This document shows positions 1 through 64,000 of a stretch of 64,000 nt of DNA, piece by piece; position 1 is the first letter of the stretch; each line of letters starts with the position of its first letter. This DNA is from Gallionella sp. (GTDB lineage Bacteria; Pseudomonadota; Gammaproteobacteria; Burkholderiales; Gallionellaceae). Under the pieces are notes generated by a model that was given only the letters and a program-made list of their open reading frames with translations, had not been told where the DNA came from and made no database searches. Location of the stretch: contig PLWV01000019.1 of assembly GCA_003153155.1 (NCBI GenBank), positions 1,137 through 65,136 of the forward strand. Reading direction: 5' to 3'. The position numbers and the translations under genes were made by a program.

Positions 1-1006
1 TGGCCCAGGCGCCATGCACGAAACTCTGGTCTATCTTGAGTTCATCGAAGGGAATGTCGCGCAACTGGGCCAGCGAAGAATGCCCGGTGCCAAAATCGTC
101 TATGGATAATTCGAATCGCTTCAGGCGCAGCCGGGTCAGGATCTCGAGCGGTGCGCGCGCGTCCAGCATCAACCGGCTTTCCGTCACCTCCAGCACCACG
201 CTATGCGGCGACACACCCGCTGCGGCTGCCTGTGCGGCGACAAAATCCGCGAAATCCAGCGCAGCCAGATTATCCATGGATACATTGATCGCCACCTGCA
301 GCATCAGTCCCGCTTCCTCCCATCGCCTGATCTGGGCCAATGCACCGTCCAGCACCGCGCGGGTCAGGTCGTCGATCAGGCCGTGCGCCTCTGCCACGCC
401 GATGAACTGATCTGGAAACACCATCCCATCCTGCGGGTGCCGCCAGCGCACCAGGGATTCTGCGCCCGCCACTACACCCGTGGCGACCACCACTTTGGGC
501 TGGTAGTAATTGACCAGCTCGCCATTGGCGATGGCGGCGCGCACCTTGTCCGCAGCATAAATTTTTTTCGCCGCAATTTTTTTCGCCGCACCGCAGGGGC
601 CGTCTTGCGCCAGTGCCGTCCACTTTTCCAGCAACGACGCCAGCCCTTCCGGCGTGGCTGGCTTGTGCAGGTGGCCCAGCATCGGAATCTTATGCGCCCG
701 CACCAGCTTCTCGACAGACTGCTGCATGCGTTCATCTTCTCCGCTCACCAGAATGAGAGCACCAGCATAATGGTGCTCGACCAGGCGGCGCGCGAATTCG
801 ACCCCATCCATCTCCGGCATGTTGAGATCCAGCAAAATCAAATCCGGCGAGCGGTCTGGGTCATCAACCTGCTCCAGCGCGGCGCGTCCGCTGTCGAAGG
901 TGCTGACCGAGGTATAGCCGAGGTTCGCCAAAATGCGGGCCAGCAGCTTGAGCATGAATGGCTCGTCGTCGAGCACCAGAATCCTGATGGCGAATTTTTT
1001 CGGCAT
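1..1006 (-). CDS. REC-EAL response regulator / c-di-GMP phosphodiesterase (3' end runs off the window)
   Basis: Hand translation (absent from the ORF track): MPKKFAIRILVLDDEPFML...LILLDLNMPEMDG...YYQPKV...GAESLVRW...LEVTES...IDDFGTGHSSL...ELKIDQSFV. The EAL motif is the ESL variant. Confidence 0.9.
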   Translation of the reverse strand, partial: MPKKFAIRILVLDDEPFMLKLLARILANLGYTSVSTFDSGRAALEQVDDPDRSPDLILLDLNMPEMDGVEFARRLVEHHYAGALILVSGEDERMQQSVEKLVRAHKIPMLGHLHKPATPEGLASLLEKWTALAQDGPCGAAKKIAAKKIYAADKVRAAIANGELVNYYQPKVVVATGVVAGAESLVRWRHPQDGMVFPDQFIGVAEAHGLIDDLTRAVLDGALAQIRRWEEAGLMLQVAINVSMDNLAALDFADFVAAQAAAAGVSPHSVVLEVTESRLMLDARAPLEILTRLRLKRFELSIDDFGTGHSSLAQLRDIPFDELKIDQSFVHGAWA

Positions 1007-1051
1007 GGTCTTCTTCCTTTTCTTGCGGTTCTCTCCAAAAGGGGAGCGCGC

Positions 1052-3739
1052 CTATAACGAATCCAGATAGTTGTTTACGGCGGACATTTCCGCCTCGAAG
1101 CGGGATAGCAGCGCGGTCAATGCTTGGATCTGTCCAGCCTTGCCCGCCTGTTCCATTTCGGCGCACAACTCTCCCAGCGCCAGCGCGCCCACCGAACGCG
1201 CAGAGGATTTGAGTTTATGCGCCGCCGCCGCCACTGCCGCTGTATTGCATGCGGCGCAGGCAGTGCGCAATTGCGCCGCAATTTTGTCTGCGCTGATGCG
1301 GAAGTCATGCAAAAACTCGGCTAAGGTCGCCTCGTCATCACCCACTAATTTCTTGAGCACGTTTACATCTACCGGCGAGGATGACGCGGCGAGAGCAGAT
1401 TTTAATTGGATGGGCGCGGACTCGGCGGCAATGCGCAGCCATTTTTCCAGCATCTCTTTCAGTTTGACCAGTTGCGCCGGCTTGCTTAAATAGCCATCCA
1501 TACCGACCGCAAGGCAGTGTTCGGCCTCGCCCTTAAGGACATTGGCGGTGAAGGCGATGATAGGCGTGCGTGGTTTGCCGGTTTTGCCGGTATCGCTTTC
1601 ACTGGCTCGAATGATCGCAGTCAATTCATATCCGTCCATCTCCGGCATGTGCAGGTCGGTGATCAGCATGCCGTAATCGCCGCTCTGCCACAATTCCAAT
1701 GCCTCGCGGCCATTGTTGATGATGTCGGCAGTATGACCGAGCAACTTGAGTTGTTGCAGGATGACTTTCTGGTTGATCTCGTTGTCTTCGGCAACCAGGA
1801 TCAGGCTGCCCCGCCGGAGCGCATCCTCGCGCGACAGTGGCACGGGCGCCAACCTGGCGCCACTGGACAGGTCGATCAGGACTTGTTTTTTGATCCGTCC
1901 GGCGGCAATCGCCACCGCTTCCAGAAATACCTTGCGGTGCATGGCCTCAGCGTCCAGAGTAACCTGATCGGCGGCTTCGACCCGGCACTGCCGGCGTTTG
2001 CCGCGCCCGATGACAACAAAACGAACATCCGACCCGGTTCGGGCACAGGCGGCGGTGCGCAATGCATCCAGCAGCGATGGAGCACCCGTAGTATCTATGA
2101 CCACAACGCACAATCCGGGCGGCCAGCTGGAGATCCATTGCCCGGCAGCGTCCCTGTCCATTACCCGCTCGACTATCGCACCGTCATGCGCGAGATAGAC
2201 GGCCATGTCGTCTGCCAGACTATCCCCACCGCCCACCACCAGACAGCACAATCCGGCGATCGGCGAGGGCTGATCATCGGCTTCCGGATTTTGCGCCGGC
2301 AGTTCGAATGACAGGCGCACGCTGAACATCGAGCCTATGCCCGGTTCGCTCTGCACCGATATTTCGCCGTCCATTATGTTGGCCAACTGGCTGCTGATGA
2401 CCAGCCCCAGCCCGGTGCCGCCGAAATTCCGGGTGGTGGACGAGTCGGCCTGGGAAAAGGGAGTGAACAGCTTGGCTTGGGTCGCTGCATCAATACCGAT
2501 GCCGTTGTCGGACACGCTGAATACCACCATCACCTTCCCCGGTGAGCCCCTGTTCTCTGGTGCGACCCGGATCGCCCGTGTGACGCGCATCGACACACGC
2601 GCTTGCCTGCCCTGCCCGGTGGAAAACTTGATGGCGTTGTTCGCCAGGTTGACCAGTATCTGGCGCAGCCGCCCGGGGTCACCCATAAGAAGTGCGGGCA
2701 GGGTCGGATCGGTAAACAGGGTCAGTTCCACCGCTTTTTTCCGGGCCATGTGATCCAGTGCATCGCACGCCCCTTCCACCACGTCGGCGATGTTCATGGG
2801 CAGGCTTTCAACCTGAAGCTTGCCGGCCTCGATCTTGGAAAAATCGAGAATATCGTCAATCACGGCAAGCAGGGCGTATGCCGAATCGTGGATGATGTTG
2901 GACATCTCCATCTGCTGGGGATTGAGGCTGCTCTGTTGCAGCACATCGACCATGCCGATCACGCCGTTCATCGGGGTGCGTATCTCGTGGCTCATGGCGG
3001 CAAGGAAGGCCGACTTGGCTTGGTTAGCCTGTTCAGCATCGCGCCGGGCTTGCTCCAGATCGGAGGTGCGTGATGCCACTTTGTTTTCCAGCTCTTCGTT
3101 GAGTTGGCGTAGCGACTCCTCCGCCAGCTTCTGGTCTTCGACCACACTAAGCAGCGCCCGGCGTGATTGATTGGCAGCGGCCAGCAACTCCCGCGCCGAC
3201 TTTTCGGAAGCGACGATGGCCTCGCTGCGCTTTTGCTCAGTCAGATCGGTTGCCACCAGGCAGAAAGCATCAGGCATCCCGGTGATGAGCAGGTTGCTCA
3301 CCGAAAGCTGGACCGGCACCCGTGTGCCATCACTGGCGGTAAGTTCAAGCTGCTCACGGTGTTTTTCAGCTGCGCCTTTGCTCAACAGAGATTGAAGAAT
3401 CTGCCGACTGTCGGGCGCAATCCAGATGTGAATTGAAGCGCCGATCACATTTTCGAGCGGCATCTTGAGCATCTCGGCAAAGCGCCGGTTGGCATACAAA
3501 ATCACACCCTCCGCCGTCATGGTCAGCGCGCCTTCGTTCATATTCTCGATTAATGTACGGTAGGATTGATCGGCACCCTTGAGCGTAAAAAGCTGCGAAC
3601 CGACCTCGCCCGAGACGAACATCGCGTCCACCTCGCCACTGCGAATGGCGCGCAAAGTCTCTTTGGCTTCGTCCAGTTGTGCGCGCAGGTCTTCCAGTTC
3701 TAGCTGGCATTGCTCCTGGGTTGTTGGATTATTTTGCAT
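1052..3739 (-). CDS. Hybrid sensor histidine kinase (PAS-HisKA-HATPase-degenerate REC-REC-Hpt)
   Basis: H-box [11 protein letters not shown]; N/G boxes [22 protein letters not shown]; [14 protein letters not shown]; Hpt AHKLKSSA. Start overlaps the kaiB stop (TAATG). Confidence 0.93.
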
Positions 3740-4050
3740 TACGCGTTCTTTCGCAAATCCAGCCCAACCAGCACGCGCTCGGTATTCGACATATCCCCGA
3801 TGATGCGGCGCAACGGGTTCGGAAGTTTTCTGATCAGCGTTGGCACGGCGATGATCTGCTCGTCCTGCGCCAGTTGTGGCTGCTGGTAGAGATCAATTAC
3901 CTTCAGCTCATAGCGCCCTTGCAGATTTTCCTCGCAGATTCTTTTAATATTGGTGATCGCGTTAGCAGATTTCGGCGACGTTCCGGCAACGTACAGCCGC
4001 AGGATATAGCGATTCGATTCTGCTTTGGGCTGGGCGGGGTTCGTTTTCAT
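3739..4050 (-). CDS. kaiB: KaiB family protein (103 aa)
   Basis: [12 protein letters not shown]...[36 protein letters not shown]. The ATG at 4050 overlaps the kaiC TGA; the longer ORF-track call is a spurious 5' extension. Confidence 0.93.
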
Positions 4051-5837
4051 TTCGATCCCCTTTTTTGTTTGTTCGCTGTCACATCCGCATTGCGGCTCAG
4101 CCCCATGTCCACACGTCCTTGCACTAATTGCGCTTTCTCCGCTTTTTCCTGCCCGATGATTTTCACCGACGCGATCTCTTCCACCGCAAACTCGGCGCGC
4201 AACACGGCGATTTGTGCTTCCAGCGTCGTGCGCTTGCGTTCCAGCTCGATCCGCCGCAACTCCACTTCCTGATCGCGGATCATCAACGCGGCTTTCTCTT
4301 GCGCCTCTTGCGTCAATCGCGCCGAACCGGTCAGCACGCCACTCACACCGACGTACACATCGCGCAATTCCACGCCGTGATCGGTCAGCAGGAACTCGCG
4401 AATCTGGTTCGAGTGCGCCATGCCGCGCGATTTCATGATGTACAAGCCGCGATTGCGCTCGCCACCAATTTCGATGTCCCTCACCAACAGCCATGTGTCG
4501 ATCAGGGACGAAATGGCAACTTCGCTTTGTTCGAGCACTCCGCTGCTTGATGTTAAGCTGGTGAACAAGCCGGTGATCTGATTCGTTTTCAAAAAATCTA
4601 TCAGCCTTGTCAACATCGATTTGACTTCGATCTCATTGCCCCCGATGACAAAACTGTTCAGCGGATCCAGAATCACCACCTGCGGTTTGAACGTGTTGAT
4701 CAATTTGTGCTTCGTGATCAGATGCGTTTCCAAGCCCGCAGACGAGGGGCGGTCCGCATAAATCTGCAACAGCCCTTTTGTCACCCACACTTCCAGGTCA
4801 ATCCCGATGGAACGCATGTTGCGCATGATCTGGCTGGGAGATTCCTCGAAGGCGAAATAGATTACGCGCTCGCCGCGACGGCAGGCGGCCTCGGCAAAGT
4901 GTGCCGCGAGACTGCTCTTGCCGGTACCCGCCGTGCCGGAGATAAGCACGCTGCTGCCCCGGAAAAAGCCCTTTCCGCCCAGCATCGCGTCGAGGCGCGG
5001 GATGCCGGTAGAAGCGCGTTCGCTGGAGGCAGTGTGCTGCAAGCCCATCGACGTGACCGGCAGCACCGAAATGCCATCTGCGTCGATCAGAAACGGATAC
5101 TCGTTGGTGCCGTGGGTCGAGCCGCGATACTTGGCCACGCGCAACCGCCGCGAGGAGGTCTGCTCGCTCACGCGATGGTCGAGCACGATGACGCAGTCGG
5201 AAACGTATTCTTCCAACCCCTGGCGCGTCAGCATCCCATCACCGCGTTCGCCGGTGATGATGGCCGTCACGCCCCTATCCTTCAGCCAGCGAAACAGGCG
5301 GCGCAGTTCGGCGCGCAGGATGGCCGGGTTGGGCAAGCCGGAGAACAGCGTCTCGATGGTATCCAGCACCACGCGCTTCGCGCCGATGGAATCAATGGCT
5401 GACCCCAAGCGGATGAACAACCCTTCCAGATCGTATTCGCCGCTTTCTTCGATTTCGCTGCGCTCGATATACACAAAATCCACCACGATCTTTTTGTGCG
5501 CGATCAGGTCTTTCAAGTCGAAACCGAGCGAAGCGACGTTCTGGGTCAGGTCTTTGGCGGTCTCTTCGAAAGCCATAAACACGCCCGGCTCGTTGAACTC
5601 TGTCGCGCCCCGCACCAGAAACTCCATCGCGAGCAGCGTCTTGCCGCAGCCCGCGCCGCCGCACACCAGCGTCGGCCTGCCTTTGGGCAATCCGCCGCCG
5701 GTGATTTCGTCCAGCCCCTGAATGCCGGTCGGCGATTTGGGTAGTTGCGGCCTCGATTTTTGTTCTGGCCTGGATTTTTGCTTTGTCCTGGATTTTTGTT
5801 CTGACTGGGATTTTTGTTTTGGCTTGGGCTTGGTCAT
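4047..5837 (-). CDS. kaiC: KaiC family double-domain ATPase/kinase
   Basis: Two RecA-like domains ([11 protein letters not shown] and [11 protein letters not shown]), ISSLIDTW at the phosphosite position, [15 protein letters not shown]-terminal coiled-coil tail. Confidence 0.95.
5755..5825 (-). repeat. 18-bp tandem repeat (~4 units) encoding QKSxxE hexapeptides at the KaiC N-terminus
   Basis: Protein reads [24 protein letters not shown]; the + strand shows recurring GATTTTTG every 18 nt. Confidence 0.8.
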
Positions 5838-5840
5838 GAT

Positions 5841-8543
5841 TTATTCCTCTATTGGGTCTTGAGATTCAGCACTGGGGTAGCGCGGATGTTTGCCGGTTTT
5901 GCCCAGCAAATCGTTCACTTCATGCTTGAGGTCAAGGATGCGCTCCTCTCGACCCGAGGTTACCTCGTGCCAGCGGCGCAGTTCCTCGATCTGTTCGGCC
6001 TGCTTGACTTCGGTCTGCTTGCGCTCGGTGATGTCTTCGCCGATGCTTGCCGTTCCGATCACATCGCCGTCTCCCGAGCGCAGCACCGAATGGTTCCAGC
6101 GTATGAGCCGACGCTCGCCAGAACGGGTAAGTATCTCGCTTTCGTAATGCCTTGCTTCTGGTTTATTGAGGATGAGTTCCGCGAAAACCTTTTTTTTCTG
6201 TTTGGCAATTTCGGGCGGCACGAAAAGCTCTACCCAGTTTCGCCCGATAATTTCCTCGTATTTCCAACCAGTCAGGCGGAGCAGAAACTCGTTGCAGTAG
6301 GTTATCCGTTCTTCGCTGTCACGCATTACTGAAACCAGTTCCACATTTTCCAGCATGTCGCTAAAGCGACGCTCGCTTTCGCGTAGCTCCAGATTGATGC
6401 GGGATATTTCCTGTACAGCCATCTTTATGTCATTAATATCGGTGCAGGTGCCAAACCATTTGAGGATATTGCCGTCGGCATCTAGCAGAGGCACACCACG
6501 CACCAGCCACCAGCGGTAAATTCCATCTGCGCGACGCAAGCGGCTTTCGATCGAATAAATGCCGCGCCCCGTCACTGCTAGCTGCCAAGCATCCCATGTA
6601 CGCTGCTGGTCGTCCGGATGGAATGGCTTGTTCCACCCGTGACCCAGGCTTTCCTCAAGGGTGAGTCCCGTGTAATCCATCCATTGCTGGTTGAAATAAA
6701 TGTTCCAGCCATCCGCGCGGGTGATCCAGACAATTTGCGGCATGGCTTCGGCCAGCGTGCGGAATTCTGCCTCGCTCTTGCGCAAATCTTCCTCCGCCAG
6801 CTTGCGCTCGGTAATATCGCGCGCGATGCCCAGCACGCCGACCAGCTTGCCTCCGGGATCGTACATCGGCGTTTTGATAGCTTCCAGCAGGGCACGATGA
6901 CCATCGTCGGCGAAGACGACCCATGCTTCGGGTTCGATGCTGGGTTTGTTTGCTGCCATTGCTATGCGGTCGTGCTCGCGGAAGAAGTCCGCCAGTTCCT
7001 TGTCCACAAAATCGTAATCGGTTTTGCCGACGATGTCCGCTTCCTTGGCACCATAGAAACGCTCGAACATCGGGTTGCAACTCACGTAAACGCCGTTCTC
7101 GTCTTTCAGCCAAATCATGTCAGGTATGGTTCCCACCAAGGTGCGCAAACGGGTTTCTTTCGCGGCCAAGGCCAGCTCCATTTGCATGCGCTCGTTCACG
7201 GCAAAGTTGAGTCTGAATATCACGGCCAGAAAAATCATCAGGCTGGTAAACGTGCCGATGAAGATGATGAGGTATGAGAACCGGGACATACTTTCCGATT
7301 CCTGTTTCAATTGCTGGATGAGTTGGTGATGCTCGCTTTTAATCTGATCGTATGTGATACGGAAGTTGTCCAGCAAGCCTTCTCCATACCTGATCATGTT
7401 GTTGCGGATAGCGTCGGTCATGCTGGTTTGCCTGGCATCAATGACTTGCTGAAACCACTGGAGTTGCGCCTTGGCCTGAACTTCGATCCGGGCGAACTGC
7501 TGTTGTTGATGCGGGTTGCTGGCGGTGAGTTTGCGCAGTGCGTCCAGATTCACGTTGCTGTTGGCTTTGGCCTCAAGATAGTGGGTCTTGAACTGTTCGT
7601 CGCCGGTGATGACGTAGCCACGAGTGTAGGTTTGGGCATCGATAATTTCGATCAGAATATTTTCAATATAGTCCTGCGCTTCTTCGCTATACGCTATCTT
7701 GCGGTTCGTTTCGCCCAGCCAGAATTGGCTCCGGTTGGTGTTGAAGCCGATGAGCACCAGCACTGCCATGCCGCAGGCAAACGCCGCCGTGGTATTCCTG
7801 CTGAGCGACCACTGCAAGACATCCGGCTGCCAGCTAATTGCAATGACGGCCATGCCCAGCATCGCGAACAATAGGGACGTGTGCATCGCCATGATGGTGA
7901 GGCCAAACCAGCCATAGGCGCCTAGACCCGGTGTGGGATAGGACAGCATCGCCGCCAGCGCGAGGGTCGTCACCAGCAGGCCGAGGCTCACCGACGCAAG
8001 CGCAGTCCAGCGGGTCTGGTGCGAACTGCCGGTGATCCACAATGCCGCAGCCAGCAAGACGAAACTCAAGGCCGTCTCCGGTGCCATCCGCCCCGGATAC
8101 GATGTGCCCACCGTGCCGTTCGGCTCGATGAACAACCACTGGTCTATGCCGGGATTCCAACCGAAGACATATTCACCCAGCGACAGCAGGCCGATCAGGC
8201 CAACCAGCAACCCGCAAAGACGGGCGAGGCGAAATAACAAGGTTGAGAATTGCACCCGCAGGGGGTAGGCCGTGCGGTTCCCGTAGCCGAAGCTACGACC
8301 GCTACGCTCCGGATTGAACGTTGCGGGTGGGCGGGCAGTCAACAACAGCGCGATCCCCGTCAGGATGAAACAGACGGCGGTGTTCGCCTTCATGGCAACC
8401 CAGCCCGGCAAGACGCTCTTCAGTGTGACAATATCGAATGTCCAGCCGACCAGTACCATGGCGCCCACAACCACCGACAGAAGCGCAGCCCATGATGCGA
8501 GTTTCCGCGCCAGCACTGCAGGGTGGGTGTGGTCAGTTCTCAT
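5841..8543 (-). CDS. Membrane sensor: multi-TM, CHASE3-like, three PAS/PAC domains, no catalytic output domain
   Basis: Several TM helices; DAQTYTRGYVITGD..F..HY (CHASE3-like); three PAS/PAC units ending RDITERK, TDINDIK, EDITERK; ends ~45 aa after the last PAS. Confidence 0.85.
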   Translation of the reverse strand: MRTDHTHPAVLARKLASWAALLSVVVGAMVLVGWTFDIVTLKSVLPGWVAMKANTAVCFILTGIALLLTARPPATFNPERSGRSFGYGNRTAYPLRVQFSTLLFRLARLCGLLVGLIGLLSLGEYVFGWNPGIDQWLFIEPNGTVGTSYPGRMAPETALSFVLLAAALWITGSSHQTRWTALASVSLGLLVTTLALAAMLSYPTPGLGAYGWFGLTIMAMHTSLLFAMLGMAVIAISWQPDVLQWSLSRNTTAAFACGMAVLVLIGFNTNRSQFWLGETNRKIAYSEEAQDYIENILIEIIDAQTYTRGYVITGDEQFKTHYLEAKANSNVNLDALRKLTASNPHQQQQFARIEVQAKAQLQWFQQVIDARQTSMTDAIRNNMIRYGEGLLDNFRITYDQIKSEHHQLIQQLKQESESMSRFSYLIIFIGTFTSLMIFLAVIFRLNFAVNERMQMELALAAKETRLRTLVGTIPDMIWLKDENGVYVSCNPMFERFYGAKEADIVGKTDYDFVDKELADFFREHDRIAMAANKPSIEPEAWVVFADDGHRALLEAIKTPMYDPGGKLVGVLGIARDITERKLAEEDLRKSEAEFRTLAEAMPQIVWITRADGWNIYFNQQWMDYTGLTLEESLGHGWNKPFHPDDQQRTWDAWQLAVTGRGIYSIESRLRRADGIYRWWLVRGVPLLDADGNILKWFGTCTDINDIKMAVQEISRINLELRESERRFSDMLENVELVSVMRDSEERITYCNEFLLRLTGWKYEEIIGRNWVELFVPPEIAKQKKKVFAELILNKPEARHYESEILTRSGERRLIRWNHSVLRSGDGDVIGTASIGEDITERKQTEVKQAEQIEELRRWHEVTSGREERILDLKHEVNDLLGKTGKHPRYPSAESQDPIEE

Positions 8544-8699
8544 TATGGATTATGATCATCCTCATCAAGACTGTGCCCTCAATAATGTCCGGTTCACTGA
8601 ATTACCCATTGAGAAAACTGCTACCACGCAAAGCTCTATTCTAGAATAGGCCCAAGTACAAGTAGGGTCAATTCAATTTTGCAATGCGCATCCGCATCC

Positions 8700-8824
8700 T
8701 CAATATCGGCAGTCGCCGCCCAGATACGCTCTATAGCACACGCGCCGCTTCCAGACGCGCTCGACCGCGCGCCAGTCGATATCGCCTTGTTGGTCTTTTG
8801 CGGGGTGGTCTTGGGGGTGCTCAT
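8700..8824 (-). pseudogene. 5' remnant of a second CheW-type gene
   Basis: ATG at 8824 with an AAGGGA-like RBS. IDWRAVE, RLEAARV and AIERIWA lie in three different frames and join into an N-terminus I recall for the long CheW that follows cheR-TPR in such clusters (not searched). Confidence 0.55.
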
Positions 8825-8859
8825 GGCTGCATTTCCCTTATTCTGAAAAAACAGTTGGC

Positions 8860-8985
8860 CACTAGAGAACACAGAGTTCACAGAGAAAAACAATTGGTTG
8901 CCGTTAATAGCAATCCCATCCATCTGGTGAATATGAAAAATATGTGGAACTCGCTTCATCTCTGTGTTCTCTGTGATCTCTGTGG
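8860..8985. repeat. Inverted pair of 9-bp tandem repeats (CACAGAG.. / ..CTCTGTG)
   Basis: cactagagaa-cacagagtt-cacagagaa at 8860-8888 against tctctgtgt-tctctgtga-tctctgtgg at 8960-8985. Confidence 0.75.
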
Positions 8986-10343
8986 CTTGAATTAAGGTTT
9001 TTAGCCTTATGTGTTGCCGTCGCAGGCTGCGGCAAACTTGCCAGCAGGGACGTGACTATCTCAACCAGCCGCCCGGCAGTCAGCCCATCCGCTTCCGGCA
9101 GGGTTTCGTCCGGCGGATGCTTGCGCAACAGCAGCAGCACATTTCCGAAATAGCGCTGCGCCTCCCGGTAGCATCCCTGCGACTGATGCAGTTTCCCCAG
9201 TGCAAAATGAGCAAGCACGAACCGGGGTTCGAGATAGAGCGCGCGTATCAATGACTGAATGGCGTTATCGTGCAGCCCTTGTTCCTGCATAATTGTGGCG
9301 TTCAGATAATGGTGCACCGGGTTCAGCTTGTCGGCGGCGATCGCTTTTTCGCACCACTCCAGCGCCTCGCTGAGCCTGCCCTGATTGGCGCAATGACGCG
9401 CCATGAAGGCTGGTGCTTCATGTCTATCCTGGTTCGCTGCATCCGCCTTCTCGTTTTCAGATGGTAATTGGTACGACGGCGTATCTGCCATCTTCCGGTA
9501 TAACACCGCTTCCGGAAACTCGACCGGCGTGAACAAGGAAAGCAAGGTGGTCGAGGCTTCTGTCGGACTGACGATCAACCACCCGCCGTCAACCAGCGCG
9601 CGGTAAAAATTGCTGGTGACCTGTTTTGCCCGTTGCGCGGTGAAATACATCAGGACATTGCGGCAAAGAATCACGTCCATCGCGCTGGTGTTGTTAACCA
9701 GCGAGGGATAAATATCCTCGGCAAAATTGAGGTAGGAAAACGTGACCATCTTCCTGATACGAGGATGTATCTCGAAGCGTCCATCTGCCCTCTTGGTGAA
9801 ATACCGCTCGCGGAGCCAGACTGGCGCATCGCGAAACGACCATTCGCCGTACACGCCCTGTACCGCCTTGCGCAGAAATTTCGGGTTAAAGTCCGTCGCC
9901 AAAATGGTGACGTTCCAATCCTTGAGATCGGGAATGAGTCTGTCGAGCAGTATCGCGATGCTATAGGCTTCCTCGCCCGTGCTACAGCCCGCACTCCAGA
10001 TACGCAAACGCCGCTCATTCTGGCGGCGTGATTGCAACAGCATAGGGAGGATATGCTCCTCGAAAATTCCTAAACTCTGTTTCTCCCGGAAAAAATAGGT
10101 TTCCCCCACGCTCAGGTGGCTGGCGAGAACCTCGTTCATGTGCCGTGTCAGCGGGGCTGACAACAGCCAGCGTGCGCATGATTCCCGATCCGAAAAATTG
10201 AAATCCGGCGCTGCCGCCGCTATTCCCCGCTCGAGATCGCTCCAGCGTTCTTGCGGGAAATACAGACCCGTCTGCGCGGCGACAAATTCGCTCAGCTGTG
10301 ACAACAATGAAGAGGGAAATGTGGGGCGCATGTTTTGCCTCAA
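8904..10343 (-). CDS. cheR: CheR-type methyltransferase with C-terminal TPRs (WspC-like)
   Basis: VGETYFFRE, RIWSAGCSTGEEAYSIA, ATD, DVILCRNVLMYF, followed by TPR repeats. Confidence 0.92.
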   Translation of the reverse strand: MRQNMRPTFPSSLLSQLSEFVAAQTGLYFPQERWSDLERGIAAAAPDFNFSDRESCARWLLSAPLTRHMNEVLASHLSVGETYFFREKQSLGIFEEHILPMLLQSRRQNERRLRIWSAGCSTGEEAYSIAILLDRLIPDLKDWNVTILATDFNPKFLRKAVQGVYGEWSFRDAPVWLRERYFTKRADGRFEIHPRIRKMVTFSYLNFAEDIYPSLVNNTSAMDVILCRNVLMYFTAQRAKQVTSNFYRALVDGGWLIVSPTEASTTLLSLFTPVEFPEAVLYRKMADTPSYQLPSENEKADAANQDRHEAPAFMARHCANQGRLSEALEWCEKAIAADKLNPVHHYLNATIMQEQGLHDNAIQSLIRALYLEPRFVLAHFALGKLHQSQGCYREAQRYFGNVLLLLRKHPPDETLPEADGLTAGRLVEIVTSLLASLPQPATATHKAKNLNSSHRDHREHRDEASSTYFSYSPDGWDCY

Positions 10344-10828
10344 GAGGTTTCGAACGTCCGATTTTCCGGTGCCCGGTTTTCCAGCGCCTGGTCCAGAGAA
10401 CTTTCTTCTTCCAGCGAAAGAAATTTGTCCAGGTCGTGGATGAGGATCAAGCCATCTGTTAGTTTTACCACCCCTTTCACATACTCAACCTTGGGAAGGA
10501 TATTTTCTGTCGCGATCAGATTCTGCGCGGAACATGCGATGACATCCAGCACCGCGTCCGCCACCAGCGCAACAGGCCGTCGTGCCGTGTGCGCGACAAC
10601 CAGTTGGTCGGTCAGTGCAATCTCACGATCCGGCAGGCAAAAACGCCGACGCACATTGATAACCGGGATGACTTGCCCTTGGAAATTGACCACGCCAAGG
10701 ATGATGTCCGGTGCCTTAGGCAACGGGGTGATAGCCACCATGCGCACCACCCGATCCGCCGCAGGCAACGGCAGGGCGTAGCGTTGATCGTCCAGGGTAA
10801 AAATAACTAGGAAATCTGGCTTCTTCAT
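10340..10828 (-). CDS. cheW: CheW-like coupling protein
   Basis: FTLDDQRYALPL..DRVV..ITPLPKAP..ILGVVNFQGQVIPVINVR. Confidence 0.92.
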   Translation of the reverse strand: MKKPDFLVIFTLDDQRYALPLPAADRVVRMVAITPLPKAPDIILGVVNFQGQVIPVINVRRRFCLPDREIALTDQLVVAHTARRPVALVADAVLDVIACSAQNLIATENILPKVEYVKGVVKLTDGLILIHDLDKFLSLEEESSLDQALENRAPENRTFETS

Positions 10829-11041
10829 TGCAGCCCGGAGTGATGTTCAGGGATGACAAAATGGTCAGGCATTTGTCTGTCCTATCGCATCCCGCCCGCC
10901 TAACCAGCGTTACTCGAAATTGTACTTCATTCTTGAATCCGCGTTCATTAATAGAAGCCAGACCGCAAAGCAGCATGTGGGAGTCGCGTAAGCCTTGTAT
11001 GGCAAATCGCACCGCAGCAACTGTTCGCCGCTATGGACTCG

Positions 11042-11596
11042 CTACTCGCCCACCTCGATCAAGGATGCAAAAATCAGGTGACCATCAACCCGCATCGGTG
11101 GTCCGGCACGGTGTGCTTTGAAACCGGCATTGCGTAGCAATCGCTCGATGCCGAGCGGAGAAACGGTAATCAAGCGCTTCGCCCCATGTTTCGATGCGCA
11201 ATCTATGGCTCCCTGCAGTAAATCTATCGCAATATCCGATGACATCTGCCGTAACGGAGATTGATTGGGCGAGTTGAAATCGAGCGCAGCAAAGCGGGAA
11301 AGCTCCCAAATTTCAGGAGAGTTCGGCGGTATTGCACCGTTCAACAACTGGGGAAAAACTTCGGAGAGGAGATAAGGGTGTGTGGTCGGTAACAGCCGGG
11401 CGCAACCGCATACCTCGCCCTCGTCATCGCGCGCGACCACATAGACTGTGTCCGGCCGGTCGAATTGGTCCTGTTCCAGACCATCCGGCGCATGCAAATC
11501 CCAGCCCAGGTTTTCGACAAAGACCTTGTGCCGATAGGCTGCTACCTGTCGGTAAGTGCCCAGTAAACTGTCCGCAGTGCCTGAAATAATATTCAT
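11042..11596 (-). CDS. Acyl-homoserine-lactone synthase (LuxI family)
   Basis: YRHKVFVENLGW, EQDQFD, GCARLLPT..PYLL..VFP, WELSRF. Start placed at MNIISG (11596) rather than 11659. Confidence 0.93.
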   Translation of the reverse strand: MNIISGTADSLLGTYRQVAAYRHKVFVENLGWDLHAPDGLEQDQFDRPDTVYVVARDDEGEVCGCARLLPTTHPYLLSEVFPQLLNGAIPPNSPEIWELSRFAALDFNSPNQSPLRQMSSDIAIDLLQGAIDCASKHGAKRLITVSPLGIERLLRNAGFKAHRAGPPMRVDGHLIFASLIEVGE

Positions 11597-11663
11597 ACTC
11601 AACCCCCCAGAAAACCATAAAAACCGACGGGTTAATTTGAGCTTGCCAAACCGGTTCAAACAA

Positions 11664-11679
11664 CTGTCAACCTTGACAG
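11664..11679. promoter_or_regulatory. lux-box-like palindrome upstream of luxI
   Basis: CTGTCAA-CC-TTGACAG is a perfect 7-bp inverted repeat with a CTG-N10-CAG core, ~70 bp upstream of the luxI ATG. Confidence 0.8.
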
Positions 11680-11690
11680 GGATGAGGTAA

Positions 11691-12119
11691 TCATCTGCTG
11701 ATGGTGCTTAGCGTTTCCGTTTGCCAATGGAAGGTGTTCAGCCAGTCCACCAACATCGCCGTGGTTTGCGCTGGTCCGAGATCCTGGCCGTGTTGGTCCA
11801 CGAACATCAGGTTGCTTCCCGGTGTACCGGTTTGAATAAGGCGTGCCTTTCCTTGTGCGCCGGTTACTTCCCAGTCCCAGCCGATGCTGATCGCCGGTGT
11901 GCCATGACTTACCCATTCGGTGTAACCGGTGATGGTGGAGGAGTTAGCGCCGACCCCGCTGGCGATCGGCCGGTCTTCATCAATGCCGGAAAACAGGTGT
12001 ACCATTTCAAGCTGCTGAAACGATTCAACCGTCAGGCGGATATAGCCATCCCGAGATAAGATGGCCATTGTGGTGTACCCTTGCCGGGGTTGGCATGCTT
12101 GAAAGTAATGTAGTGTCAT
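11691..12119 (-). CDS. Small QS-linked protein, DUF4902-like (start may be at 12068)
   Basis: DGYIRL...HLFSGIDE...GYTEW...SIGWDW motifs; lies between luxR and luxI. Confidence 0.7.
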   Translation of the reverse strand: MTLHYFQACQPRQGYTTMAILSRDGYIRLTVESFQQLEMVHLFSGIDEDRPIASGVGANSSTITGYTEWVSHGTPAISIGWDWEVTGAQGKARLIQTGTPGSNLMFVDQHGQDLGPAQTTAMLVDWLNTFHWQTETLSTISR

Positions 12120-12188
12120 GGGATGCGTTAACCTGAAAGTTGTCGGATGAGGAAGTGGGATAATACTGGCGTCGGGCGTTTGACTATG

Positions 12189-12222
12189 CTGTCAAATCTA
12201 TCAGTGCTGTCAAATGTGACAG
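12189..12222. promoter_or_regulatory. Two tandem lux-box-like sites in the divergent luxR/DUF4902 promoter
   Basis: CTGTCAAATCTATCAG (12189-12204) and CTGTCAAATGTGACAG (12207-12222), both CTG-N10-CAG with an 18-bp period. An overlapping TTTGAC-N6-GTCAAA palindrome lies at 12179-12196. Confidence 0.6.
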
Positions 12223-12271
12223 GGAAGATTCAGGTGCCTGACCACGGCACCATCTTCACGGTGGAGGGAAA

Positions 12272-12986
12272 ATGAAAGCTTGGCAAGAAGAGCAAGTCCA
12301 GTTGCTGTTGAGTTGCGATTCTGCGGCGGATTCGTTTCAGCGTGTCACGGTGTTGGCGCGGGAGCTTGGTTTCGACTATTGCGCCTACGGCATTCGCATG
12401 CCGCTACCCATCTCCGCGCCCAGAACGGAGATGTTCAATAATTATCCGACTGATTGGCAAACATGCTATCAAGCACAGAGCTATCTTGTGGTTGACCCGA
12501 CCGTTGCGCAGGGTAGCCGTTCGACATTGCCCTTTGTTTGGTCTGATGAATTGTTTGCCTCGGCCCGTGATTTGTGGGAAGACGCCAGAGCTTACGGGTT
12601 GGAATACGGATGGGTGCAATCTTGCCGGGATGCGCAGGGCATCAGCGGCATGCTGACATTGGCGCGCGCTCAGGAAGATTTGTCAGCCAGCGAGTTGCGC
12701 GCCAAGACCCCGGAGATGAGTTGGTTGGCGCAAACGGCGCACTTCGGCATGGCGCGTTGCCTTGACGGCCAAGCTGCTGCCGGAAGCCGAGGTGACGCTT
12801 TCGAGCCGGGAGGTTGAAGTGCTGCGCTGGACGGCAGAAGGCAAGACCTCAAGTGAGGTGGCGGATATTTTGAGAATCGCTGAACGCACCGTCAATTTCC
12901 ACATCAATAACGCCATGGCTAAATTGAAAGCCAACAACAAGACTGCTGCGGCCATTCGAGCAGCGGTGTTGGGGCTGCTGTACTGA
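12272..12986 (+). pseudogene. LuxR-family AHL receptor split by a +1 frameshift at ~12760 (pseudogene or sequencing error)
   Basis: AHL-binding domain (NYPTDW..Y...DP...W...G.EYG) in one frame, HTH (LSSREVEVLRWTAEGKTS.E...ERTVNFH) in the next. Span 715 nt = 238 codons + 1. Confidence 0.85.
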
Positions 12987-13138
12987 GAGTGCTTTATTGA
13001 AATACTGCAGCAGGGTTCGTTGAACTCACACGACCTTAGGTCAGTGGCTTCTTCTTGGCATCAGCAAGACAACCCAAGCATTAAAAACGCACACTGCCGC
13101 TTGGCAATCTGCGTTTGTGCTTGCGTTATTCGTGCAGC

Positions 13139-13510
13139 TTATTCGAACGGATGGCGCAGCACGATGGTTTCGTCGCGATCCGGTCCGGTCGAAACCATAT
13201 CCACCGGCACAGCGCAGACTTGCGCAATACGTTCCAAGTAGTTGCGCGCGGCTTGCGGTAGATATTCATAACGCTTCGCTCCCACCGTGCCGCCGCTTCA
13301 ACCCGGCATTTCTTCGTACAACGCCTGGCAATCGGCCATGGCATCCGCACCCGCCGGCAGGATATCGCTGTCCAACTCCATTGATGCGATAGCCGACATC
13401 GATGCGCACGCTTTCCATGCCGTCCATCACGTCCAGCTTGGTGACACACAGACCGGATACGCCGTTGATCTGGATCGACCGCTTCAGTGCTGCCGCGTCA
13501 AACCGGCCGC
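13139..13510 (-). pseudogene. purA: 3' fragment of adenylosuccinate synthetase
   Basis: [28 protein letters not shown].../...YEEMPG*SGGTVG...[40 protein letters not shown]. Frameshift at ~13380, TGA in place of Trp at 13298-13300, no 5' part. Confidence 0.88.
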
Positions 13511-13924
13511 AACACTCATCGCGGCAATCTCGCGACTGATGGAGGAGTTCATCAGCATGGCAATGACATTCTGGTTATGTAAGGTTTTCAAGATGACGTA
13601 AATGTTGGTATCTGTCGTCTCGAATAAGGGATGTGAAATTCATCCTGGCAATTTCGGCGTAGTGTTCAAAGGGGCTGGATGCTGACGCACCTTATATACT
13701 TAACCCATTAACCAGAGTTGCACCTCGAACTTGGGGTGGCGGATATATTGGGAATCACTGAACGCACTGCCAATTTCCAGATTAATACCGCTGAGGTACT
13801 ACCGATGTGAATACCCGTTTCAAAAATAACATGCAACACGCCAAACCTCACCGGTGCGTCGCGGTACAAGGGGCGCACCAAAATTTATTTAGGCGATAAG
13901 TGAGAGGTTTGATAGAATGCGCGC

Positions 13925-14052
13925 CGTCCCTGGCGGGGTTAGTGCATGGGTAAGCCCTCATCTTGATTGCCCGTTAAGTCCGCTGAAGCAAATAACGGCG
14001 CGACTTTCAGGAAATAGGTATTGCTCCCTGCCCTGCACTACATAACCAATGC
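13925..14052 (+). ncRNA. Candidate structured leader or sRNA (unassigned family)
   Basis: TAGAAT -10-like box at ~13913. Outer stem GGTTA-GTGCA-GGG / CCC-TGCAC-TAACC (13937-13950 with 14031-14047). Internal complementary pairs CCGTTA/TAACGG, AGTC/GACT, CTGAA/TTCAG. Confidence 0.4.
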
Positions 14053-14151
14053 CGTTTAGTAGTGTCAACCGAACAAATGTGCAGTGCGTTATAGGCACCG
14101 ACACGGTAGTGTCTTAAACGTTTATTAATCTACTAAAAATTGGAGTTCACC

Positions 14152-14379
14152 ATGAGCAAACTGTTATCCGTACTGATCGCTGCTGTATTCGCTGCTGTTT
14201 CTTTCACCGCTGTTGCTGCTGACGCGGCTCCAGCTAAGGCTGCTGCTCCTGCTGCCACTACTGCTGCTCCTGCCAAGGCAGAAACTAAGGCAGAAGAAAA
14301 GAAGGAAAAGAAAGCTAAGAAGGCTAAAAAGCACAAGAAGGCTAAGAAGGCTGCCGCAGAGAAGGCTGAAACTAAGTAA
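14152..14379 (+). CDS. Small exported Lys/Ala-rich, probably disordered protein (Asr-like composition)
   Basis: GGAG RBS, Sec signal MSKLLSVLIAAVFAAVSFTAVA-A, AAPAK and KKAKK repeats, own terminator. Confidence 0.85.
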   Translation: MSKLLSVLIAAVFAAVSFTAVAADAAPAKAAAPAATTAAPAKAETKAEEKKEKKAKKAKKHKKAKKAAAEKAETK

Positions 14380-14397
14380 TTTGTCACATGTTTGAAG

Positions 14398-14424
14398 AAG
14401 GCAGGGGTGACCCTGCCTTTTTTT
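14398..14424 (+). terminator. Rho-independent terminator
   Basis: AAGGCAGGG-GTGA-CCCTGCCTT followed by a T run. Confidence 0.85.
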
Positions 14425-14441
14425 ATTTGTAGAATACCAAT

Positions 14442-14888
14442 ATGATTTGGAAACCCAATGTCACTGTTGCCGCCGTTATTGAGCGCGATGGAAAATTTTT
14501 GCTGGTTGAAGAGGAAACCGCGCAAGGCGTACGCTTCAATCAACCCGCGGGACATCTCGAAGCCGATGAATCGATATTGATTGCCGTGGCGCGCGAGGTA
14601 CTGGAAGAATCGGCTTACCACTTTGTTCCGCAACATCTGCTCGGCATCTATCGCTGGCATTCCACCGAATCAGACACCACTTATCTGCGCTTCGCCTTTA
14701 CCGGAGCAATCACCGGGCATGAGGCTGATCGCCCGCTGGATACAGGCATCCTGCAAGCCGTATGGCTGACACCTGATGAGATACGCGCCACGCAGGCGCG
14801 CCATCGCAGCCCGCTGATTTTGCGTTGCGTGGAAGATTACCTGGAAAACAAACGTTATCCGCTCGACCTACTGGTGCACTATGACTAA
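14442..14888 (+). CDS. nudJ: NUDIX hydrolase, NudJ-like
   Basis: WKPNVTVAAVIE, NQPAGHLE..ES...AV.REVLEE; synteny with mnmA-purB. Confidence 0.85.
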   Translation: MIWKPNVTVAAVIERDGKFLLVEEETAQGVRFNQPAGHLEADESILIAVAREVLEESAYHFVPQHLLGIYRWHSTESDTTYLRFAFTGAITGHEADRPLDTGILQAVWLTPDEIRATQARHRSPLILRCVEDYLENKRYPLDLLVHYD

Positions 14889-14899
14889 CGAGCAAGCTC

Positions 14900-15012
14900 G
14901 TTCCCCTCTCCTCAACCCTCTCCCGGAGAAAAGCCCCCTATCCAACTTTCTCCCGCAAGCGGGAGAAAGGGCGAACGAGAAAAACAATTGTCAATCCCTG
15001 CGGGTGAGGGGG
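14900..15012. repeat. Composite of CCCTC..CCC/GGG..GAGGG REP-like palindromes (host family 1)
   Basis: cccctctcctcaaccctctcccggag...tttctcccgcaagcgggagaaagg...ccctgcgggtgagggg. Confidence 0.65.
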
Positions 15013-15017
15013 CAAAC

Positions 15018-16121
15018 GTGAAAAACAATCTTCAATCCCGGCGCCGCATCGTGGTCGGCATGTCCGGCGGGGTAGATTCCTCGGTCACCGCGCTGTTGCT
15101 CAAACAGCAAGGCTATGACGTGATCGGCCTGTTCATGAAGAACTGGGAGGATGATGACAACGATGAATACTGCTCGTCTCGCCAGGACTTGCTGGACGCG
15201 GTTTCGGTGGCCGACACCATCGGCATTCCCATCGAAGCGGTAAATTTTTCCAAGGAATACAAAGAGCGCGTGTTCAGTTATTTCCTGCGCGAATATCAAG
15301 CCGGACGCACACCCAATCCGGACATCCTGTGCAATGCCGAGATCAAGTTCAAAGCCTTTCTCGAACATGCCATGCAACTGGGTGCAGACACCATCGCAAC
15401 CGGGCACTACGCGCAAGTGCGCGAAACGGATGGGCTGTTCCAATTGCTCAAAGCCAGCGACGACAGCAAAGATCAAAGCTACTTCCTGCATCGCTTGAAT
15501 CAGGCGCAGTTGAGCCATGCGATGTTCCCGCTTGGCAAGCTGCTGAAATTGCAAGTACGTGCAATTGCCGAGCAGCACTGTTTGTCCAATCACGCCAAGC
15601 GTGACAGCACCGGCATCTGCTTCATCGGCGAGCGTCCGTTCCGCGAATTCCTGAATCGCTATTTGCCGACTCAACCGGGCGAGATGCTCACGCCGGAAGG
15701 AAAGATGGTCGGGCAGCACATCGGGCTGTCGTTCTATACCATCGGACAACGCCAGGGTCTGGGCATCGGCGGAGCCAGGGAAGCCTCCGGTGAGCCGTGG
15801 TTCGTGTGCGGTAAAGATATGGCGAACAATCGTTTGATCGTGGTGCAAGGGCACGACCACCCCGCCTTGCTCGTGCCGCGCTTGACCGCGCTGGACAGCC
15901 ACTGGATCAGCGGCACTGCGCCCGCACTCGAACATCCCTACGCAGCCAAGACGCGCTATCGGCAGGCCGATGCGCCATGCCGCCTTACACGCGTCTCCGA
16001 CAGTTCATGTGAAATCGCCTTTGACGAAGCGCAATGGGCAGTCACGCCCGGGCAATCAGTAGTAATTTATGACGGTGAAGTTTGTTTGGGCGGTGCAATC
16101 ATCGAACAAGGACATGACTGA
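15018..16121 (+). CDS. mnmA: tRNA-specific 2-thiouridylase
   Basis: [48 protein letters not shown] start at 15018 assumed. Confidence 0.96.
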
Positions 16122-16130
16122 TTCGCGTAA

Positions 16131-17567
<1,437 letters not shown>

Positions 17568-17589
17568 CCCTCACCTCAAGTCCACAACG

Positions 17590-17615
17590 AACAAGCCCGC
17601 AATTGCGGGCTTGTT
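17590..17615. terminator. Hairpin terminator between convergent purB and FecR-domain gene
   Basis: AACAAGCCCGC-AATT-GCGGGCTTGTT. Confidence 0.75.
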
Positions 17616-17636
17616 TGATTTTAACCACGGAGATGA

Positions 17637-18533
17637 TCAGTGTGGCTGCTCTGTTAAGCCCCCTGTGGTTGTGGGTATAGTGTTCGTAACAGCATCCTCT
17701 GTGGATGGTGTTAACGTAGCGGCACCCTCCACTCCTGTTTTGTCCGTCGTCGTAGTTTCACGCATTTCGTTTTTGTCCATCGTTGTAGTTTCACGCATTT
17801 CGTTTTTGTCCATCGTCGAAGTTTCACGCACTTCCCTGCCACCTTCCCGGTTACCCTCGTGCTTGTCACCACTGGCTTGTGGCGCAGGCTGGGCTGTTAC
17901 AGTGAAGATGTTGAGGTTGATCGGTTGCAGTTGTGGCATTTGATCGGCCGCACCGGCAAAACCCATCTGGTTGGGCAACACGAAGACCGTACCCTTCTCG
18001 GTCGTCATAGATGTCTCGCCCAGATTCACCTTGTTATAAGTGCCGATGGGTGTCGCTGCCGCCAATGAGCTGTCCGGCGTGACCACAAATGTTTCATGAT
18101 CCGTGCCGCGAATGCCGATGACTGAGGCAGGGGTGGTAATGCGATAATTGGCCTTGTTCATCTTCCCGATCAAGCCGGTAATGGCACGAAAGCCGCCTTT
18201 GAACAGTGAAAAAAAGCTCCTTTCAGTACCGTCTTGCTGTCCATTGAATATGAAACGGTCGAACTGGAGCTTGGTGTCGGGGCGCATGGCGATGATGCCG
18301 CCATCTTCCATCCTGATTTGCGCGGAGGCGGTTTGCGCAGAGATCAGAGTATCGCCTTCGTTAACCGCATCGCCTTTCTTGATCGCATGCGTCACTCCAG
18401 TTGCGGTCGTCAGCTGAACCTTACCGTGCACGAACTGCACACGCCCCGCGATTGCGGCATAAACACTGCCGCTATTGCTTACCAACACCAGCATCGTAGT
18501 CAGACAGAGCAGCGCTTTAATAAAGTTTTTCAT
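17637..18533 (-). CDS. Exported FecR-domain protein with low-complexity C-terminus
   Basis: Signal peptide; AGRVQFVHG.V...GDAVNEGDTL...G.FRAITGLIGK...TP.SVIGIRGT; tail has 33-bp repeats (17738-17831). Confidence 0.8.
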   Translation of the reverse strand: MKNFIKALLCLTTMLVLVSNSGSVYAAIAGRVQFVHGKVQLTTATGVTHAIKKGDAVNEGDTLISAQTASAQIRMEDGGIIAMRPDTKLQFDRFIFNGQQDGTERSFFSLFKGGFRAITGLIGKMNKANYRITTPASVIGIRGTDHETFVVTPDSSLAAATPIGTYNKVNLGETSMTTEKGTVFVLPNQMGFAGAADQMPQLQPINLNIFTVTAQPAPQASGDKHEGNREGGREVRETSTMDKNEMRETTTMDKNEMRETTTTDKTGVEGAATLTPSTEDAVTNTIPTTTGGLTEQPH

Positions 18534-18555
18534 GTCACATCCTGTTTAAGTTTGG

Positions 18556-19953
18556 TTATTTGAAATTGCGCCGTATCGTTAACGAAACATCGGTGCGGTC
18601 GTAGGCATAGTTGGCAACATTCGAGAGGTTACGGAAATGAGTCAGTTGCGGGCGCACTGTCCACAGCTTATCCCGATACCAGTTCGCTCCCAACGTCAGG
18701 TCATACTGGCGGTCGGTGCGCTGGTTCGAAATTGTCGGATTGACCTTGTTGAAATTACCGACTTGCCCGCCTGCGCTGGCGAACAGTTTCGTTCTTTCAC
18801 CCAAGGCTGCCTGACCACCGGCGCGAAATCCGCCGAAACGATTGGCACCATCGGTTCGTCCCCCGACATCATTCTCCATTCCATAATACAAGCTTCCAGA
18901 CAGCGTCGACTTTGCGTCTCCCAGCACGTGCAGCCAACCGATACCCGCAGCCTGCTGATTAATGTCATTCAACTTCATGGCAGCATCGACATAGCGATAT
19001 TGCACATACTGACCGAATACATTCAACTGATTGCTGGCGCCAACCGCATGGCGCCATTCCGCATTGAGGCCGGCAGTATCGAGATCGTGCGCGCTGCCCA
19101 AGGTGTGCTGCTCACCCAACACGCCCACACGGAACCGGTTAGCTCCCGTGTCATACGTCACGCCACCGCGTCCATCCAGACTGAGCGTATCAAAACTTTT
19201 TTGCGTTTTGTTACCGCGCTGACGCAGATCTGCCCCCGCATACAATCCCCAGTTGGCATTCAGGCTGTGATTGACTTCGCCGCCCGCAGCCACTCCATAG
19301 TAATAGTCAGCCACTTCCACGTTGGTCGAATTGAGGGTAGTAACAATACCGCCAGTGGTGACTGATGATTGGTCGGCAGCGTTATTGACGTTGCTATCTT
19401 GCCCAAGCATTCCCTCAACATAGCCACTGATGCGCGTCTGCTTCCAAGCTTCCTGCCCTGCAATGTTATCCAGATACTTCTGGATAGTGACACGCGCCGC
19501 TTCAGAGGGATTTTGTTTCAACACTGTTTCAAATTCGGTCTTGGCGCGCGGCAGATCACCGAGTTGATAATAAGCGCGCGCCATGTCCAGACGCGCACCG
19601 GCATAATCCGGATCCACCGCCAGCACCCGTTCAAAAGCGAGGGTTGCTTTATCCGGCTTGCCGCTATCCAACGCGGCAATACCGATCAGATAATCAAAGC
19701 GCACCTCGCCGGAACGGTCGAACTCTAGCGGCTCCAGCAGATTATAGGCATCGGCAGGCCTGTCGGCTTTCATTAAGGCTTCGGCATCGCGCAACGGTTT
19801 TTCGCGAGCCTCATTCTCGGCCGGCTGTTGAGATTCAGGTTCGGTAAGCTGGCGCGCTTTCTGCTCGACTTCTTGCGCATACACCCCGCTTGCCACCAGC
19901 ATCAATCCAGCGAACACCCAACCTGCCGATTTTGCGAATTGCATAACCTCCAC
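18556..19953 (-). CDS. TPR plus outer-membrane beta-barrel protein (Slam/DUF560-like)
   Basis: Signal peptide, TPRs (FDYLIGIAALDSGK..KA.LAFERVL), beta-strand-rich C-terminal half. Confidence 0.7.
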   Translation of the reverse strand: MEVMQFAKSAGWVFAGLMLVASGVYAQEVEQKARQLTEPESQQPAENEAREKPLRDAEALMKADRPADAYNLLEPLEFDRSGEVRFDYLIGIAALDSGKPDKATLAFERVLAVDPDYAGARLDMARAYYQLGDLPRAKTEFETVLKQNPSEAARVTIQKYLDNIAGQEAWKQTRISGYVEGMLGQDSNVNNAADQSSVTTGGIVTTLNSTNVEVADYYYGVAAGGEVNHSLNANWGLYAGADLRQRGNKTQKSFDTLSLDGRGGVTYDTGANRFRVGVLGEQHTLGSAHDLDTAGLNAEWRHAVGASNQLNVFGQYVQYRYVDAAMKLNDINQQAAGIGWLHVLGDAKSTLSGSLYYGMENDVGGRTDGANRFGGFRAGGQAALGERTKLFASAGGQVGNFNKVNPTISNQRTDRQYDLTLGANWYRDKLWTVRPQLTHFRNLSNVANYAYDRTDVSLTIRRNFK

Positions 19954-20028
19954 TCCATACAGTTGTATTTATCCCTCGTGGATACGATACGCCCGTTGTA
20001 GGGCGGTTGATATGTCAAAAGGTTCCCG

Positions 20029-20703
20029 TTATATCAACCCTTTTTCTGCAAACGACAGGGTCTGTCCCACCGCCACCACGAAGTGATCCAGCACGCGCAC
20101 GTCCACCAAACTCAATGCCTGCTTGAGCGCATTGGTTAACAGTTGATCTGATTGACTGGGCTCGGCGACACCGGAGGGATGGTTGTGGGCAAGAATGACG
20201 GCAGCCGCGTTGTGCGCCAGAGCGCGCTTAACCACTTCGCGCGGATACACGCTGGTCTGGCTGAGCGTGCCGTGGAACAACTCTTCCGAGGCGATCACGC
20301 GATGTTGGGTATCGAGGAACAGCACCAGAAAAACTTCCTGCTGCCGTCCGCCCAGCAATAGCTGCAAATAGTCGCGCACCGCACGCGGAGAATTGAGCGC
20401 ATCACCGCGCTGCAATTCCTCTTTTAATCCACGCAACGACATTTCCATTATGGCTTGCAACTGCACATATTTCGCCTGTCCCATGCCATGCACGGCGCAA
20501 AAGTCCGCCTCACTGGCAGCAAATAATTGCGTCAGGCTGCCGAACCGGGTGAGCAACTCGCGCGCCAGATCCACCGCGCTTTTACCAGCCACCCCGGTGC
20601 GCAAAAAGATCGCCAGCAACTCCGCATCGGAAAGCGATGCCGCCCCACGGGTGATGAGTTTCTCGCGCGGCCGTTCACCCGCAGGCCAGTCTGTGATTGC
20701 CAT
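20029..20703 (-). CDS. radC: RadC/JAB-domain protein
   Basis: [49 protein letters not shown]. Confidence 0.95.
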
Positions 20704-20753
20704 ATAACCCTCCCAGCCCAGACGGGCTGTTTCTTGTTAAGATGCGCAGCATT

Positions 20754-22073
20754 ATGGAACAAGAAAAGACAAAACACATCGTGCTCGGCATCACCGGCGG
20801 TATCGCGGCCTACAAGGCGGCTGAATTGTTGCGTCTGTTGATCAAGCAGGGCATGGAGGTGCAGGTCGTCATGACCGAGGCGGCTTGCCATTTCATCACG
20901 CCGACCACGATGCAGGGTCTGTCCGGCAAGCCGGTGTTCACCGACCAATGGGATGCGAGTGTGCCGAACAGTATGGCGCACATCCATCTGAGCCGTGCTG
21001 CGAATGCGATTGTGATCGTGCCCGCGAGTGCCGATTTTATTGCCAAACTGGCGAACGGACTGGCGGATGACTTGCTGTCCACCCTGTGTCTGGCGCGCAA
21101 TTGCCCGTTGATCATCGCGCCGGCGATGAATCGCGAGATGTGGCTGAATGCGGCGACGCAGCGCAACGTCGCGCAACTGATTGCCGATGGCGTGCAGGTG
21201 CTTGGCCCGGATAGCGGTGTGCAAGCCTGCGGGGAAGAAGGCATGGGACGGATGCTGGAAGCGGCTCAATTGGCGCGGGACATTGCGGCCTTCCTGAATA
21301 ACGCGCCCCTCTCCCCTACCCCTGAAGGAACTACTAGCCATTCGACTAGGCTGCCAAAAGACAGCAGCCAAGTCGCTGGTTATCTCCCCGCAAGCGGGGC
21401 GAGGGAGTCAGCTCAGCAGCCCGCCAAAAGAATGAAGGGAGTGAAAATTCTTATCACCGCCGGGCCTACCTACGAGGCGATAGACACGGTGCGCGGCATC
21501 ACCAATCGAAGCTCCGGCAAGATGGGCTATGCAATCGCGCAAGCCGCGCTGGAGCTGGGTGCGAAAGTGGTGCTGGTATCCGGGCCGACCGCGCTTGCCA
21601 AGCCGCAAGGCGTGCAATGCGTGGACGTGCAGAGTGCCGAGCAGATGTTCGAGGCTGTAAAGCAGCACGTTGGCAATTGCGATATTTTTATCGGCGTGGC
21701 AGCGGTGGCCGATTACCGTGTCGCGCAACCCAGCACACATAAAATCAAGAAGAGCGCGAACAATCTCACCTTGGAACTCGTCCCCAACCCTGACATTCTG
21801 GCGTATGTCGCTAACCTGACCAACCCGCCGTTCTGCGTGGGTTTTGCAGCCGAAAGCGAGAATCTCGCGGAATATGCCGAGCAAAAACGCCGTGCGAAAA
21901 AACTGCCCTTGCTGGTGGGCAATCTGGTGCAGCAGGCCGTCGGCAGCGACGACAACGAACTGGTGTTATTCGATGACAGCGGCAGGCAAACCCTGCCACG
22001 CGCCGATAAACTCACGCTGGCAAGGCTATTGATGCAGCGCATAGCACAACGTAACAAGGGGGTAATGAAATGA
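20754..22073 (+). CDS. coaBC: Bifunctional PPC decarboxylase/synthetase with repeat-derived linker insertion
   Basis: [60 protein letters not shown]. Confidence 0.96.
21323..21382 (+). mobile_element. 60-bp leader+hairpin element, copy a (in frame in coaBC)
   Basis: TGAAGGAACTAC-TAGCCATTCGACTAGGCTGC-CAAAAGACA-GCAGCCAAGTCGCTGGTTA, splitting a family-1 REP at CCCC^TCTCC. Confidence 0.85.
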
Positions 22074-22525
22074 AACACATTGCCGTGGATATCAAAATTC
22101 TCGACCAGCGCTTGCATGAAAACATGCCCGGTTATGCAACTGCAGGTTCAGCAGGGATCGATTTGCGCGCGTGCATCGAACACAACATGGTGATTCAACC
22201 CAAGCAGTGCGAACTCATCCCCAGCGGCATTGCCATTCATTTGGGCAACCCGGGCTATGCCGCGATGATTTTGCCGCGCTCCGGCTTGGGGCATAAGCAC
22301 GGTATCGTACTCGGCAACCTGGTCGGCCTGATTGACTCGGATTATCAAGGGCAGATTTTCGTTTCGCTGTGGAACCGCAGCCAGATACCCTTCACACTGA
22401 TGCCGATGGAGCGCATGGCGCAACTGGTGATCGTGCCAATAATGCAAGCCAGGTTTAACATCGTGGAGGAATTTCCGTTAAGCGAACGCGGTAGCGGTGG
22501 ATTCGGCAGCACTGGTAAGCATTGA
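22070..22525 (+). CDS. dut: dUTP diphosphatase
   Basis: [41 protein letters not shown]. Confidence 0.97.
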
Positions 22526-22550
22526 CGGGGCCTCTAAAATTCAGAGTTCG

Positions 22551-22638
22551 CCCAAATGCAAGGCGCGGAAAAAATTTCGCAGCGCCGCATATGCGTTATA
22601 TGTAAGCAAGGAATTTTTTCCGCAACGCAGCAGTTGGG
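22551..22638. repeat. ~88-bp imperfect palindromic element between dut and the CBS gene
   Basis: CCCAAATGC/GCAGTTGGG ends and GCGGAAAAAATT/AATTTTTTCCGC inner arms. Confidence 0.55.
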
Positions 22639-22653
22639 ATGAAATCTGGATTT

Positions 22654-23265
22654 TTAGCCGCGCGCGATCACTGCCTCGATTTCGGCAAAAGTGTGCGCTA
22701 ATTCGAAACTCTGAACCTGGGCACCCAACTGACGGGCGATTTGGGTAATAGAGAACAAACCGCACACTGCCTGCTTGCCATCCGCACCTTCAGCGACCAC
22801 CAGCACATGCTGCCTGCGGGATTTCTTCAGGCTGGCGACGATTTGCCCGACTTGGGCATTTTGCACATCCTCGATTTTCAGCACTTCCAATTCGCGTTGT
22901 GTAGTCATGACGTCACGCACCATGATGTCGGCATGAGTTCCGCCCATGTTTTGCAGGAAGTGCATCGGTTTTTCTCCCAACACATCGCTTGCCGTCAACA
23001 ACCCCGCCGCTTGATCGTTGTCATCCAGCACCAACAGCGTACGCACGCCATAACGGATCATCTTGGCATTGGCCTTATCCATCGAAGTCTTGGCACGCAC
23101 ACTCACCACCGAAACCTTGTTCAAATCTGTCATTACGCTCGTCGCCGGATCGCTCAGCTTGACCCGCTCCGGAAGTTTCTGGACCGGACGCACAAAAGAA
23201 GAACCCGCTTTCAACAGGGAAGATCGCAGTGCACTGTATTCTTTAATCAAAACTTTTCTCCTCAA
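22654..23265 (-). CDS. CBS-domain protein
   Basis: SDPATSVMTDL...M.RYGVR.LLVLD...GLLTASDVLGEKP...VRDVMT. Confidence 0.85.
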   Translation of the reverse strand: MRRKVLIKEYSALRSSLLKAGSSFVRPVQKLPERVKLSDPATSVMTDLNKVSVVSVRAKTSMDKANAKMIRYGVRTLLVLDDNDQAAGLLTASDVLGEKPMHFLQNMGGTHADIMVRDVMTTQRELEVLKIEDVQNAQVGQIVASLKKSRRQHVLVVAEGADGKQAVCGLFSITQIARQLGAQVQSFELAHTFAEIEAVIARG

Positions 23266-23279
23266 TAAATGATTGGTAA

Positions 23280-23792
23280 TTACCTATGCGCGTGTTGCAG
23301 ATAGGCCGGATTATTCTTGGGTGCCGGAAGGTAGCCGGCCAGCTCATTAAGTGCCATCGTGTAAACCTCACGCTTGAATTCGATCACGGCGGTGATGTCC
23401 AGCCAGTAATTATTCCAACGCCACGCATCAAACTCCGGATGCGAACTGGCACGCAGGCAGACATCACAATCACGACCAATCAGGCGCAACAAGAACCAGA
23501 TCTGCTTTTGTCCGCGATAACCACCGCGCGATTCACGCTTGCTCCAGCTCTGCGGAACCTCATAACGCATCCAGTCCCGGGTGCGTCCGAGTATTTTTAC
23601 ATGTTCCGGCATCAAGCCAACTTCTTCGTGCAACTCGCGATACATCGCTTGTTCCGGGGTCTCGCCATGCTGAATGCCGCCCTGCGGAAACTGCCATGCA
23701 TGCTGCCGCACCCGCTTGCCCCAAAGCACCAGATTCCTGTCATTCGTGATAATAATGCCGACATTCGGGCGGTAGCCGTCTCGGTCTATCAT
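23280..23792 (-). CDS. rppH: RNA pyrophosphohydrolase
   Basis: [45 protein letters not shown]. Confidence 0.96.
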
Positions 23793-23880
23793 TTGTCACT
23801 CTATTCGGTTAATTTCAATAGTCGGATTCTTTCACATTTCCACTTCAATGAAAAGAGAAACAACCCCCTCACCTCAATCC

Positions 23881-23939
23881 TGATGGAACTACTAGCCATT
23901 CGACTAGGCTGCAAAGAACCGCAGCCTAGTCGCTGGTTA
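23881..23939 (+). mobile_element. Leader+hairpin element, copy b (59 bp, intergenic rppH/proS)
   Basis: TGATGGAACTAC-TAGCCATT-CGACTAGGCTGC-AAAGAACC-GCAGCCTAGTCG-CTGGTTA inside a family-1 REP (ATCC^TCTCCC). Confidence 0.85.
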
Positions 23940-24084
23940 TCTCCCATAGGGAGAGGAGGCGATTGTCCCTTCCCCCTCTGAAGGGGGAGAGCGAAGCGAG
24001 GGGGCTTTAGGATGAGGGAAGACGAACCCCGAGCATTCCCTGTAAAATCGAAAACTCACAATCATAATCAGGTCGCACTCAGCC

Positions 24085-25851
24085 ATGCGCGTCTCACAAT
24101 TTTTCATCTCCACCCTGAAAGAGGCTCCCTCCGAAGCCGAACTGGTCAGCCATCGACTGATGCTGCGCGCGGGCTATATCAGGAAACTTGCCAGCGGCTT
24201 GTATACCTGGATGCCGCTCGGTTTGCGCGTGTTGCGCAAGGTGGAAAATATCGTGCGCGAAGAAATGGATCGTAGCGGCGGGATCGAACTGCTGATGCCC
24301 GCCATACAACCCGCCGAGCTGTGGCAGGAAACCGGACGCTGGGAAGTATTCGGGCCGCAGATGCTGAAAATAAAAGACCGACACGACAATCAATTCTGCT
24401 TCGGCCCCACCCATGAAGAAGTGATCACCGACATCGCGCGCCGCGAAATCCGCAGCTACCGCCAACTGCCGGTCAACTTCTACCAGATTCAAACCAAGTT
24501 TCGCGACGAGGTACGCCCGCGTTTCGGCGTGATGCGCGCGCGCGAATTCCTGATGAAGGATGCTTATTCCTTCCATGCCGATTATGCGAGTCTGGAGCAA
24601 ACCTACCAGGTCATGTATGACACATACAGCCGTATATTCACCCGCCTCGACCTCAGGTTTCGCGCCGTCGCGGCGGATACCGGCGCGATCGGCGGCAGCG
24701 GCTCGCACGAGTTTCATGTGCTGGCGGATTCGGGTGAGGATGCGTTGGCCTACTGCCCCACTTCAGACTATGCCGCCAATGTGGAACTGGCGAAAGCCGT
24801 TGCACCGAGTGCGCCGCGCGCAGCTGCCACGCAGCCCATGGAAAAGGTTGCCACCCCCGGTCAAAAGAGCATCGCAGAGGTTGCTGCTTTCTTTAATACT
24901 TCTGCTCAGAGCGTGCTCAAAACCATCGCCGTTATAGATGCGTATGGCCAGTTCGCCCTATTGCTGTTGTGCGGCGACCATCAATTGAACGAAGTCAAGG
25001 CAAGCAAGGTGTTAGGCGGCGAGTTTCGTTTCGCCACCGAAGAAGAGATTCAACGCCACATCGGATGTCGTCCCGGATACATTGGGCCCATTAAGGCACA
25101 AAAGAAAAACCAAGAAATCGATTCGCCTTCGACAATTAAAACTGTACTCTCAGAGATGGCTAGAATTCATATCATCGTGGACCGTTCTGCCGCGACTATG
25201 AGTAATTTTATCTGTGGTGCTGATGAAGACGGTTTTCACTACGCCGGGGCCAACTTCGAGCGGGACATTATTCTGGACGAGGCCAATGTACACGACATCC
25301 GCAACGTGGTCGGCGGCGACCAGTCACCGGATGGCAAAGGCATGCTGGAAATCTGTCGCGGTATCGAAGTCGGCCATATTTTCCAGTTGCGCACCAAATA
25401 TGCCGAAGCCATGAAAGCCACTTTTCTGGACGCGCAAGGTAAAGCACAAAGCATCGAAATGGGCTGCTATGGCATCGGCGTGTCGCGCATCGTTGCCGCC
25501 GCCATCGAGCAGAATTTTGATGAGCGCGGCATCATGCTGCCGACTGCGATGGCTCCGTTCCAAATCGCCATCGTACCGATCGGCATGGGCAAGAGCGAAG
25601 CGGTACGCGAGGCAGTCGAACAACTTTATGCCCAGTTGCAAACCGCCGGTATCGAAGTGTTGCTGGATGACCGCGACGAGCGTCCCGGCGTGATGTTTGC
25701 CGATATGGAGTTGATCGGCATTCCGCACCGCATCGTCATCGGTGAGCGCGGCTTGAAGGACGGCATGTTGGAGTATCAAGGACGACGCGATGCTGCCGCA
25801 CAAGCCATCCCCTTGCAAAACGCGCTGGGGCTCGTACAATCAAAGCTATGA
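24085..25851 (+). CDS. proS: Proline-tRNA ligase
   Basis: [61 protein letters not shown]. Confidence 0.97.
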
Positions 25852-26549
25852 AACCAGATAAATCAGGATTAAGGATTCAGGATTCAGGAGCGAGGAAACC
25901 CCGCTGCCCTGTTTTTGACTTGATCCTGAATCCCGAATCCTTGATCCTTGCCGCAGGCTTGTTGTTCGCCTGCGCCGCACAGGCTGGCGGACAAATCTAC
26001 ACGCCGCTTTCCGCCAGTGTGCGCGCGGTGTTGCAGCGCAGCGTGTCCGATCAGGCTTCGCCCAAACTCGCCTTCGCCACGCAGTATGAAGCGGATTTTT
26101 GGCTGAATGAAATGTCGCGTCGTTTGCAAAAAAACTTGCCGGATGCGGCATACCGCGCGGATTTTCTAAAGTCCGTGCATTACGAAGCCACCCGAGCCGG
26201 TCTTGATCCGCAGCTAGTATTGGGCCTGATCGAAGTGGAAAGTGGTTTCAAAAAGTACGCCGTATCCAAGGTGGGCGCGCGCGGCTATATGCAGGTGATG
26301 CCGTTCTGGGTGAATGAAATCGGCACGAAGGAACACGACTTGTTCCATCTGCGCATCAACCTGCGCTACGGTTGCACCATCCTGCGCCATTATCTGGATA
26401 TCGAAAAAGGCAATTTATATCGCGCCCTGGGGCGTTACAACGGCACTTTGGGCAAGCCGGGATATCCAAATCTGGTGCGCGCCGCTTGGCGCAACCACTG
26501 GGCCATGCCGCGCCGCACTGTCAGCAACTACTACTCGTCGGCCAGTTGA
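25848..26549 (+). CDS. Lytic transglycosylase (SLT domain); true start uncertain because of 5' repeats
   Basis: [36 protein letters not shown]. Confidence 0.88.
25864..25948. repeat. Inverted pair of heptamer tandem repeats (CAGGATT / AATCCTG) in the SLT gene 5' end
   Basis: caggatt-aaggatt-caggatt-caggag, then gatcctg-aatcccg-aatcctt-gatcct. Confidence 0.75.
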
Positions 26550-26567
26550 TCTATTTGGCTATTTGAT

Positions 26568-27071
26568 CTATTTCTTTTTGATATAAGCCTCGACGCTTGC
26601 GCGCGTCACTTCACCCGCCTGATAGCTCACCTGCTCACCCTTGGGGTTATACAAATAGCTGACCGGCAGAACCTCTACCGCGCCTATCTGGGCAGTGATC
26701 TTGCGATTACCCATCACCACCGGATAACTGATGCCATGTGCCTGGGCAAAGTCGGCGACTTTTCCGCTCGAGCCTGAATCCATCGCAACACCGATCACCG
26801 ACAAATCCTTATCCTGATGCGCGTTATGCAAGCTGATCAGTTCGGGTATTTCGTTCAAGCACGGCGGACACCAGGTTGCCCAAAAATTCACCAGCACCCA
26901 CTTGCCACGATAATCCGACAAGCGGTGCGTTTTGCCCTGCATATCCTCCAGCGAAAAATCCGCGGCATAGCCGGCCCATGAGCAAGCTAGCAAAAGTGCG
27001 AACAGCAAGCCTGTCCTGATGAAACTACTGATAGGACTACTGATGAAACCACTGGTGAAACGACTAGCCAT
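26568..27071 (-). CDS. TlpA-family thiol:disulfide oxidoreductase (start uncertain, 5' end invaded by repeats)
   Basis: LVNFWATWCPPC..EIPEL; hydrophobic signal RTGLLFALLLACSWAGYA; the frame stays open through the upstream repeat array. Confidence 0.85.
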   Translation of the reverse strand: MASRFTSGFISSPISSFIRTGLLFALLLACSWAGYAADFSLEDMQGKTHRLSDYRGKWVLVNFWATWCPPCLNEIPELISLHNAHQDKDLSVIGVAMDSGSSGKVADFAQAHGISYPVVMGNRKITAQIGAVEVLPVSYLYNPKGEQVSYQAGEVTRASVEAYIKKK

Positions 27072-27160
27072 CCCACTAAGCAACCAGAAGACGGTTGCCA
27101 AGTGGTTGGTTATAGCCATTCGACTAAGCTGGCAAACAACGCCAGCTAAGTCGCTGGTTA
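27017..27160 (+). mobile_element. Array c of the 60-bp element family: 4 leaders + 2 hairpins (144 bp)
   Basis: TGATGAAACTAC-TGATAGGACTAC-TGATGAAACCAC-TGGTGAAACGAC, then two TAGCCA...TGGTTA hairpins, splitting GTCC^TGAGC (host family 2). Confidence 0.85.
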
Positions 27161-27295
27161 TGAGCTTCGTCGAAGGACCTGTTCTGACCCTTCGACTAGG
27201 CTTAGGACTAAAGGCCTTGTCGAAGCCCGTCCTGAGCTCTCCTGATGCTTCGAAAGGCTCAGCACAGGGTACGCAGAGCGTATCGAAGGACGAAA
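27161..27295. repeat. Cluster of GTCCTGAGC..TCGAAGG-type repeats (host family 2)
   Basis: gagcttcgtcgaagg, cccttcgactaggcttagg, ttgtcgaagcccgtcctgagc, gtatcgaaggacgaaagg. Related remnants near 30655 and 45131. Confidence 0.65.
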
Positions 27296-27297
27296 GG

Positions 27298-27876
27298 TTA
27301 ATGACCGTGTTGTTCGGATGCATCAGGGCTATCTTCCTTTTTTTCATGGTACGGTTCAGCAGCATGGCTGAAATACAGTGCCAGCGCGATCAAGGCAATA
27401 CTCGCGCCCAGATAAACCAGATCCAGCGGCATAGTCAGCTTCATGTTGAGCGCCTCCTCAAACAAGGTAACGATCAGAATCATCAAGATCACTTTGGCCA
27501 AACGAGACTTGAGATCATCCAGGCTACCGATCACCAAAATCTTGCTGGATGCCTTGCTGCCATGCGCCTGGTCAATGTCACTAATGAACAACTCATACAG
27601 ACCCAACGAAAAAATCAGCATCACAGTGGCCAGCAAATAACCATCCACCACTTCCACAATATGCGAGACGGTGCTGTCATGCAATGCCTTGCGCGCTTCG
27701 TCAGTCAGGCTGGAGTCGGCATAATGCAAGGCATGCAGGAACAAATTCACCACATCCACAGTAGCCATGTAAAAAATCGCAAAGCCGGCCAGCAGGCTGC
27801 CAATCACCGCAGCGATAATCACAAAGCGGCTATTCCACAACGCGCTCTCAAAAATAGTTTCTAAAAGTTTCATCAT
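27298..27876 (-). CDS. YqhA-family membrane protein
   Basis: FE..LWNSRF, IVEVVDGYLLATVMLIFSLGLYELFISDID, LDDLK.RLAKVILMILIV. Confidence 0.88.
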   Translation of the reverse strand: MMKLLETIFESALWNSRFVIIAAVIGSLLAGFAIFYMATVDVVNLFLHALHYADSSLTDEARKALHDSTVSHIVEVVDGYLLATVMLIFSLGLYELFISDIDQAHGSKASSKILVIGSLDDLKSRLAKVILMILIVTLFEEALNMKLTMPLDLVYLGASIALIALALYFSHAAEPYHEKKEDSPDASEQHGH

Positions 27877-27942
27877 TTCTCCCAAGTTGCAGCATCACAA
27901 TCGCCGCGCATTAAAACGCAATTAATCACATCGGGCAAGCAT

Positions 27943-29785
<1,843 letters not shown>

Positions 29786-29832
29786 CGGGCATGGCAATGC
29801 CACTCCTGATAATGAAACCCACCATGCCCGTT

Positions 29833-29872
29833 TCCCCCACCCTGACCCTCCCCCGCTTTGCGAGAGAGGGGA
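29833..29872. repeat. REP-like palindrome (host family 1), empty copy
   Basis: cccccaccctgaccctcccccgctttgcgagagaggggac. Confidence 0.6.
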
Positions 29873-29909
29873 CGAACGATCGCTACGCGAATTTCACTTT
29901 AAGGTTCCT

Positions 29910-30608
29910 ATGAACAACGCCCACGAAGCTCGCCGGATGTTACGCGCCCATCGCTACGGCGCGCTGGGCACCTTGTCGAAAAAATTCGATGGTTACCCGT
30001 TCGGCTCGATTACGCCTTACCTGGTGGATCACGATGGCAGCCTGCTCATCCTTATCAGCACCCTCGCCGAACACACCAAAAACATCCGGCACGACCCGCG
30101 CGTCAGCCTGATCACCCATGACCAGCGCGACCCGCATATCCAGACCCAAGGTCGTGTGACAGTAGTTGGCAACGCCCGGCTGGAGCCGAATCGAGAACAG
30201 TCCGGACTGCGCTATCTGCGCTATTTCCCGGAAGCGCAGGCTTACTTCGCCATGCACGATTTTTCTTTCTACCGCATCCGCCCCGTTGCCATCCGCTACA
30301 TCGGCGGCTTCGGGAAAATTCACTGGGTTAACATGGAAAATTATGCGGTGCAGCCCTACCCTTTGATCGAACAAGAATCCGACGTGATCGCGCACATGAA
30401 CACAGATCATCAAGACGCTTTGCAAAACTACTGCCAGCACTTCCATCAATGCGCAGCGCTGGATATAGCAATGCTGGGCATAGACCTTGACGGTTTCGAT
30501 GTGCGCGCCGATGGCAAAGTGTTGCGGTTTGATTTTGCGCAAGCAGTGTTTGATGCTCAACAGGCGCGGACAGCACTGGTTGAAATGGCGCGTGCCGCCA
30601 AACAATAG
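29910..30608 (+). CDS. HugZ/pyridoxamine-5'-phosphate-oxidase-like protein
   Basis: GYPFGS, ISTLAEHTKNI..DPRVSL, RYIGGFGKIHW, VIAHMNTDH, GID.DGFD. Confidence 0.88.
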   Translation: MNNAHEARRMLRAHRYGALGTLSKKFDGYPFGSITPYLVDHDGSLLILISTLAEHTKNIRHDPRVSLITHDQRDPHIQTQGRVTVVGNARLEPNREQSGLRYLRYFPEAQAYFAMHDFSFYRIRPVAIRYIGGFGKIHWVNMENYAVQPYPLIEQESDVIAHMNTDHQDALQNYCQHFHQCAALDIAMLGIDLDGFDVRADGKVLRFDFAQAVFDAQQARTALVEMARAAKQ

Positions 30609-30790
30609 CGTAGTGCGCACAAACAAAGTGCAAGACTGCACACCCATAGTCCTTGGTCAAGCTCAGGAGCGAGTTGCTGAGCTTATTATCAGAGCTTGTC
30701 TTGCGAAAAAACCGGGAAATGACCAGAGTTGAAAAAGTGCTGAACATGTACCGTTCGCCCTGTTGCTACCGGACGAACGGTGTATATAAC

Positions 30791-30910
30791 TGGTGGAACT
30801 ACTAGCCATCTGACTGATGAAACCCCTAGCCATTCCACTAGGTTGTCAAAGAACGACAACCAAGTGGCTGGTTATAGGCTGTCCAAAAACGACAGCCAAG
30901 TCATTGGTTA
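30791..30910 (+). mobile_element. Array d: one 60-bp element nested inside another (120 bp)
   Basis: Leader1-TAGCCATCTGAC-[leader2-TAGCCATTCCAC...AGTGGCTGGTTA]-TAGGCTGTC...AGTCATTGGTTA. Outer TGAC/GTCA and inner CCAC/GTGG arms match only under nesting. Confidence 0.85.
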
Positions 30911-30934
30911 TAGCTTTGAAGGACTGGCGACTGG

Positions 30935-31651
30935 TTAGAAACGGAAACCCAGTTTGGCACTGTAGGATGGTGCTGAACCGGTCTTGTCATATTCCAGGGC
31001 AAAATTCACAAGTCCAAAGTTGAGATTGCCACCCGCAAAAATTTTATTTTGCCGGAAAGTTTCTTTCACTAAAGATGCCGCATTCGGTGTGCTGTCAACC
31101 CAGACAGAGCCTAGCCCAGCATATGGGGTAAATATCGCAAAACCTTTGGAAATAGAAACATCCAGACTTTTGGTACTGAATGCCAGTTGACTCACTCCGC
31201 TCAATTTAGTCAACGCACCGCGAATGCCGACTGCGGGTAAAGCCACACCCCCTTCAAGTATGGCATAGCGTAATTCCCCGCCATAAAGCTTGATATTGGT
31301 ACTTGGTACGGCGGAGTAAAAAGCGCCAATATCGAAGTTAAGAGGCAGGCCTTTAAAGACATGCAACTTCGGCACAATCATGGAATTCAAAGCGCTGCCG
31401 CCATTTGTGGCTTTAGACCATAGTGCCGAGTTTTGCATTTTAGTCGAAGTCACTTCCAGACCCAGTTCAAAACCTGTCACGCCCAGTGGAGCTGGCGGGG
31501 TGACCGGTTTATAGCTTAATGCCGAACCTAAATCTTCGGAGAACAACTTGAATTCAGGCTGAGCCAAACTGCCCAAGGTACTGATGTTGGCCGCCAACAC
31601 AGGTTGTGCAAAACAGCCCAGGACGCATAGCAATGATAAGTTTTTCTTCAT
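30935..31651 (-). CDS. Hypothetical exported protein, probable outer-membrane beta-barrel
   Basis: Signal MKKNLSLLCVLGCFAQPVLA, alternating beta-strands, C-terminal LGFRF. Confidence 0.75.
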   Translation of the reverse strand: MKKNLSLLCVLGCFAQPVLAANISTLGSLAQPEFKLFSEDLGSALSYKPVTPPAPLGVTGFELGLEVTSTKMQNSALWSKATNGGSALNSMIVPKLHVFKGLPLNFDIGAFYSAVPSTNIKLYGGELRYAILEGGVALPAVGIRGALTKLSGVSQLAFSTKSLDVSISKGFAIFTPYAGLGSVWVDSTPNAASLVKETFRQNKIFAGGNLNFGLVNFALEYDKTGSAPSYSAKLGFRF

Positions 31652-31773
31652 GATGTGAGCCTTTCTTGTAGTTGGTGGTAATTTACACTGCACCGGCGTC
31701 AGCATAGCGCACTTATCGTTTCCGTGTCCACCGGGCTCCGCGCGCGCACAGTAGCCCGTTCAGAAAAAATGAA

Positions 31774-31802
31774 AAAGGGTTGGCAATTTACGCCAACCCT
31801 TT
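31774..31802 (-). terminator. Rho-independent terminator (minus strand)
   Basis: AAAGGGTTGGC-loop-GCCAACCCTTT, with A-runs on + that read as a U-tract on -. Confidence 0.75.
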
Positions 31803-31960
31803 GAAATGCTGGTTCACCAACCGGACAAGGCCAAGATTAGTCAAGCATTGCTATATGTCGAATCAGACATTGCGTGGTTAACCCAAGATTGTCGAGATAC
31901 TTGGTGTACTGGCATAGAACACGGTGCGCCCTTTAAGTAACCGGGCTTGCACCAAATTAA

Positions 31961-32050
31961 TTATTTTTTCCTGGTCCATTGCGCATCATCCAAGTAGATG
32001 ATGAGTCCGGTAACGAGAAACAGGCCAATCATAAGAATCACATGTAACAT
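31961..32050 (-). CDS. 29-aa hydrophobic small protein
   Basis: MLHVILMIGLFLVTGLIIYLDDAQWTRKK; GGAGAG RBS; TTACCA-17-TATAAT promoter at 32234-32206; downstream terminator. Confidence 0.55.
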   Translation of the reverse strand: MLHVILMIGLFLVTGLIIYLDDAQWTRKK

Positions 32051-32357
32051 TTTAACTCTCCCTGATAATTAAGAAGAAACTTGGGACCGGTCTTACGCCG
32101 CCCCCACGGTTCGAGAAGGGAAATCCGTTAACGATGCAAGCCAACCGTTACGGATTCACACACCAAGAAACCACGAAGACGACATAACTCTGGACACCCG
32201 AGCTCATTATAGACCTTGATTAAAATAATGGTAATTTTTTAACTGCCTGCCTGAAAACAAAAAATTTCCTGGTGGGTGCACAGCCGACCCGCCATTTGAA
32301 AAAACGGCGCACGCACGAATGTGCACCGCTTATTTTGCAAACCGGACAGGTGTAAAT

Positions 32358-33905
32358 TCAAACCTGCGGATGCGCACGCTCCAGCTTGCTGTGCAATTTG
32401 TTCAGTGCGTTGAGATAGGCTTTGGCGGAGGCCACCACAATGTCGGTATCCGCCCCCTGCCCGTTCACGATGCGCCCGCCTCTGGACAGCCGCACCGTCA
32501 CTTCGCCCTGCGCATCGGTGCCGCTGGTGATGTTGTTCACCGAATACAATTGCAACTCGGTGCCGCTATGTACGATTTGCTCTATCGCCTTGAAGGTCGC
32601 ATCCACCGGCCCGCCGCCTTGCGCATCGGCTTGATGCTCCGCACCGTCGATGCTCATCAACACACGCGCCACCGGCAACACGCCCGTTTCGGAATGCGCG
32701 CCCATAGCCACCAAGCGGTAATGCTCACTGACCTGCGCCACCGCTTCATCGCTGACCAAAGCCTGCAAGTCTTCATCGAAGATTTCGTGCTTGCGATCCG
32801 CCAATTCCTTGAAGCGCTGGAAGACCGCATTGAAAGCTTCTTCCGAAGCGAACTCGATATTCAGCGCGATGAAACGCTGGCGCAATGCATTGCGCCCGGA
32901 GAGCTTGCCCAGAGTCAACTTGTTGGCATTCCAGCCCACGTCTTCGGCACGCATGATCTCGTAAGTTTCCCTATGCTTGAGCACACCGTCCTGATGTATG
33001 CCGGACTCATGCGCAAACGCATTCGCGCCGACGATCGCCTTGTTCGGTTGCACCGGATAACCGGTGATACTGGAAACCAACTTGGAGGTCGGCACAATTT
33101 GAGTGGTGTCGATGCGCGTATCCAGGTTGAACACATCACGGCGGGTTCTCACTGCCATGACGATTTCTTCCAACGAAGCATTACCGGCCCGTTCGCCCAA
33201 GCCGTTGATGGTGCATTCCACCTGGCGCGCGCCGTTCATCACCGCAGCCAATGAGTTGGCCACCGCCAAGCCCAGATCGTTGTGACAGTGGGTGGACCAA
33301 ACCACCTTGTCTGCATTCGGCACGCGCGCTATCAATTGCTTGATGCGTTCGCCCCACAAGGCGGGAATGGAATAACCCACCGTGTCAGGCACATTCAATG
33401 TTGTGGCGCCAGCCTGAATCACCGCATCGAACACGCGCACCAGAAAATCCATGTCCGAACGCACCGCATCCTCAGCGGAAAATTCGACATCGTCGGTATA
33501 TTCCAGCGCCCACTTCACCGCACTCACCGCGCGTTCGACCACTTGGTCCTGGGTCATGCGCAACTTGTGCTGCATATGGATCGGGCTGGTGGCAATAAAG
33601 GTGTGGATGCGCCCCGACTTGGCCGGCTGAATAGATTCACCGGCGCGGCGCACGTCATTCTCGGTTGCGCGCGCCAACGAACATACCGTGGCATCCTTAA
33701 TAGTCTCTGCAACTGCCCGTACCGCTTCAAAATCACCTGGGCTGGCCGCGGCAAAACCGGCCTCGATGATGTCCACGCCCAATTTTTCCAGTTGGCGGGC
33801 AATGCGGATTTTCATTTCCCTGGTCATCGCCGCGCCGGGACTCTGCTCGCCATCGCGTAAAGTGGTATCAAAAATTATCAATTTTTCTGTCATGCTGAAC
33901 TCCAT
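32358..33905 (-). CDS. leuA: 2-isopropylmalate synthase
   Basis: [44 protein letters not shown]. Confidence 0.97.
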
Positions 33906-33973
33906 TGCAAAATAGATTTAACCTGCGGAACCGATACGGTTGCCGCGCTTGTTTCAAACTTGTAGGGGTGTGA

Positions 33974-34054
33974 TTAGCGCGCGCCGCGCAGCAGCAGCGC
34001 AGCCAGCAGGCTGAACGTGGAATGGAGTGTTGCGATGTGGGTAGAGAAGTGCAT
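33974..34054 (-). CDS. Putative Leu-rich leader peptide of leuA
   Basis: MHFSTHIATLHSTFSLLAALLLRGAR* (LLAALLL cluster), ending ~70 nt before leuA, with a GCGG-AACCG/CGGTT-CCGC hairpin downstream. Confidence 0.65.
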   Translation of the reverse strand: MHFSTHIATLHSTFSLLAALLLRGAR

Positions 34055-34096
34055 GGGGCGAATATTACCAGTTTTATCGCTTCATGCAATGGGCTG

Positions 34097-34831
34097 TTAT
34101 TTCTGACGTCTCCGCCGAACCCACAGCACATAGCCGGACAAGGCATAGCACATGAACAACCCGAACAACACGCCGGGCGGGTAGCTGGAAATAAAGATGA
34201 AGAATAATGCGGCCAGAAAGATCACTACAAACGGCACACTTTTGCGCATGTTGAAATCTTTGAAGCTGTAGAACGGCAGATTGCTGACCATACTCAATCC
34301 GGCAAACACGGCCAGCGCGGCTGCATACCAACGCACCGACTCACCACTAATATCATAGTCATGCATCACCCAGACAAATCCGGCGATGAGTGCCGCCGCC
34401 GCCGGACTGGGCAACCCTTGGAAATAGCGTTTGTCCACCACTTCGATATTGGTGTTGAAGCGCGCCAGACGCAACGCCGTCGCCGCACAATAAATGAAGG
34501 CGGCAAACCAGCCCCATTTCCCCAACCCTTTTAATGCCCATTCGTAAACCACCAAAGAAGGCGCGATACCGAACGAAACCATGTCGGAAAGGCTGTCGTA
34601 TTCCGCACCGAATTCGCTTTGCGTATGCGTCAAGCGAGCCACGCGTCCATCCAGCCCATCCAGCACCATGGCGATGAAAATGGCCACAGCGGAATGTTCA
34701 AAATAACCGTTCATCGCCTGCACGATAGCGTAGAAGCCGGCGAATAGCGCACCGGTGGTAAACAGATTGGGCAGCAGATAAATTCCGCGCCTGCGCAGAT
34801 TCATCGGTTTGCGTGTGTTGAATTCGTCCAT
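34097..34831 (-). CDS. pssA: CDP-diacylglycerol-serine O-phosphatidyltransferase
   Basis: LPNLFT, DGLDGRVARL, FGAEYDSLSDMVSFG.AP, LRLARFN. Confidence 0.95.
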   Translation of the reverse strand: MDEFNTRKPMNLRRRGIYLLPNLFTTGALFAGFYAIVQAMNGYFEHSAVAIFIAMVLDGLDGRVARLTHTQSEFGAEYDSLSDMVSFGIAPSLVVYEWALKGLGKWGWFAAFIYCAATALRLARFNTNIEVVDKRYFQGLPSPAAAALIAGFVWVMHDYDISGESVRWYAAALAVFAGLSMVSNLPFYSFKDFNMRKSVPFVVIFLAALFFIFISSYPPGVLFGLFMCYALSGYVLWVRRRRQK

Positions 34832-34835
34832 ATGC

Positions 34836-35489
34836 CTAGAGTAACCGTTTTACGCCAACACTGCCAAGATGGTTGTGGGCCGACACCTTGTCGCCGATAC
34901 TAACCTTCACGCTGGCATCTAAAGGTAGATATACATCCACACGCGAACCGAAGCGAATGAAGCCATAGCGTTGCCCGCGCGTCAGCACATCACCTGCCTT
35001 GACGTAGCACAAAATACGCCGCGCGATCAGACCCGCCACTTGCACCGAGGTGATGTCCGTACCGTTGGCTGTTTTCAGCCAAACCGCGTTGCGCTCGTTC
35101 TCCGTGAAGGCTTTGTCCAGATCGGCATTCACGAACTTGCCAGGAAAATACCTGACCTGCTGCACCGTGCCGTCCACCGGACTGCGGTTGGAATGCACTT
35201 TGAACACGTTCATGAACACGCTGACCTTGATGGCTTCGCGCTGCACGTAAGGATCGTTGACGCGCTCTACCGCGACGATGCGCCCGTCAGCGGGTGATAG
35301 CACCGCGCCGAAATCCTGCGGAATTTCGCGCGCCGGATCGCGGAAGAATTGCAATACGAACAGCGCGATGATCCATGCCAGGAAAGCAATGATGCCGCCG
35401 GCAAAAATGGATAACAGCAGCGCAATAACGACCGAACCTGCCAGGAACGGCCAGCCTTCGCGGGCGATGACGGGATGAGGATAATTCAT
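34836..35489 (-). CDS. psd: Phosphatidylserine decarboxylase (possible +1 slip near the C-terminus)
   Basis: [33 protein letters not shown] self-cleavage motif. Confidence 0.93.
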
Positions 35490-35504
35490 AAATGCAGTTG
35501 AGTG

Positions 35505-35606
35505 TCGTAAGACGTAAGTTGGTAGTTGGGAACGTAAGTTGGTATTGAAGATGTGAGTTGGGAGTCGGCCTTGGCCTTAACTAACAACTTACGTCTTCCA
35601 GCTTAC
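35505..35606. repeat. Degenerate inverted short-tandem-repeat pair (CGTAAGTT / AACTTACG)
   Basis: gtcgtaa-gacgtaagtt...aacgtaagtt against aacttacgtc...gcttacgg, between psd and ilvC. Confidence 0.55.
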
Positions 35607-35608
35607 GG

Positions 35609-36634
<1,026 letters not shown>

Positions 36635-36648
36635 TTAAAAATAAAAAA

Positions 36649-36742
36649 TTAGTCGTTAGTCGTTAGTCGTTAGTCGTAAGTCGTTAGTTAAACAAAACCC
36701 GCTTAGCGGACAAAGCCAACTAACGACTAACGTCTAACGTCT
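36649..36742. repeat. Inverted pair of heptamer tandem repeats (GTCGTTA x5 / CTAACGA x3)
   Basis: Seen directly between ilvC and ilvH. Confidence 0.8.
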
Positions 36743-36761
36743 GCTTTTAACTGCCTTTAGC

Positions 36762-37256
36762 TCACAGTTTCAAAATTCGTTCGCCGCGCCCAATACCCGA
36801 AGCACCGGTGCGCACCGTTTCCAGAATCAGGTCGCGCCCGACCGCTTGCAAAAAGCTGTCCAGTTTGGCGCAGGTATCGGTCAGTTCGATGGTGCAAGTA
36901 CGATCAGATTCGTCTATAACGCGCCCATGAAAAATATCCGTAATACGCTTCAGCTCCGCGCGAGCCGCTCCTTCCGAGCGCACTTTGATCAGCATCAACT
37001 CGCGTTCCAGATGCTCGCCTTCGCTCAGATCCATCACCGCCGCCACGTCAATCAGCTTGTTGAGTTGCTTATTGATTTGCTCGATGACCGCATCCGAACC
37101 GTTGGTGACGATGGTCATGCGCGACAAGGTCGGATCCTCCGTCGGGGCGACCGCCAGCGACTCGATGTTATAGCCGCGTGCCGAGAACAACCCGGCCACA
37201 CGTGACAAAGCACCCGCCTCGTTTTCCATCAGCAGAGAAATGATATGCCGCATCAC
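36762..37256 (-). CDS. ilvH: Acetolactate synthase small subunit
   Basis: ENEAGALSRVAGLFSARGYNIESL, QLNKLIDV, ERELMLIKV. Confidence 0.96.
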   Translation of the reverse strand: MMRHIISLLMENEAGALSRVAGLFSARGYNIESLAVAPTEDPTLSRMTIVTNGSDAVIEQINKQLNKLIDVAAVMDLSEGEHLERELMLIKVRSEGAARAELKRITDIFHGRVIDESDRTCTIELTDTCAKLDSFLQAVGRDLILETVRTGASGIGRGERILKL

Positions 37257-38962
37257 AGATCCTCCGACAAAATCACTTCCGACAAACCCTTGCCGCCCGG
37301 CACCATCGGAAACACGTTTTCCGTCGGATCAGTCTGAAAATCCATGAACACCAAATCTTTCTTGCGCGCGAAGGCTTCTTTCAAAGCCGGCTCCACATCG
37401 GAAGGTTTATCAATACGCATGCCAACATGCCCATAAGCCTCGGCCAATTTCACAAAATCCGGCAAAGCATCCATGTATGATCCCGAGTAGCGGTTGCCAT
37501 GGAAGAACTCCTGCCATTGCCGCACCATGCCCAGATAACGGTTGTTAAGCGACACCACTTTGATCGGCAGATGGAACTGCTTGCAGGTGGAAAGTTCCTG
37601 AATGTTCATCTGGATACTGCCCTCGCCCGTCACACAGGCCACCGTTGCGCCGGGATTGATCAACTGCACTCCCATCGCGGCGGGCAAACCAAAGCCCATC
37701 GTACCTAGCCCGCCGGAGTTGATCCAACGGCGCGGTTTATTAAACTTGTAGTATTGCGCCGCCCACATCTGATGCTGTCCCACATCCGAGGTAACGAAGG
37801 CATCACCGCCGGTAACCTCGTAGAGTTTCTCGATGACGAATTGCGGCTTGATGATTTCGGTAGAATTTTTGTAGCGCAATCCACCGCCTTTGACACGCCA
37901 CTCATCCACTTGTTTCCACCAGGCGGTCAGGTCCGATGCATCGGACTTTTGTTTGCTGCTGCGCAATGCGTTCAACATTTGGTCCAGCACCAATTTCAGA
38001 TCGCCGACCACCGGCACATCCACCTTGACGCGCTTGGCGATGGAGGAAGGATCGATATCGATGTGGATGATTTTGCGTGGCACTTGAGCAAAATGTTCGA
38101 CGTTGCCGATCACCCGGTCGTCAAAGCGCGCACCGACGGCCAACAGCACATCGCAATGCTGCATCGCCATACATGCTTCATAAGTACCATGCATACCGGG
38201 CATTCCGACAAACTGCTTATCGCTGGCGGGGTAAGCGCCCAAACCCATCAGCGTAGTGGTACAAGGGAAACCAAGCAGACGCACCAGCTCGATCAATTGC
38301 GCCGATGCCCCGGACAGCACTACACCACCCCCGCTGTAAATCATCGGGCGCTTGGCTTCCAGCAGTATTTGCACAGCACGCTTGATTTGCGCGCTATCGC
38401 CCTTGCCTGCCGGATTGTAGGAGCGAATGTTGACACTGCTCGGATAAATGAATTCGGCTTTATGATTGGATATGTCTTTTGGAATATCCACCAGCACCGG
38501 TCCCGGACGCCCTGACTTGGCCAAATAAAAAGCTTTCTTGATGGTTGGCGCGATGTCCTTCACGTCTTTAATCAAAAAGTTGTGCTTCACGCAAGGGCGG
38601 GTTATACCCACCGCATCGACTTCCTGGAACGCATCTTCGCCGATCGCATAGCTGGGAACCTGACCGCTGATCACCACCAGCGGGATCGAGTCCATATAGG
38701 CCGTGGCAATCCCCGTAACCGCATTGGTGATCCCGGGACCAGAGGTGACCAATGCCACGCCCACTTTCTCCGAAGAACGCGCATAGCCATCGGCAGCGTG
38801 TATAGCTGCTTGTTCATGGCGCACTAAAATGTGCTTAACCTTATCTTGCTGAAACAGCGCGTCATAAATATGCAGTACTGCCCCACCAGGGTAGCCGAAT
38901 ATGTATTCAACCCCCTCTTCCTGCAAACAGCGGATAGCAATTTCCGCACCAGTCAACTCCAT
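37253..38962 (-). CDS. ilvI: Acetolactate synthase large subunit
   Basis: MELTGAE, FGYPGGAVL, RHEQAA.HAADGYAR, DVGQHQMW, SGGLGTMG, LNN.YLGMVRQWQ. Confidence 0.96.
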   Translation of the reverse strand: MELTGAEIAIRCLQEEGVEYIFGYPGGAVLHIYDALFQQDKVKHILVRHEQAAIHAADGYARSSEKVGVALVTSGPGITNAVTGIATAYMDSIPLVVISGQVPSYAIGEDAFQEVDAVGITRPCVKHNFLIKDVKDIAPTIKKAFYLAKSGRPGPVLVDIPKDISNHKAEFIYPSSVNIRSYNPAGKGDSAQIKRAVQILLEAKRPMIYSGGGVVLSGASAQLIELVRLLGFPCTTTLMGLGAYPASDKQFVGMPGMHGTYEACMAMQHCDVLLAVGARFDDRVIGNVEHFAQVPRKIIHIDIDPSSIAKRVKVDVPVVGDLKLVLDQMLNALRSSKQKSDASDLTAWWKQVDEWRVKGGGLRYKNSTEIIKPQFVIEKLYEVTGGDAFVTSDVGQHQMWAAQYYKFNKPRRWINSGGLGTMGFGLPAAMGVQLINPGATVACVTGEGSIQMNIQELSTCKQFHLPIKVVSLNNRYLGMVRQWQEFFHGNRYSGSYMDALPDFVKLAEAYGHVGMRIDKPSDVEPALKEAFARKKDLVFMDFQTDPTENVFPMVPGGKGLSEVILSEDL

Positions 38963-39101
38963 CACAAACACCTTAAATTTAAACGAAATAGAACCGCGTA
39001 AGATAATGGTTGGCAGCGTTTTGGTCAACCTTTGCCGTGCTGCCAACATGGTTTCAAGCGGTATGGGTAACAATTTGCTACCATGAGCGCACTAGCAAAG
39101 G

Positions 39102-39680
39102 GTGATAAAACTGAGTACTTCCGCTGAATTAAGCCAATTTCTCAGCAGCGTTGAGCGTCGCGCATTTAAACATGCGGTGTTTGCCGTGCGCGATGATCAC
39201 ACTGCGTTGGACATCGTTCAAGACGCGATGCTCAAGCTGGCGGAAAAATATGGCGACAAACCTGCCGAGGAACTGCCGATGTTGTTCCAACGCATTCTGC
39301 AAAATACCATTCGCGATCATTATCGCAGGCAAAAAGTTCGATCCTCATGGATAACACTGTTTTCCGGCTTGCAACCCAAACACGATGAAGAAGAATTCGA
39401 CCCGCTGGACGTGCTTGAAGACAGCGAAAACCGAACCTCACCTCTTGTGCCCGAGGAGTCTTTGCAACAAAGACAAATTATTGCGCTAATCGAACAAGCA
39501 CTTGGTAAACTCCCTGCACGTCAACGCGAAGCCTTCCTGCTGCGTTACTGGGAGGGACTGGACACAACCGAGACCGCCGCAGCGATGGGCTGTACCGAGG
39601 GCAGCGTAAAAACCCACTGTTCACGTGCTGTGCACGCACTTGCTGTCTCCCTTAAAGCAAAAGGAGTAGAACTACCATGA
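39102..39680 (+). CDS. ECF RNA polymerase sigma factor
   Basis: ALDIVQDAMLKL, FQRILQNTIRD, LPARQREAFLLRYWEGL...TA..MGC.EGSVKTHCSRA. Confidence 0.92.
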   Translation: MIKLSTSAELSQFLSSVERRAFKHAVFAVRDDHTALDIVQDAMLKLAEKYGDKPAEELPMLFQRILQNTIRDHYRRQKVRSSWITLFSGLQPKHDEEEFDPLDVLEDSENRTSPLVPEESLQQRQIIALIEQALGKLPARQREAFLLRYWEGLDTTETAAAMGCTEGSVKTHCSRAVHALAVSLKAKGVELP

Positions 39681-40027
39681 CCAACGAATTAGATCCCAGA
39701 AAGATAGCTCAATTGCTGACACAAAGCACCCGGCAATTGGATGAGGCCACTTTATCCGCATTGGTCAACGCACGCCAGAACGCACTGAAAAGGCAATCAG
39801 TACGCGCGGCCGTTTTCGCGCTTACTCCAACTTCCGCACACACCTCGGCTCGCTGGACAGATAGACTGATACCACACTCGGCCCAACCGTGGATAGCCGC
39901 CGGACTGCTTGCTGCTATACTCGTCGCTGGAACGAGTTATTGGCAACACGTTCAAGAACAGCAAATCGGCGAACTTGATGTGGCGATTTTGACTGACGAC
40001 CTGCCGATCGAGGCTTTCGTTGATTAA
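39677..40027 (+). CDS. DUF3619-like membrane protein (putative anti-sigma factor)
   Basis: One TM, C-terminal LTDDLPIEAFVD; position after the ECF sigma. Confidence 0.75.
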   Translation: MTNELDPRKIAQLLTQSTRQLDEATLSALVNARQNALKRQSVRAAVFALTPTSAHTSARWTDRLIPHSAQPWIAAGLLAAILVAGTSYWQHVQEQQIGELDVAILTDDLPIEAFVD

Positions 40028-40048
40028 TTCCTAGAAGTGTCTTAACGA

Positions 40049-40486
40049 ATGAAAAGTTTTGTGCCTGTTCAAATGCAAAATTATGTAGTTGCTGTGTTTT
40101 TGCTGCTGTGCTTGACCAGTGTACCCACTAGCGCCGCAACGCAGTCTTGGCGTTCCCTCACCCCAACGGAGCGAGAAGCTCTTGCCCCCATGGTGCAGCA
40201 GTGGGACACCCTGCCGGAACTGCAACGGCACCGCCTGCTCGAAACAGCCAAACGCTATTCACAACTGACACCCGAACAAAAGCAACGCTACCATGACCGC
40301 CTGGAAAAATGGAGCAAGCTTACCCCTGAACAACGCGAAGCCGCCCGTAAAAAATATCTCGCCTTTAACAAACTACCGGCAAAAGAACGGGAAAAGGTAA
40401 AACAGATGGTCAAAGAAAAGCAAGCAAGAAAAGCCCAGCAGCCAGCCAGCGGGGTTTCTGCTGCGCCAGTAACCAATCAGCAGTAA
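40049..40486 (+). CDS. DUF3106-like exported protein
   Basis: W..LTP.E..ALAP...WD.L...W.KLTPEQR..AR repeats. Confidence 0.78.
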   Translation: MKSFVPVQMQNYVVAVFLLLCLTSVPTSAATQSWRSLTPTEREALAPMVQQWDTLPELQRHRLLETAKRYSQLTPEQKQRYHDRLEKWSKLTPEQREAARKKYLAFNKLPAKEREKVKQMVKEKQARKAQQPASGVSAAPVTNQQ

Positions 40487-41563
40487 TCAGCGTCGCTCCG
40501 TCCACCAAAGCATCACCATCCCAAGCAGCAAAAACAATCCGGTCATCGCAGTGGCGCTGATGAAGGGCTGCCAGTCGTTGAGCGCGCCCAAACTGGCAAA
40601 TAACCGCCCGGTAAAGTGAAACACCAAGCCAAGCACAATGCCCAAGAATATCATCGCACCGACCCCCCCCGCGCGCCGATGGTAAGACGCAAACGGCAGC
40701 GCCAGCAGCATCATCACCAGTGATGCAAACGGATAAACCAGCTTGTTCCACATCGCGATTTCATAACGCGCGCTTTTTTGGTGGTTCTCTTTCAAATGTT
40801 CGGCGTATACGAACAAATCGTAGGCGGACATTTGTTCCGGCACCACCAACAACACGCTCAGAATGCCTGGGGTCAGCGCCGAACGCCATTCCTGTTTGGG
40901 CTGGACATCAATATCAGTACCGCCTTTGCCAAAGCGCGTCTCCAGCACATCCTCAAGCTGCCAACGCCCTTCCTCAATAAAGTTTGCCCGCTTGGCATTG
41001 ATAATCGACTGCAAGTGATAGGTTTCATCGAATTGGTAAATATCAATATTCAACAGGCTGGTGTCCGGCATCACGTTCTTCACATTCACGAAGCTGCGCT
41101 CGTCCTTGACCCACACGCCGGAACGAAATTCCTTCAGCGAAACTTGCGCGTTCTGCGCCTTCAAACGCAATTTCTGCGCCATCCGCTCACTCGGCGGCGC
41201 AAGCAATTCGCCACAAACAAAACTCAACACCACCAGTGGCAAGGCAATCTTGAACAGCGCGCCGACCATCTGCCAAAGCGATGCGCCGGAAGATCGAAAA
41301 ACCGTCAATTCCGAGCTGGCTGCCATTTGCACCAGCGCAATAATAGTACCGATCAGCACCGCCACCGGAAACAGTTCATAGACATGGCCTGGAATGGTCA
41401 GTGTGACGAACAGCAACACATAGCCCAAGTGATACTGCCCCTGCCCCATCACATTCAGTTCATGAATCAGATCCAGAAATGCGAACAGCATGATGAGCGC
41501 GAAAAACACCACCCCGATGCTGAGGTAAATTTCACGGCCAAGATAGCGCGTCAGCAGGTTCAT
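40487..41563 (-). CDS. lptG: LPS export permease
   Basis: MNLLTRYLGREIY, SSELTVFRSSG.SL, W.KDERSFVN, YEIAMWNKL.YP. Confidence 0.94.
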   Translation of the reverse strand: MNLLTRYLGREIYLSIGVVFFALIMLFAFLDLIHELNVMGQGQYHLGYVLLFVTLTIPGHVYELFPVAVLIGTIIALVQMAASSELTVFRSSGASLWQMVGALFKIALPLVVLSFVCGELLAPPSERMAQKLRLKAQNAQVSLKEFRSGVWVKDERSFVNVKNVMPDTSLLNIDIYQFDETYHLQSIINAKRANFIEEGRWQLEDVLETRFGKGGTDIDVQPKQEWRSALTPGILSVLLVVPEQMSAYDLFVYAEHLKENHQKSARYEIAMWNKLVYPFASLVMMLLALPFASYHRRAGGVGAMIFLGIVLGLVFHFTGRLFASLGALNDWQPFISATAMTGLFLLLGMVMLWWTERR

Positions 41564-42678
41564 ACCTTTACCTCGGCTCCTCGCTTCGATCTCCTCTTCC
41601 AGAGGGAGATCGAGAACAATGTCATGCGGCGATAAAACATCAACGCCGTTATCGTCAGCATTACCGCATGTATGCCCCACAGGCCGATGCCGGGCGACAG
41701 TTTGCCTTGACCTACCCAGGCATTGGTGACACTGATCATGTTGCTATAAAGCATATACAGCACGATCGCCAAAATCAGATTGAGCGAACGACCCGCACGC
41801 GGATTGACATAGCTCAAGGGAATCGCCAACAGGGCAAGAATCGTCGCGCTGATCGGCAACCCGAATCGCCATTCCAGCTCGGCGAGATTCCACGTTGTGG
41901 GGTTGCGCCATAATTCCGGCGTCGGCATGGAGTGCACCTGAGGCTCGGACTGTTTGACAGGCGCTGCATCAATGCGGATCGCATAGCGTTCAAATTCCAC
42001 GATGCTATAATCGCGCTGACCCGGCGTGCCTTCATAACGCGTGCCATTCAGCAACACCAAAAAACGATCCCCGTTTGACAAAGTTTCCTGCAAACCTTGC
42101 CGCGCCACCATCGTGCCGAGTTTGCCGTTTTGCTCGGATTGCACAAAGATGTTGCCAACGCGGTTGGATCCCGCATCGGCATTATCAACAAAATACACCC
42201 GGTCGGCCTGCTTGGACTCGCGGAACATACCCGGTGTCGCGGACGTGACATCACCACGACTTTCCAATTTACTCTTGAACTCATCGGCCTTACGCAGTGC
42301 CCACGGCGACAGCAACAGACTAAGCAGAGCAATCAAGCCCACCACCGGCACGGCATACCATAAGACCGGACGTATCCAGCGCGTCAGCCCGATGCCGGAA
42401 CAAAACCACACCACCATCTCGCTGTCGCGATAACAGCGCGATAAGGTAAGCAGAATGGATATGAACAAACTGATGGATAGCAACACCGGCAGATAATTCA
42501 TGGCACTGAAGCCCAGCAGAGCCAACACCCCATCCACTGCTATCACGCCGCTGACCGCGTCGCTTAACAGGCGTATCAGTTGGCTGACCACCACAATACC
42601 GATCAACACCGCGAATACCAGCAATCCATTGCTGGCAAATTCACTCACCAAAGCACGATGGAAAATCCCAGTGCGCAA
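41560..42678 (-). CDS. lptF: LPS export permease (start approximate)
   Basis: IFHRAL..EF, RCYRDSEMVVW..SGIGL, ELEWRFGLP, NPRAGRS.NL. Confidence 0.94.
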   Translation of the reverse strand: MRTGIFHRALVSEFASNGLLVFAVLIGIVVVSQLIRLLSDAVSGVIAVDGVLALLGFSAMNYLPVLLSISLFISILLTLSRCYRDSEMVVWFCSGIGLTRWIRPVLWYAVPVVGLIALLSLLLSPWALRKADEFKSKLESRGDVTSATPGMFRESKQADRVYFVDNADAGSNRVGNIFVQSEQNGKLGTMVARQGLQETLSNGDRFLVLLNGTRYEGTPGQRDYSIVEFERYAIRIDAAPVKQSEPQVHSMPTPELWRNPTTWNLAELEWRFGLPISATILALLAIPLSYVNPRAGRSLNLILAIVLYMLYSNMISVTNAWVGQGKLSPGIGLWGIHAVMLTITALMFYRRMTLFSISLWKRRSKRGAEVKV

Positions 42679-42755
42679 TGGCTTTGACTTTATACGGTAA
42701 GTTTGCGGATAATCGGACATATAGGCGCAGGTTTTTCAATATTAAGGAGCAACAC

Positions 42756-44246
42756 GTGGAATTTAGCATAAAACAAAGCAGTCCGGAAAAACAGCGCAGT
42801 GGCTGCGTGGTCGTTGGCGTGTATGAAGGCGGCAAACTCTCGACGGCAGCTCAGCTGCTAGACAAGGCTGCAGCGCATCATTTAAGCGACCTCATCGCGC
42901 GCGGCGACATGAATGGCAAGGCCGGCAGCACCTTGATGCTGCATCACGTTGCCAACATCGTTGCGGACCGCGTGTTGCTGGTTGGCCTTGGCAAAGCCAA
43001 TGAATTTGCGGCCAAACAACTCCTCGACGTGTTGCGCGCTAGTTTAGGCGCGCTGCAAAAAACTGCCTGCAAAGATGCCGCGCTGTATCTCACTGACCTG
43101 CCCGTCAAGGGTCGCGATGAGGCCTGGAAGATCATGCAGACCGTGCTGATCGCTGCCGAATCCGGCTACCGTTGTGACCAACTCAAGAGCAAGCCTGCCG
43201 ATGCGTCGACGCTGCGCAAAATCCTGCTGGGCTGCGCCGACAAACCCGGCAACGCCGCACAAGCAGCACTCAGCCAAGCTGCCGCTATCGCACACGGCAT
43301 GAAATTGACCAAGGATTTAGGCAATTTGCCCAGTAACATCTGTACGCCGACTTATCTGGCCGACCAGGCTAAAACACTGGCCAAAGAGCACAAACTCAAG
43401 GCAACTATCCTCGAAGAAAAGGACATGCGGAAACTGGGCATGCATTCATTGCTATCCGTCACGCACGGTAGTCGCCAACCTGCCAAATTAATCACACTGG
43501 AATACCAAGGTGGCAACAAAAAACAAAAGCCTGTCGTGCTGGTCGGCAAGGGCATCACTTTCGACAGCGGCGGCATTTCGCTCAAACCCGGCGCGGAAAT
43601 GGACGAAATGAAATACGACATGTGCGGAGCCGCCAGCGTGCTCGGCACGATGCTGGCAATTGCCGAAATGGGCTTGAAGCTGAATGTGGTCGCGGTGATC
43701 CCCAGTTGCGAAAACATGCCGGACGGTGCCGCCAGCAAACCCGGCGACATCGTAAAGAGCATGTCCGGTCAGACCATCGAAATCCTCAACACTGATGCGG
43801 AAGGCCGTTTGATCCTGTGTGACGCGCTGACCTATGCCGCACGCTTTGAACCGGACACCGTGGTGGACATCGCCACCCTTACCGGTGCATGCGTCATTGC
43901 ACTTGGTCACGTTGCCAGCGGGCTGTTCAGCAACGACGACAAACTTGCCAAGGAGTTGCTGGATGCGGGCGATTACTCATATGACCGCGCCTGGCACCTG
44001 CCACTGTGGGACGACTATCAGCAACTGCTGGACAGCAACTTTGCCGACATGCAGAACATCGGCGGGCGAGCCGGTGGCAGCATCACTGCCGCTTGTTTCC
44101 TGTCGCGCTTCACCAAGGATTACCGCTGGGCGCATCTGGACATCGCCGGAACCGCATGGAAGTCCGGCAAGGACAAAGGCGCGACCGGCCGTCCTGTGCC
44201 GTTGCTCACACTGTATTTAATCAAGCGCGCACAAACCGCCAAATAA
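42756..44246 (+). CDS. pepA: Leucyl aminopeptidase
   Basis: AAGGAG RBS with GTG start; GKGITFDSGGISLKP, MKYDMCGA, NTDAEGRLILCD. Confidence 0.97.
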   Translation: MEFSIKQSSPEKQRSGCVVVGVYEGGKLSTAAQLLDKAAAHHLSDLIARGDMNGKAGSTLMLHHVANIVADRVLLVGLGKANEFAAKQLLDVLRASLGALQKTACKDAALYLTDLPVKGRDEAWKIMQTVLIAAESGYRCDQLKSKPADASTLRKILLGCADKPGNAAQAALSQAAAIAHGMKLTKDLGNLPSNICTPTYLADQAKTLAKEHKLKATILEEKDMRKLGMHSLLSVTHGSRQPAKLITLEYQGGNKKQKPVVLVGKGITFDSGGISLKPGAEMDEMKYDMCGAASVLGTMLAIAEMGLKLNVVAVIPSCENMPDGAASKPGDIVKSMSGQTIEILNTDAEGRLILCDALTYAARFEPDTVVDIATLTGACVIALGHVASGLFSNDDKLAKELLDAGDYSYDRAWHLPLWDDYQQLLDSNFADMQNIGGRAGGSITAACFLSRFTKDYRWAHLDIAGTAWKSGKDKGATGRPVPLLTLYLIKRAQTAK

Positions 44247-44259
44247 TGACCCCAAAATA

Positions 44260-44691
44260 ATGACCAAAGTGGACTTTTACACCGGCTCACCCGACAAGCT
44301 GCGCACCGCTTGCCAGTTGAGCCACAAAGCCATGCAGAGTGGCGTGCGCACGGTCATCAGCGTGCCCGATGCAGCAACCACTGATGCGTTGGATAAACTG
44401 CTCTGGCATTACCCTGCCACCGCCTTTATTCCGCACTGTCGTAGCGATGCCGAAGAAGCAGAGCAAATGCCGGTTGTGCTGAATCTTGGTGGCGAAAAAT
44501 TCCCGCATCATGATTTGTTGATCAGCCTGCACACCGAATGTGTGCCATTCTTCAGCCGCTTCGAACGTGTCATCGAGATCATCAGCAACGATGCAGAAGA
44601 CAGCCGCATGGGGCGTGAACGTTTCAAGTTCTATCGTGATCGCGGCTATGAGCTGTGTCATATTGATTTATCCAAAACTCAAAATACATGA
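44260..44691 (+). CDS. holC: DNA polymerase III chi subunit
   Basis: MTKVDFY, LDKLLWH...F.PH, FSRFERVIEI, RERFKFYRDRGY. Confidence 0.93.
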   Translation: MTKVDFYTGSPDKLRTACQLSHKAMQSGVRTVISVPDAATTDALDKLLWHYPATAFIPHCRSDAEEAEQMPVVLNLGGEKFPHHDLLISLHTECVPFFSRFERVIEIISNDAEDSRMGRERFKFYRDRGYELCHIDLSKTQNT

Positions 44692-45020
44692 CCTCCATCA
44701 AACAACCGGACAGCGATTCACCTTCCGAACAGACTTTGCCGACACGAACGATAGGCGAAACGACACTGGATGATTTACCTACTCTCACCGAGGTTGTTGC
44801 TGAAGCAGATACCCATCTGCCACATGTATTGAGCGCGGAGGAAATACAGCAGCTTCTGCATCAACTCGAGGCACACATTGAAACCCTGTTCACGCAAAAG
44901 CTCGGCCTCCACCTCGGACAACTGCAACGACTGGCCATCGACCAGGCACTCGACGAACTCAAAGCCGAGTTGCCCGAACTGCTGCGCGATGCGATGAATG
45001 CGTACCTCGATTCCCGCTAG
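44688..45020 (+). CDS. Hypothetical protein between holC and valS
   Basis: Overlapping start/stop with holC; LPTLTEVV motif; helical C-terminus. Confidence 0.7.
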   Translation: MTSIKQPDSDSPSEQTLPTRTIGETTLDDLPTLTEVVAEADTHLPHVLSAEEIQQLLHQLEAHIETLFTQKLGLHLGQLQRLAIDQALDELKAELPELLRDAMNAYLDSR

Positions 45021-45175
45021 CCAACAGTAGTGCCGCGGGGGCAATTCATGAATTGTCCCTGTAATTCCACAGTGACACTACACATCTGCTTTAGCCGATA
45101 GTGAATTGCCTGCCTTTGGTATAATCGCGCCCCTATGACAAGCTCAGGACAGGCAGTCCGCCGCAACGTATCGCA

Positions 45176-48100
45176 ATGAATCTCGAAAAAAGCTTTGAAC
45201 CAAAAAACATCGAATCGCGCTGGTATCCCAAGTGGGAAGAATCCGGTTACTTCAAGGCCGGAGACGGAAAACTTTTGTCCGGGCACCCGCTAGACCCGAA
45301 CAAATCCGAAGCATTCTGTATCCTGCTGCCGCCGCCCAACGTGACCGGCACGCTGCATATGGGGCATGGTTTCAACCAGACCCTAATGGACGCGTTGACC
45401 CGCTACCACCGCATGAAAGGCGACAACACGCTGTGGCAACCTGGCACTGACCACGCCGGTATCGCCACGCAAATCGTGGTGGAACGCCAACTGGATGCAC
45501 AAGGCATTTCGCGCCACGATCTGGGCCGCGAAAAATTCATCGAGAAAGTATGGGAGTGGAAGAAATACTCCGGCGACACTATCACGCGCCAGATGCGCCG
45601 CCTCGGCACTTCGCCGGACTGGTCGCGCGAACGCTTCACAATGGACGAAGGCTTGTCCAAGACCGTCACCGAAACCTTTGTGCGCCTGTACAACGAAGGG
45701 CTGATCTATCGCGGCAAGCGGCTGGTCAACTGGGACCCCAAGCTGCACACCGCCGTGTCCGATCTTGAAGTGGTCCAGGAAGAAGAAGACGGCTTCATGT
45801 GGCACATCCGCTATCCGCTTGCAGAGCCGGACAAAGCGCGCGGATTGACCCACCTCACCGTCGCCACCACCCGCCCCGAAACCATGCTCGGCGACGTGGC
45901 GGTGATGGTGCATCCAGAAGATGAACGCTATAAACATCTGATCGGCAAAATGGTGAAGCTGCCATTATGCAACCGCGAGATTCCCATCATCGCCGATGAA
46001 TACGTCGATATGGAATTCGGCACGGGCGTAGTGAAGGTCACACCGGCGCATGACTTCAACGACTATGCGGTTGGTCAACGACACAAGCTACCGATGATCA
46101 GTGTCCTGAGTCTGGATGGCAAAATCAAGAGCAAAGCTGAGAACAAACTGCGTGTCCAATCAAAAGCATTACGTGACACTATCAGTGAAGCAATGGATTT
46201 CCATAGTGACGTTGAATTAATCCCTGTTAAATACCAAGGACTGGACCGCTTCGCTGCTCGCAAACAAATCGTTTCCGACTTGGAATCAGCCGGACTACTG
46301 GAAAAAGTCGACAAGCACAAACTCAAAGTGCCGCGTGGCGACCGCACCCATGTAGTGATCGAACCGATGCTCACCGACCAGTGGTTCGTCGCGATGAGCA
46401 AGCCGGGTAAAGAAGGTAAGAGCATCACCGAGCAAGCGCTGGAATGCGTCGCTTCCGGCGAAATAAAATTTCATCCTGAAAACTGGGTGAACACCTACAA
46501 CCAGTGGCTGAACAACATTCAGGACTGGTGCATCTCGCGCCAACTGTGGTGGGGGCATCAGATTCCGGCGTGGTACGACGAAGACGGCAATGTGATAGTT
46601 GCTAAAAGCGATATCGAAGCATACATCCAATACTTCGATAAGTTAGGTAAGACTGAGTGGAGCGTAACGCTAAAGGCGATGTCCGCAATTGCGTGGGATC
46701 GACCAGAAATTGCTACTCTCCAATTGAATGGCGCTCTTGATGCATGGAATGCTCCACGCCTCACGCGTGACGCCGACGTGCTGGACACTTGGTTCTCGTC
46801 CGCGCTGTGGCCGTTCTCCACGCTGGACTGGGATGAAGGGAAACCATTCCAAGAACAGAATGCCTTTGTTCAAAAATATCTGCCGTCTTCCTTGCTGGTC
46901 ACCGGCTTCGACATCATCTTCTTCTGGGTGGCGCGCATGGTGATGATGACCAAACACATCACCGGCAAGATCCCGTTCAAGGACGTGTATGTGCATGGCC
47001 TGATCCGCGATGCCGAGGGACAGAAGATGTCCAAGTCCAAGGGCAACGTGCTCGATCCGATCGATTTGATCGACGGCATCACGCTGGAAGATTTACTAAA
47101 GAAACGCACCACCGGCCTGATGAATCCCAAGCAAGCGGAACAGATCGAGAAGCGCACGCGCAAGGAATTCCCCGAGGGCATTCCGGCATTTGGCACCGAT
47201 GCGTTGCGCTTTACCTTTGCGTCGCTGGCCTCGCCGGGACGCGACATCAAATTCGACATGCAGCGTTGCGAAGGTTATCGCAATTTCTGCAACAAGCTGT
47301 GGAACGCCACGCGTTTTGTGCTGATGAACTGCGACGGCAAGGATGTCGGACTCGACGAAAGTCTGCCGCTGGAATTCTCCGCCGCCGACAAGTGGATGAT
47401 CAGTGTGCTACAACAAGCAGAGGCAGAAATGGCGCAGCACTTTGCCGATTACCGTTTCGACATGGCCGCGCGCACGGTGTACGAACTGGTGTGGAACGCT
47501 TACTGCGACTGGTATGTGGAACTGGCCAAGGTGCAGATCGCCACCGGCAATCCAGCGCAACAACGCGCCACACGGCGCACACTGGTGCGCGTGCTGGAAA
47601 CCATTCTGCGTCTGGCGCACCCGATCATTCCGTTCATCACTGAAGAGTTGTGGCAATCCGTCGCGCCATTAGCAGGAAAATCCGGCGACAGTATCATGTT
47701 GCAAGCTTATCCAAAATCGGACGTAGCCAGGATAGACAAAGCCGCGATGGAGCAAGTCGCGCTGTTGCAGGAAATCATCAACGCCTGCCGCAGACTGCGC
47801 AGCGAGATGAATCTCTCGCCTGCGCAACGTATACCGCTGATCGCTGCGGGAGATGCCGCCACACTCAACGCACTATCTCCCTACATCAGCAGTCTGGCCA
47901 AACTCAGCGAAGTGCAGATCGTCGCTGACTTACCCAACGGTGACGCGGCGATCGCCATCGTTGGGGCATTCAGACTGATGCTGAAAGTTGAGATTGATGT
48001 CGTTGCCGAACGCGAACGGCTGGATAAAGAGATCGCCCGCCTGCAAAACGAAATCGGCAAGACACAAAGCAAGTTATCCAATGCCAGCTTTGTAGATCGT

Positions 48101-48196
48101 GCTCCCGCAGCAGTGGTGGAACAGGAGCGCAAGCGCATGGAAGAGTTCAGCGCGACGCTGGCGCAACTACAGACTCAACGCAGCAAGCTGGGTTAG
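45176..48196 (+). CDS. valS: Valine-tRNA ligase with AT-rich insertions
   Basis: [33 protein letters not shown], coiled-coil C-terminus; TATAAT at 45120-45125. Confidence 0.98.
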
Positions 48197-48202
48197 TAAA
48201 AA

Positions 48203-48430
48203 TCAACGGCGACGCAGATAAAAAATAAACTCGCCGTCATGCGCCGTCGAAGATAACAGTTCATTGCCCGTCTGACGGCAAAACACCTCAAAGTCTTTAG
48301 GTGATCCATTGTCAGTCGCGACTATTCTGATAACCTGGCCGCTGGTCATTTGCGACAGCGATTTTTTTGCGCGCAGAATCGGCAACGGACAGGCTAACTG
48401 ACGGGCATCCAGTTCAACATCGAATTTCAT
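48203..48430 (-). CDS. Sulfurtransferase TusA/SirA family
   Basis: LDARQLACPLPILRAKKSL, VATDNGSPKDF. Confidence 0.9.
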   Translation of the reverse strand: MKFDVELDARQLACPLPILRAKKSLSQMTSGQVIRIVATDNGSPKDFEVFCRQTGNELLSSTAHDGEFIFYLRRR

Positions 48431-48774
48431 GACTCTATCGGCAATCCGGCCTGCGCCCACGCCGTGATTCCGCCCTGCAGGTTATGCACATCGGTAAAGC
48501 CATTCGCCGCGGCAAATGCGGCAGCCTGCGCGGAGCGCCCGCCCACCTGGCAATAGAAGACGGTGGTGGAGCTCTTGTCCATCCCGCTTAAGCGCAACGG
48601 CAACAAATGTAGCGGCAAGGAGTCGCCCTGTGGAATTTTTCCGCGCGCCACTTCCGCATCCGTGCGCACGTCCACCAAGCGTAAGCCACCCTGTTTCATC
48701 ATCGCCTGCAGTTCTGCGACGGTGATATTCTTGAATCCGTTAATGTTCATGGCACTAGGCATTTTCTTGCTCAT
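48427..48774 (-). CDS. Rhodanese-like domain protein
   Basis: LVDVRT..E...G.IP, FYCQVGGRSAQAA, NLQGGITAW. Confidence 0.9.
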   Translation of the reverse strand: MSKKMPSAMNINGFKNITVAELQAMMKQGGLRLVDVRTDAEVARGKIPQGDSLPLHLLPLRLSGMDKSSTTVFYCQVGGRSAQAAAFAAANGFTDVHNLQGGITAWAQAGLPIES

Positions 48775-50065
48775 CTTCCGGTTGATTATGATCAGCCAAC
48801 AAATGCGAGACTCTGGTATTCGCAACCGACAAACGCTTTACCAGCATGCGCAGAAAAGCATCGACGAACTGTAACCGGCATCCAGTCGTTGCATGTTTCA
48901 GCACATCGGGGTTGATTTCGATCAGCACCACGTCGTTCTTGGCGATCACGTCGGTGCTGCGTTTGAAGTCACGCTCTAAAAGGTGCGCCATTTCACCAAA
49001 ACAATTACCGCGATGCAAGAGACTCAATAACCTGCCCTGCTTGGTCACACGCACCGTACCTTGTCCCAAAATGAAGAAAGAGCGTCCGCTTTCGCCTTCA
49101 TGGAGAATGTACTCGGATTCTGGAACTTTGCGCCATTCACTGATGCGCAACGCCTCCCAAAGTTCCACATCACTGAAATTCTTGAAAAACACCAAACTGC
49201 GCAGAGTGTCAAATTTTTCCGTATCAAAAATTTCTTTCTGAGCAGGTGCTGAATGACTGGAGAATCCGACCAGATCACTCGCAAACTCATCCCAAGTCTG
49301 ATAGCGTTTGGCAGTATCCTTCGCCATTGCGCGCTGCACAATCGCATCCAGTTCTGGCGGTGTTTCCGGACGAAATGTGCTGGGTGGTGGTGGGTCGATG
49401 TTGATGATGTGATAAATCATGCTGAAATTATTGCTCGCGTCAAACGGCAACTTGCCGGTAAGCAGTTTGTACATCACCACCCCCAGCGAATAGATATCCG
49501 TCTGATGAGTCAGTTTCAACTCTTTGACTTGTTCCGGCGACATGTAGGCAGGCGAACCTATCCCGCTGACTTGGGTGGTTTGCTGGTTCTGGATAGCCGC
49601 CGAGCCAAAGTCTGAAATCTTGATATCGGTTTCACCCTGCAACAAAATATTGGCCGGTTTGATATCGCGATGAATCACGCCCTGATACTGCGCATATTCG
49701 AGAGCCTTGCAACACTTGTAAGTGATTTCCGCAATGGTGCTGATCGGCAACAGCTTATCCACCTCGGCGTATTGTTCAAGTGTACTGCCCTCGACGTATT
49801 CCATCACCATGTAATTGATATCGCCCTCCATCACCGCATCCAGAATCTTTGCGATATGCGGATGTGACAACTTGCCCGCCAGCGATGCCTCAGTCATCAA
49901 GAGCTTGCGATAAATCTTGGCGCGATTGGGGTCGCGCAACATCCCAAGATCGAATAACTTGATGGCGACCTGCTGCTTGTTGAACGGATCGATAGCGAGG
50001 TACACTGTGCTGGTCGCCCCGGTACCGAGTACACGTACTATTTCGTATTTGCCGATTTTGTCCAT
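48755..50065 (-). CDS. Hanks-type Ser/Thr kinase fused to a C-terminal cNMP-binding domain
   Basis: LGTGATSTVY, VAIK, HRDIKPAN, DFG, SPEQ; C-terminal CFGEMAHL...KRSTDVIA. Confidence 0.9.
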   Translation of the reverse strand: MDKIGKYEIVRVLGTGATSTVYLAIDPFNKQQVAIKLFDLGMLRDPNRAKIYRKLLMTEASLAGKLSHPHIAKILDAVMEGDINYMVMEYVEGSTLEQYAEVDKLLPISTIAEITYKCCKALEYAQYQGVIHRDIKPANILLQGETDIKISDFGSAAIQNQQTTQVSGIGSPAYMSPEQVKELKLTHQTDIYSLGVVMYKLLTGKLPFDASNNFSMIYHIINIDPPPPSTFRPETPPELDAIVQRAMAKDTAKRYQTWDEFASDLVGFSSHSAPAQKEIFDTEKFDTLRSLVFFKNFSDVELWEALRISEWRKVPESEYILHEGESGRSFFILGQGTVRVTKQGRLLSLLHRGNCFGEMAHLLERDFKRSTDVIAKNDVVLIEINPDVLKHATTGCRLQFVDAFLRMLVKRLSVANTRVSHLLADHNQPEDEQENA

Positions 50066-50203
50066 TTCCTGATTGCGAGATTGAAAACTTTCCAATTCTG
50101 CGCATTTTGCAGAGCGCTGTCTATACGGAATGAATACACTTTGAAACAATTGTAGCGCCTCCGGCAGTTTGAACCACAAGCAAAAACAACTATCATAGTA
50201 ATC

Positions 50204-51667
50204 ATGAAAAAATTGAAAGGCGCTTATCCCGGCACCGGACTGACCCTGGCACTGCTGCTGTGCTTTTCACCCTGCGCCGTGAGTGACGGCCTTCCTGACT
50301 TGGGCGATGTCTCGCAGGCCGCGCTTACCCCGCTACAGGAACGCCAGATAGGACAGCAGAGCATGATGCAGATTCGTGCCGGCAAACAATATCTGGACGA
50401 TGCCGAGATCAACGATTACCTGAATCAACTGGGTGCCAAGCTGGTCGAAAACAGTCCCGAACCTTCACTCGATTTTGAATTTTTTGCAGTAGATGATTAT
50501 AGCGTCAACGCGTTTGCCTTGCCGGGTGGCTTCATCGGCGTAAATGCAGGGCTGCTACTCATAACTCAAAGTGAATCGGAATTAGCCTCCGTGTTAAGCC
50601 ACGAAATTTCACACGTCACACAACACCATCTGGCTCGCATGATAGAGGGGCAACGGGGTGATAGTCTGATCTCGATGGCGGCCATCGCCATCGCCATACT
50701 CGCCGCACGCACCAGCCCGCAAGCGGCAGAAGCCACCATCGCCAGCGTACAGGCGGGCAATATACAGAAACAGCTTAATTTTACCCGCGCTAATGAGGAG
50801 GAAGCGGATCGCATCGGCCTGCAGCTATTACAAAAATCCGGCTTCAACACCCACGCCATGCCGGAATTTCTGGAGCGGCTGCAAAAAGCAACGCGTCTGC
50901 TGGACAGCAACGCGCCAAACTATATGCGCACCCACCCGATCACCAGCGACCGCATCGCCGAGATCGAAAATCGCATCCATAACCAACCTTACCGCTTGAT
51001 TCCGGATAGCCTGGATTTTCAACTGGTGCGCACCAAACTCATCGCTGCACAAAAGACCGCGCCGGATGCCATCGCTTATTTCAGCGACGCCCTGGGAACG
51101 CAAAACTACGGCAACCCGATTGCACAGCGTTATGGACTGGTGAGCGCGCTGTTGCGCGATAACCAGATCCAGCGCGCCGCTCAAGAGTTGACTATTTTGC
51201 GCAAACAGGCCAAGACCAATCCGATGTCCAAGAATAGCCCGATGATAGAAACCCTCGCCGGACAGGTGCTGCGCGCCACAAAAAATTATACCGAGGCGCT
51301 GGCGTTTTACCGCACCGCCGTACAGAACTTTCCGCAACATCGCGCCCTGATTTATGACTACACCGACCTGCTGCTGCAGGACAACCAAGCGGAAATCGCC
51401 GTCAAACTGCTCACCGAACAACTCACCCGCCACCCCAGCGACACTACGTTATATGACCTGCAAGCCAGGGCCTACGCCATGCAAGGAAAAACTCTGGAAC
51501 AACATCAAGCACAAGCCTACAGCTATGCCTGGCAAGGCGATTTGCACGCTGCGATTGAGCAACTCGAATTGGCGAAACAGGCGGGCGGAAGCTTTTACCA
51601 ACTCTCTACGATAGAGAGCGATTTGCGCGAGTTGCGCGAGATGCTGGACGCGCACGGCAAAAAATAG
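50204..51667 (+). CDS. M48 metalloprotease with TPRs (BepA/YfgC-like)
   Basis: NAFALPGG, SHEISHVTQHH (HExxH), EEEADR.G, THP...RI. Confidence 0.92.
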   Translation: MKKLKGAYPGTGLTLALLLCFSPCAVSDGLPDLGDVSQAALTPLQERQIGQQSMMQIRAGKQYLDDAEINDYLNQLGAKLVENSPEPSLDFEFFAVDDYSVNAFALPGGFIGVNAGLLLITQSESELASVLSHEISHVTQHHLARMIEGQRGDSLISMAAIAIAILAARTSPQAAEATIASVQAGNIQKQLNFTRANEEEADRIGLQLLQKSGFNTHAMPEFLERLQKATRLLDSNAPNYMRTHPITSDRIAEIENRIHNQPYRLIPDSLDFQLVRTKLIAAQKTAPDAIAYFSDALGTQNYGNPIAQRYGLVSALLRDNQIQRAAQELTILRKQAKTNPMSKNSPMIETLAGQVLRATKNYTEALAFYRTAVQNFPQHRALIYDYTDLLLQDNQAEIAVKLLTEQLTRHPSDTTLYDLQARAYAMQGKTLEQHQAQAYSYAWQGDLHAAIEQLELAKQAGGSFYQLSTIESDLRELREMLDAHGKK

Positions 51668-51694
51668 CTGCTGCGCTTATCGTTCCCACGCTCT

Positions 51695-51811
51695 TGATGA
51701 AACACCTGATGAAACCACTAGCCATCTGACTAAGCTGCAAAAATCGCAGCAAGTCATTGGTTATAGCCATTCCACTAGGTTGTCAAAGAACGACAACCAA
51801 GTGGCTGGTTA
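51695..51811 (+). mobile_element. Array e: 2 leaders + 2 hairpins (117 bp) inside a GTTCCCACGC/GCGTGGGAAC palindrome (host family 3)
   Basis: tatcgttcccacgctct [TGATGAAACACC-TGATGAAACCAC-hairpin-hairpin] tgcgtgggaacgata. Confidence 0.85.
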
Positions 51812-51825
51812 TGCGTGGGAACGAT

Positions 51826-51851
51826 AAAAAAGCCCCTCTTGCGAGGGGCTT
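51826..51851 (-). terminator. Terminator downstream of pilA
   Basis: AAGCCCCTC-TTGC-GAGGGGCTT with a 6-A run on +. Confidence 0.8.
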
Positions 51852-51888
51852 ATACTTGCAGCACTACCCTAAGGTAGCTCAGGCAAGA

Positions 51889-52476
51889 TTAACTGCAAGA
51901 CTTAGGCAAAACGGCAGCCGGCAACAGAGTTGCAGCGGCACCGACTTTTGCTATATCTGCTGATGCTCCTATGGCTGGATTCTCGGAACCTAGAGTTGTA
52001 ACAACTCCCACAATGGTTATTGGATTGTCCGCGCTAGCATCACCATTGGCGCAAGTCCAGGAACCGCTGTTCGGGTTGTAGTACATGTGCACCTGCACAC
52101 CCGTACCTGCGTTCAAAAGTCTACTACTCACACCCGTACTCTTAAACTGCGCTACGACACTGAATGGGGATGCGGTTCCTTTGATGCCCGCGGCCGGGCC
52201 AGAGTTAGTCGACAAGCCAACCCCCATATTTGCAACATACTTGCCCTGGGTAATGGCGCTAATGCCGCTTGCGGTGTTGATTTCGAATAGACCAGAGGTT
52301 GTATATAGCTCGGTCAACGGCGTCTTTATGCCGTCCAGCAGCGTGAAGGCTTCAGCAGCTTGCGCACGGGCGGTGTAATCGCCGTAAGCAGGAATTGCTA
52401 CTGCAGCCAAGATACCGATGATCGCGACCACGATCATCAATTCGATCAAGGTAAAACCTTTTTGAATGTTTTTCAT
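51889..52476 (-). CDS. pilA: Type IVa major pilin
   Basis: Prepilin [31 protein letters not shown]; C-terminal Cys pair; lower GC than flanks. Confidence 0.93.
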
Positions 52477-52505
52477 ATTAAAGCTCCTTTTGAGTTAACT
52501 TTGTA

Positions 52506-52610
52506 TAGCCATTCGACTAGGCTGCCAAACAGCCTTGCATGTCCGATCGACTAATCTGGCAAACTACGCCAGCCAAGTCGCCGGTCAACGCCAGCCAAGT
52601 CGCTGGTTAA
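52506..52610 (+). repeat. Degenerate, rearranged copies of the hairpin element in the pilA 5' UTR
   Basis: tagccattcgactaggctgccaaacagcc...cgactaatctggcaaactacgccagccaagtcg...gccagccaagtcgctggtta. Confidence 0.75.
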
Positions 52611-52640
52611 CACACAACCTCGTGTGTTGGTGAGTATCTC

Positions 52641-52656
52641 AGCAATTGCCATGCCA
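52641..52656 (-). promoter_or_regulatory. Sigma-54 (-24/-12) promoter of pilA
   Basis: Minus strand TGGCAT-GGCAA-TTGCT matches TGGCAC-N5-TTGCW. Confidence 0.8.
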
Positions 52657-52796
52657 ATATCGCAATGCATTGTTATTGCTGAATGTATAAAAAGCACGTG
52701 AGACCACCGACACATTTTTTATATCAATATCCGTCACCCGACTGACGATTTTGGGCAATTACTTGCACTTCTCTCGTCGTATTTCGACATTTTAGC

Positions 52797-52826
52797 TATC
52801 GTTCCCACGTTCCGCGCGGGAACGAG
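52797..52826. repeat. Empty host-family-3 palindrome
   Basis: atcgttcccacgttccgcgcgggaacgag. Confidence 0.7.
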
Positions 52827-52933
52827 GTTTTTGACGCTCCGCCGGGTGCCCGGATAATAGCTTTTCATCGTCGCGAGAGATGGCGCGTTGTGTTGTTCAT
52901 GTTGCCACCGCTGAGCGAATCCGTTCCCGCGCG

Positions 52934-53050
52934 TAACCAGCCACTTGGTCGGCGTTTTTTGCCGGCCTAGTGGAATGGCTATAACCAATGACTTGCTGCG
53001 TTTTTTGCAGCTTAGTCAGATGGCTAGTGGTTTCATCAGTTGTTTCATCA
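52934..53050 (-). mobile_element. Array g: 2 leaders + 2 hairpins (117 bp) in a family-3 host, inverted relative to array e
   Basis: Minus strand atcgttcccatgctc [TGATGAAACAAC-TGATGAAACCAC-hairpin(TGAC/GTCA)-hairpin(CCAC/GTGG)] cgcgcgggaac. Confidence 0.85.
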
Positions 53051-53071
53051 GAGCATGGGAACGATGAATCA

Positions 53072-54847
53072 CTATGAATCCAGGTTGACACCCGGAATCT
53101 TGCCCAAATCCACATCGTCTATCTGTTCGGGCGCAAGAAATTGTTTGGCATAGTCGAGATAGACTTTTTCGCGCATGAAGACATCGAACAAATCGGGGTC
53201 GATATGCCCGCCCAGTTTGAACTTGCCGAGAATGGTCAGGGATTCGGTGAGGGTTTTACCTTTTTTGTAAGGTCTATCCTTGGCGGTGAGCGCCTCGAAA
53301 ATATCGGCGATGCCCATGACTCTGGCTTGCACCGACATCTGTTCGCGCGTCAGCCCGCGCGGATAGCCCTTGCCATCCATGCGTTCATGATGCCCGCCGG
53401 CATATTCGGGGACGTTTTTGAGATGTCTGGGCCAGGGCAGCGATTCCAGCATTTTGATGGTGACATCGATGTGATGGTTGATGATTTCGCGTTCCGCCGC
53501 CGTCAATGTGCCGGCGCGTATGGTGAGATTTTCGACTTCATCTTCACTGAGAAAATTGCTCGCCTTTCCATCACCATCGCGCCATTGATAGGTGGCGATC
53601 TGGCGCACACGTTGCTGCGCCTCTGCAGACATTGCCTCGCTGCCGACGTTACAGTGCCGCAGAAATTCACGGTCATCATCGAGTTGCCGGATGCGCTCCG
53701 CGTACTCGGCATGGATAGGTGTGACCGCTTCACTTTTACCCCCTCTGATGGAACTACTAGCCATCTGACTAGGCTGTCCAACAACGACAGCCAAGTCATT
53801 GGTTACCCCACCCTCCCCCTTCAAGGGTGAGGGAGTTGCCGCAATTTCGCGCAGCCCCCGCAAGGGGGACACCGATGGGTGCCCGGCAGCTTCGCTGCCA
53901 CCCTCTCGCAGCATTTCAATTTCGGCATCGCGCTTGAGCACCTCGAAACGCGTGTCCAGCAAATGAATTCGATCGAAGAGAGTATGCAGTTTGGTCGCCT
54001 TATCCACCACATGCACCGGTGTGGTGATCTTGCCGCAGTCATGCAGCAAGCCGGCGATCTTTAATTCGCGCCGATCTTTCTCGGTCATCACAAAATCTTT
54101 GAGCGGGCCTGATGTGGTGCGATTGACCGCTTCGGCCAGCATCATGGTCAGTACCGGCACGCGCTCGCAATGGCCGCCGGTATAAGGAGACTTGTCGTCT
54201 ATCGCGGTATTGATGAGTTGGATGAAGGACTCAAACAACTCTTCCAATTGATCGATGAGATGACGATTAGTCAATGCAATGGCCGCCTGCGAAGCGAGCG
54301 ATTCCAGTAACTGTTGGTCATCCCTTGAGAACGGGACGATCGCGCCGCTTTCCTGATCTTGCGCATTGATCAATTGCAACACCCCGATGACCTCATTCTC
54401 GTGGTTGCGCATCGGCACGGTCAAAAAGGACTGGGAACGATAACCGGTCTTGGCATCAAATTTTTTGGTGCCGGAAAAATCGTAGCCCTCCGCCATATAA
54501 GCATCGGGAATATTCACAGTTTCACCGCTAAGTGCCGAGTGGCTCACCACCATGGCGTGATTGGGCTTGCCAGCAGCATCGTAAAGCTGAATCGGATAAA
54601 AGGTAATCGGTACGCCGCTGGTTCCGCCCATCGCCTTATTCAGCGTATTGTTGCGCAAAATTTCAAAGCGCAACACTCGCTGCTCCTGTTCGTGCAGATA
54701 GAGCGTGCCGGCATCAGCGTGCGTAATGCGCATCGCCGCTACCAGAATGGTTTCCAGCAAGCTGTTGAGATCGCGCTGTTGAGACAGGGCAATGCCAATC
54801 TCATTGAGATCTTTGAGGCGATGCAGAAGGTTGTCAGAAGAATGCAT
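53072..54847 (-). CDS. GAF-HD-GYP c-di-GMP phosphodiesterase with repeat-derived insertion
   Basis: GAF (YRSQSFLTVPM.NH..EVIGVLQLINA), YTGGHCERV, LHDCGK, HHERMDGKGYP. Confidence 0.92.
   Translation of the reverse strand: MHSSDNLLHRLKDLNEIGIALSQQRDLNSLLETILVAAMRITHADAGTLYLHEQEQRVLRFEILRNNTLNKAMGGTSGVPITFYPIQLYDAAGKPNHAMVVSHSALSGETVNIPDAYMAEGYDFSGTKKFDAKTGYRSQSFLTVPMRNHENEVIGVLQLINAQDQESGAIVPFSRDDQQLLESLASQAAIALTNRHLIDQLEELFESFIQLINTAIDDKSPYTGGHCERVPVLTMMLAEAVNRTTSGPLKDFVMTEKDRRELKIAGLLHDCGKITTPVHVVDKATKLHTLFDRIHLLDTRFEVLKRDAEIEMLREGGSEAAGHPSVSPLRGLREIAATPSPLKGEGGVTNDLAVVVGQPSQMASSSIRGGKSEAVTPIHAEYAERIRQLDDDREFLRHCNVGSEAMSAEAQQRVRQIATYQWRDGDGKASNFLSEDEVENLTIRAGTLTAAEREIINHHIDVTIKMLESLPWPRHLKNVPEYAGGHHERMDGKGYPRGLTREQMSVQARVMGIADIFEALTAKDRPYKKGKTLTESLTILGKFKLGGHIDPDLFDVFMREKVYLDYAKQFLAPEQIDDVDLGKIPGVNLDS
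53746..53805 (+). mobile_element. 60-bp element, copy h (in frame, antisense within the HD-GYP gene)
   Basis: TGATGGAACTAC-TAGCCATCTGACTAGGCTGTC-CAACAAC-GACAGCCAAGTCATTGGTTA in a family-1 REP. Confidence 0.85.
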
Positions 54848-54853
54848 GGGGTA

Positions 54854-54945
54854 GTCGTTGGTCGTTGGTCGTTGGTCGTTGGTCGTTGGTCGTTGGTCGG
54901 TTTGGGTTTGAATTAACTAGCGACTAACGACTAGCAGCTAATAAC
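54854..54945. repeat. Inverted pair of heptamer tandem repeats (GTCGTTG x6 / CTAACGA-like)
   Basis: Seen directly between the ATPase and HD-GYP genes. Confidence 0.8.
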
Positions 54946-54947
54946 TA

Positions 54948-57356
54948 TTACTTGATACAAACTGCGCGTACCTGATGCATATCGGTAACGCCCTGCAGCA
55001 CCTTCTCCATGCCGTCTTGCTTCAACGTGTGCATCCCTTCGTCCAGCGCGATAGCCAATAACTCGGCAACCCGTGCATGTTCCTGAATGGCCCTCTTGAC
55101 AGGGTCGGTACCAATCAGCAATTCATGCAAGCCCACTCTCCCACGATAGCCGGTGCCGGAACATTTTTCACATCCAACCGGTCCATAGATCGTAAATTGT
55201 CCTTTGTCATCGGCAAACAACTTCCGCCACTCGGCATACAGAGCCTTCATCGCAGCAGCCGGATCTTTCTTCCAGGTCACGGTATTGACCAGTTCGGCGC
55301 TGTACTCATCCAGCATCGCTTTTATTTCATCGGCGGTTGCGGTATGCGGTTTCTTGCAATCGGCACATAAGCGTTTTGCCAAACGCTGCGCCAAAATGCC
55401 GAGCAGCGCATCGGCAAAGTTGAACGGATCCATACCCATATCCAGCAAGCGAATGATGGATTCCGGCGCGCTGTTGGTGTGCAGGGTGGCGAACACCAAG
55501 TGACCAGTCAGCGAGGCTTCGATACCGATGGACACGGTTTCCTTGTCGCGCATTTCACCGACCATAATCACGTCCGGATCGGCACGCAGAAAGGCGCGCA
55601 TGATGGTGGGAAAATCCAGCCCGGCCTTTTTGTTGATCTGCACTTGGCGCAGCCCCTTCTGGGTAATTTCCACCGGATCTTCGACGGTCCAGATCTTGGT
55701 GTCCGGCTTGTTGATGTATTTGAGGACGGAGTGCAGCGTGGTGGTTTTACCGGAACCGGTCGGACCGCACACGAAGAACAGCCCGTATGGCTTGCTGACC
55801 GTAGCTTTGACCAACTCTGAATTGCGCGCGGAGAAGCCCATCTTTTCCAATGGCAATGGCTCACCGGAGGCCAGAATACGCATCACCACATCTTCCACGC
55901 CGCCCTGCGAAGGAATGGTCGCCACACGCAGCTCGATATCCAGCGGGCCGAATTTCTTGAACTTGATCTTGCCGTCCTGCGGTTTGCGCTTCTCGGAAAT
56001 ATCCAGGTCGCACATGATCTTGATACGGGTGATCAGTGCGTTGCGATAAGTTGACGGCACTTCGATGTAGTTCATCAATGAACCGTCTTTGCGCACCCGA
56101 ATCTGCGTCTTGGCTTTGCCCGGTCCCGGTTCGATATGAATATCCGACGCGCCCATCCGGTAAGCATCTACGATGACCTTGTTGACCAGCTTGACCAATT
56201 CATTATCGGCGGCGGCGCTGACGTCCTCCTGGCTGACACCGGAGATTTCTTCTTCTTCTCCACCCAGGCTAGTCAACAAATCATCCATGGACGATTCATC
56301 GACTACCATGCCACCGCTACCATCTGAAACAGCGCCGCCACCATAAAACAAATCCAGGGTTTGCTTGAATTCGCGTTGCGAGCAAACCTTATAGACCAGC
56401 CGACTCTTGGAAAAAATGTTATTGACCACCCGCGAAGCCTGAATCCGCTCCGGATCAGTGGTCAAAATCATCAGCCCCTCCTGGGTTTCCTCGATTGGAA
56501 TCCAATGACTGCTTTCTACATACTCGCGTCTCAGGTTTTTCAACAACTCGGTAGGCTTGAGGCGATCGCTCCGGTATGGTTCGTAAGGGACTCCAAAAAA
56601 GCTGGACAGCGCCTTGCCCAAGGCGGCGACACTGACTTGAAATTCGTCTAGCAGCACCTCTTCGATGTCTATGCCCTTGCGCCGCGCGGTGCGCGTCGCC
56701 AATTCGAATTCCGCAGCAGAAAGTACCGCATCGGCAACCAGATAGTCATACTTGGTCTTGGTCGTGCTGCTTTGCTGACGCTGATGCTGGCGCAACGCCA
56801 CCGCCATGGTCTGCGCCAGTTCCTGCACGCCTTCTTCGATCATCGCCGCAAAAGGGACACCAGCCTTGTTATTGATGACCTGGATGACACCAACCAGATC
56901 GCCACTGGCTGCATCCAGAATCGGAGCGACCAGCATTTGCTTGGTACGGTATCCGGTGCGCTTGTCTACTTCCTTAAAAAAACGCAGATGCGCGCTGTAC
57001 TGCGCCAACTCTTTTTCATCGTAAACATCCTTGATGTTAAGCAGTTTTTTATGCATTGCCGCATAACCGGCAACGCTTTGCTCAGCGATGGGTAACTTGA
57101 GATCTTTGAAAGAATTGAGCCCGGTCTTGACCTTGGAAATAAGTGAGATATTGTCTTCACCCACGACATAGATGGTCAGCCGATCCGCATTGAACAGCGC
57201 GCAGATGTCCTTGCTGACCTCCAGCATGATTTCATCAACGTTACCGGTGGCGTGTATCTTATTGTTGACGTGATTGAGATTCTTGGTGAATTCGAGCCTG
57301 AGGCTCATATCACCGACATTGTTTGCTGCGCTATTGGTCGCCATTACTGTACTCAT
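54948..57356 (-). CDS. GAF-fused PilB/GspE-family secretion ATPase
   Basis: N-terminal GAF (GYRTKQMLVAPI...GVIQVINNK), Walker A GPTGSGKTTT, TVEDPVE, LRADPDVIMVGEMRD, TLHTN, Cys motifs CADC and CEKC. Confidence 0.92.
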   Translation of the reverse strand: MSTVMATNSAANNVGDMSLRLEFTKNLNHVNNKIHATGNVDEIMLEVSKDICALFNADRLTIYVVGEDNISLISKVKTGLNSFKDLKLPIAEQSVAGYAAMHKKLLNIKDVYDEKELAQYSAHLRFFKEVDKRTGYRTKQMLVAPILDAASGDLVGVIQVINNKAGVPFAAMIEEGVQELAQTMAVALRQHQRQQSSTTKTKYDYLVADAVLSAAEFELATRTARRKGIDIEEVLLDEFQVSVAALGKALSSFFGVPYEPYRSDRLKPTELLKNLRREYVESSHWIPIEETQEGLMILTTDPERIQASRVVNNIFSKSRLVYKVCSQREFKQTLDLFYGGGAVSDGSGGMVVDESSMDDLLTSLGGEEEEISGVSQEDVSAAADNELVKLVNKVIVDAYRMGASDIHIEPGPGKAKTQIRVRKDGSLMNYIEVPSTYRNALITRIKIMCDLDISEKRKPQDGKIKFKKFGPLDIELRVATIPSQGGVEDVVMRILASGEPLPLEKMGFSARNSELVKATVSKPYGLFFVCGPTGSGKTTTLHSVLKYINKPDTKIWTVEDPVEITQKGLRQVQINKKAGLDFPTIMRAFLRADPDVIMVGEMRDKETVSIGIEASLTGHLVFATLHTNSAPESIIRLLDMGMDPFNFADALLGILAQRLAKRLCADCKKPHTATADEIKAMLDEYSAELVNTVTWKKDPAAAMKALYAEWRKLFADDKGQFTIYGPVGCEKCSGTGYRGRVGLHELLIGTDPVKRAIQEHARVAELLAIALDEGMHTLKQDGMEKVLQGVTDMHQVRAVCIK

Positions 57357-57466
57357 TCCACTCCCTCGCCCGTCTCTTTAGGCTGCTGTTGTGCCGACCT
57401 CGGCATCAACCATGGTCCATATCCAACCAGAATTTTGATGTCGGGTGTGTAACTCATCGCCTACTC

Positions 57467-58231
57467 TTAAAGCTCGAATTCTTGATTGTTCAACAACATC
57501 TTGGGACTCAGCCCACGCACACAATCTTCTATCTCCTGCATGATCAACTCCATCTCACCCGGTTTGAGATGAGTGATGAATACTTCTGCATCGCGCTTAT
57601 ATTTGAGCAACTCTCCAGCGAGCATACTGGTGCACAGATGCTTGGAAAGTACCGCTAAATCCTTTTCTCTGTTTGAAAATGCCGTCTCGATGATGAGGTA
57701 ACGCAAATTCTCAATTTTGTTGACCACCTTCCATAACGCATCATTAGTGGTGGTGTCCCCGCTAAAAACCAGGCTCGCCTTACCACTGTCCAAATGATAG
57801 CCAACCGCAGGCACAACATGATTGGCGGGGACAGAGGTTATCTTGCGCCCATTCAGGACAACAGTCTCGCCCAGCTCCATCGACTGGTAACGCAGGTAAG
57901 GTTGCCGAGCATTGGGAATCTCGCTGAAATCCGGCCATATTTTCCAATTGAAAATATGTTGTTTGAGGATGTCCAGCGTCTCCTCGCTTGCATAAACAGT
58001 CAATGGGCGATCACGCATGAACCCAGCACTGTCCAACATAAATGGAATGCAGGTGATATGATCAAGGTGAGAATGGGTAACGAAAACATGATCAATCATA
58101 GCAAGTTCTGTCAGGCTGAGTTCACCCACCCCGGTACCGGCATCAATCAGCACGTCATGATCGAGCAGGAACGAAGTGGTGCGCAGATTGCCACCGATTC
58201 CACCACTGCATCCCAATACTCTGAGTTTCAT
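57467..58231 (-). CDS. Metallo-beta-lactamase-fold 3',5'-cyclic-nucleotide phosphodiesterase (class II-like)
   Basis: LRVLGCSGGIG, LIDAGTG, THSHLDHI, NHVVPAVGY, FSGDT. Confidence 0.85.
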   Translation of the reverse strand: MKLRVLGCSGGIGGNLRTTSFLLDHDVLIDAGTGVGELSLTELAMIDHVFVTHSHLDHITCIPFMLDSAGFMRDRPLTVYASEETLDILKQHIFNWKIWPDFSEIPNARQPYLRYQSMELGETVVLNGRKITSVPANHVVPAVGYHLDSGKASLVFSGDTTTNDALWKVVNKIENLRYLIIETAFSNREKDLAVLSKHLCTSMLAGELLKYKRDAEVFITHLKPGEMELIMQEIEDCVRGLSPKMLLNNQEFEL

Positions 58232-58263
58232 TTTGTCCCGTGTATCCTGATAAATTAATCGGG

Positions 58264-60486
58264 TTACTTGGTCTGGAAATCGAACACGCCATCCCAATCC
58301 GCATTCGGTGGATTTTTACGGAAGAAAGCAACGCGCTCCGCGTATTTTCCATACAGGGCAGTACCCGGCGACATGCGCTGCAAATTCATCAGTTGCAATT
58401 CTGCCTGATCCCAATCCTGCTTGCGATACAGGCGACGCACTTCATGGAACAACTTGACTTCGTCCTGAAGTGCTTTGCTCGCCTCACTGACCAATGCTAT
58501 CGGTTCGTAAATCGCCACGGGCCTATCTTTACCTTTTACCCGCACGTGGTCAAGTTCGCGATATAAAAAGTCCGTCACGAGGTTCTGGGTATTCTCACCG
58601 ACGATGATGCCCACCCCGTATTGCTTGGTGATACCTTCCAGACGTGATGCCAGGTTCACTTCATCGCCCATCACCGTGTAGGCAACACGCACTTCTGAAC
58701 CCATGTTGCCCACACTGACGCGCCCGGTATTGATGCCCACACCAACGTGAATTCCCGGCCAACCGCGTTCCTTGAAGTGTGGCTGCAATGCTTGCAAAGT
58801 CGCCTGCATCTCGATACCCGCCAGTATGGCGTTGCGGGCATGATCCCTGTCCGGCAGAGGTGCCCCCCAAAATGCCATGATGCAGTCGCCCATATACTTG
58901 TCTATCGTGCCGCGGTGTTTATAGATAACGCGCGACAAGGGGGTCAAAAACTCATTCATCAACAGGGATAATTCTTTTGGATCCAAGCCCTCTGAGATGG
59001 TGGTAAAGCCACGCACATCTGAAAACAGAATGGTCATTTCACGGCTTTCACCTACCATGGACACGCTTTCCGGATGTTTCGCCATTTCCTCAACCAGTTC
59101 GCTCGGCACATATTGCCCGAACAGTCCGGTAATCTGCCGCTTGGTACGCGACTCGACGAAGTAACCGTAAGACATATCCAAGGCGAATAACAAAGCGATC
59201 ATTAACAGACTGTTCGCCACTGGCATCAATACATTCCCGTACTGCCAAGCAACCAAACTCAGCCCTGTCGTTGTGATGAGTGTAAAAACCGAGGCGAGAA
59301 TCGCTTTGGCCGGAGTGAATAACGGCAACAAAAAGCTCAAAGCAATGCCGATCAACAACAGCCAAACCACTTCCGCACCCAGCATATAAGCAGGTCGCTC
59401 TTTCAAATTTTGATCGAGAATACCGGAAATCATGTTGGCGTGGACTTCCACCCCCGGGTAAACCTCCGACACCGGTGTGGCGCGCATATCCAACAACCCG
59501 GGAGCGGTTGTGCCCACCAGAATGATCTTGTCTTTCAGTTGTGCAGGATCAACGCGTTCGTGCAGCACATCGGTTATCGAAATATAACGAAAACTCCCCT
59601 GTCCACCGCGGTACGGCACAAAAGTTGCCACATCACTGTCGACCGGGATTTTTAGCCTGCCTCCGGCCGCATCCAGCTCCAACCACTCCAAACCGGCATA
59701 CCCGCCGGTCTTGGCCTCGGCAAAGCCGGGTAACAATTTGGTTTGGCCCAGCAAGGTGCGAACCATCGCAAGAGATAAAGACTCATAATATGCGCCGTCG
59801 TATTCTACGAGCATGGGCACACGGCGTACCCGGCCATCAAAGTCCACCAAAGGATTGAAGTGACCCGCGCTGGCGGCGGCTTGTTGCAACTCGGGGAGAT
59901 TGGCCCCGTAGCCATTCCAAGTTGTGAACTCTACCGAATGTCCCTTGAAGGAGCCAGATGGGAAGGTCGGCTCGGGAAGCATCCCGGAAGCACGCTGGTC
60001 TTTTTGATTGGTTAGATAATACCCCAACACCACATTGCGATTTTTGATCTTGCTGGCAAACAGGTTGTCGTACTCGAGTTGCGGTCGGATTTGGCTGAGC
60101 GTCGATTGAAACGACATATCGCCCTTGAGTTGATTTTGCCCGAGCTTCTGCAACACCTTTAGCCCTGAACTCTCATCCCTCTCGGCAAAAACGACGTCAA
60201 AGCCCACCACCGCGACGCCATATTTATCGAACAGCTTGTCCATCAACATGGCCAAGCGGTCCCGCCCCCATGGCCAGCGCCCTTCTTCCTTCAGGCTTTT
60301 TTCGTCTATATCGATGATAACGATACGATCATCCAGCGTGCGCGGCATGGTCAACCGCAACCGATAATCGTGAATAATGGAAGACAGCTGCTCGACAAAA
60401 TCCAGTCTGTAAAAACGGGCGGCGCTACCGACAAAAAACAAGACTATCAGCAGCCCAAGCCCAATCAAGATTGCGTTTTTTTTCAC
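58264..60486 (-). CDS. CHASE2-domain class III adenylate/guanylate cyclase
   Basis: DIDEKSL..EGRWPW.R (CHASE2); FSDVRGFT, DKYMGDCIMAFW, YTVMGDEVNLASRLE. The K...T pattern suggests ATP specificity. Confidence 0.93.
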   Translation of the reverse strand: MKKNAILIGLGLLIVLFFVGSAARFYRLDFVEQLSSIIHDYRLRLTMPRTLDDRIVIIDIDEKSLKEEGRWPWGRDRLAMLMDKLFDKYGVAVVGFDVVFAERDESSGLKVLQKLGQNQLKGDMSFQSTLSQIRPQLEYDNLFASKIKNRNVVLGYYLTNQKDQRASGMLPEPTFPSGSFKGHSVEFTTWNGYGANLPELQQAAASAGHFNPLVDFDGRVRRVPMLVEYDGAYYESLSLAMVRTLLGQTKLLPGFAEAKTGGYAGLEWLELDAAGGRLKIPVDSDVATFVPYRGGQGSFRYISITDVLHERVDPAQLKDKIILVGTTAPGLLDMRATPVSEVYPGVEVHANMISGILDQNLKERPAYMLGAEVVWLLLIGIALSFLLPLFTPAKAILASVFTLITTTGLSLVAWQYGNVLMPVANSLLMIALLFALDMSYGYFVESRTKRQITGLFGQYVPSELVEEMAKHPESVSMVGESREMTILFSDVRGFTTISEGLDPKELSLLMNEFLTPLSRVIYKHRGTIDKYMGDCIMAFWGAPLPDRDHARNAILAGIEMQATLQALQPHFKERGWPGIHVGVGINTGRVSVGNMGSEVRVAYTVMGDEVNLASRLEGITKQYGVGIIVGENTQNLVTDFLYRELDHVRVKGKDRPVAIYEPIALVSEASKALQDEVKLFHEVRRLYRKQDWDQAELQLMNLQRMSPGTALYGKYAERVAFFRKNPPNADWDGVFDFQTK

Positions 60487-60498
60487 GACGCTTAACTA

Positions 60499-60607
60499 GA
60501 GGACGGAAGACAGAGGACGGAGGACGGATTTTGTGTGCCGCCACACGGCACGTTCATTGAAGACGCGGCGCAGTCGCGACAACACCTCTGTCTTCTGTCC
60601 TCTGTCC
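60499..60607. repeat. Inverted pair of heptamer tandem repeats (GAGGACG / CTGTCCT)
   Basis: gaggacg-gaagaca-gaggacg-gaggacg against ctctgtc-ttctgtc-ctctgtc. Confidence 0.75.
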
Positions 60608-60611
60608 ACCG

Positions 60612-61463
60612 CTATCCCTTGAAATAGAATTCCATCTTGACCCCAGCCAACTCAATCACATCGTGCTCATTCAGCTGATGCGCCTGATTAGTCAGTGCCT
60701 GACCATTCACCAACGGGAAATTTTCCCCTTCGACATGGGTGATGAAGAAACCCTGCGGACGACGGGTCAGTACTGCCACCTGCATGCCCGGCTTACCTAA
60801 AGTGGTGAGGTTTTTTACCAACTCGAGTTCCTTCCCGGCATTAGGCCCAGTCAAAACTTGCACCACAGCGACCTGTTTTGGAGCACCAGCTTGCGGAGCA
60901 GCCGCAGAAGCAGAAACAGCTGGCTTTGCCGGCTGTGCTGGCTTTGCTGGCGCAGCAGCTTGGGCAGGAGCAGCCGGAACCGTCGGCTGGTGCGCTTCGA
61001 ACTTGCCGGTCATTTCTACCGCCTCTTCATGTGTCGGTTTAATACCGGCTTGCGTTTGCATAAAACCGTGCATCTCCGCCGGTTTGTTCGCAGTTGGGGC
61101 TGGAGTCGCCTGCTTAACGGGCGCACGCAGAACCATAGTCTTTTCAAAGTCAGCCGGACTGGTTTGGGTGACTTGGTCGTTGATGTATTTCAGCTTGTAT
61201 TTGCCGATTTCGATTACATCATTGTTTTGCAGGAAGTGCTTTTTAGTCGGTTTCCCATTCACTTCCAGCCCGTTGGTACTATCCATGTCCTCGAGAAAGG
61301 AATCGTGCAGGATGGTGACGATCGCAGCATGCTCACCGCTCACCGCCAAGTTGTCGATGGCGATGTCGTTGTGTGCCTTGCGCCCGATGGTCATGCGCTC
61401 TTTGTTAAGGGGATATTCTTTAATTATCGCCCCATCCATGCTGAGTATCAATTTTGCAGCCAT
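60612..61463 (-). CDS. Double FHA-domain protein
   Basis: TIGRKAHNDI.I...VSGEHA...DMDSTNG, Ala/Pro linker, second FHA-like domain. Confidence 0.9.
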   Translation of the reverse strand: MAAKLILSMDGAIIKEYPLNKERMTIGRKAHNDIAIDNLAVSGEHAAIVTILHDSFLEDMDSTNGLEVNGKPTKKHFLQNNDVIEIGKYKLKYINDQVTQTSPADFEKTMVLRAPVKQATPAPTANKPAEMHGFMQTQAGIKPTHEEAVEMTGKFEAHQPTVPAAPAQAAAPAKPAQPAKPAVSASAAAPQAGAPKQVAVVQVLTGPNAGKELELVKNLTTLGKPGMQVAVLTRRPQGFFITHVEGENFPLVNGQALTNQAHQLNEHDVIELAGVKMEFYFKG

Positions 61464-61484
61464 AGTCGTAACCCTCGTACTAAA

Positions 61485-62450
61485 TTATTTCTCAAACCAA
61501 CTGAGCAGTTTAGCCGGCCAACCACGCGGCACGGCAAATTTGCCCTTTACCTTCACCAGTATCACCGAAACATTATCGCGGCCGCCATTATCGTTCGCCA
61601 TCTGTATCAACTGACTTGCCGCAAGCGGCAAATTACTCTGCAACGCATAAAGCGTGGACTGAATATCCTCATCCTCCACCATGTCGTTCAAACCGTCCGA
61701 ACACAGCAGGTAAATATCCCCGAGCAACACGTCATACACATGAATTTCTGCCTCAACATCGGCATCAATCCCGACCGCGCGCGTCACCAAATTTTTGTTC
61801 TTGGACAAGCGCGCATCTTCAACGCTGATCATTCCCCTATCAATCTGCTCCTGTAGCAGGGAATGATCTCGGGTGATCGTTTCCAGCACTTCGCCGCGCA
61901 ATCGGTACATGCGCGAATCACCCACATGTCCAACCGCCACGCGATTATCATAAAACAGTCCGGAGACGATGGTCGTTCCCATCCCGGCATACTGCGGCTG
62001 ACTTTGCGCAGCATGAAAAATAGAGGCATTGGCCTTCTGAATGTTGTCGCGCAACAGCGACACGCCCAGCTCCTCGCCGTTTTTCAGCCCTCTCCTCAAT
62101 CCTCCCCCCAAGGGGGATGAGGCGATCGTCCTTTCCCCCTCGGGGGAAAGGTTATAACCAGCGACTTGGCTATCGTCCTTTGATAGCTTGGTCGAATGGC
62201 TAGTAGTTTTATCAGGATGAGGGTATACGCGTTCCACCGGGCTGGCGTTCAGCAAACGGTGACTGACTTCCGTCACGACCACCGAAACAGCAATGCCGCT
62301 AGCCACCTCGCCCGCATTGTACCCCCCCATGCCGTCAGCCAACACCACCAAGCCACAGGCAGGCTCACACGCCACACTATCCTCATTGTGCGAGCGCACC
62401 ATGCCGGGGTGGGTCTGGCTGAATATTTCCAACGCCTCCGTAATCTTCAT
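61485..62450 (-). CDS. PP2C-family Ser/Thr phosphatase with repeat-derived insertion
   Basis: THPGMVRSHNED, LADGMGGYNAGEVAS, GMGTT, HVGDSR.Y, LCSDGL, GGRDNVS. Confidence 0.93.
   Translation of the reverse strand: MKITEALEIFSQTHPGMVRSHNEDSVACEPACGLVVLADGMGGYNAGEVASGIAVSVVVTEVSHRLLNASPVERVYPHPDKTTSHSTKLSKDDSQVAGYNLSPEGERTIASSPLGGGLRRGLKNGEELGVSLLRDNIQKANASIFHAAQSQPQYAGMGTTIVSGLFYDNRVAVGHVGDSRMYRLRGEVLETITRDHSLLQEQIDRGMISVEDARLSKNKNLVTRAVGIDADVEAEIHVYDVLLGDIYLLCSDGLNDMVEDEDIQSTLYALQSNLPLAASQLIQMANDNGGRDNVSVILVKVKGKFAVPRGWPAKLLSWFEK
62155..62214 (-). mobile_element. 60-bp element, copy i (in frame in PP2C)
   Basis: TGATAAAACTAC-TAGCCATTCGACCAAGCTATC-AAAGGAC-GATAGCCAAGTCGCTGGTTA, splitting ATCC^TAACC; encodes DKTTSHSTKLSKDDSQVAGY. 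Confidence 0.85.
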
Positions 62451-62459
62451 GTATACCCC

Positions 62460-64000
62460 CTATATGCTGGCAGCACACTGGCGCAATGCGTCGGCCATTT
62501 CAGCGCCATTGGCATAGCGATCCTCAACTTGCTTGGCCAATGATCGGTTAATGATCGCCACCAAACATGCCGGCAAATCTGCCCTGATGCTCAGAATATC
62601 GGTATGCGGTTCATTGGCGATCCGGAACATTAATTGCGCCATCGAATCCCCTTCGAACGGAAGCTTACCACAAGCCATTTGGTACAAACTCACGCCCAAA
62701 GAAAACAGGTCGGAGGCGCCTTCGATCTTCTTCCCGGCCAATTGCTCCGGCGACATAAAAGATGGCGTACCCAATACCATGCCGGTTTTGGTTTTGCTCG
62801 AGTCGGTGATACGCGCAATGCCGAAATCGGTCACCTTGGGCGTATCCGTCTCGGGGTCGTACATGATGTTGGCCGGTTTGATGTCGCGATGCACCACGTT
62901 CTGTTTATGCGCATAATCCAGCGCATCGGCGACACGTGCAATGATATTCATCACCTTGGGCAATGGCAGCAAATTATCCGGCTTGGTATAGGGAGCCAAG
63001 TCCTTGCCTTTGAGAAACTCCATCGCGATGTAGGCAAGGTCATGCTCTTCTCCCGCATCATACATAGTTACGATGTTCGGGTGATTCAGACGACCCGCTG
63101 TTTCGGCCTCGCGGAAGAAGCGGGATTTCACGTCTTCCAGCTCATCGGCCTCGAACTCTTGCGCCAGTGCCATGGTCTTGATCGCCACGACGCGACCGAT
63201 TTTCGGGTCTTTGCCGAGATACACCACCCCCATCGCACCCTTGCCGAGCTCCTTCTCTATTTCATAACGTCCCAGCATCGGCTTGGACACGCCCGCCTTG
63301 TCCAGCACCATCGTACTGGCGTTACTCTTACCGGATGAACCGCCGAGCATCACTGTTTCCGACATCGCCTTGGACTGTGCCTGGCGCGCAGCCAAATCGC
63401 GGAACTTGGGGTTATATTCCGCCATGTATTTGAATACCGACTCCGCCTTGTTGAACTGACGCTTGCGCTCGAAGTCCAGCCCCAGGTTGTACAGCACCTC
63501 CATCAGACTATCGTCCACCCGCACCTTGCGGAACTTGTCGAAGGCGATATCCAGTTGCCCCTGGCCCTGGAAAGCCAAGCCGAGCATACGATTGCTTTCC
63601 GCAGATTCGGCATCGGATCTCTGCTTGCCCTTCTCGGTCATCAGGAAGCGTTTGGTTGTCAGCAACAAATGACCAACCAATAACAGCGCGGCGGGCAGCA
63701 TCAGTTGCAACCACATCGCCTGAGTCATCATCAATACGAAATGCGCAACCAGCAACACGGTGAACAACGCGCCAGTGACCAGCGCACCGATGGCGGCATT
63801 CAGGCGCGGCAACAACAGAATCAGATATAGCGCGACCAGCAGGAATACGCCGATTTGCGCCCATTCAGCCCAACTGGGCGTAACAAAGAAATCACCTTTG
63901 AGTATGCTCGACACCGAATGCGCCAAAGTCACCACCGGTGCCATACCGGAAGAAATGGGTGTCACTTGCAACGACCCGATACCGGTTGCCGACGCACCGA
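62460..64000 (-). CDS. CHASE2-TM Ser/Thr protein kinase (5' part outside the window)
   Basis: Frame open to the edge (IGASATGIGSLQVTP); LGKGAMGVVY, VAIK, HRDIKPAN, DFGIAR, GTPSFMSPEQ. Confidence 0.92.
   Translation of the reverse strand, partial: GASATGIGSLQVTPISSGMAPVVTLAHSVSSILKGDFFVTPSWAEWAQIGVFLLVALYLILLLPRLNAAIGALVTGALFTVLLVAHFVLMMTQAMWLQLMLPAALLLVGHLLLTTKRFLMTEKGKQRSDAESAESNRMLGLAFQGQGQLDIAFDKFRKVRVDDSLMEVLYNLGLDFERKRQFNKAESVFKYMAEYNPKFRDLAARQAQSKAMSETVMLGGSSGKSNASTMVLDKAGVSKPMLGRYEIEKELGKGAMGVVYLGKDPKIGRVVAIKTMALAQEFEADELEDVKSRFFREAETAGRLNHPNIVTMYDAGEEHDLAYIAMEFLKGKDLAPYTKPDNLLPLPKVMNIIARVADALDYAHKQNVVHRDIKPANIMYDPETDTPKVTDFGIARITDSSKTKTGMVLGTPSFMSPEQLAGKKIEGASDLFSLGVSLYQMACGKLPFEGDSMAQLMFRIANEPHTDILSIRADLPACLVAIINRSLAKQVEDRYANGAEMADALRQCAASI

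Follow-up and report, generated by a model that had tools for sequence, protein, structure and literature searches.

The 64-kb window of the Gallionella genome analysed here (the whole stretch of 64,000 nt) contains a run of signalling genes next to a type IV pilin gene, which raises the question whether these genes form one functional unit and what such a unit would control. Pfam analysis confirmed eight co-oriented ORFs on the minus strand, at the coordinates given below and with all of the domains described in an earlier note on this DNA. In that note the first genes were ordered kinase, FHA and PP2C; the actual order is kinase, PP2C and FHA. The CHASE2 kinase gene is cut by the end of the window, and its earlier description was corrected in this respect. 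From the kinase to the HD-GYP gene, the seven genes are separated by gaps of 9, 21, 125, about 32, 110 and 100 nt, and terminator-like matches inside this block are weak (stems of 5–7 pairs). We read these seven genes as the operon and the pilin gene, which lies directly downstream, as separate from it.

The pilin gene (51889..52476) encodes a PilA-like type IVa pilin of 195 aa (Pfam Pilin 44.7 bits, N_methyl 38.7 bits) with the short leader MKNIQKG. A sigma-54-type promoter consensus, TGGCATGGCAATTGCT, was found on the minus strand at 52641..52656, 165 nt upstream of the start codon, and is the single match to TGGCAYN5TTGCW across the 64-kb window. Of 37 orthologous loci, 17 have the relaxed consensus TGG[CT]A[CT]N5TTGC[AT] upstream of the adjacent pilin, at a distance of 61–115 nt. 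Behind the gene, an intrinsic terminator (51830..51851, minus strand; nine-pair stem with 6 G-C pairs, then a T run) constitutes the strongest minus-strand terminator-like site within 48000–64000. Since the pilin gene has its own promoter and terminator, it is a neighbour and not an operon member, and its inclusion in the module by the earlier note had to be given up in favour of a separate sigma-54-type transcription unit. The pilin cassette is surrounded by 129-nt inverted repeats (51695–51823 and 52922–53050), which are 92% complementary and 1098 nt apart.

The first three genes encode a kinase, a phosphatase and a reader of phosphothreonine. The Hanks-type Ser/Thr kinase (62460..64000, continuing to window-equivalent position 65042) has 860 aa and a CHASE2-TM-TPR-kinase architecture; its scores (Pfam CHASE2 181.9 bits, Pkinase 185.1 bits) were obtained from the full ORF (L003:596-3178), which extends past the window. 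Its GxGxxG, VAIK, HRD, DFG and SPE motifs are all invariant in 42 orthologues. The PP2C Ser/Thr phosphatase (61485..62450, 321 aa) matched Pfam PP2C_2 and NCBIfam Stp1/IreP (232.6 bits versus a cut-off of 230), and its metal-binding motifs do not vary across 59 orthologues. It carries an in-frame, repeat-derived and lineage-specific insert (approximately aa 82–127), which its closest relatives do not have. The third protein (60612..61463, 283 aa; Pfam FHA 68.5 bits) is an FHA protein, and no second FHA gene was detected in the genome. It consists of a canonical N-terminal FHA domain and a degenerate FHA-like domain at the C-terminus, which matches Yop-YscD_cpl (E=2e-6); between the two lies a disordered Pro/Ala linker that contains the conserved island DFEK-T109-MVLR. 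Residues R28, S42, H45 and N64 as well as the linker T109 are invariant among orthologues. The AlphaFold model shows two beta-sandwiches, for which Foldseek matches included the FHA domains of Ki67, GarA, OdhI, DgcB and ArnA, and it superposes on those of GarA and OdhI from Actinobacteria and of ArnA from the ArnA/ArnB system of Sulfolobus. GarA and OdhI fold back onto their own phosphorylated Thr motif, and ArnA, which acts on transcription, connects phosphothreonine signalling with the archaellum, a type IV filament. Unlike these proteins, the Gallionella protein has two FHA-like domains, and its conserved Thr island lies between them and not at the N-terminus.

The CHASE2-gated class III adenylate cyclase (58264..60486, 740 aa; Pfam CHASE2 208.9 bits, Guanylate_cyc 80.4 bits) bears the Lys/Thr pair that marks class IIIb adenylate cyclases, and 55 orthologues all share its residues D490, D534, K530, T604, N611 and R615. 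It had been noted that the kinase and the cyclase share CHASE2 input; the two do share the domain family (28% identity between their CHASE2 domains), but it does not necessarily follow that they receive the same signal. The next gene (57467..58297, with the likely true start M23 at 58231) encodes an MBL-fold hydrolase (Pfam Lactamase_B_2 65.4 bits; PDEase_II 53.1 bits, partial match) whose HxHxDH motif is invariant in 54 orthologues. Its best solved relatives in the PDB are weak matches, RNase Z (5.8e-7) followed by yeast PDE1 (3.2e-6). By sequence, it is probably a class II cNMP phosphodiesterase, the weakest assignment in the module. Outside the block, and left out of the module in the earlier note, a further minus-strand gene (48755..50179) encodes a Ser/Thr kinase of 474 aa fused to a cNMP-binding domain (Pfam Pkinase 179.9 bits, cNMP_binding 55.8 bits); it is followed by a rhodanese gene (48427–48825) and a TusA gene (48203–48460). 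A minority of loci, among them those of the distant families L061 and L066, have this fusion in the vicinity of the module, and it is a possible accessory reader tying cAMP to phosphorylation.

The last two proteins of the block both carry a GAF domain. The predicted c-di-GMP phosphodiesterase (53072..54847, 591 aa; Pfam GAF, HD/HD_5 141 bits) has the GAF-HD-GYP architecture of PmGH from Persephonella marina, its best solved relative (4mcw, E=7.9e-32), and of Tlr0485 from Thermosynechococcus vulcanus, which hydrolyses c-di-GMP only with cAMP on its GAF domain (bioRxiv 10.1101/2021.11.05.467447). The HD and HHExxDGxGYP motifs are conserved in 64 orthologues. Unlike the two known enzymes, the Gallionella protein carries an in-frame, repeat-derived insert (approximately aa 327–370) and shares its operon with a cyclase, a probable phosphodiesterase, a second GAF protein and the phosphothreonine trio. 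That second GAF protein (54948..57356, 802 aa; Pfam T2SSE 380.8 bits, GAF, MshEN) is a GAF-MshEN-like-PilB/GspE-family hexameric ATPase, in which the Walker A and B motifs, the His box and four Cys residues are invariant across 81 orthologues. Its GAF domain is closest by sequence to the GAFs of CyaB2 (E=7e-23), then PDE10A and PDE2A, and the GAF of the HD-GYP protein resembles those of PDE5 and CyaB2. Both thus resemble cAMP/cGMP-binding GAFs, with cAMP as the proposed ligand and cGMP or another small molecule as possible ones. The predicted fold of the ATPase N-terminus agrees with this group, as Foldseek retrieved PmGH, PDE5, PDE10A (30% identity, rmsd 2.9), CyaB2 and cAMP-bound Lcd1.

The ATPase belongs to the same superfamily as MshE of V. 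cholerae (Wang et al. 2016, PMC5013675), and its N-terminal region contains, by Pfam, a helical MshEN-type domain. Unlike MshE, it has a cNMP-type GAF added in front and has lost both 24-residue c-di-GMP motifs as defined in PMC5013675: RLG...Q is replaced by KYD...R and DIE...F, and none of the aligned GAF-ATPase orthologues retains the RLG or the terminal Q. A paralogue on contig C26 keeps both motifs. The loss implies that c-di-GMP is an output of the system, through the HD-GYP enzyme, and not an input to the motor; the three-messenger circuit proposed before is corrected in this respect.

At least 592 species loci were matched, and gene order was compared in the best 80 of these, all from Betaproteobacteria. 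The clustering is far beyond chance: most of the 80 loci share both the order and the strand of the genes, and this order is conserved over many families, as the earlier note had proposed to check. Among the 52 loci whose flanks are complete, 33 contain the entire set of seven genes. Upstream or downstream, the phosphodiesterase was found in 55/60 loci, PP2C and FHA in 53/60 each, the cyclase in 45/60, the kinase in 42/60 and HD-GYP in 60/66. Of the 24 genomes of the genus, 22 have an orthologue of the GAF-ATPase, which also occurs in 8 of the 16 further families that were sampled. The cyclase is absent from the cluster in 15/60 loci and the kinase in 18/60, and in Methylophilaceae the ATPase alone is retained; therefore, parts of the module can work apart. 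In many loci, synteny extends to the housekeeping genes on the flanks (sucCD, terC and usp), so that the conservation is partly plain vertical inheritance. The seven-gene block is best explained as a signalling operon that Betaproteobacteria (Burkholderiales sensu GTDB) have inherited vertically.

As to what this operon controls, the explanation we favour, at somewhat better than even probability, is that cAMP gates a type IVa pilus motor together with c-di-GMP hydrolysis, with a parallel phosphothreonine input. An extracytoplasmic signal at the CHASE2 domain of the cyclase would raise cAMP, which the MBL-fold hydrolase would clear. Binding of cAMP to the GAF domain of the PilB-family ATPase would permit or stimulate its action on an orphan PilC platform and result in extension of pili made of the neighbouring PilA; as with c-di-GMP in MshE, a small-molecule second messenger would act on an N-terminal sensor of a pilus or secretion ATPase. 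As in Tlr0485, cAMP would also activate the GAF-HD-GYP enzyme, c-di-GMP would fall and a c-di-GMP-dependent MshE-type pilus system, also encoded in this genome, would be turned down. The second CHASE2 receptor, the Hanks kinase, would be opposed by the PP2C phosphatase and would phosphorylate the Thr109 island of the FHA protein, or a partner of this protein, flipping a GarA/OdhI-like switch and thereby adding a further, independent gate to the motor or the cyclase. Type IV pilus production is governed by cAMP in Pseudomonas aeruginosa (CyaB/CpdA/Vfr with Pil-Chp) and in Synechocystis (Cya1/SYCRP1); in this control by CRP-family proteins a membrane cyclase makes cAMP and a phosphodiesterase removes it. 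The receptors there are transcription factors, whereas in Gallionella, where no CRP-type regulator is present in the cluster, the motor itself is the proposed receptor.

The module might be real and its ATPase nevertheless not a pilus extension motor: it could serve another PilB/GspE-type process (secretion, DNA uptake or a novel filament) or be a cAMP-dependent regulatory or scaffold ATPase, the separately transcribed pilin being only a syntenic neighbour. The protein scores below the equivalog cut-offs of both PilB (479 versus 676) and GspE (441 versus 630), no platform, secretin or alignment gene was found within the cluster (PilC-PilD, PilM and PilT are encoded elsewhere), and distant, 40%-identical GAF-ATPases of other Gammaproteobacteria stand alone among housekeeping genes. 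Moreover, the genome of the window and most relatives encode a TfpB equivalog (915 bits) as another unpaired extension ATPase, which could serve PilC; the GAF-ATPase may be auxiliary or have another function. Against this, the best solved relatives of the ATPase core are Myxococcus PilB and Thermus PilF, with GspE behind, and a same-strand pilin follows the HD-GYP gene in 27/56 loci, while a pilin lies within 10 kb in 31/45. In two relatives (G013 and G031), each with one orphan pilC-pilD-coaE, pilC-pilD is the sole platform without an adjacent ATPase, the GAF-ATPase is the sole extension ATPase with no platform gene next to it, and PilM is present; no other ATPase is left for the orphan pilC-pilD. 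The suggested link to type IV pili is supported by this elimination and by the pilin gene that immediately follows the block in about half of the loci, and we regard a non-pilus ATPase as unlikely.

Somewhat less probable still is an operon devoted mainly to c-di-GMP and cAMP homeostasis, in which the target of the trio would be the cyclase or the HD-GYP enzyme and not the motor, and the GAF domains would sense a metabolite, the redox state or another ligand that is not a cyclic mononucleotide. GAF ligands are diverse. The FHA model also matches Bdellovibrio bacteriovorus DgcB (6hc1), in which phosphothreonine recognition by FHA controls c-di-GMP metabolism; there, FHA is fused to a GGDEF c-di-GMP cyclase, whereas the Gallionella FHA is a separate protein beside a c-di-GMP hydrolase. 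In addition, five "PFDH" loci that lack the cyclase still have PP2C and FHA together with phosphodiesterase, ATPase and HD-GYP. This reading is opposed by the similarity in sequence of both GAFs to cAMP/cGMP-binding domains, which in the ATPase extends to the predicted fold, by the retention of a cyclase with invariant adenylate-specific residues in most loci, and by an extra cNMP_binding-rhodanese gene inserted between phosphodiesterase and ATPase in about 38/84 loci (~45%).

Gating of a nanomachine after translation is known from the H1-T6SS of P. aeruginosa, where the Hanks kinase PpkA, which has an extracytoplasmic sensor, is likewise encoded together with the PP2C phosphatase PppA and the FHA protein Fha1. 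In Gallionella, the sensor of the kinase is CHASE2, and the trio sits with genes for cAMP enzymes and for a PilB-type ATPase. No T6SS gene lies in the 8.8 kb up to the end of the contig, where Usp, TerC, SucD, SucC and a TPR-GT41 protein are encoded, and no match to the sheath protein TssC/VipB was found in the whole 95%-complete genome; T6SS genes just beyond the window, considered earlier as an explanation of the trio, do not account for it. Although PpkA-PppA-Fha1 is the best-known proteobacterial context of such trios and gene order is in part passively inherited, the usual T6SS threonine-phosphorylation pathway, or a chance run of eight unrelated signalling genes, is very improbable and already contradicted by the lack of T6SS genes, the short gaps and the linkage of the trio with the genes for cAMP enzymes, the ATPase and HD-GYP, which persists in families whose outer flanks differ.

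The statement that no characterised equivalent of the module is known holds for the searchable literature, with the qualification that partial precedents exist, namely the cAMP-activated GAF-HD-GYP enzyme Tlr0485 and the GAF-MshEN-T2SSE architecture (Geobacter lovleyi Glov_1971), catalogued in 2016 and unstudied, in the supplement of PMC5013675. With cAMP gating of the pilus motor as the preferred reading, the gene content of this operon suggests a possible direct cAMP switch for type IV pilus assembly.

Open reading frame listing and Pfam scans confirmed the eight co-oriented minus-strand genes that the earlier note had described; its kinase-FHA-PP2C order was corrected to kinase, PP2C, FHA. 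The run begins with a CHASE2-TM-TPR-Hanks kinase of 860 aa (62460 to 65042, reaching 1042 nt past the window end) and continues with a PP2C protein of 321 aa (61485-62450), an FHA protein of 283 aa (60612-61463), a CHASE2-class III cyclase of 740 aa (58264-60486), an MBL-fold hydrolase that partially matches class II phosphodiesterases (57467-58297; 276 aa, likely 254), a GAF-MshEN-T2SSE ATPase of 802 aa (54948-57356; GAF-ATPase below), a GAF-HD-GYP protein of 591 aa (53072-54847) and a type IVa pilin of 195 aa (51889-52476). The first seven genes are separated by gaps of 9, 21, 125, ~32, 110 and 100 nt, and the G+C content of the region is even throughout. From the kinase to the HD-GYP gene, these gaps and the absence of a strong internal terminator (the block contains weak terminator-like matches only) are compatible with a single transcript.

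The GAF-ATPase belongs to the PilB/GspE (T2SSE) secretion-ATPase superfamily. It scores 380.8 bits against Pfam T2SSE, and its Walker A (GPTGSGKTT), Walker B/Asp box (VGEMRD), His box (LHTN) and tetracysteine zinc motif (C664, C667, C729 and C732) are invariant in 81 orthologues. Its scores fall below the cut-offs of the equivalogs for PilB (TIGR02538; 478.9 bits, cut-off 675.65), GspE (441.2, cut-off 630.25) and TfpB (385.7, cut-off 850), and the protein represents a separate subfamily, with a core slightly closer to PilB/PilF than to GspE. The MshEN fold is still detected in it (34.9 bits, Pfam MshEN), and c-di-GMP was considered as a ligand bound there. The two 24-residue c-di-GMP motifs of MshEN were defined by Wang et al. 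(PMC5013675), whose supplement also catalogues the GAF-MshEN-T2SSE architecture without studying it. Compared with the MshE-like paralogue of the same genome, in which both motifs are intact, the GAF-ATPase reads K-Y-D...R and D-I-E...F where the critical residues would lie; neither motif retains RLG or the terminal Gln, and the orthologues have likewise lost them. Recognition of c-di-GMP through MshEN is unlikely for the GAF-ATPase because both binding motifs have been lost.

Among solved structures, the GAF domain of the ATPase matched best the cAMP-binding tandem GAFs of Anabaena CyaB2 (1ykd, E=7e-23), followed by PDE10A (2zmf), PDE2A (3ibj), PmGH, PDE6 and PDE5. With an AlphaFold model of residues 1-385 (mean pLDDT 78.8, with ~90 for both the GAF core and MshEN-like domain), Foldseek retrieved PmGH, PDE5, PDE10A GAF-B (2zmf, 30% identity, rmsd 2.9) and CyaB2 as well as cAMP-bound Lcd1 (5w10), and the predicted fold also groups with cNMP-binding GAFs. 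The GAF domain of the HD-GYP protein resembles, by sequence only, those of PDE5 and CyaB2, and the signature TGYR(T/S)...P...GVxQxIN is common to the two module GAFs. Judged by their closest relatives in sequence, both fall among the cAMP/cGMP-binding GAFs, and binding is predicted for both.

The HD-GYP protein is most likely a phosphodiesterase of the PmGH-type GAF-HD-GYP group. It scores 141 bits against Pfam HD_5, its best PDB match is PmGH (4mcw, E=7.9e-32), and across 64 orthologues the HD-dyad motif LLHDCGK and the motif HHERMDGKGYP show little or no variation. A precedent for this half of the module is Tlr0485, which has the same GAF-HD-GYP architecture and hydrolyzes c-di-GMP only when cAMP is bound (bioRxiv 10.1101/2021.11.05.467447).

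In the cyclase, the metal-binding residues D490 and D534, the K530/T604 pair and the transition-state residues N611 and R615 do not vary among 55 orthologues. Within class III cyclases, a Lys/Thr pair is characteristic of subclass IIIb adenylate cyclases; by its residues, the module enzyme is probably a class III adenylate cyclase, its adenine specificity being assigned from this established knowledge. The phosphodiesterase identity of the MBL-fold hydrolase is the least secure assignment in the module. The three His and the Asp of its HSHLDH motif are invariant in the orthologue alignment; its match to Pfam PDEase_II (53.1 bits) covers profile positions 83-168 of 340 only, it scores 42.8 bits against NCBIfam cyc_nuc_deg_phdiest (cut-off 400), and among its solved relatives RNase Z (5.8e-7) stands slightly ahead of yeast PDE1 (3.2e-6).

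An extra cNMP_binding-rhodanese gene lies between the phosphodiesterase and ATPase genes in ~38 of 84 loci, which again points to a cyclic mononucleotide as the currency of the module. The rhodanese encoded in the window shares homology (CQxGxRSAxAAAF) with the rhodanese domain that this gene encodes in other genomes; in the window, a Hanks kinase-cNMP-binding fusion is followed by rhodanese and TusA genes at 48203-50179. A kinase-cNMP gene near the module was also seen in some distant families (loci L061 and L066). Mutual replacement of the inserted cNMP_binding-rhodanese gene and a nearby kinase-cNMP gene was not significant (0/19 versus 4/23, Fisher p=0.11). Paralogues on other contigs of the same genome (C9:108388-109641, C28:43153-43917 and C12:72426-74399) include another kinase-cNMP protein (44% identity), another MBL-type hydrolase (49%) and two further CHASE2 cyclases. 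For a small genome (2.75 Mb, 95% complete), cNMP signalling is unusually rich.

The motifs GxGxxG, VAIK, HRD and DFG of the Hanks kinase, RxxNED, DGMGG, DGL and DN of the PP2C, and the residues R28, S42, H45 and N64 of the FHA protein are invariant in the orthologue alignments, which comprised 42 to 81 sequences across the module proteins. With catalytic motifs invariant throughout, or nearly so in the HD-GYP protein, the module enzymes look active. The FHA gene is the sole one detected in the genome. The predicted model of its product consists of two beta-sandwiches separated by a disordered linker; the first superposes on the FHA domains of GarA, OdhI, Ki67, DgcB and ArnA, and the second is a degenerate FHA domain. 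Residues 105-113 form a conserved island, DFEK-T109-MVLR, amid the otherwise variable linker, with the consensus [DE]F[ED][KR]-T-[MLV][VIM][LI][RK], in which the Thr is invariant and position +3 is Leu or Ile. We infer that T109 may be phosphorylated and that its island may dock the FHA domain, in a switch resembling that of GarA.

In-frame copies of the same short repeat element were observed in the PP2C gene (62155-62215, aa ~82-127) and in the HD-GYP gene (53745-53805, aa ~327-370). They add ~44-46 residues and are absent from the closest relatives (loci L032-L034, whose ATPase is 88-91% identical). In another orthologous locus, L036, an independent insertion occupies this HD-GYP position, and its peptide resembles the PP2C insert.

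The pilin, which the earlier note had counted in the module, proved to be a conserved neighbour of the HD-GYP gene and not an operon member. With its short leader MKNIQKG and with Pfam N_methyl and Pilin matches above the cut-offs, it has the features expected of a type IVa major pilin. Its reading as an eighth operon gene was rejected, since a 595-nt gap containing repeats precedes it and it has its own sigma-54-type promoter and terminator. The promoter sequence TGGCAT-N5-TTGCT lies 165 nt upstream on the correct strand and is the only TGGCAYN5TTGCW match in the 64 kb; a strong terminator follows the gene on its 3' side. In 17 of 37 orthologous loci a relaxed promoter consensus occurs 61-115 nt upstream of an adjacent pilin gene, and a same-strand pilin gene follows HD-GYP in 27/56 loci. 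This recurrence, together with the promoter and terminator, suggests a conserved neighbour under separate control, as is pilA elsewhere. Two 129-nt inverted repeats (51695-51823 and 52922-53050, 92% complementary) enclose the promoter, gene and terminator and could permit inversion or exchange of the pilin cassette. In the orthologous locus L022 (4506-6056, genome G039), a Wzy_C/O-antigen-ligase-like gene lies directly 3' of the pilin gene, much as in Pseudomonas, where tfpO pilin-glycosylation genes accompany group I pilA. An 84-aa ORF at 52734-52988 was treated as spurious because it has no Pfam match and overlaps the repeat arm at 52922-53050.

Assignment of the kinase, PP2C and FHA trio to a T6SS threonine phosphorylation pathway (PpkA/PppA/Fha1) was rejected because the sheath gene VipB/TssC (PF05943) had no match in the whole 95% complete genome, in a search in which control genomes gave the expected results, and because the flanks carry other genes, which extends to the genome and to the contig end the earlier note's statement that the window has no T6SS genes. 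The remaining 8.8 kb of the contig upstream encode the housekeeping set Usp, TerC, SucD and SucC and a TPR-GT41-FkbM protein; the other flank encodes a BepA-type M48 protease, the kinase-cNMP-binding fusion, rhodanese, TusA and ValRS.

The genome encodes six long T2SSE ATPases versus four platform (T2SSF) proteins. Three of the ATPases adjoin their own platform, namely those of the Gsp and MshE-like systems and of one further cluster; pilC-pilD-coaE has no adjacent ATPase, and the GAF-ATPase, a TfpB equivalog and a divergent 522-aa ATPase have no platform beside them. In G013, a 100% complete genome of the same genus, and in G031, from another family, the GAF-ATPase is the only unpaired ATPase and the orthologous pilC-pilD-coaE the only unpaired platform; PilM is present in both. 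By elimination, the GAF-ATPase is therefore the candidate type IVa pilus extension motor in these two genomes. Where a TfpB-like protein coexists, it would be an alternative motor. Another extension ATPase of the genome containing the module (C26:217299-219002) adjoins its own platform and pilin genes and keeps both MshEN motifs (RLGDLLV...Q), and a fall in c-di-GMP driven by the HD-GYP protein could therefore switch between pilus systems. A second ATPase beside its own platform (C1:39864-41582) has a motif-like N-terminus, QLGQILV..., in which the key Arg is replaced by Gln.

Synteny across Betaproteobacteria, a check that the earlier note had named, was examined, and order and strand were kept in most loci. 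Searches with the N-terminal 380 aa of the GAF-ATPase recovered an orthologue (52-87% identity) from 22 of the 24 genus genomes and, elsewhere in the order, from 8 of 16 families. A scan with one genome per species matched at least 592 loci, of which the best 80 were all from Betaproteobacteria (Gallionella, Sideroxydans, Nitrotoga, Pelomicrobium, Rhodocyclaceae, Nitrosomonas, Methylophilaceae, Sulfuricella, Propionivibrio, Methyloversatilis, Herminiimonas, Chitinimonas viridis and Parachitinimonas caeni). The presence of module genes in these best 80 loci was scored by tblastn with the proteins of the window. Same strand and order were found for the phosphodiesterase in 55/60 loci, PP2C and FHA in 53/60 each, the cyclase in 45/60, the kinase in 42/60 and HD-GYP in 60/66, and 33 of the 52 loci sufficiently flanked at either end contained the full seven-gene set. 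Among cultured strains, Chitinimonas viridis CECT 7703 (L082) and Parachitinimonas caeni DQS-5 (L080) are candidate carriers of this set. Outer flanks are not alike in distant families, which argues that the core has been retained beyond passive inheritance, although sucCD-terC-usp is frequently syntenic as well. Reduced variants occur: Nitrosomonas has only the phosphodiesterase and ATPase genes, with HD-GYP additionally in one of three loci, Methylophilaceae have a lone ATPase, and the cyclase or the kinase is absent in several lineages. In locus L024 (4636-8800) of the complete genome G008, from the same genus, the CHASE2 cyclase match is split into three pieces across 4.2 kb and the cluster lacks the CHASE2 kinase, which suggests insertion into the module and partial decay. 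In an even class sample outside Burkholderiales, 8 of 299 other Gammaproteobacteria genomes gave matches and none had the full module; all eight were distant (29-32% identity over the N-terminus, 40% full-length) and mostly orphan, with HD-GYP adjoining in one and a CHASE2 cyclase in one.

The integrated circuit controlling type IV pili that the earlier note had proposed is broadly supported, with corrections to its details. In the revised model, which fits the evidence best, the genes would form a conserved operon; the CHASE2 cyclase and the MBL hydrolase would set the level of cAMP, the GAF domain of the PilB-lineage motor and that of the c-di-GMP hydrolase (HD-GYP) would both read it, and the CHASE2 kinase/PP2C/FHA switch would act as a second input. 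We propose tentatively, as a possibility that we still hold to be somewhat doubtful, that a PilB-lineage type IVa motor has swapped its MshEN c-di-GMP switch for a cAMP-binding GAF; cAMP from the cyclase would turn assembly on at the motor and lower c-di-GMP via GAF-HD-GYP, the kinase/PP2C/FHA proteins would form a second, post-translational gate via the T109 island, and three chemistries would meet in one operon and one nanomachine in hundreds of betaproteobacterial species. All module enzymes are of known families, and its two halves have precedents. Neither the gene combination nor a pilus motor gated by cAMP was found described in the searchable literature, where, in agreement with the earlier note, no characterised equivalent was found for the gene combination, for a GAF-PilB or for FHA/PP2C control of PilB.

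What decides the timing of type IV pilus extension in bacteria is under active study. The direct inputs known for the extension motor are c-di-GMP (MshE and some PilB proteins) and protein cofactors; to our knowledge, cAMP acts on type IV pili only via transcription factors. If the model is true, cAMP sensing by the motor itself would represent a novel form of regulation; the same would hold for its being encoded together with the cAMP-setting enzymes, with a c-di-GMP hydrolase of the cAMP type and with a eukaryote-like kinase/phosphatase/FHA switch, and the module would be a compact natural case of three signalling systems cross-talking. The module is common in environmentally important Betaproteobacteria, namely iron oxidisers, nitrifiers and wastewater Rhodocyclaceae, in which attachment and surface behaviour matter.
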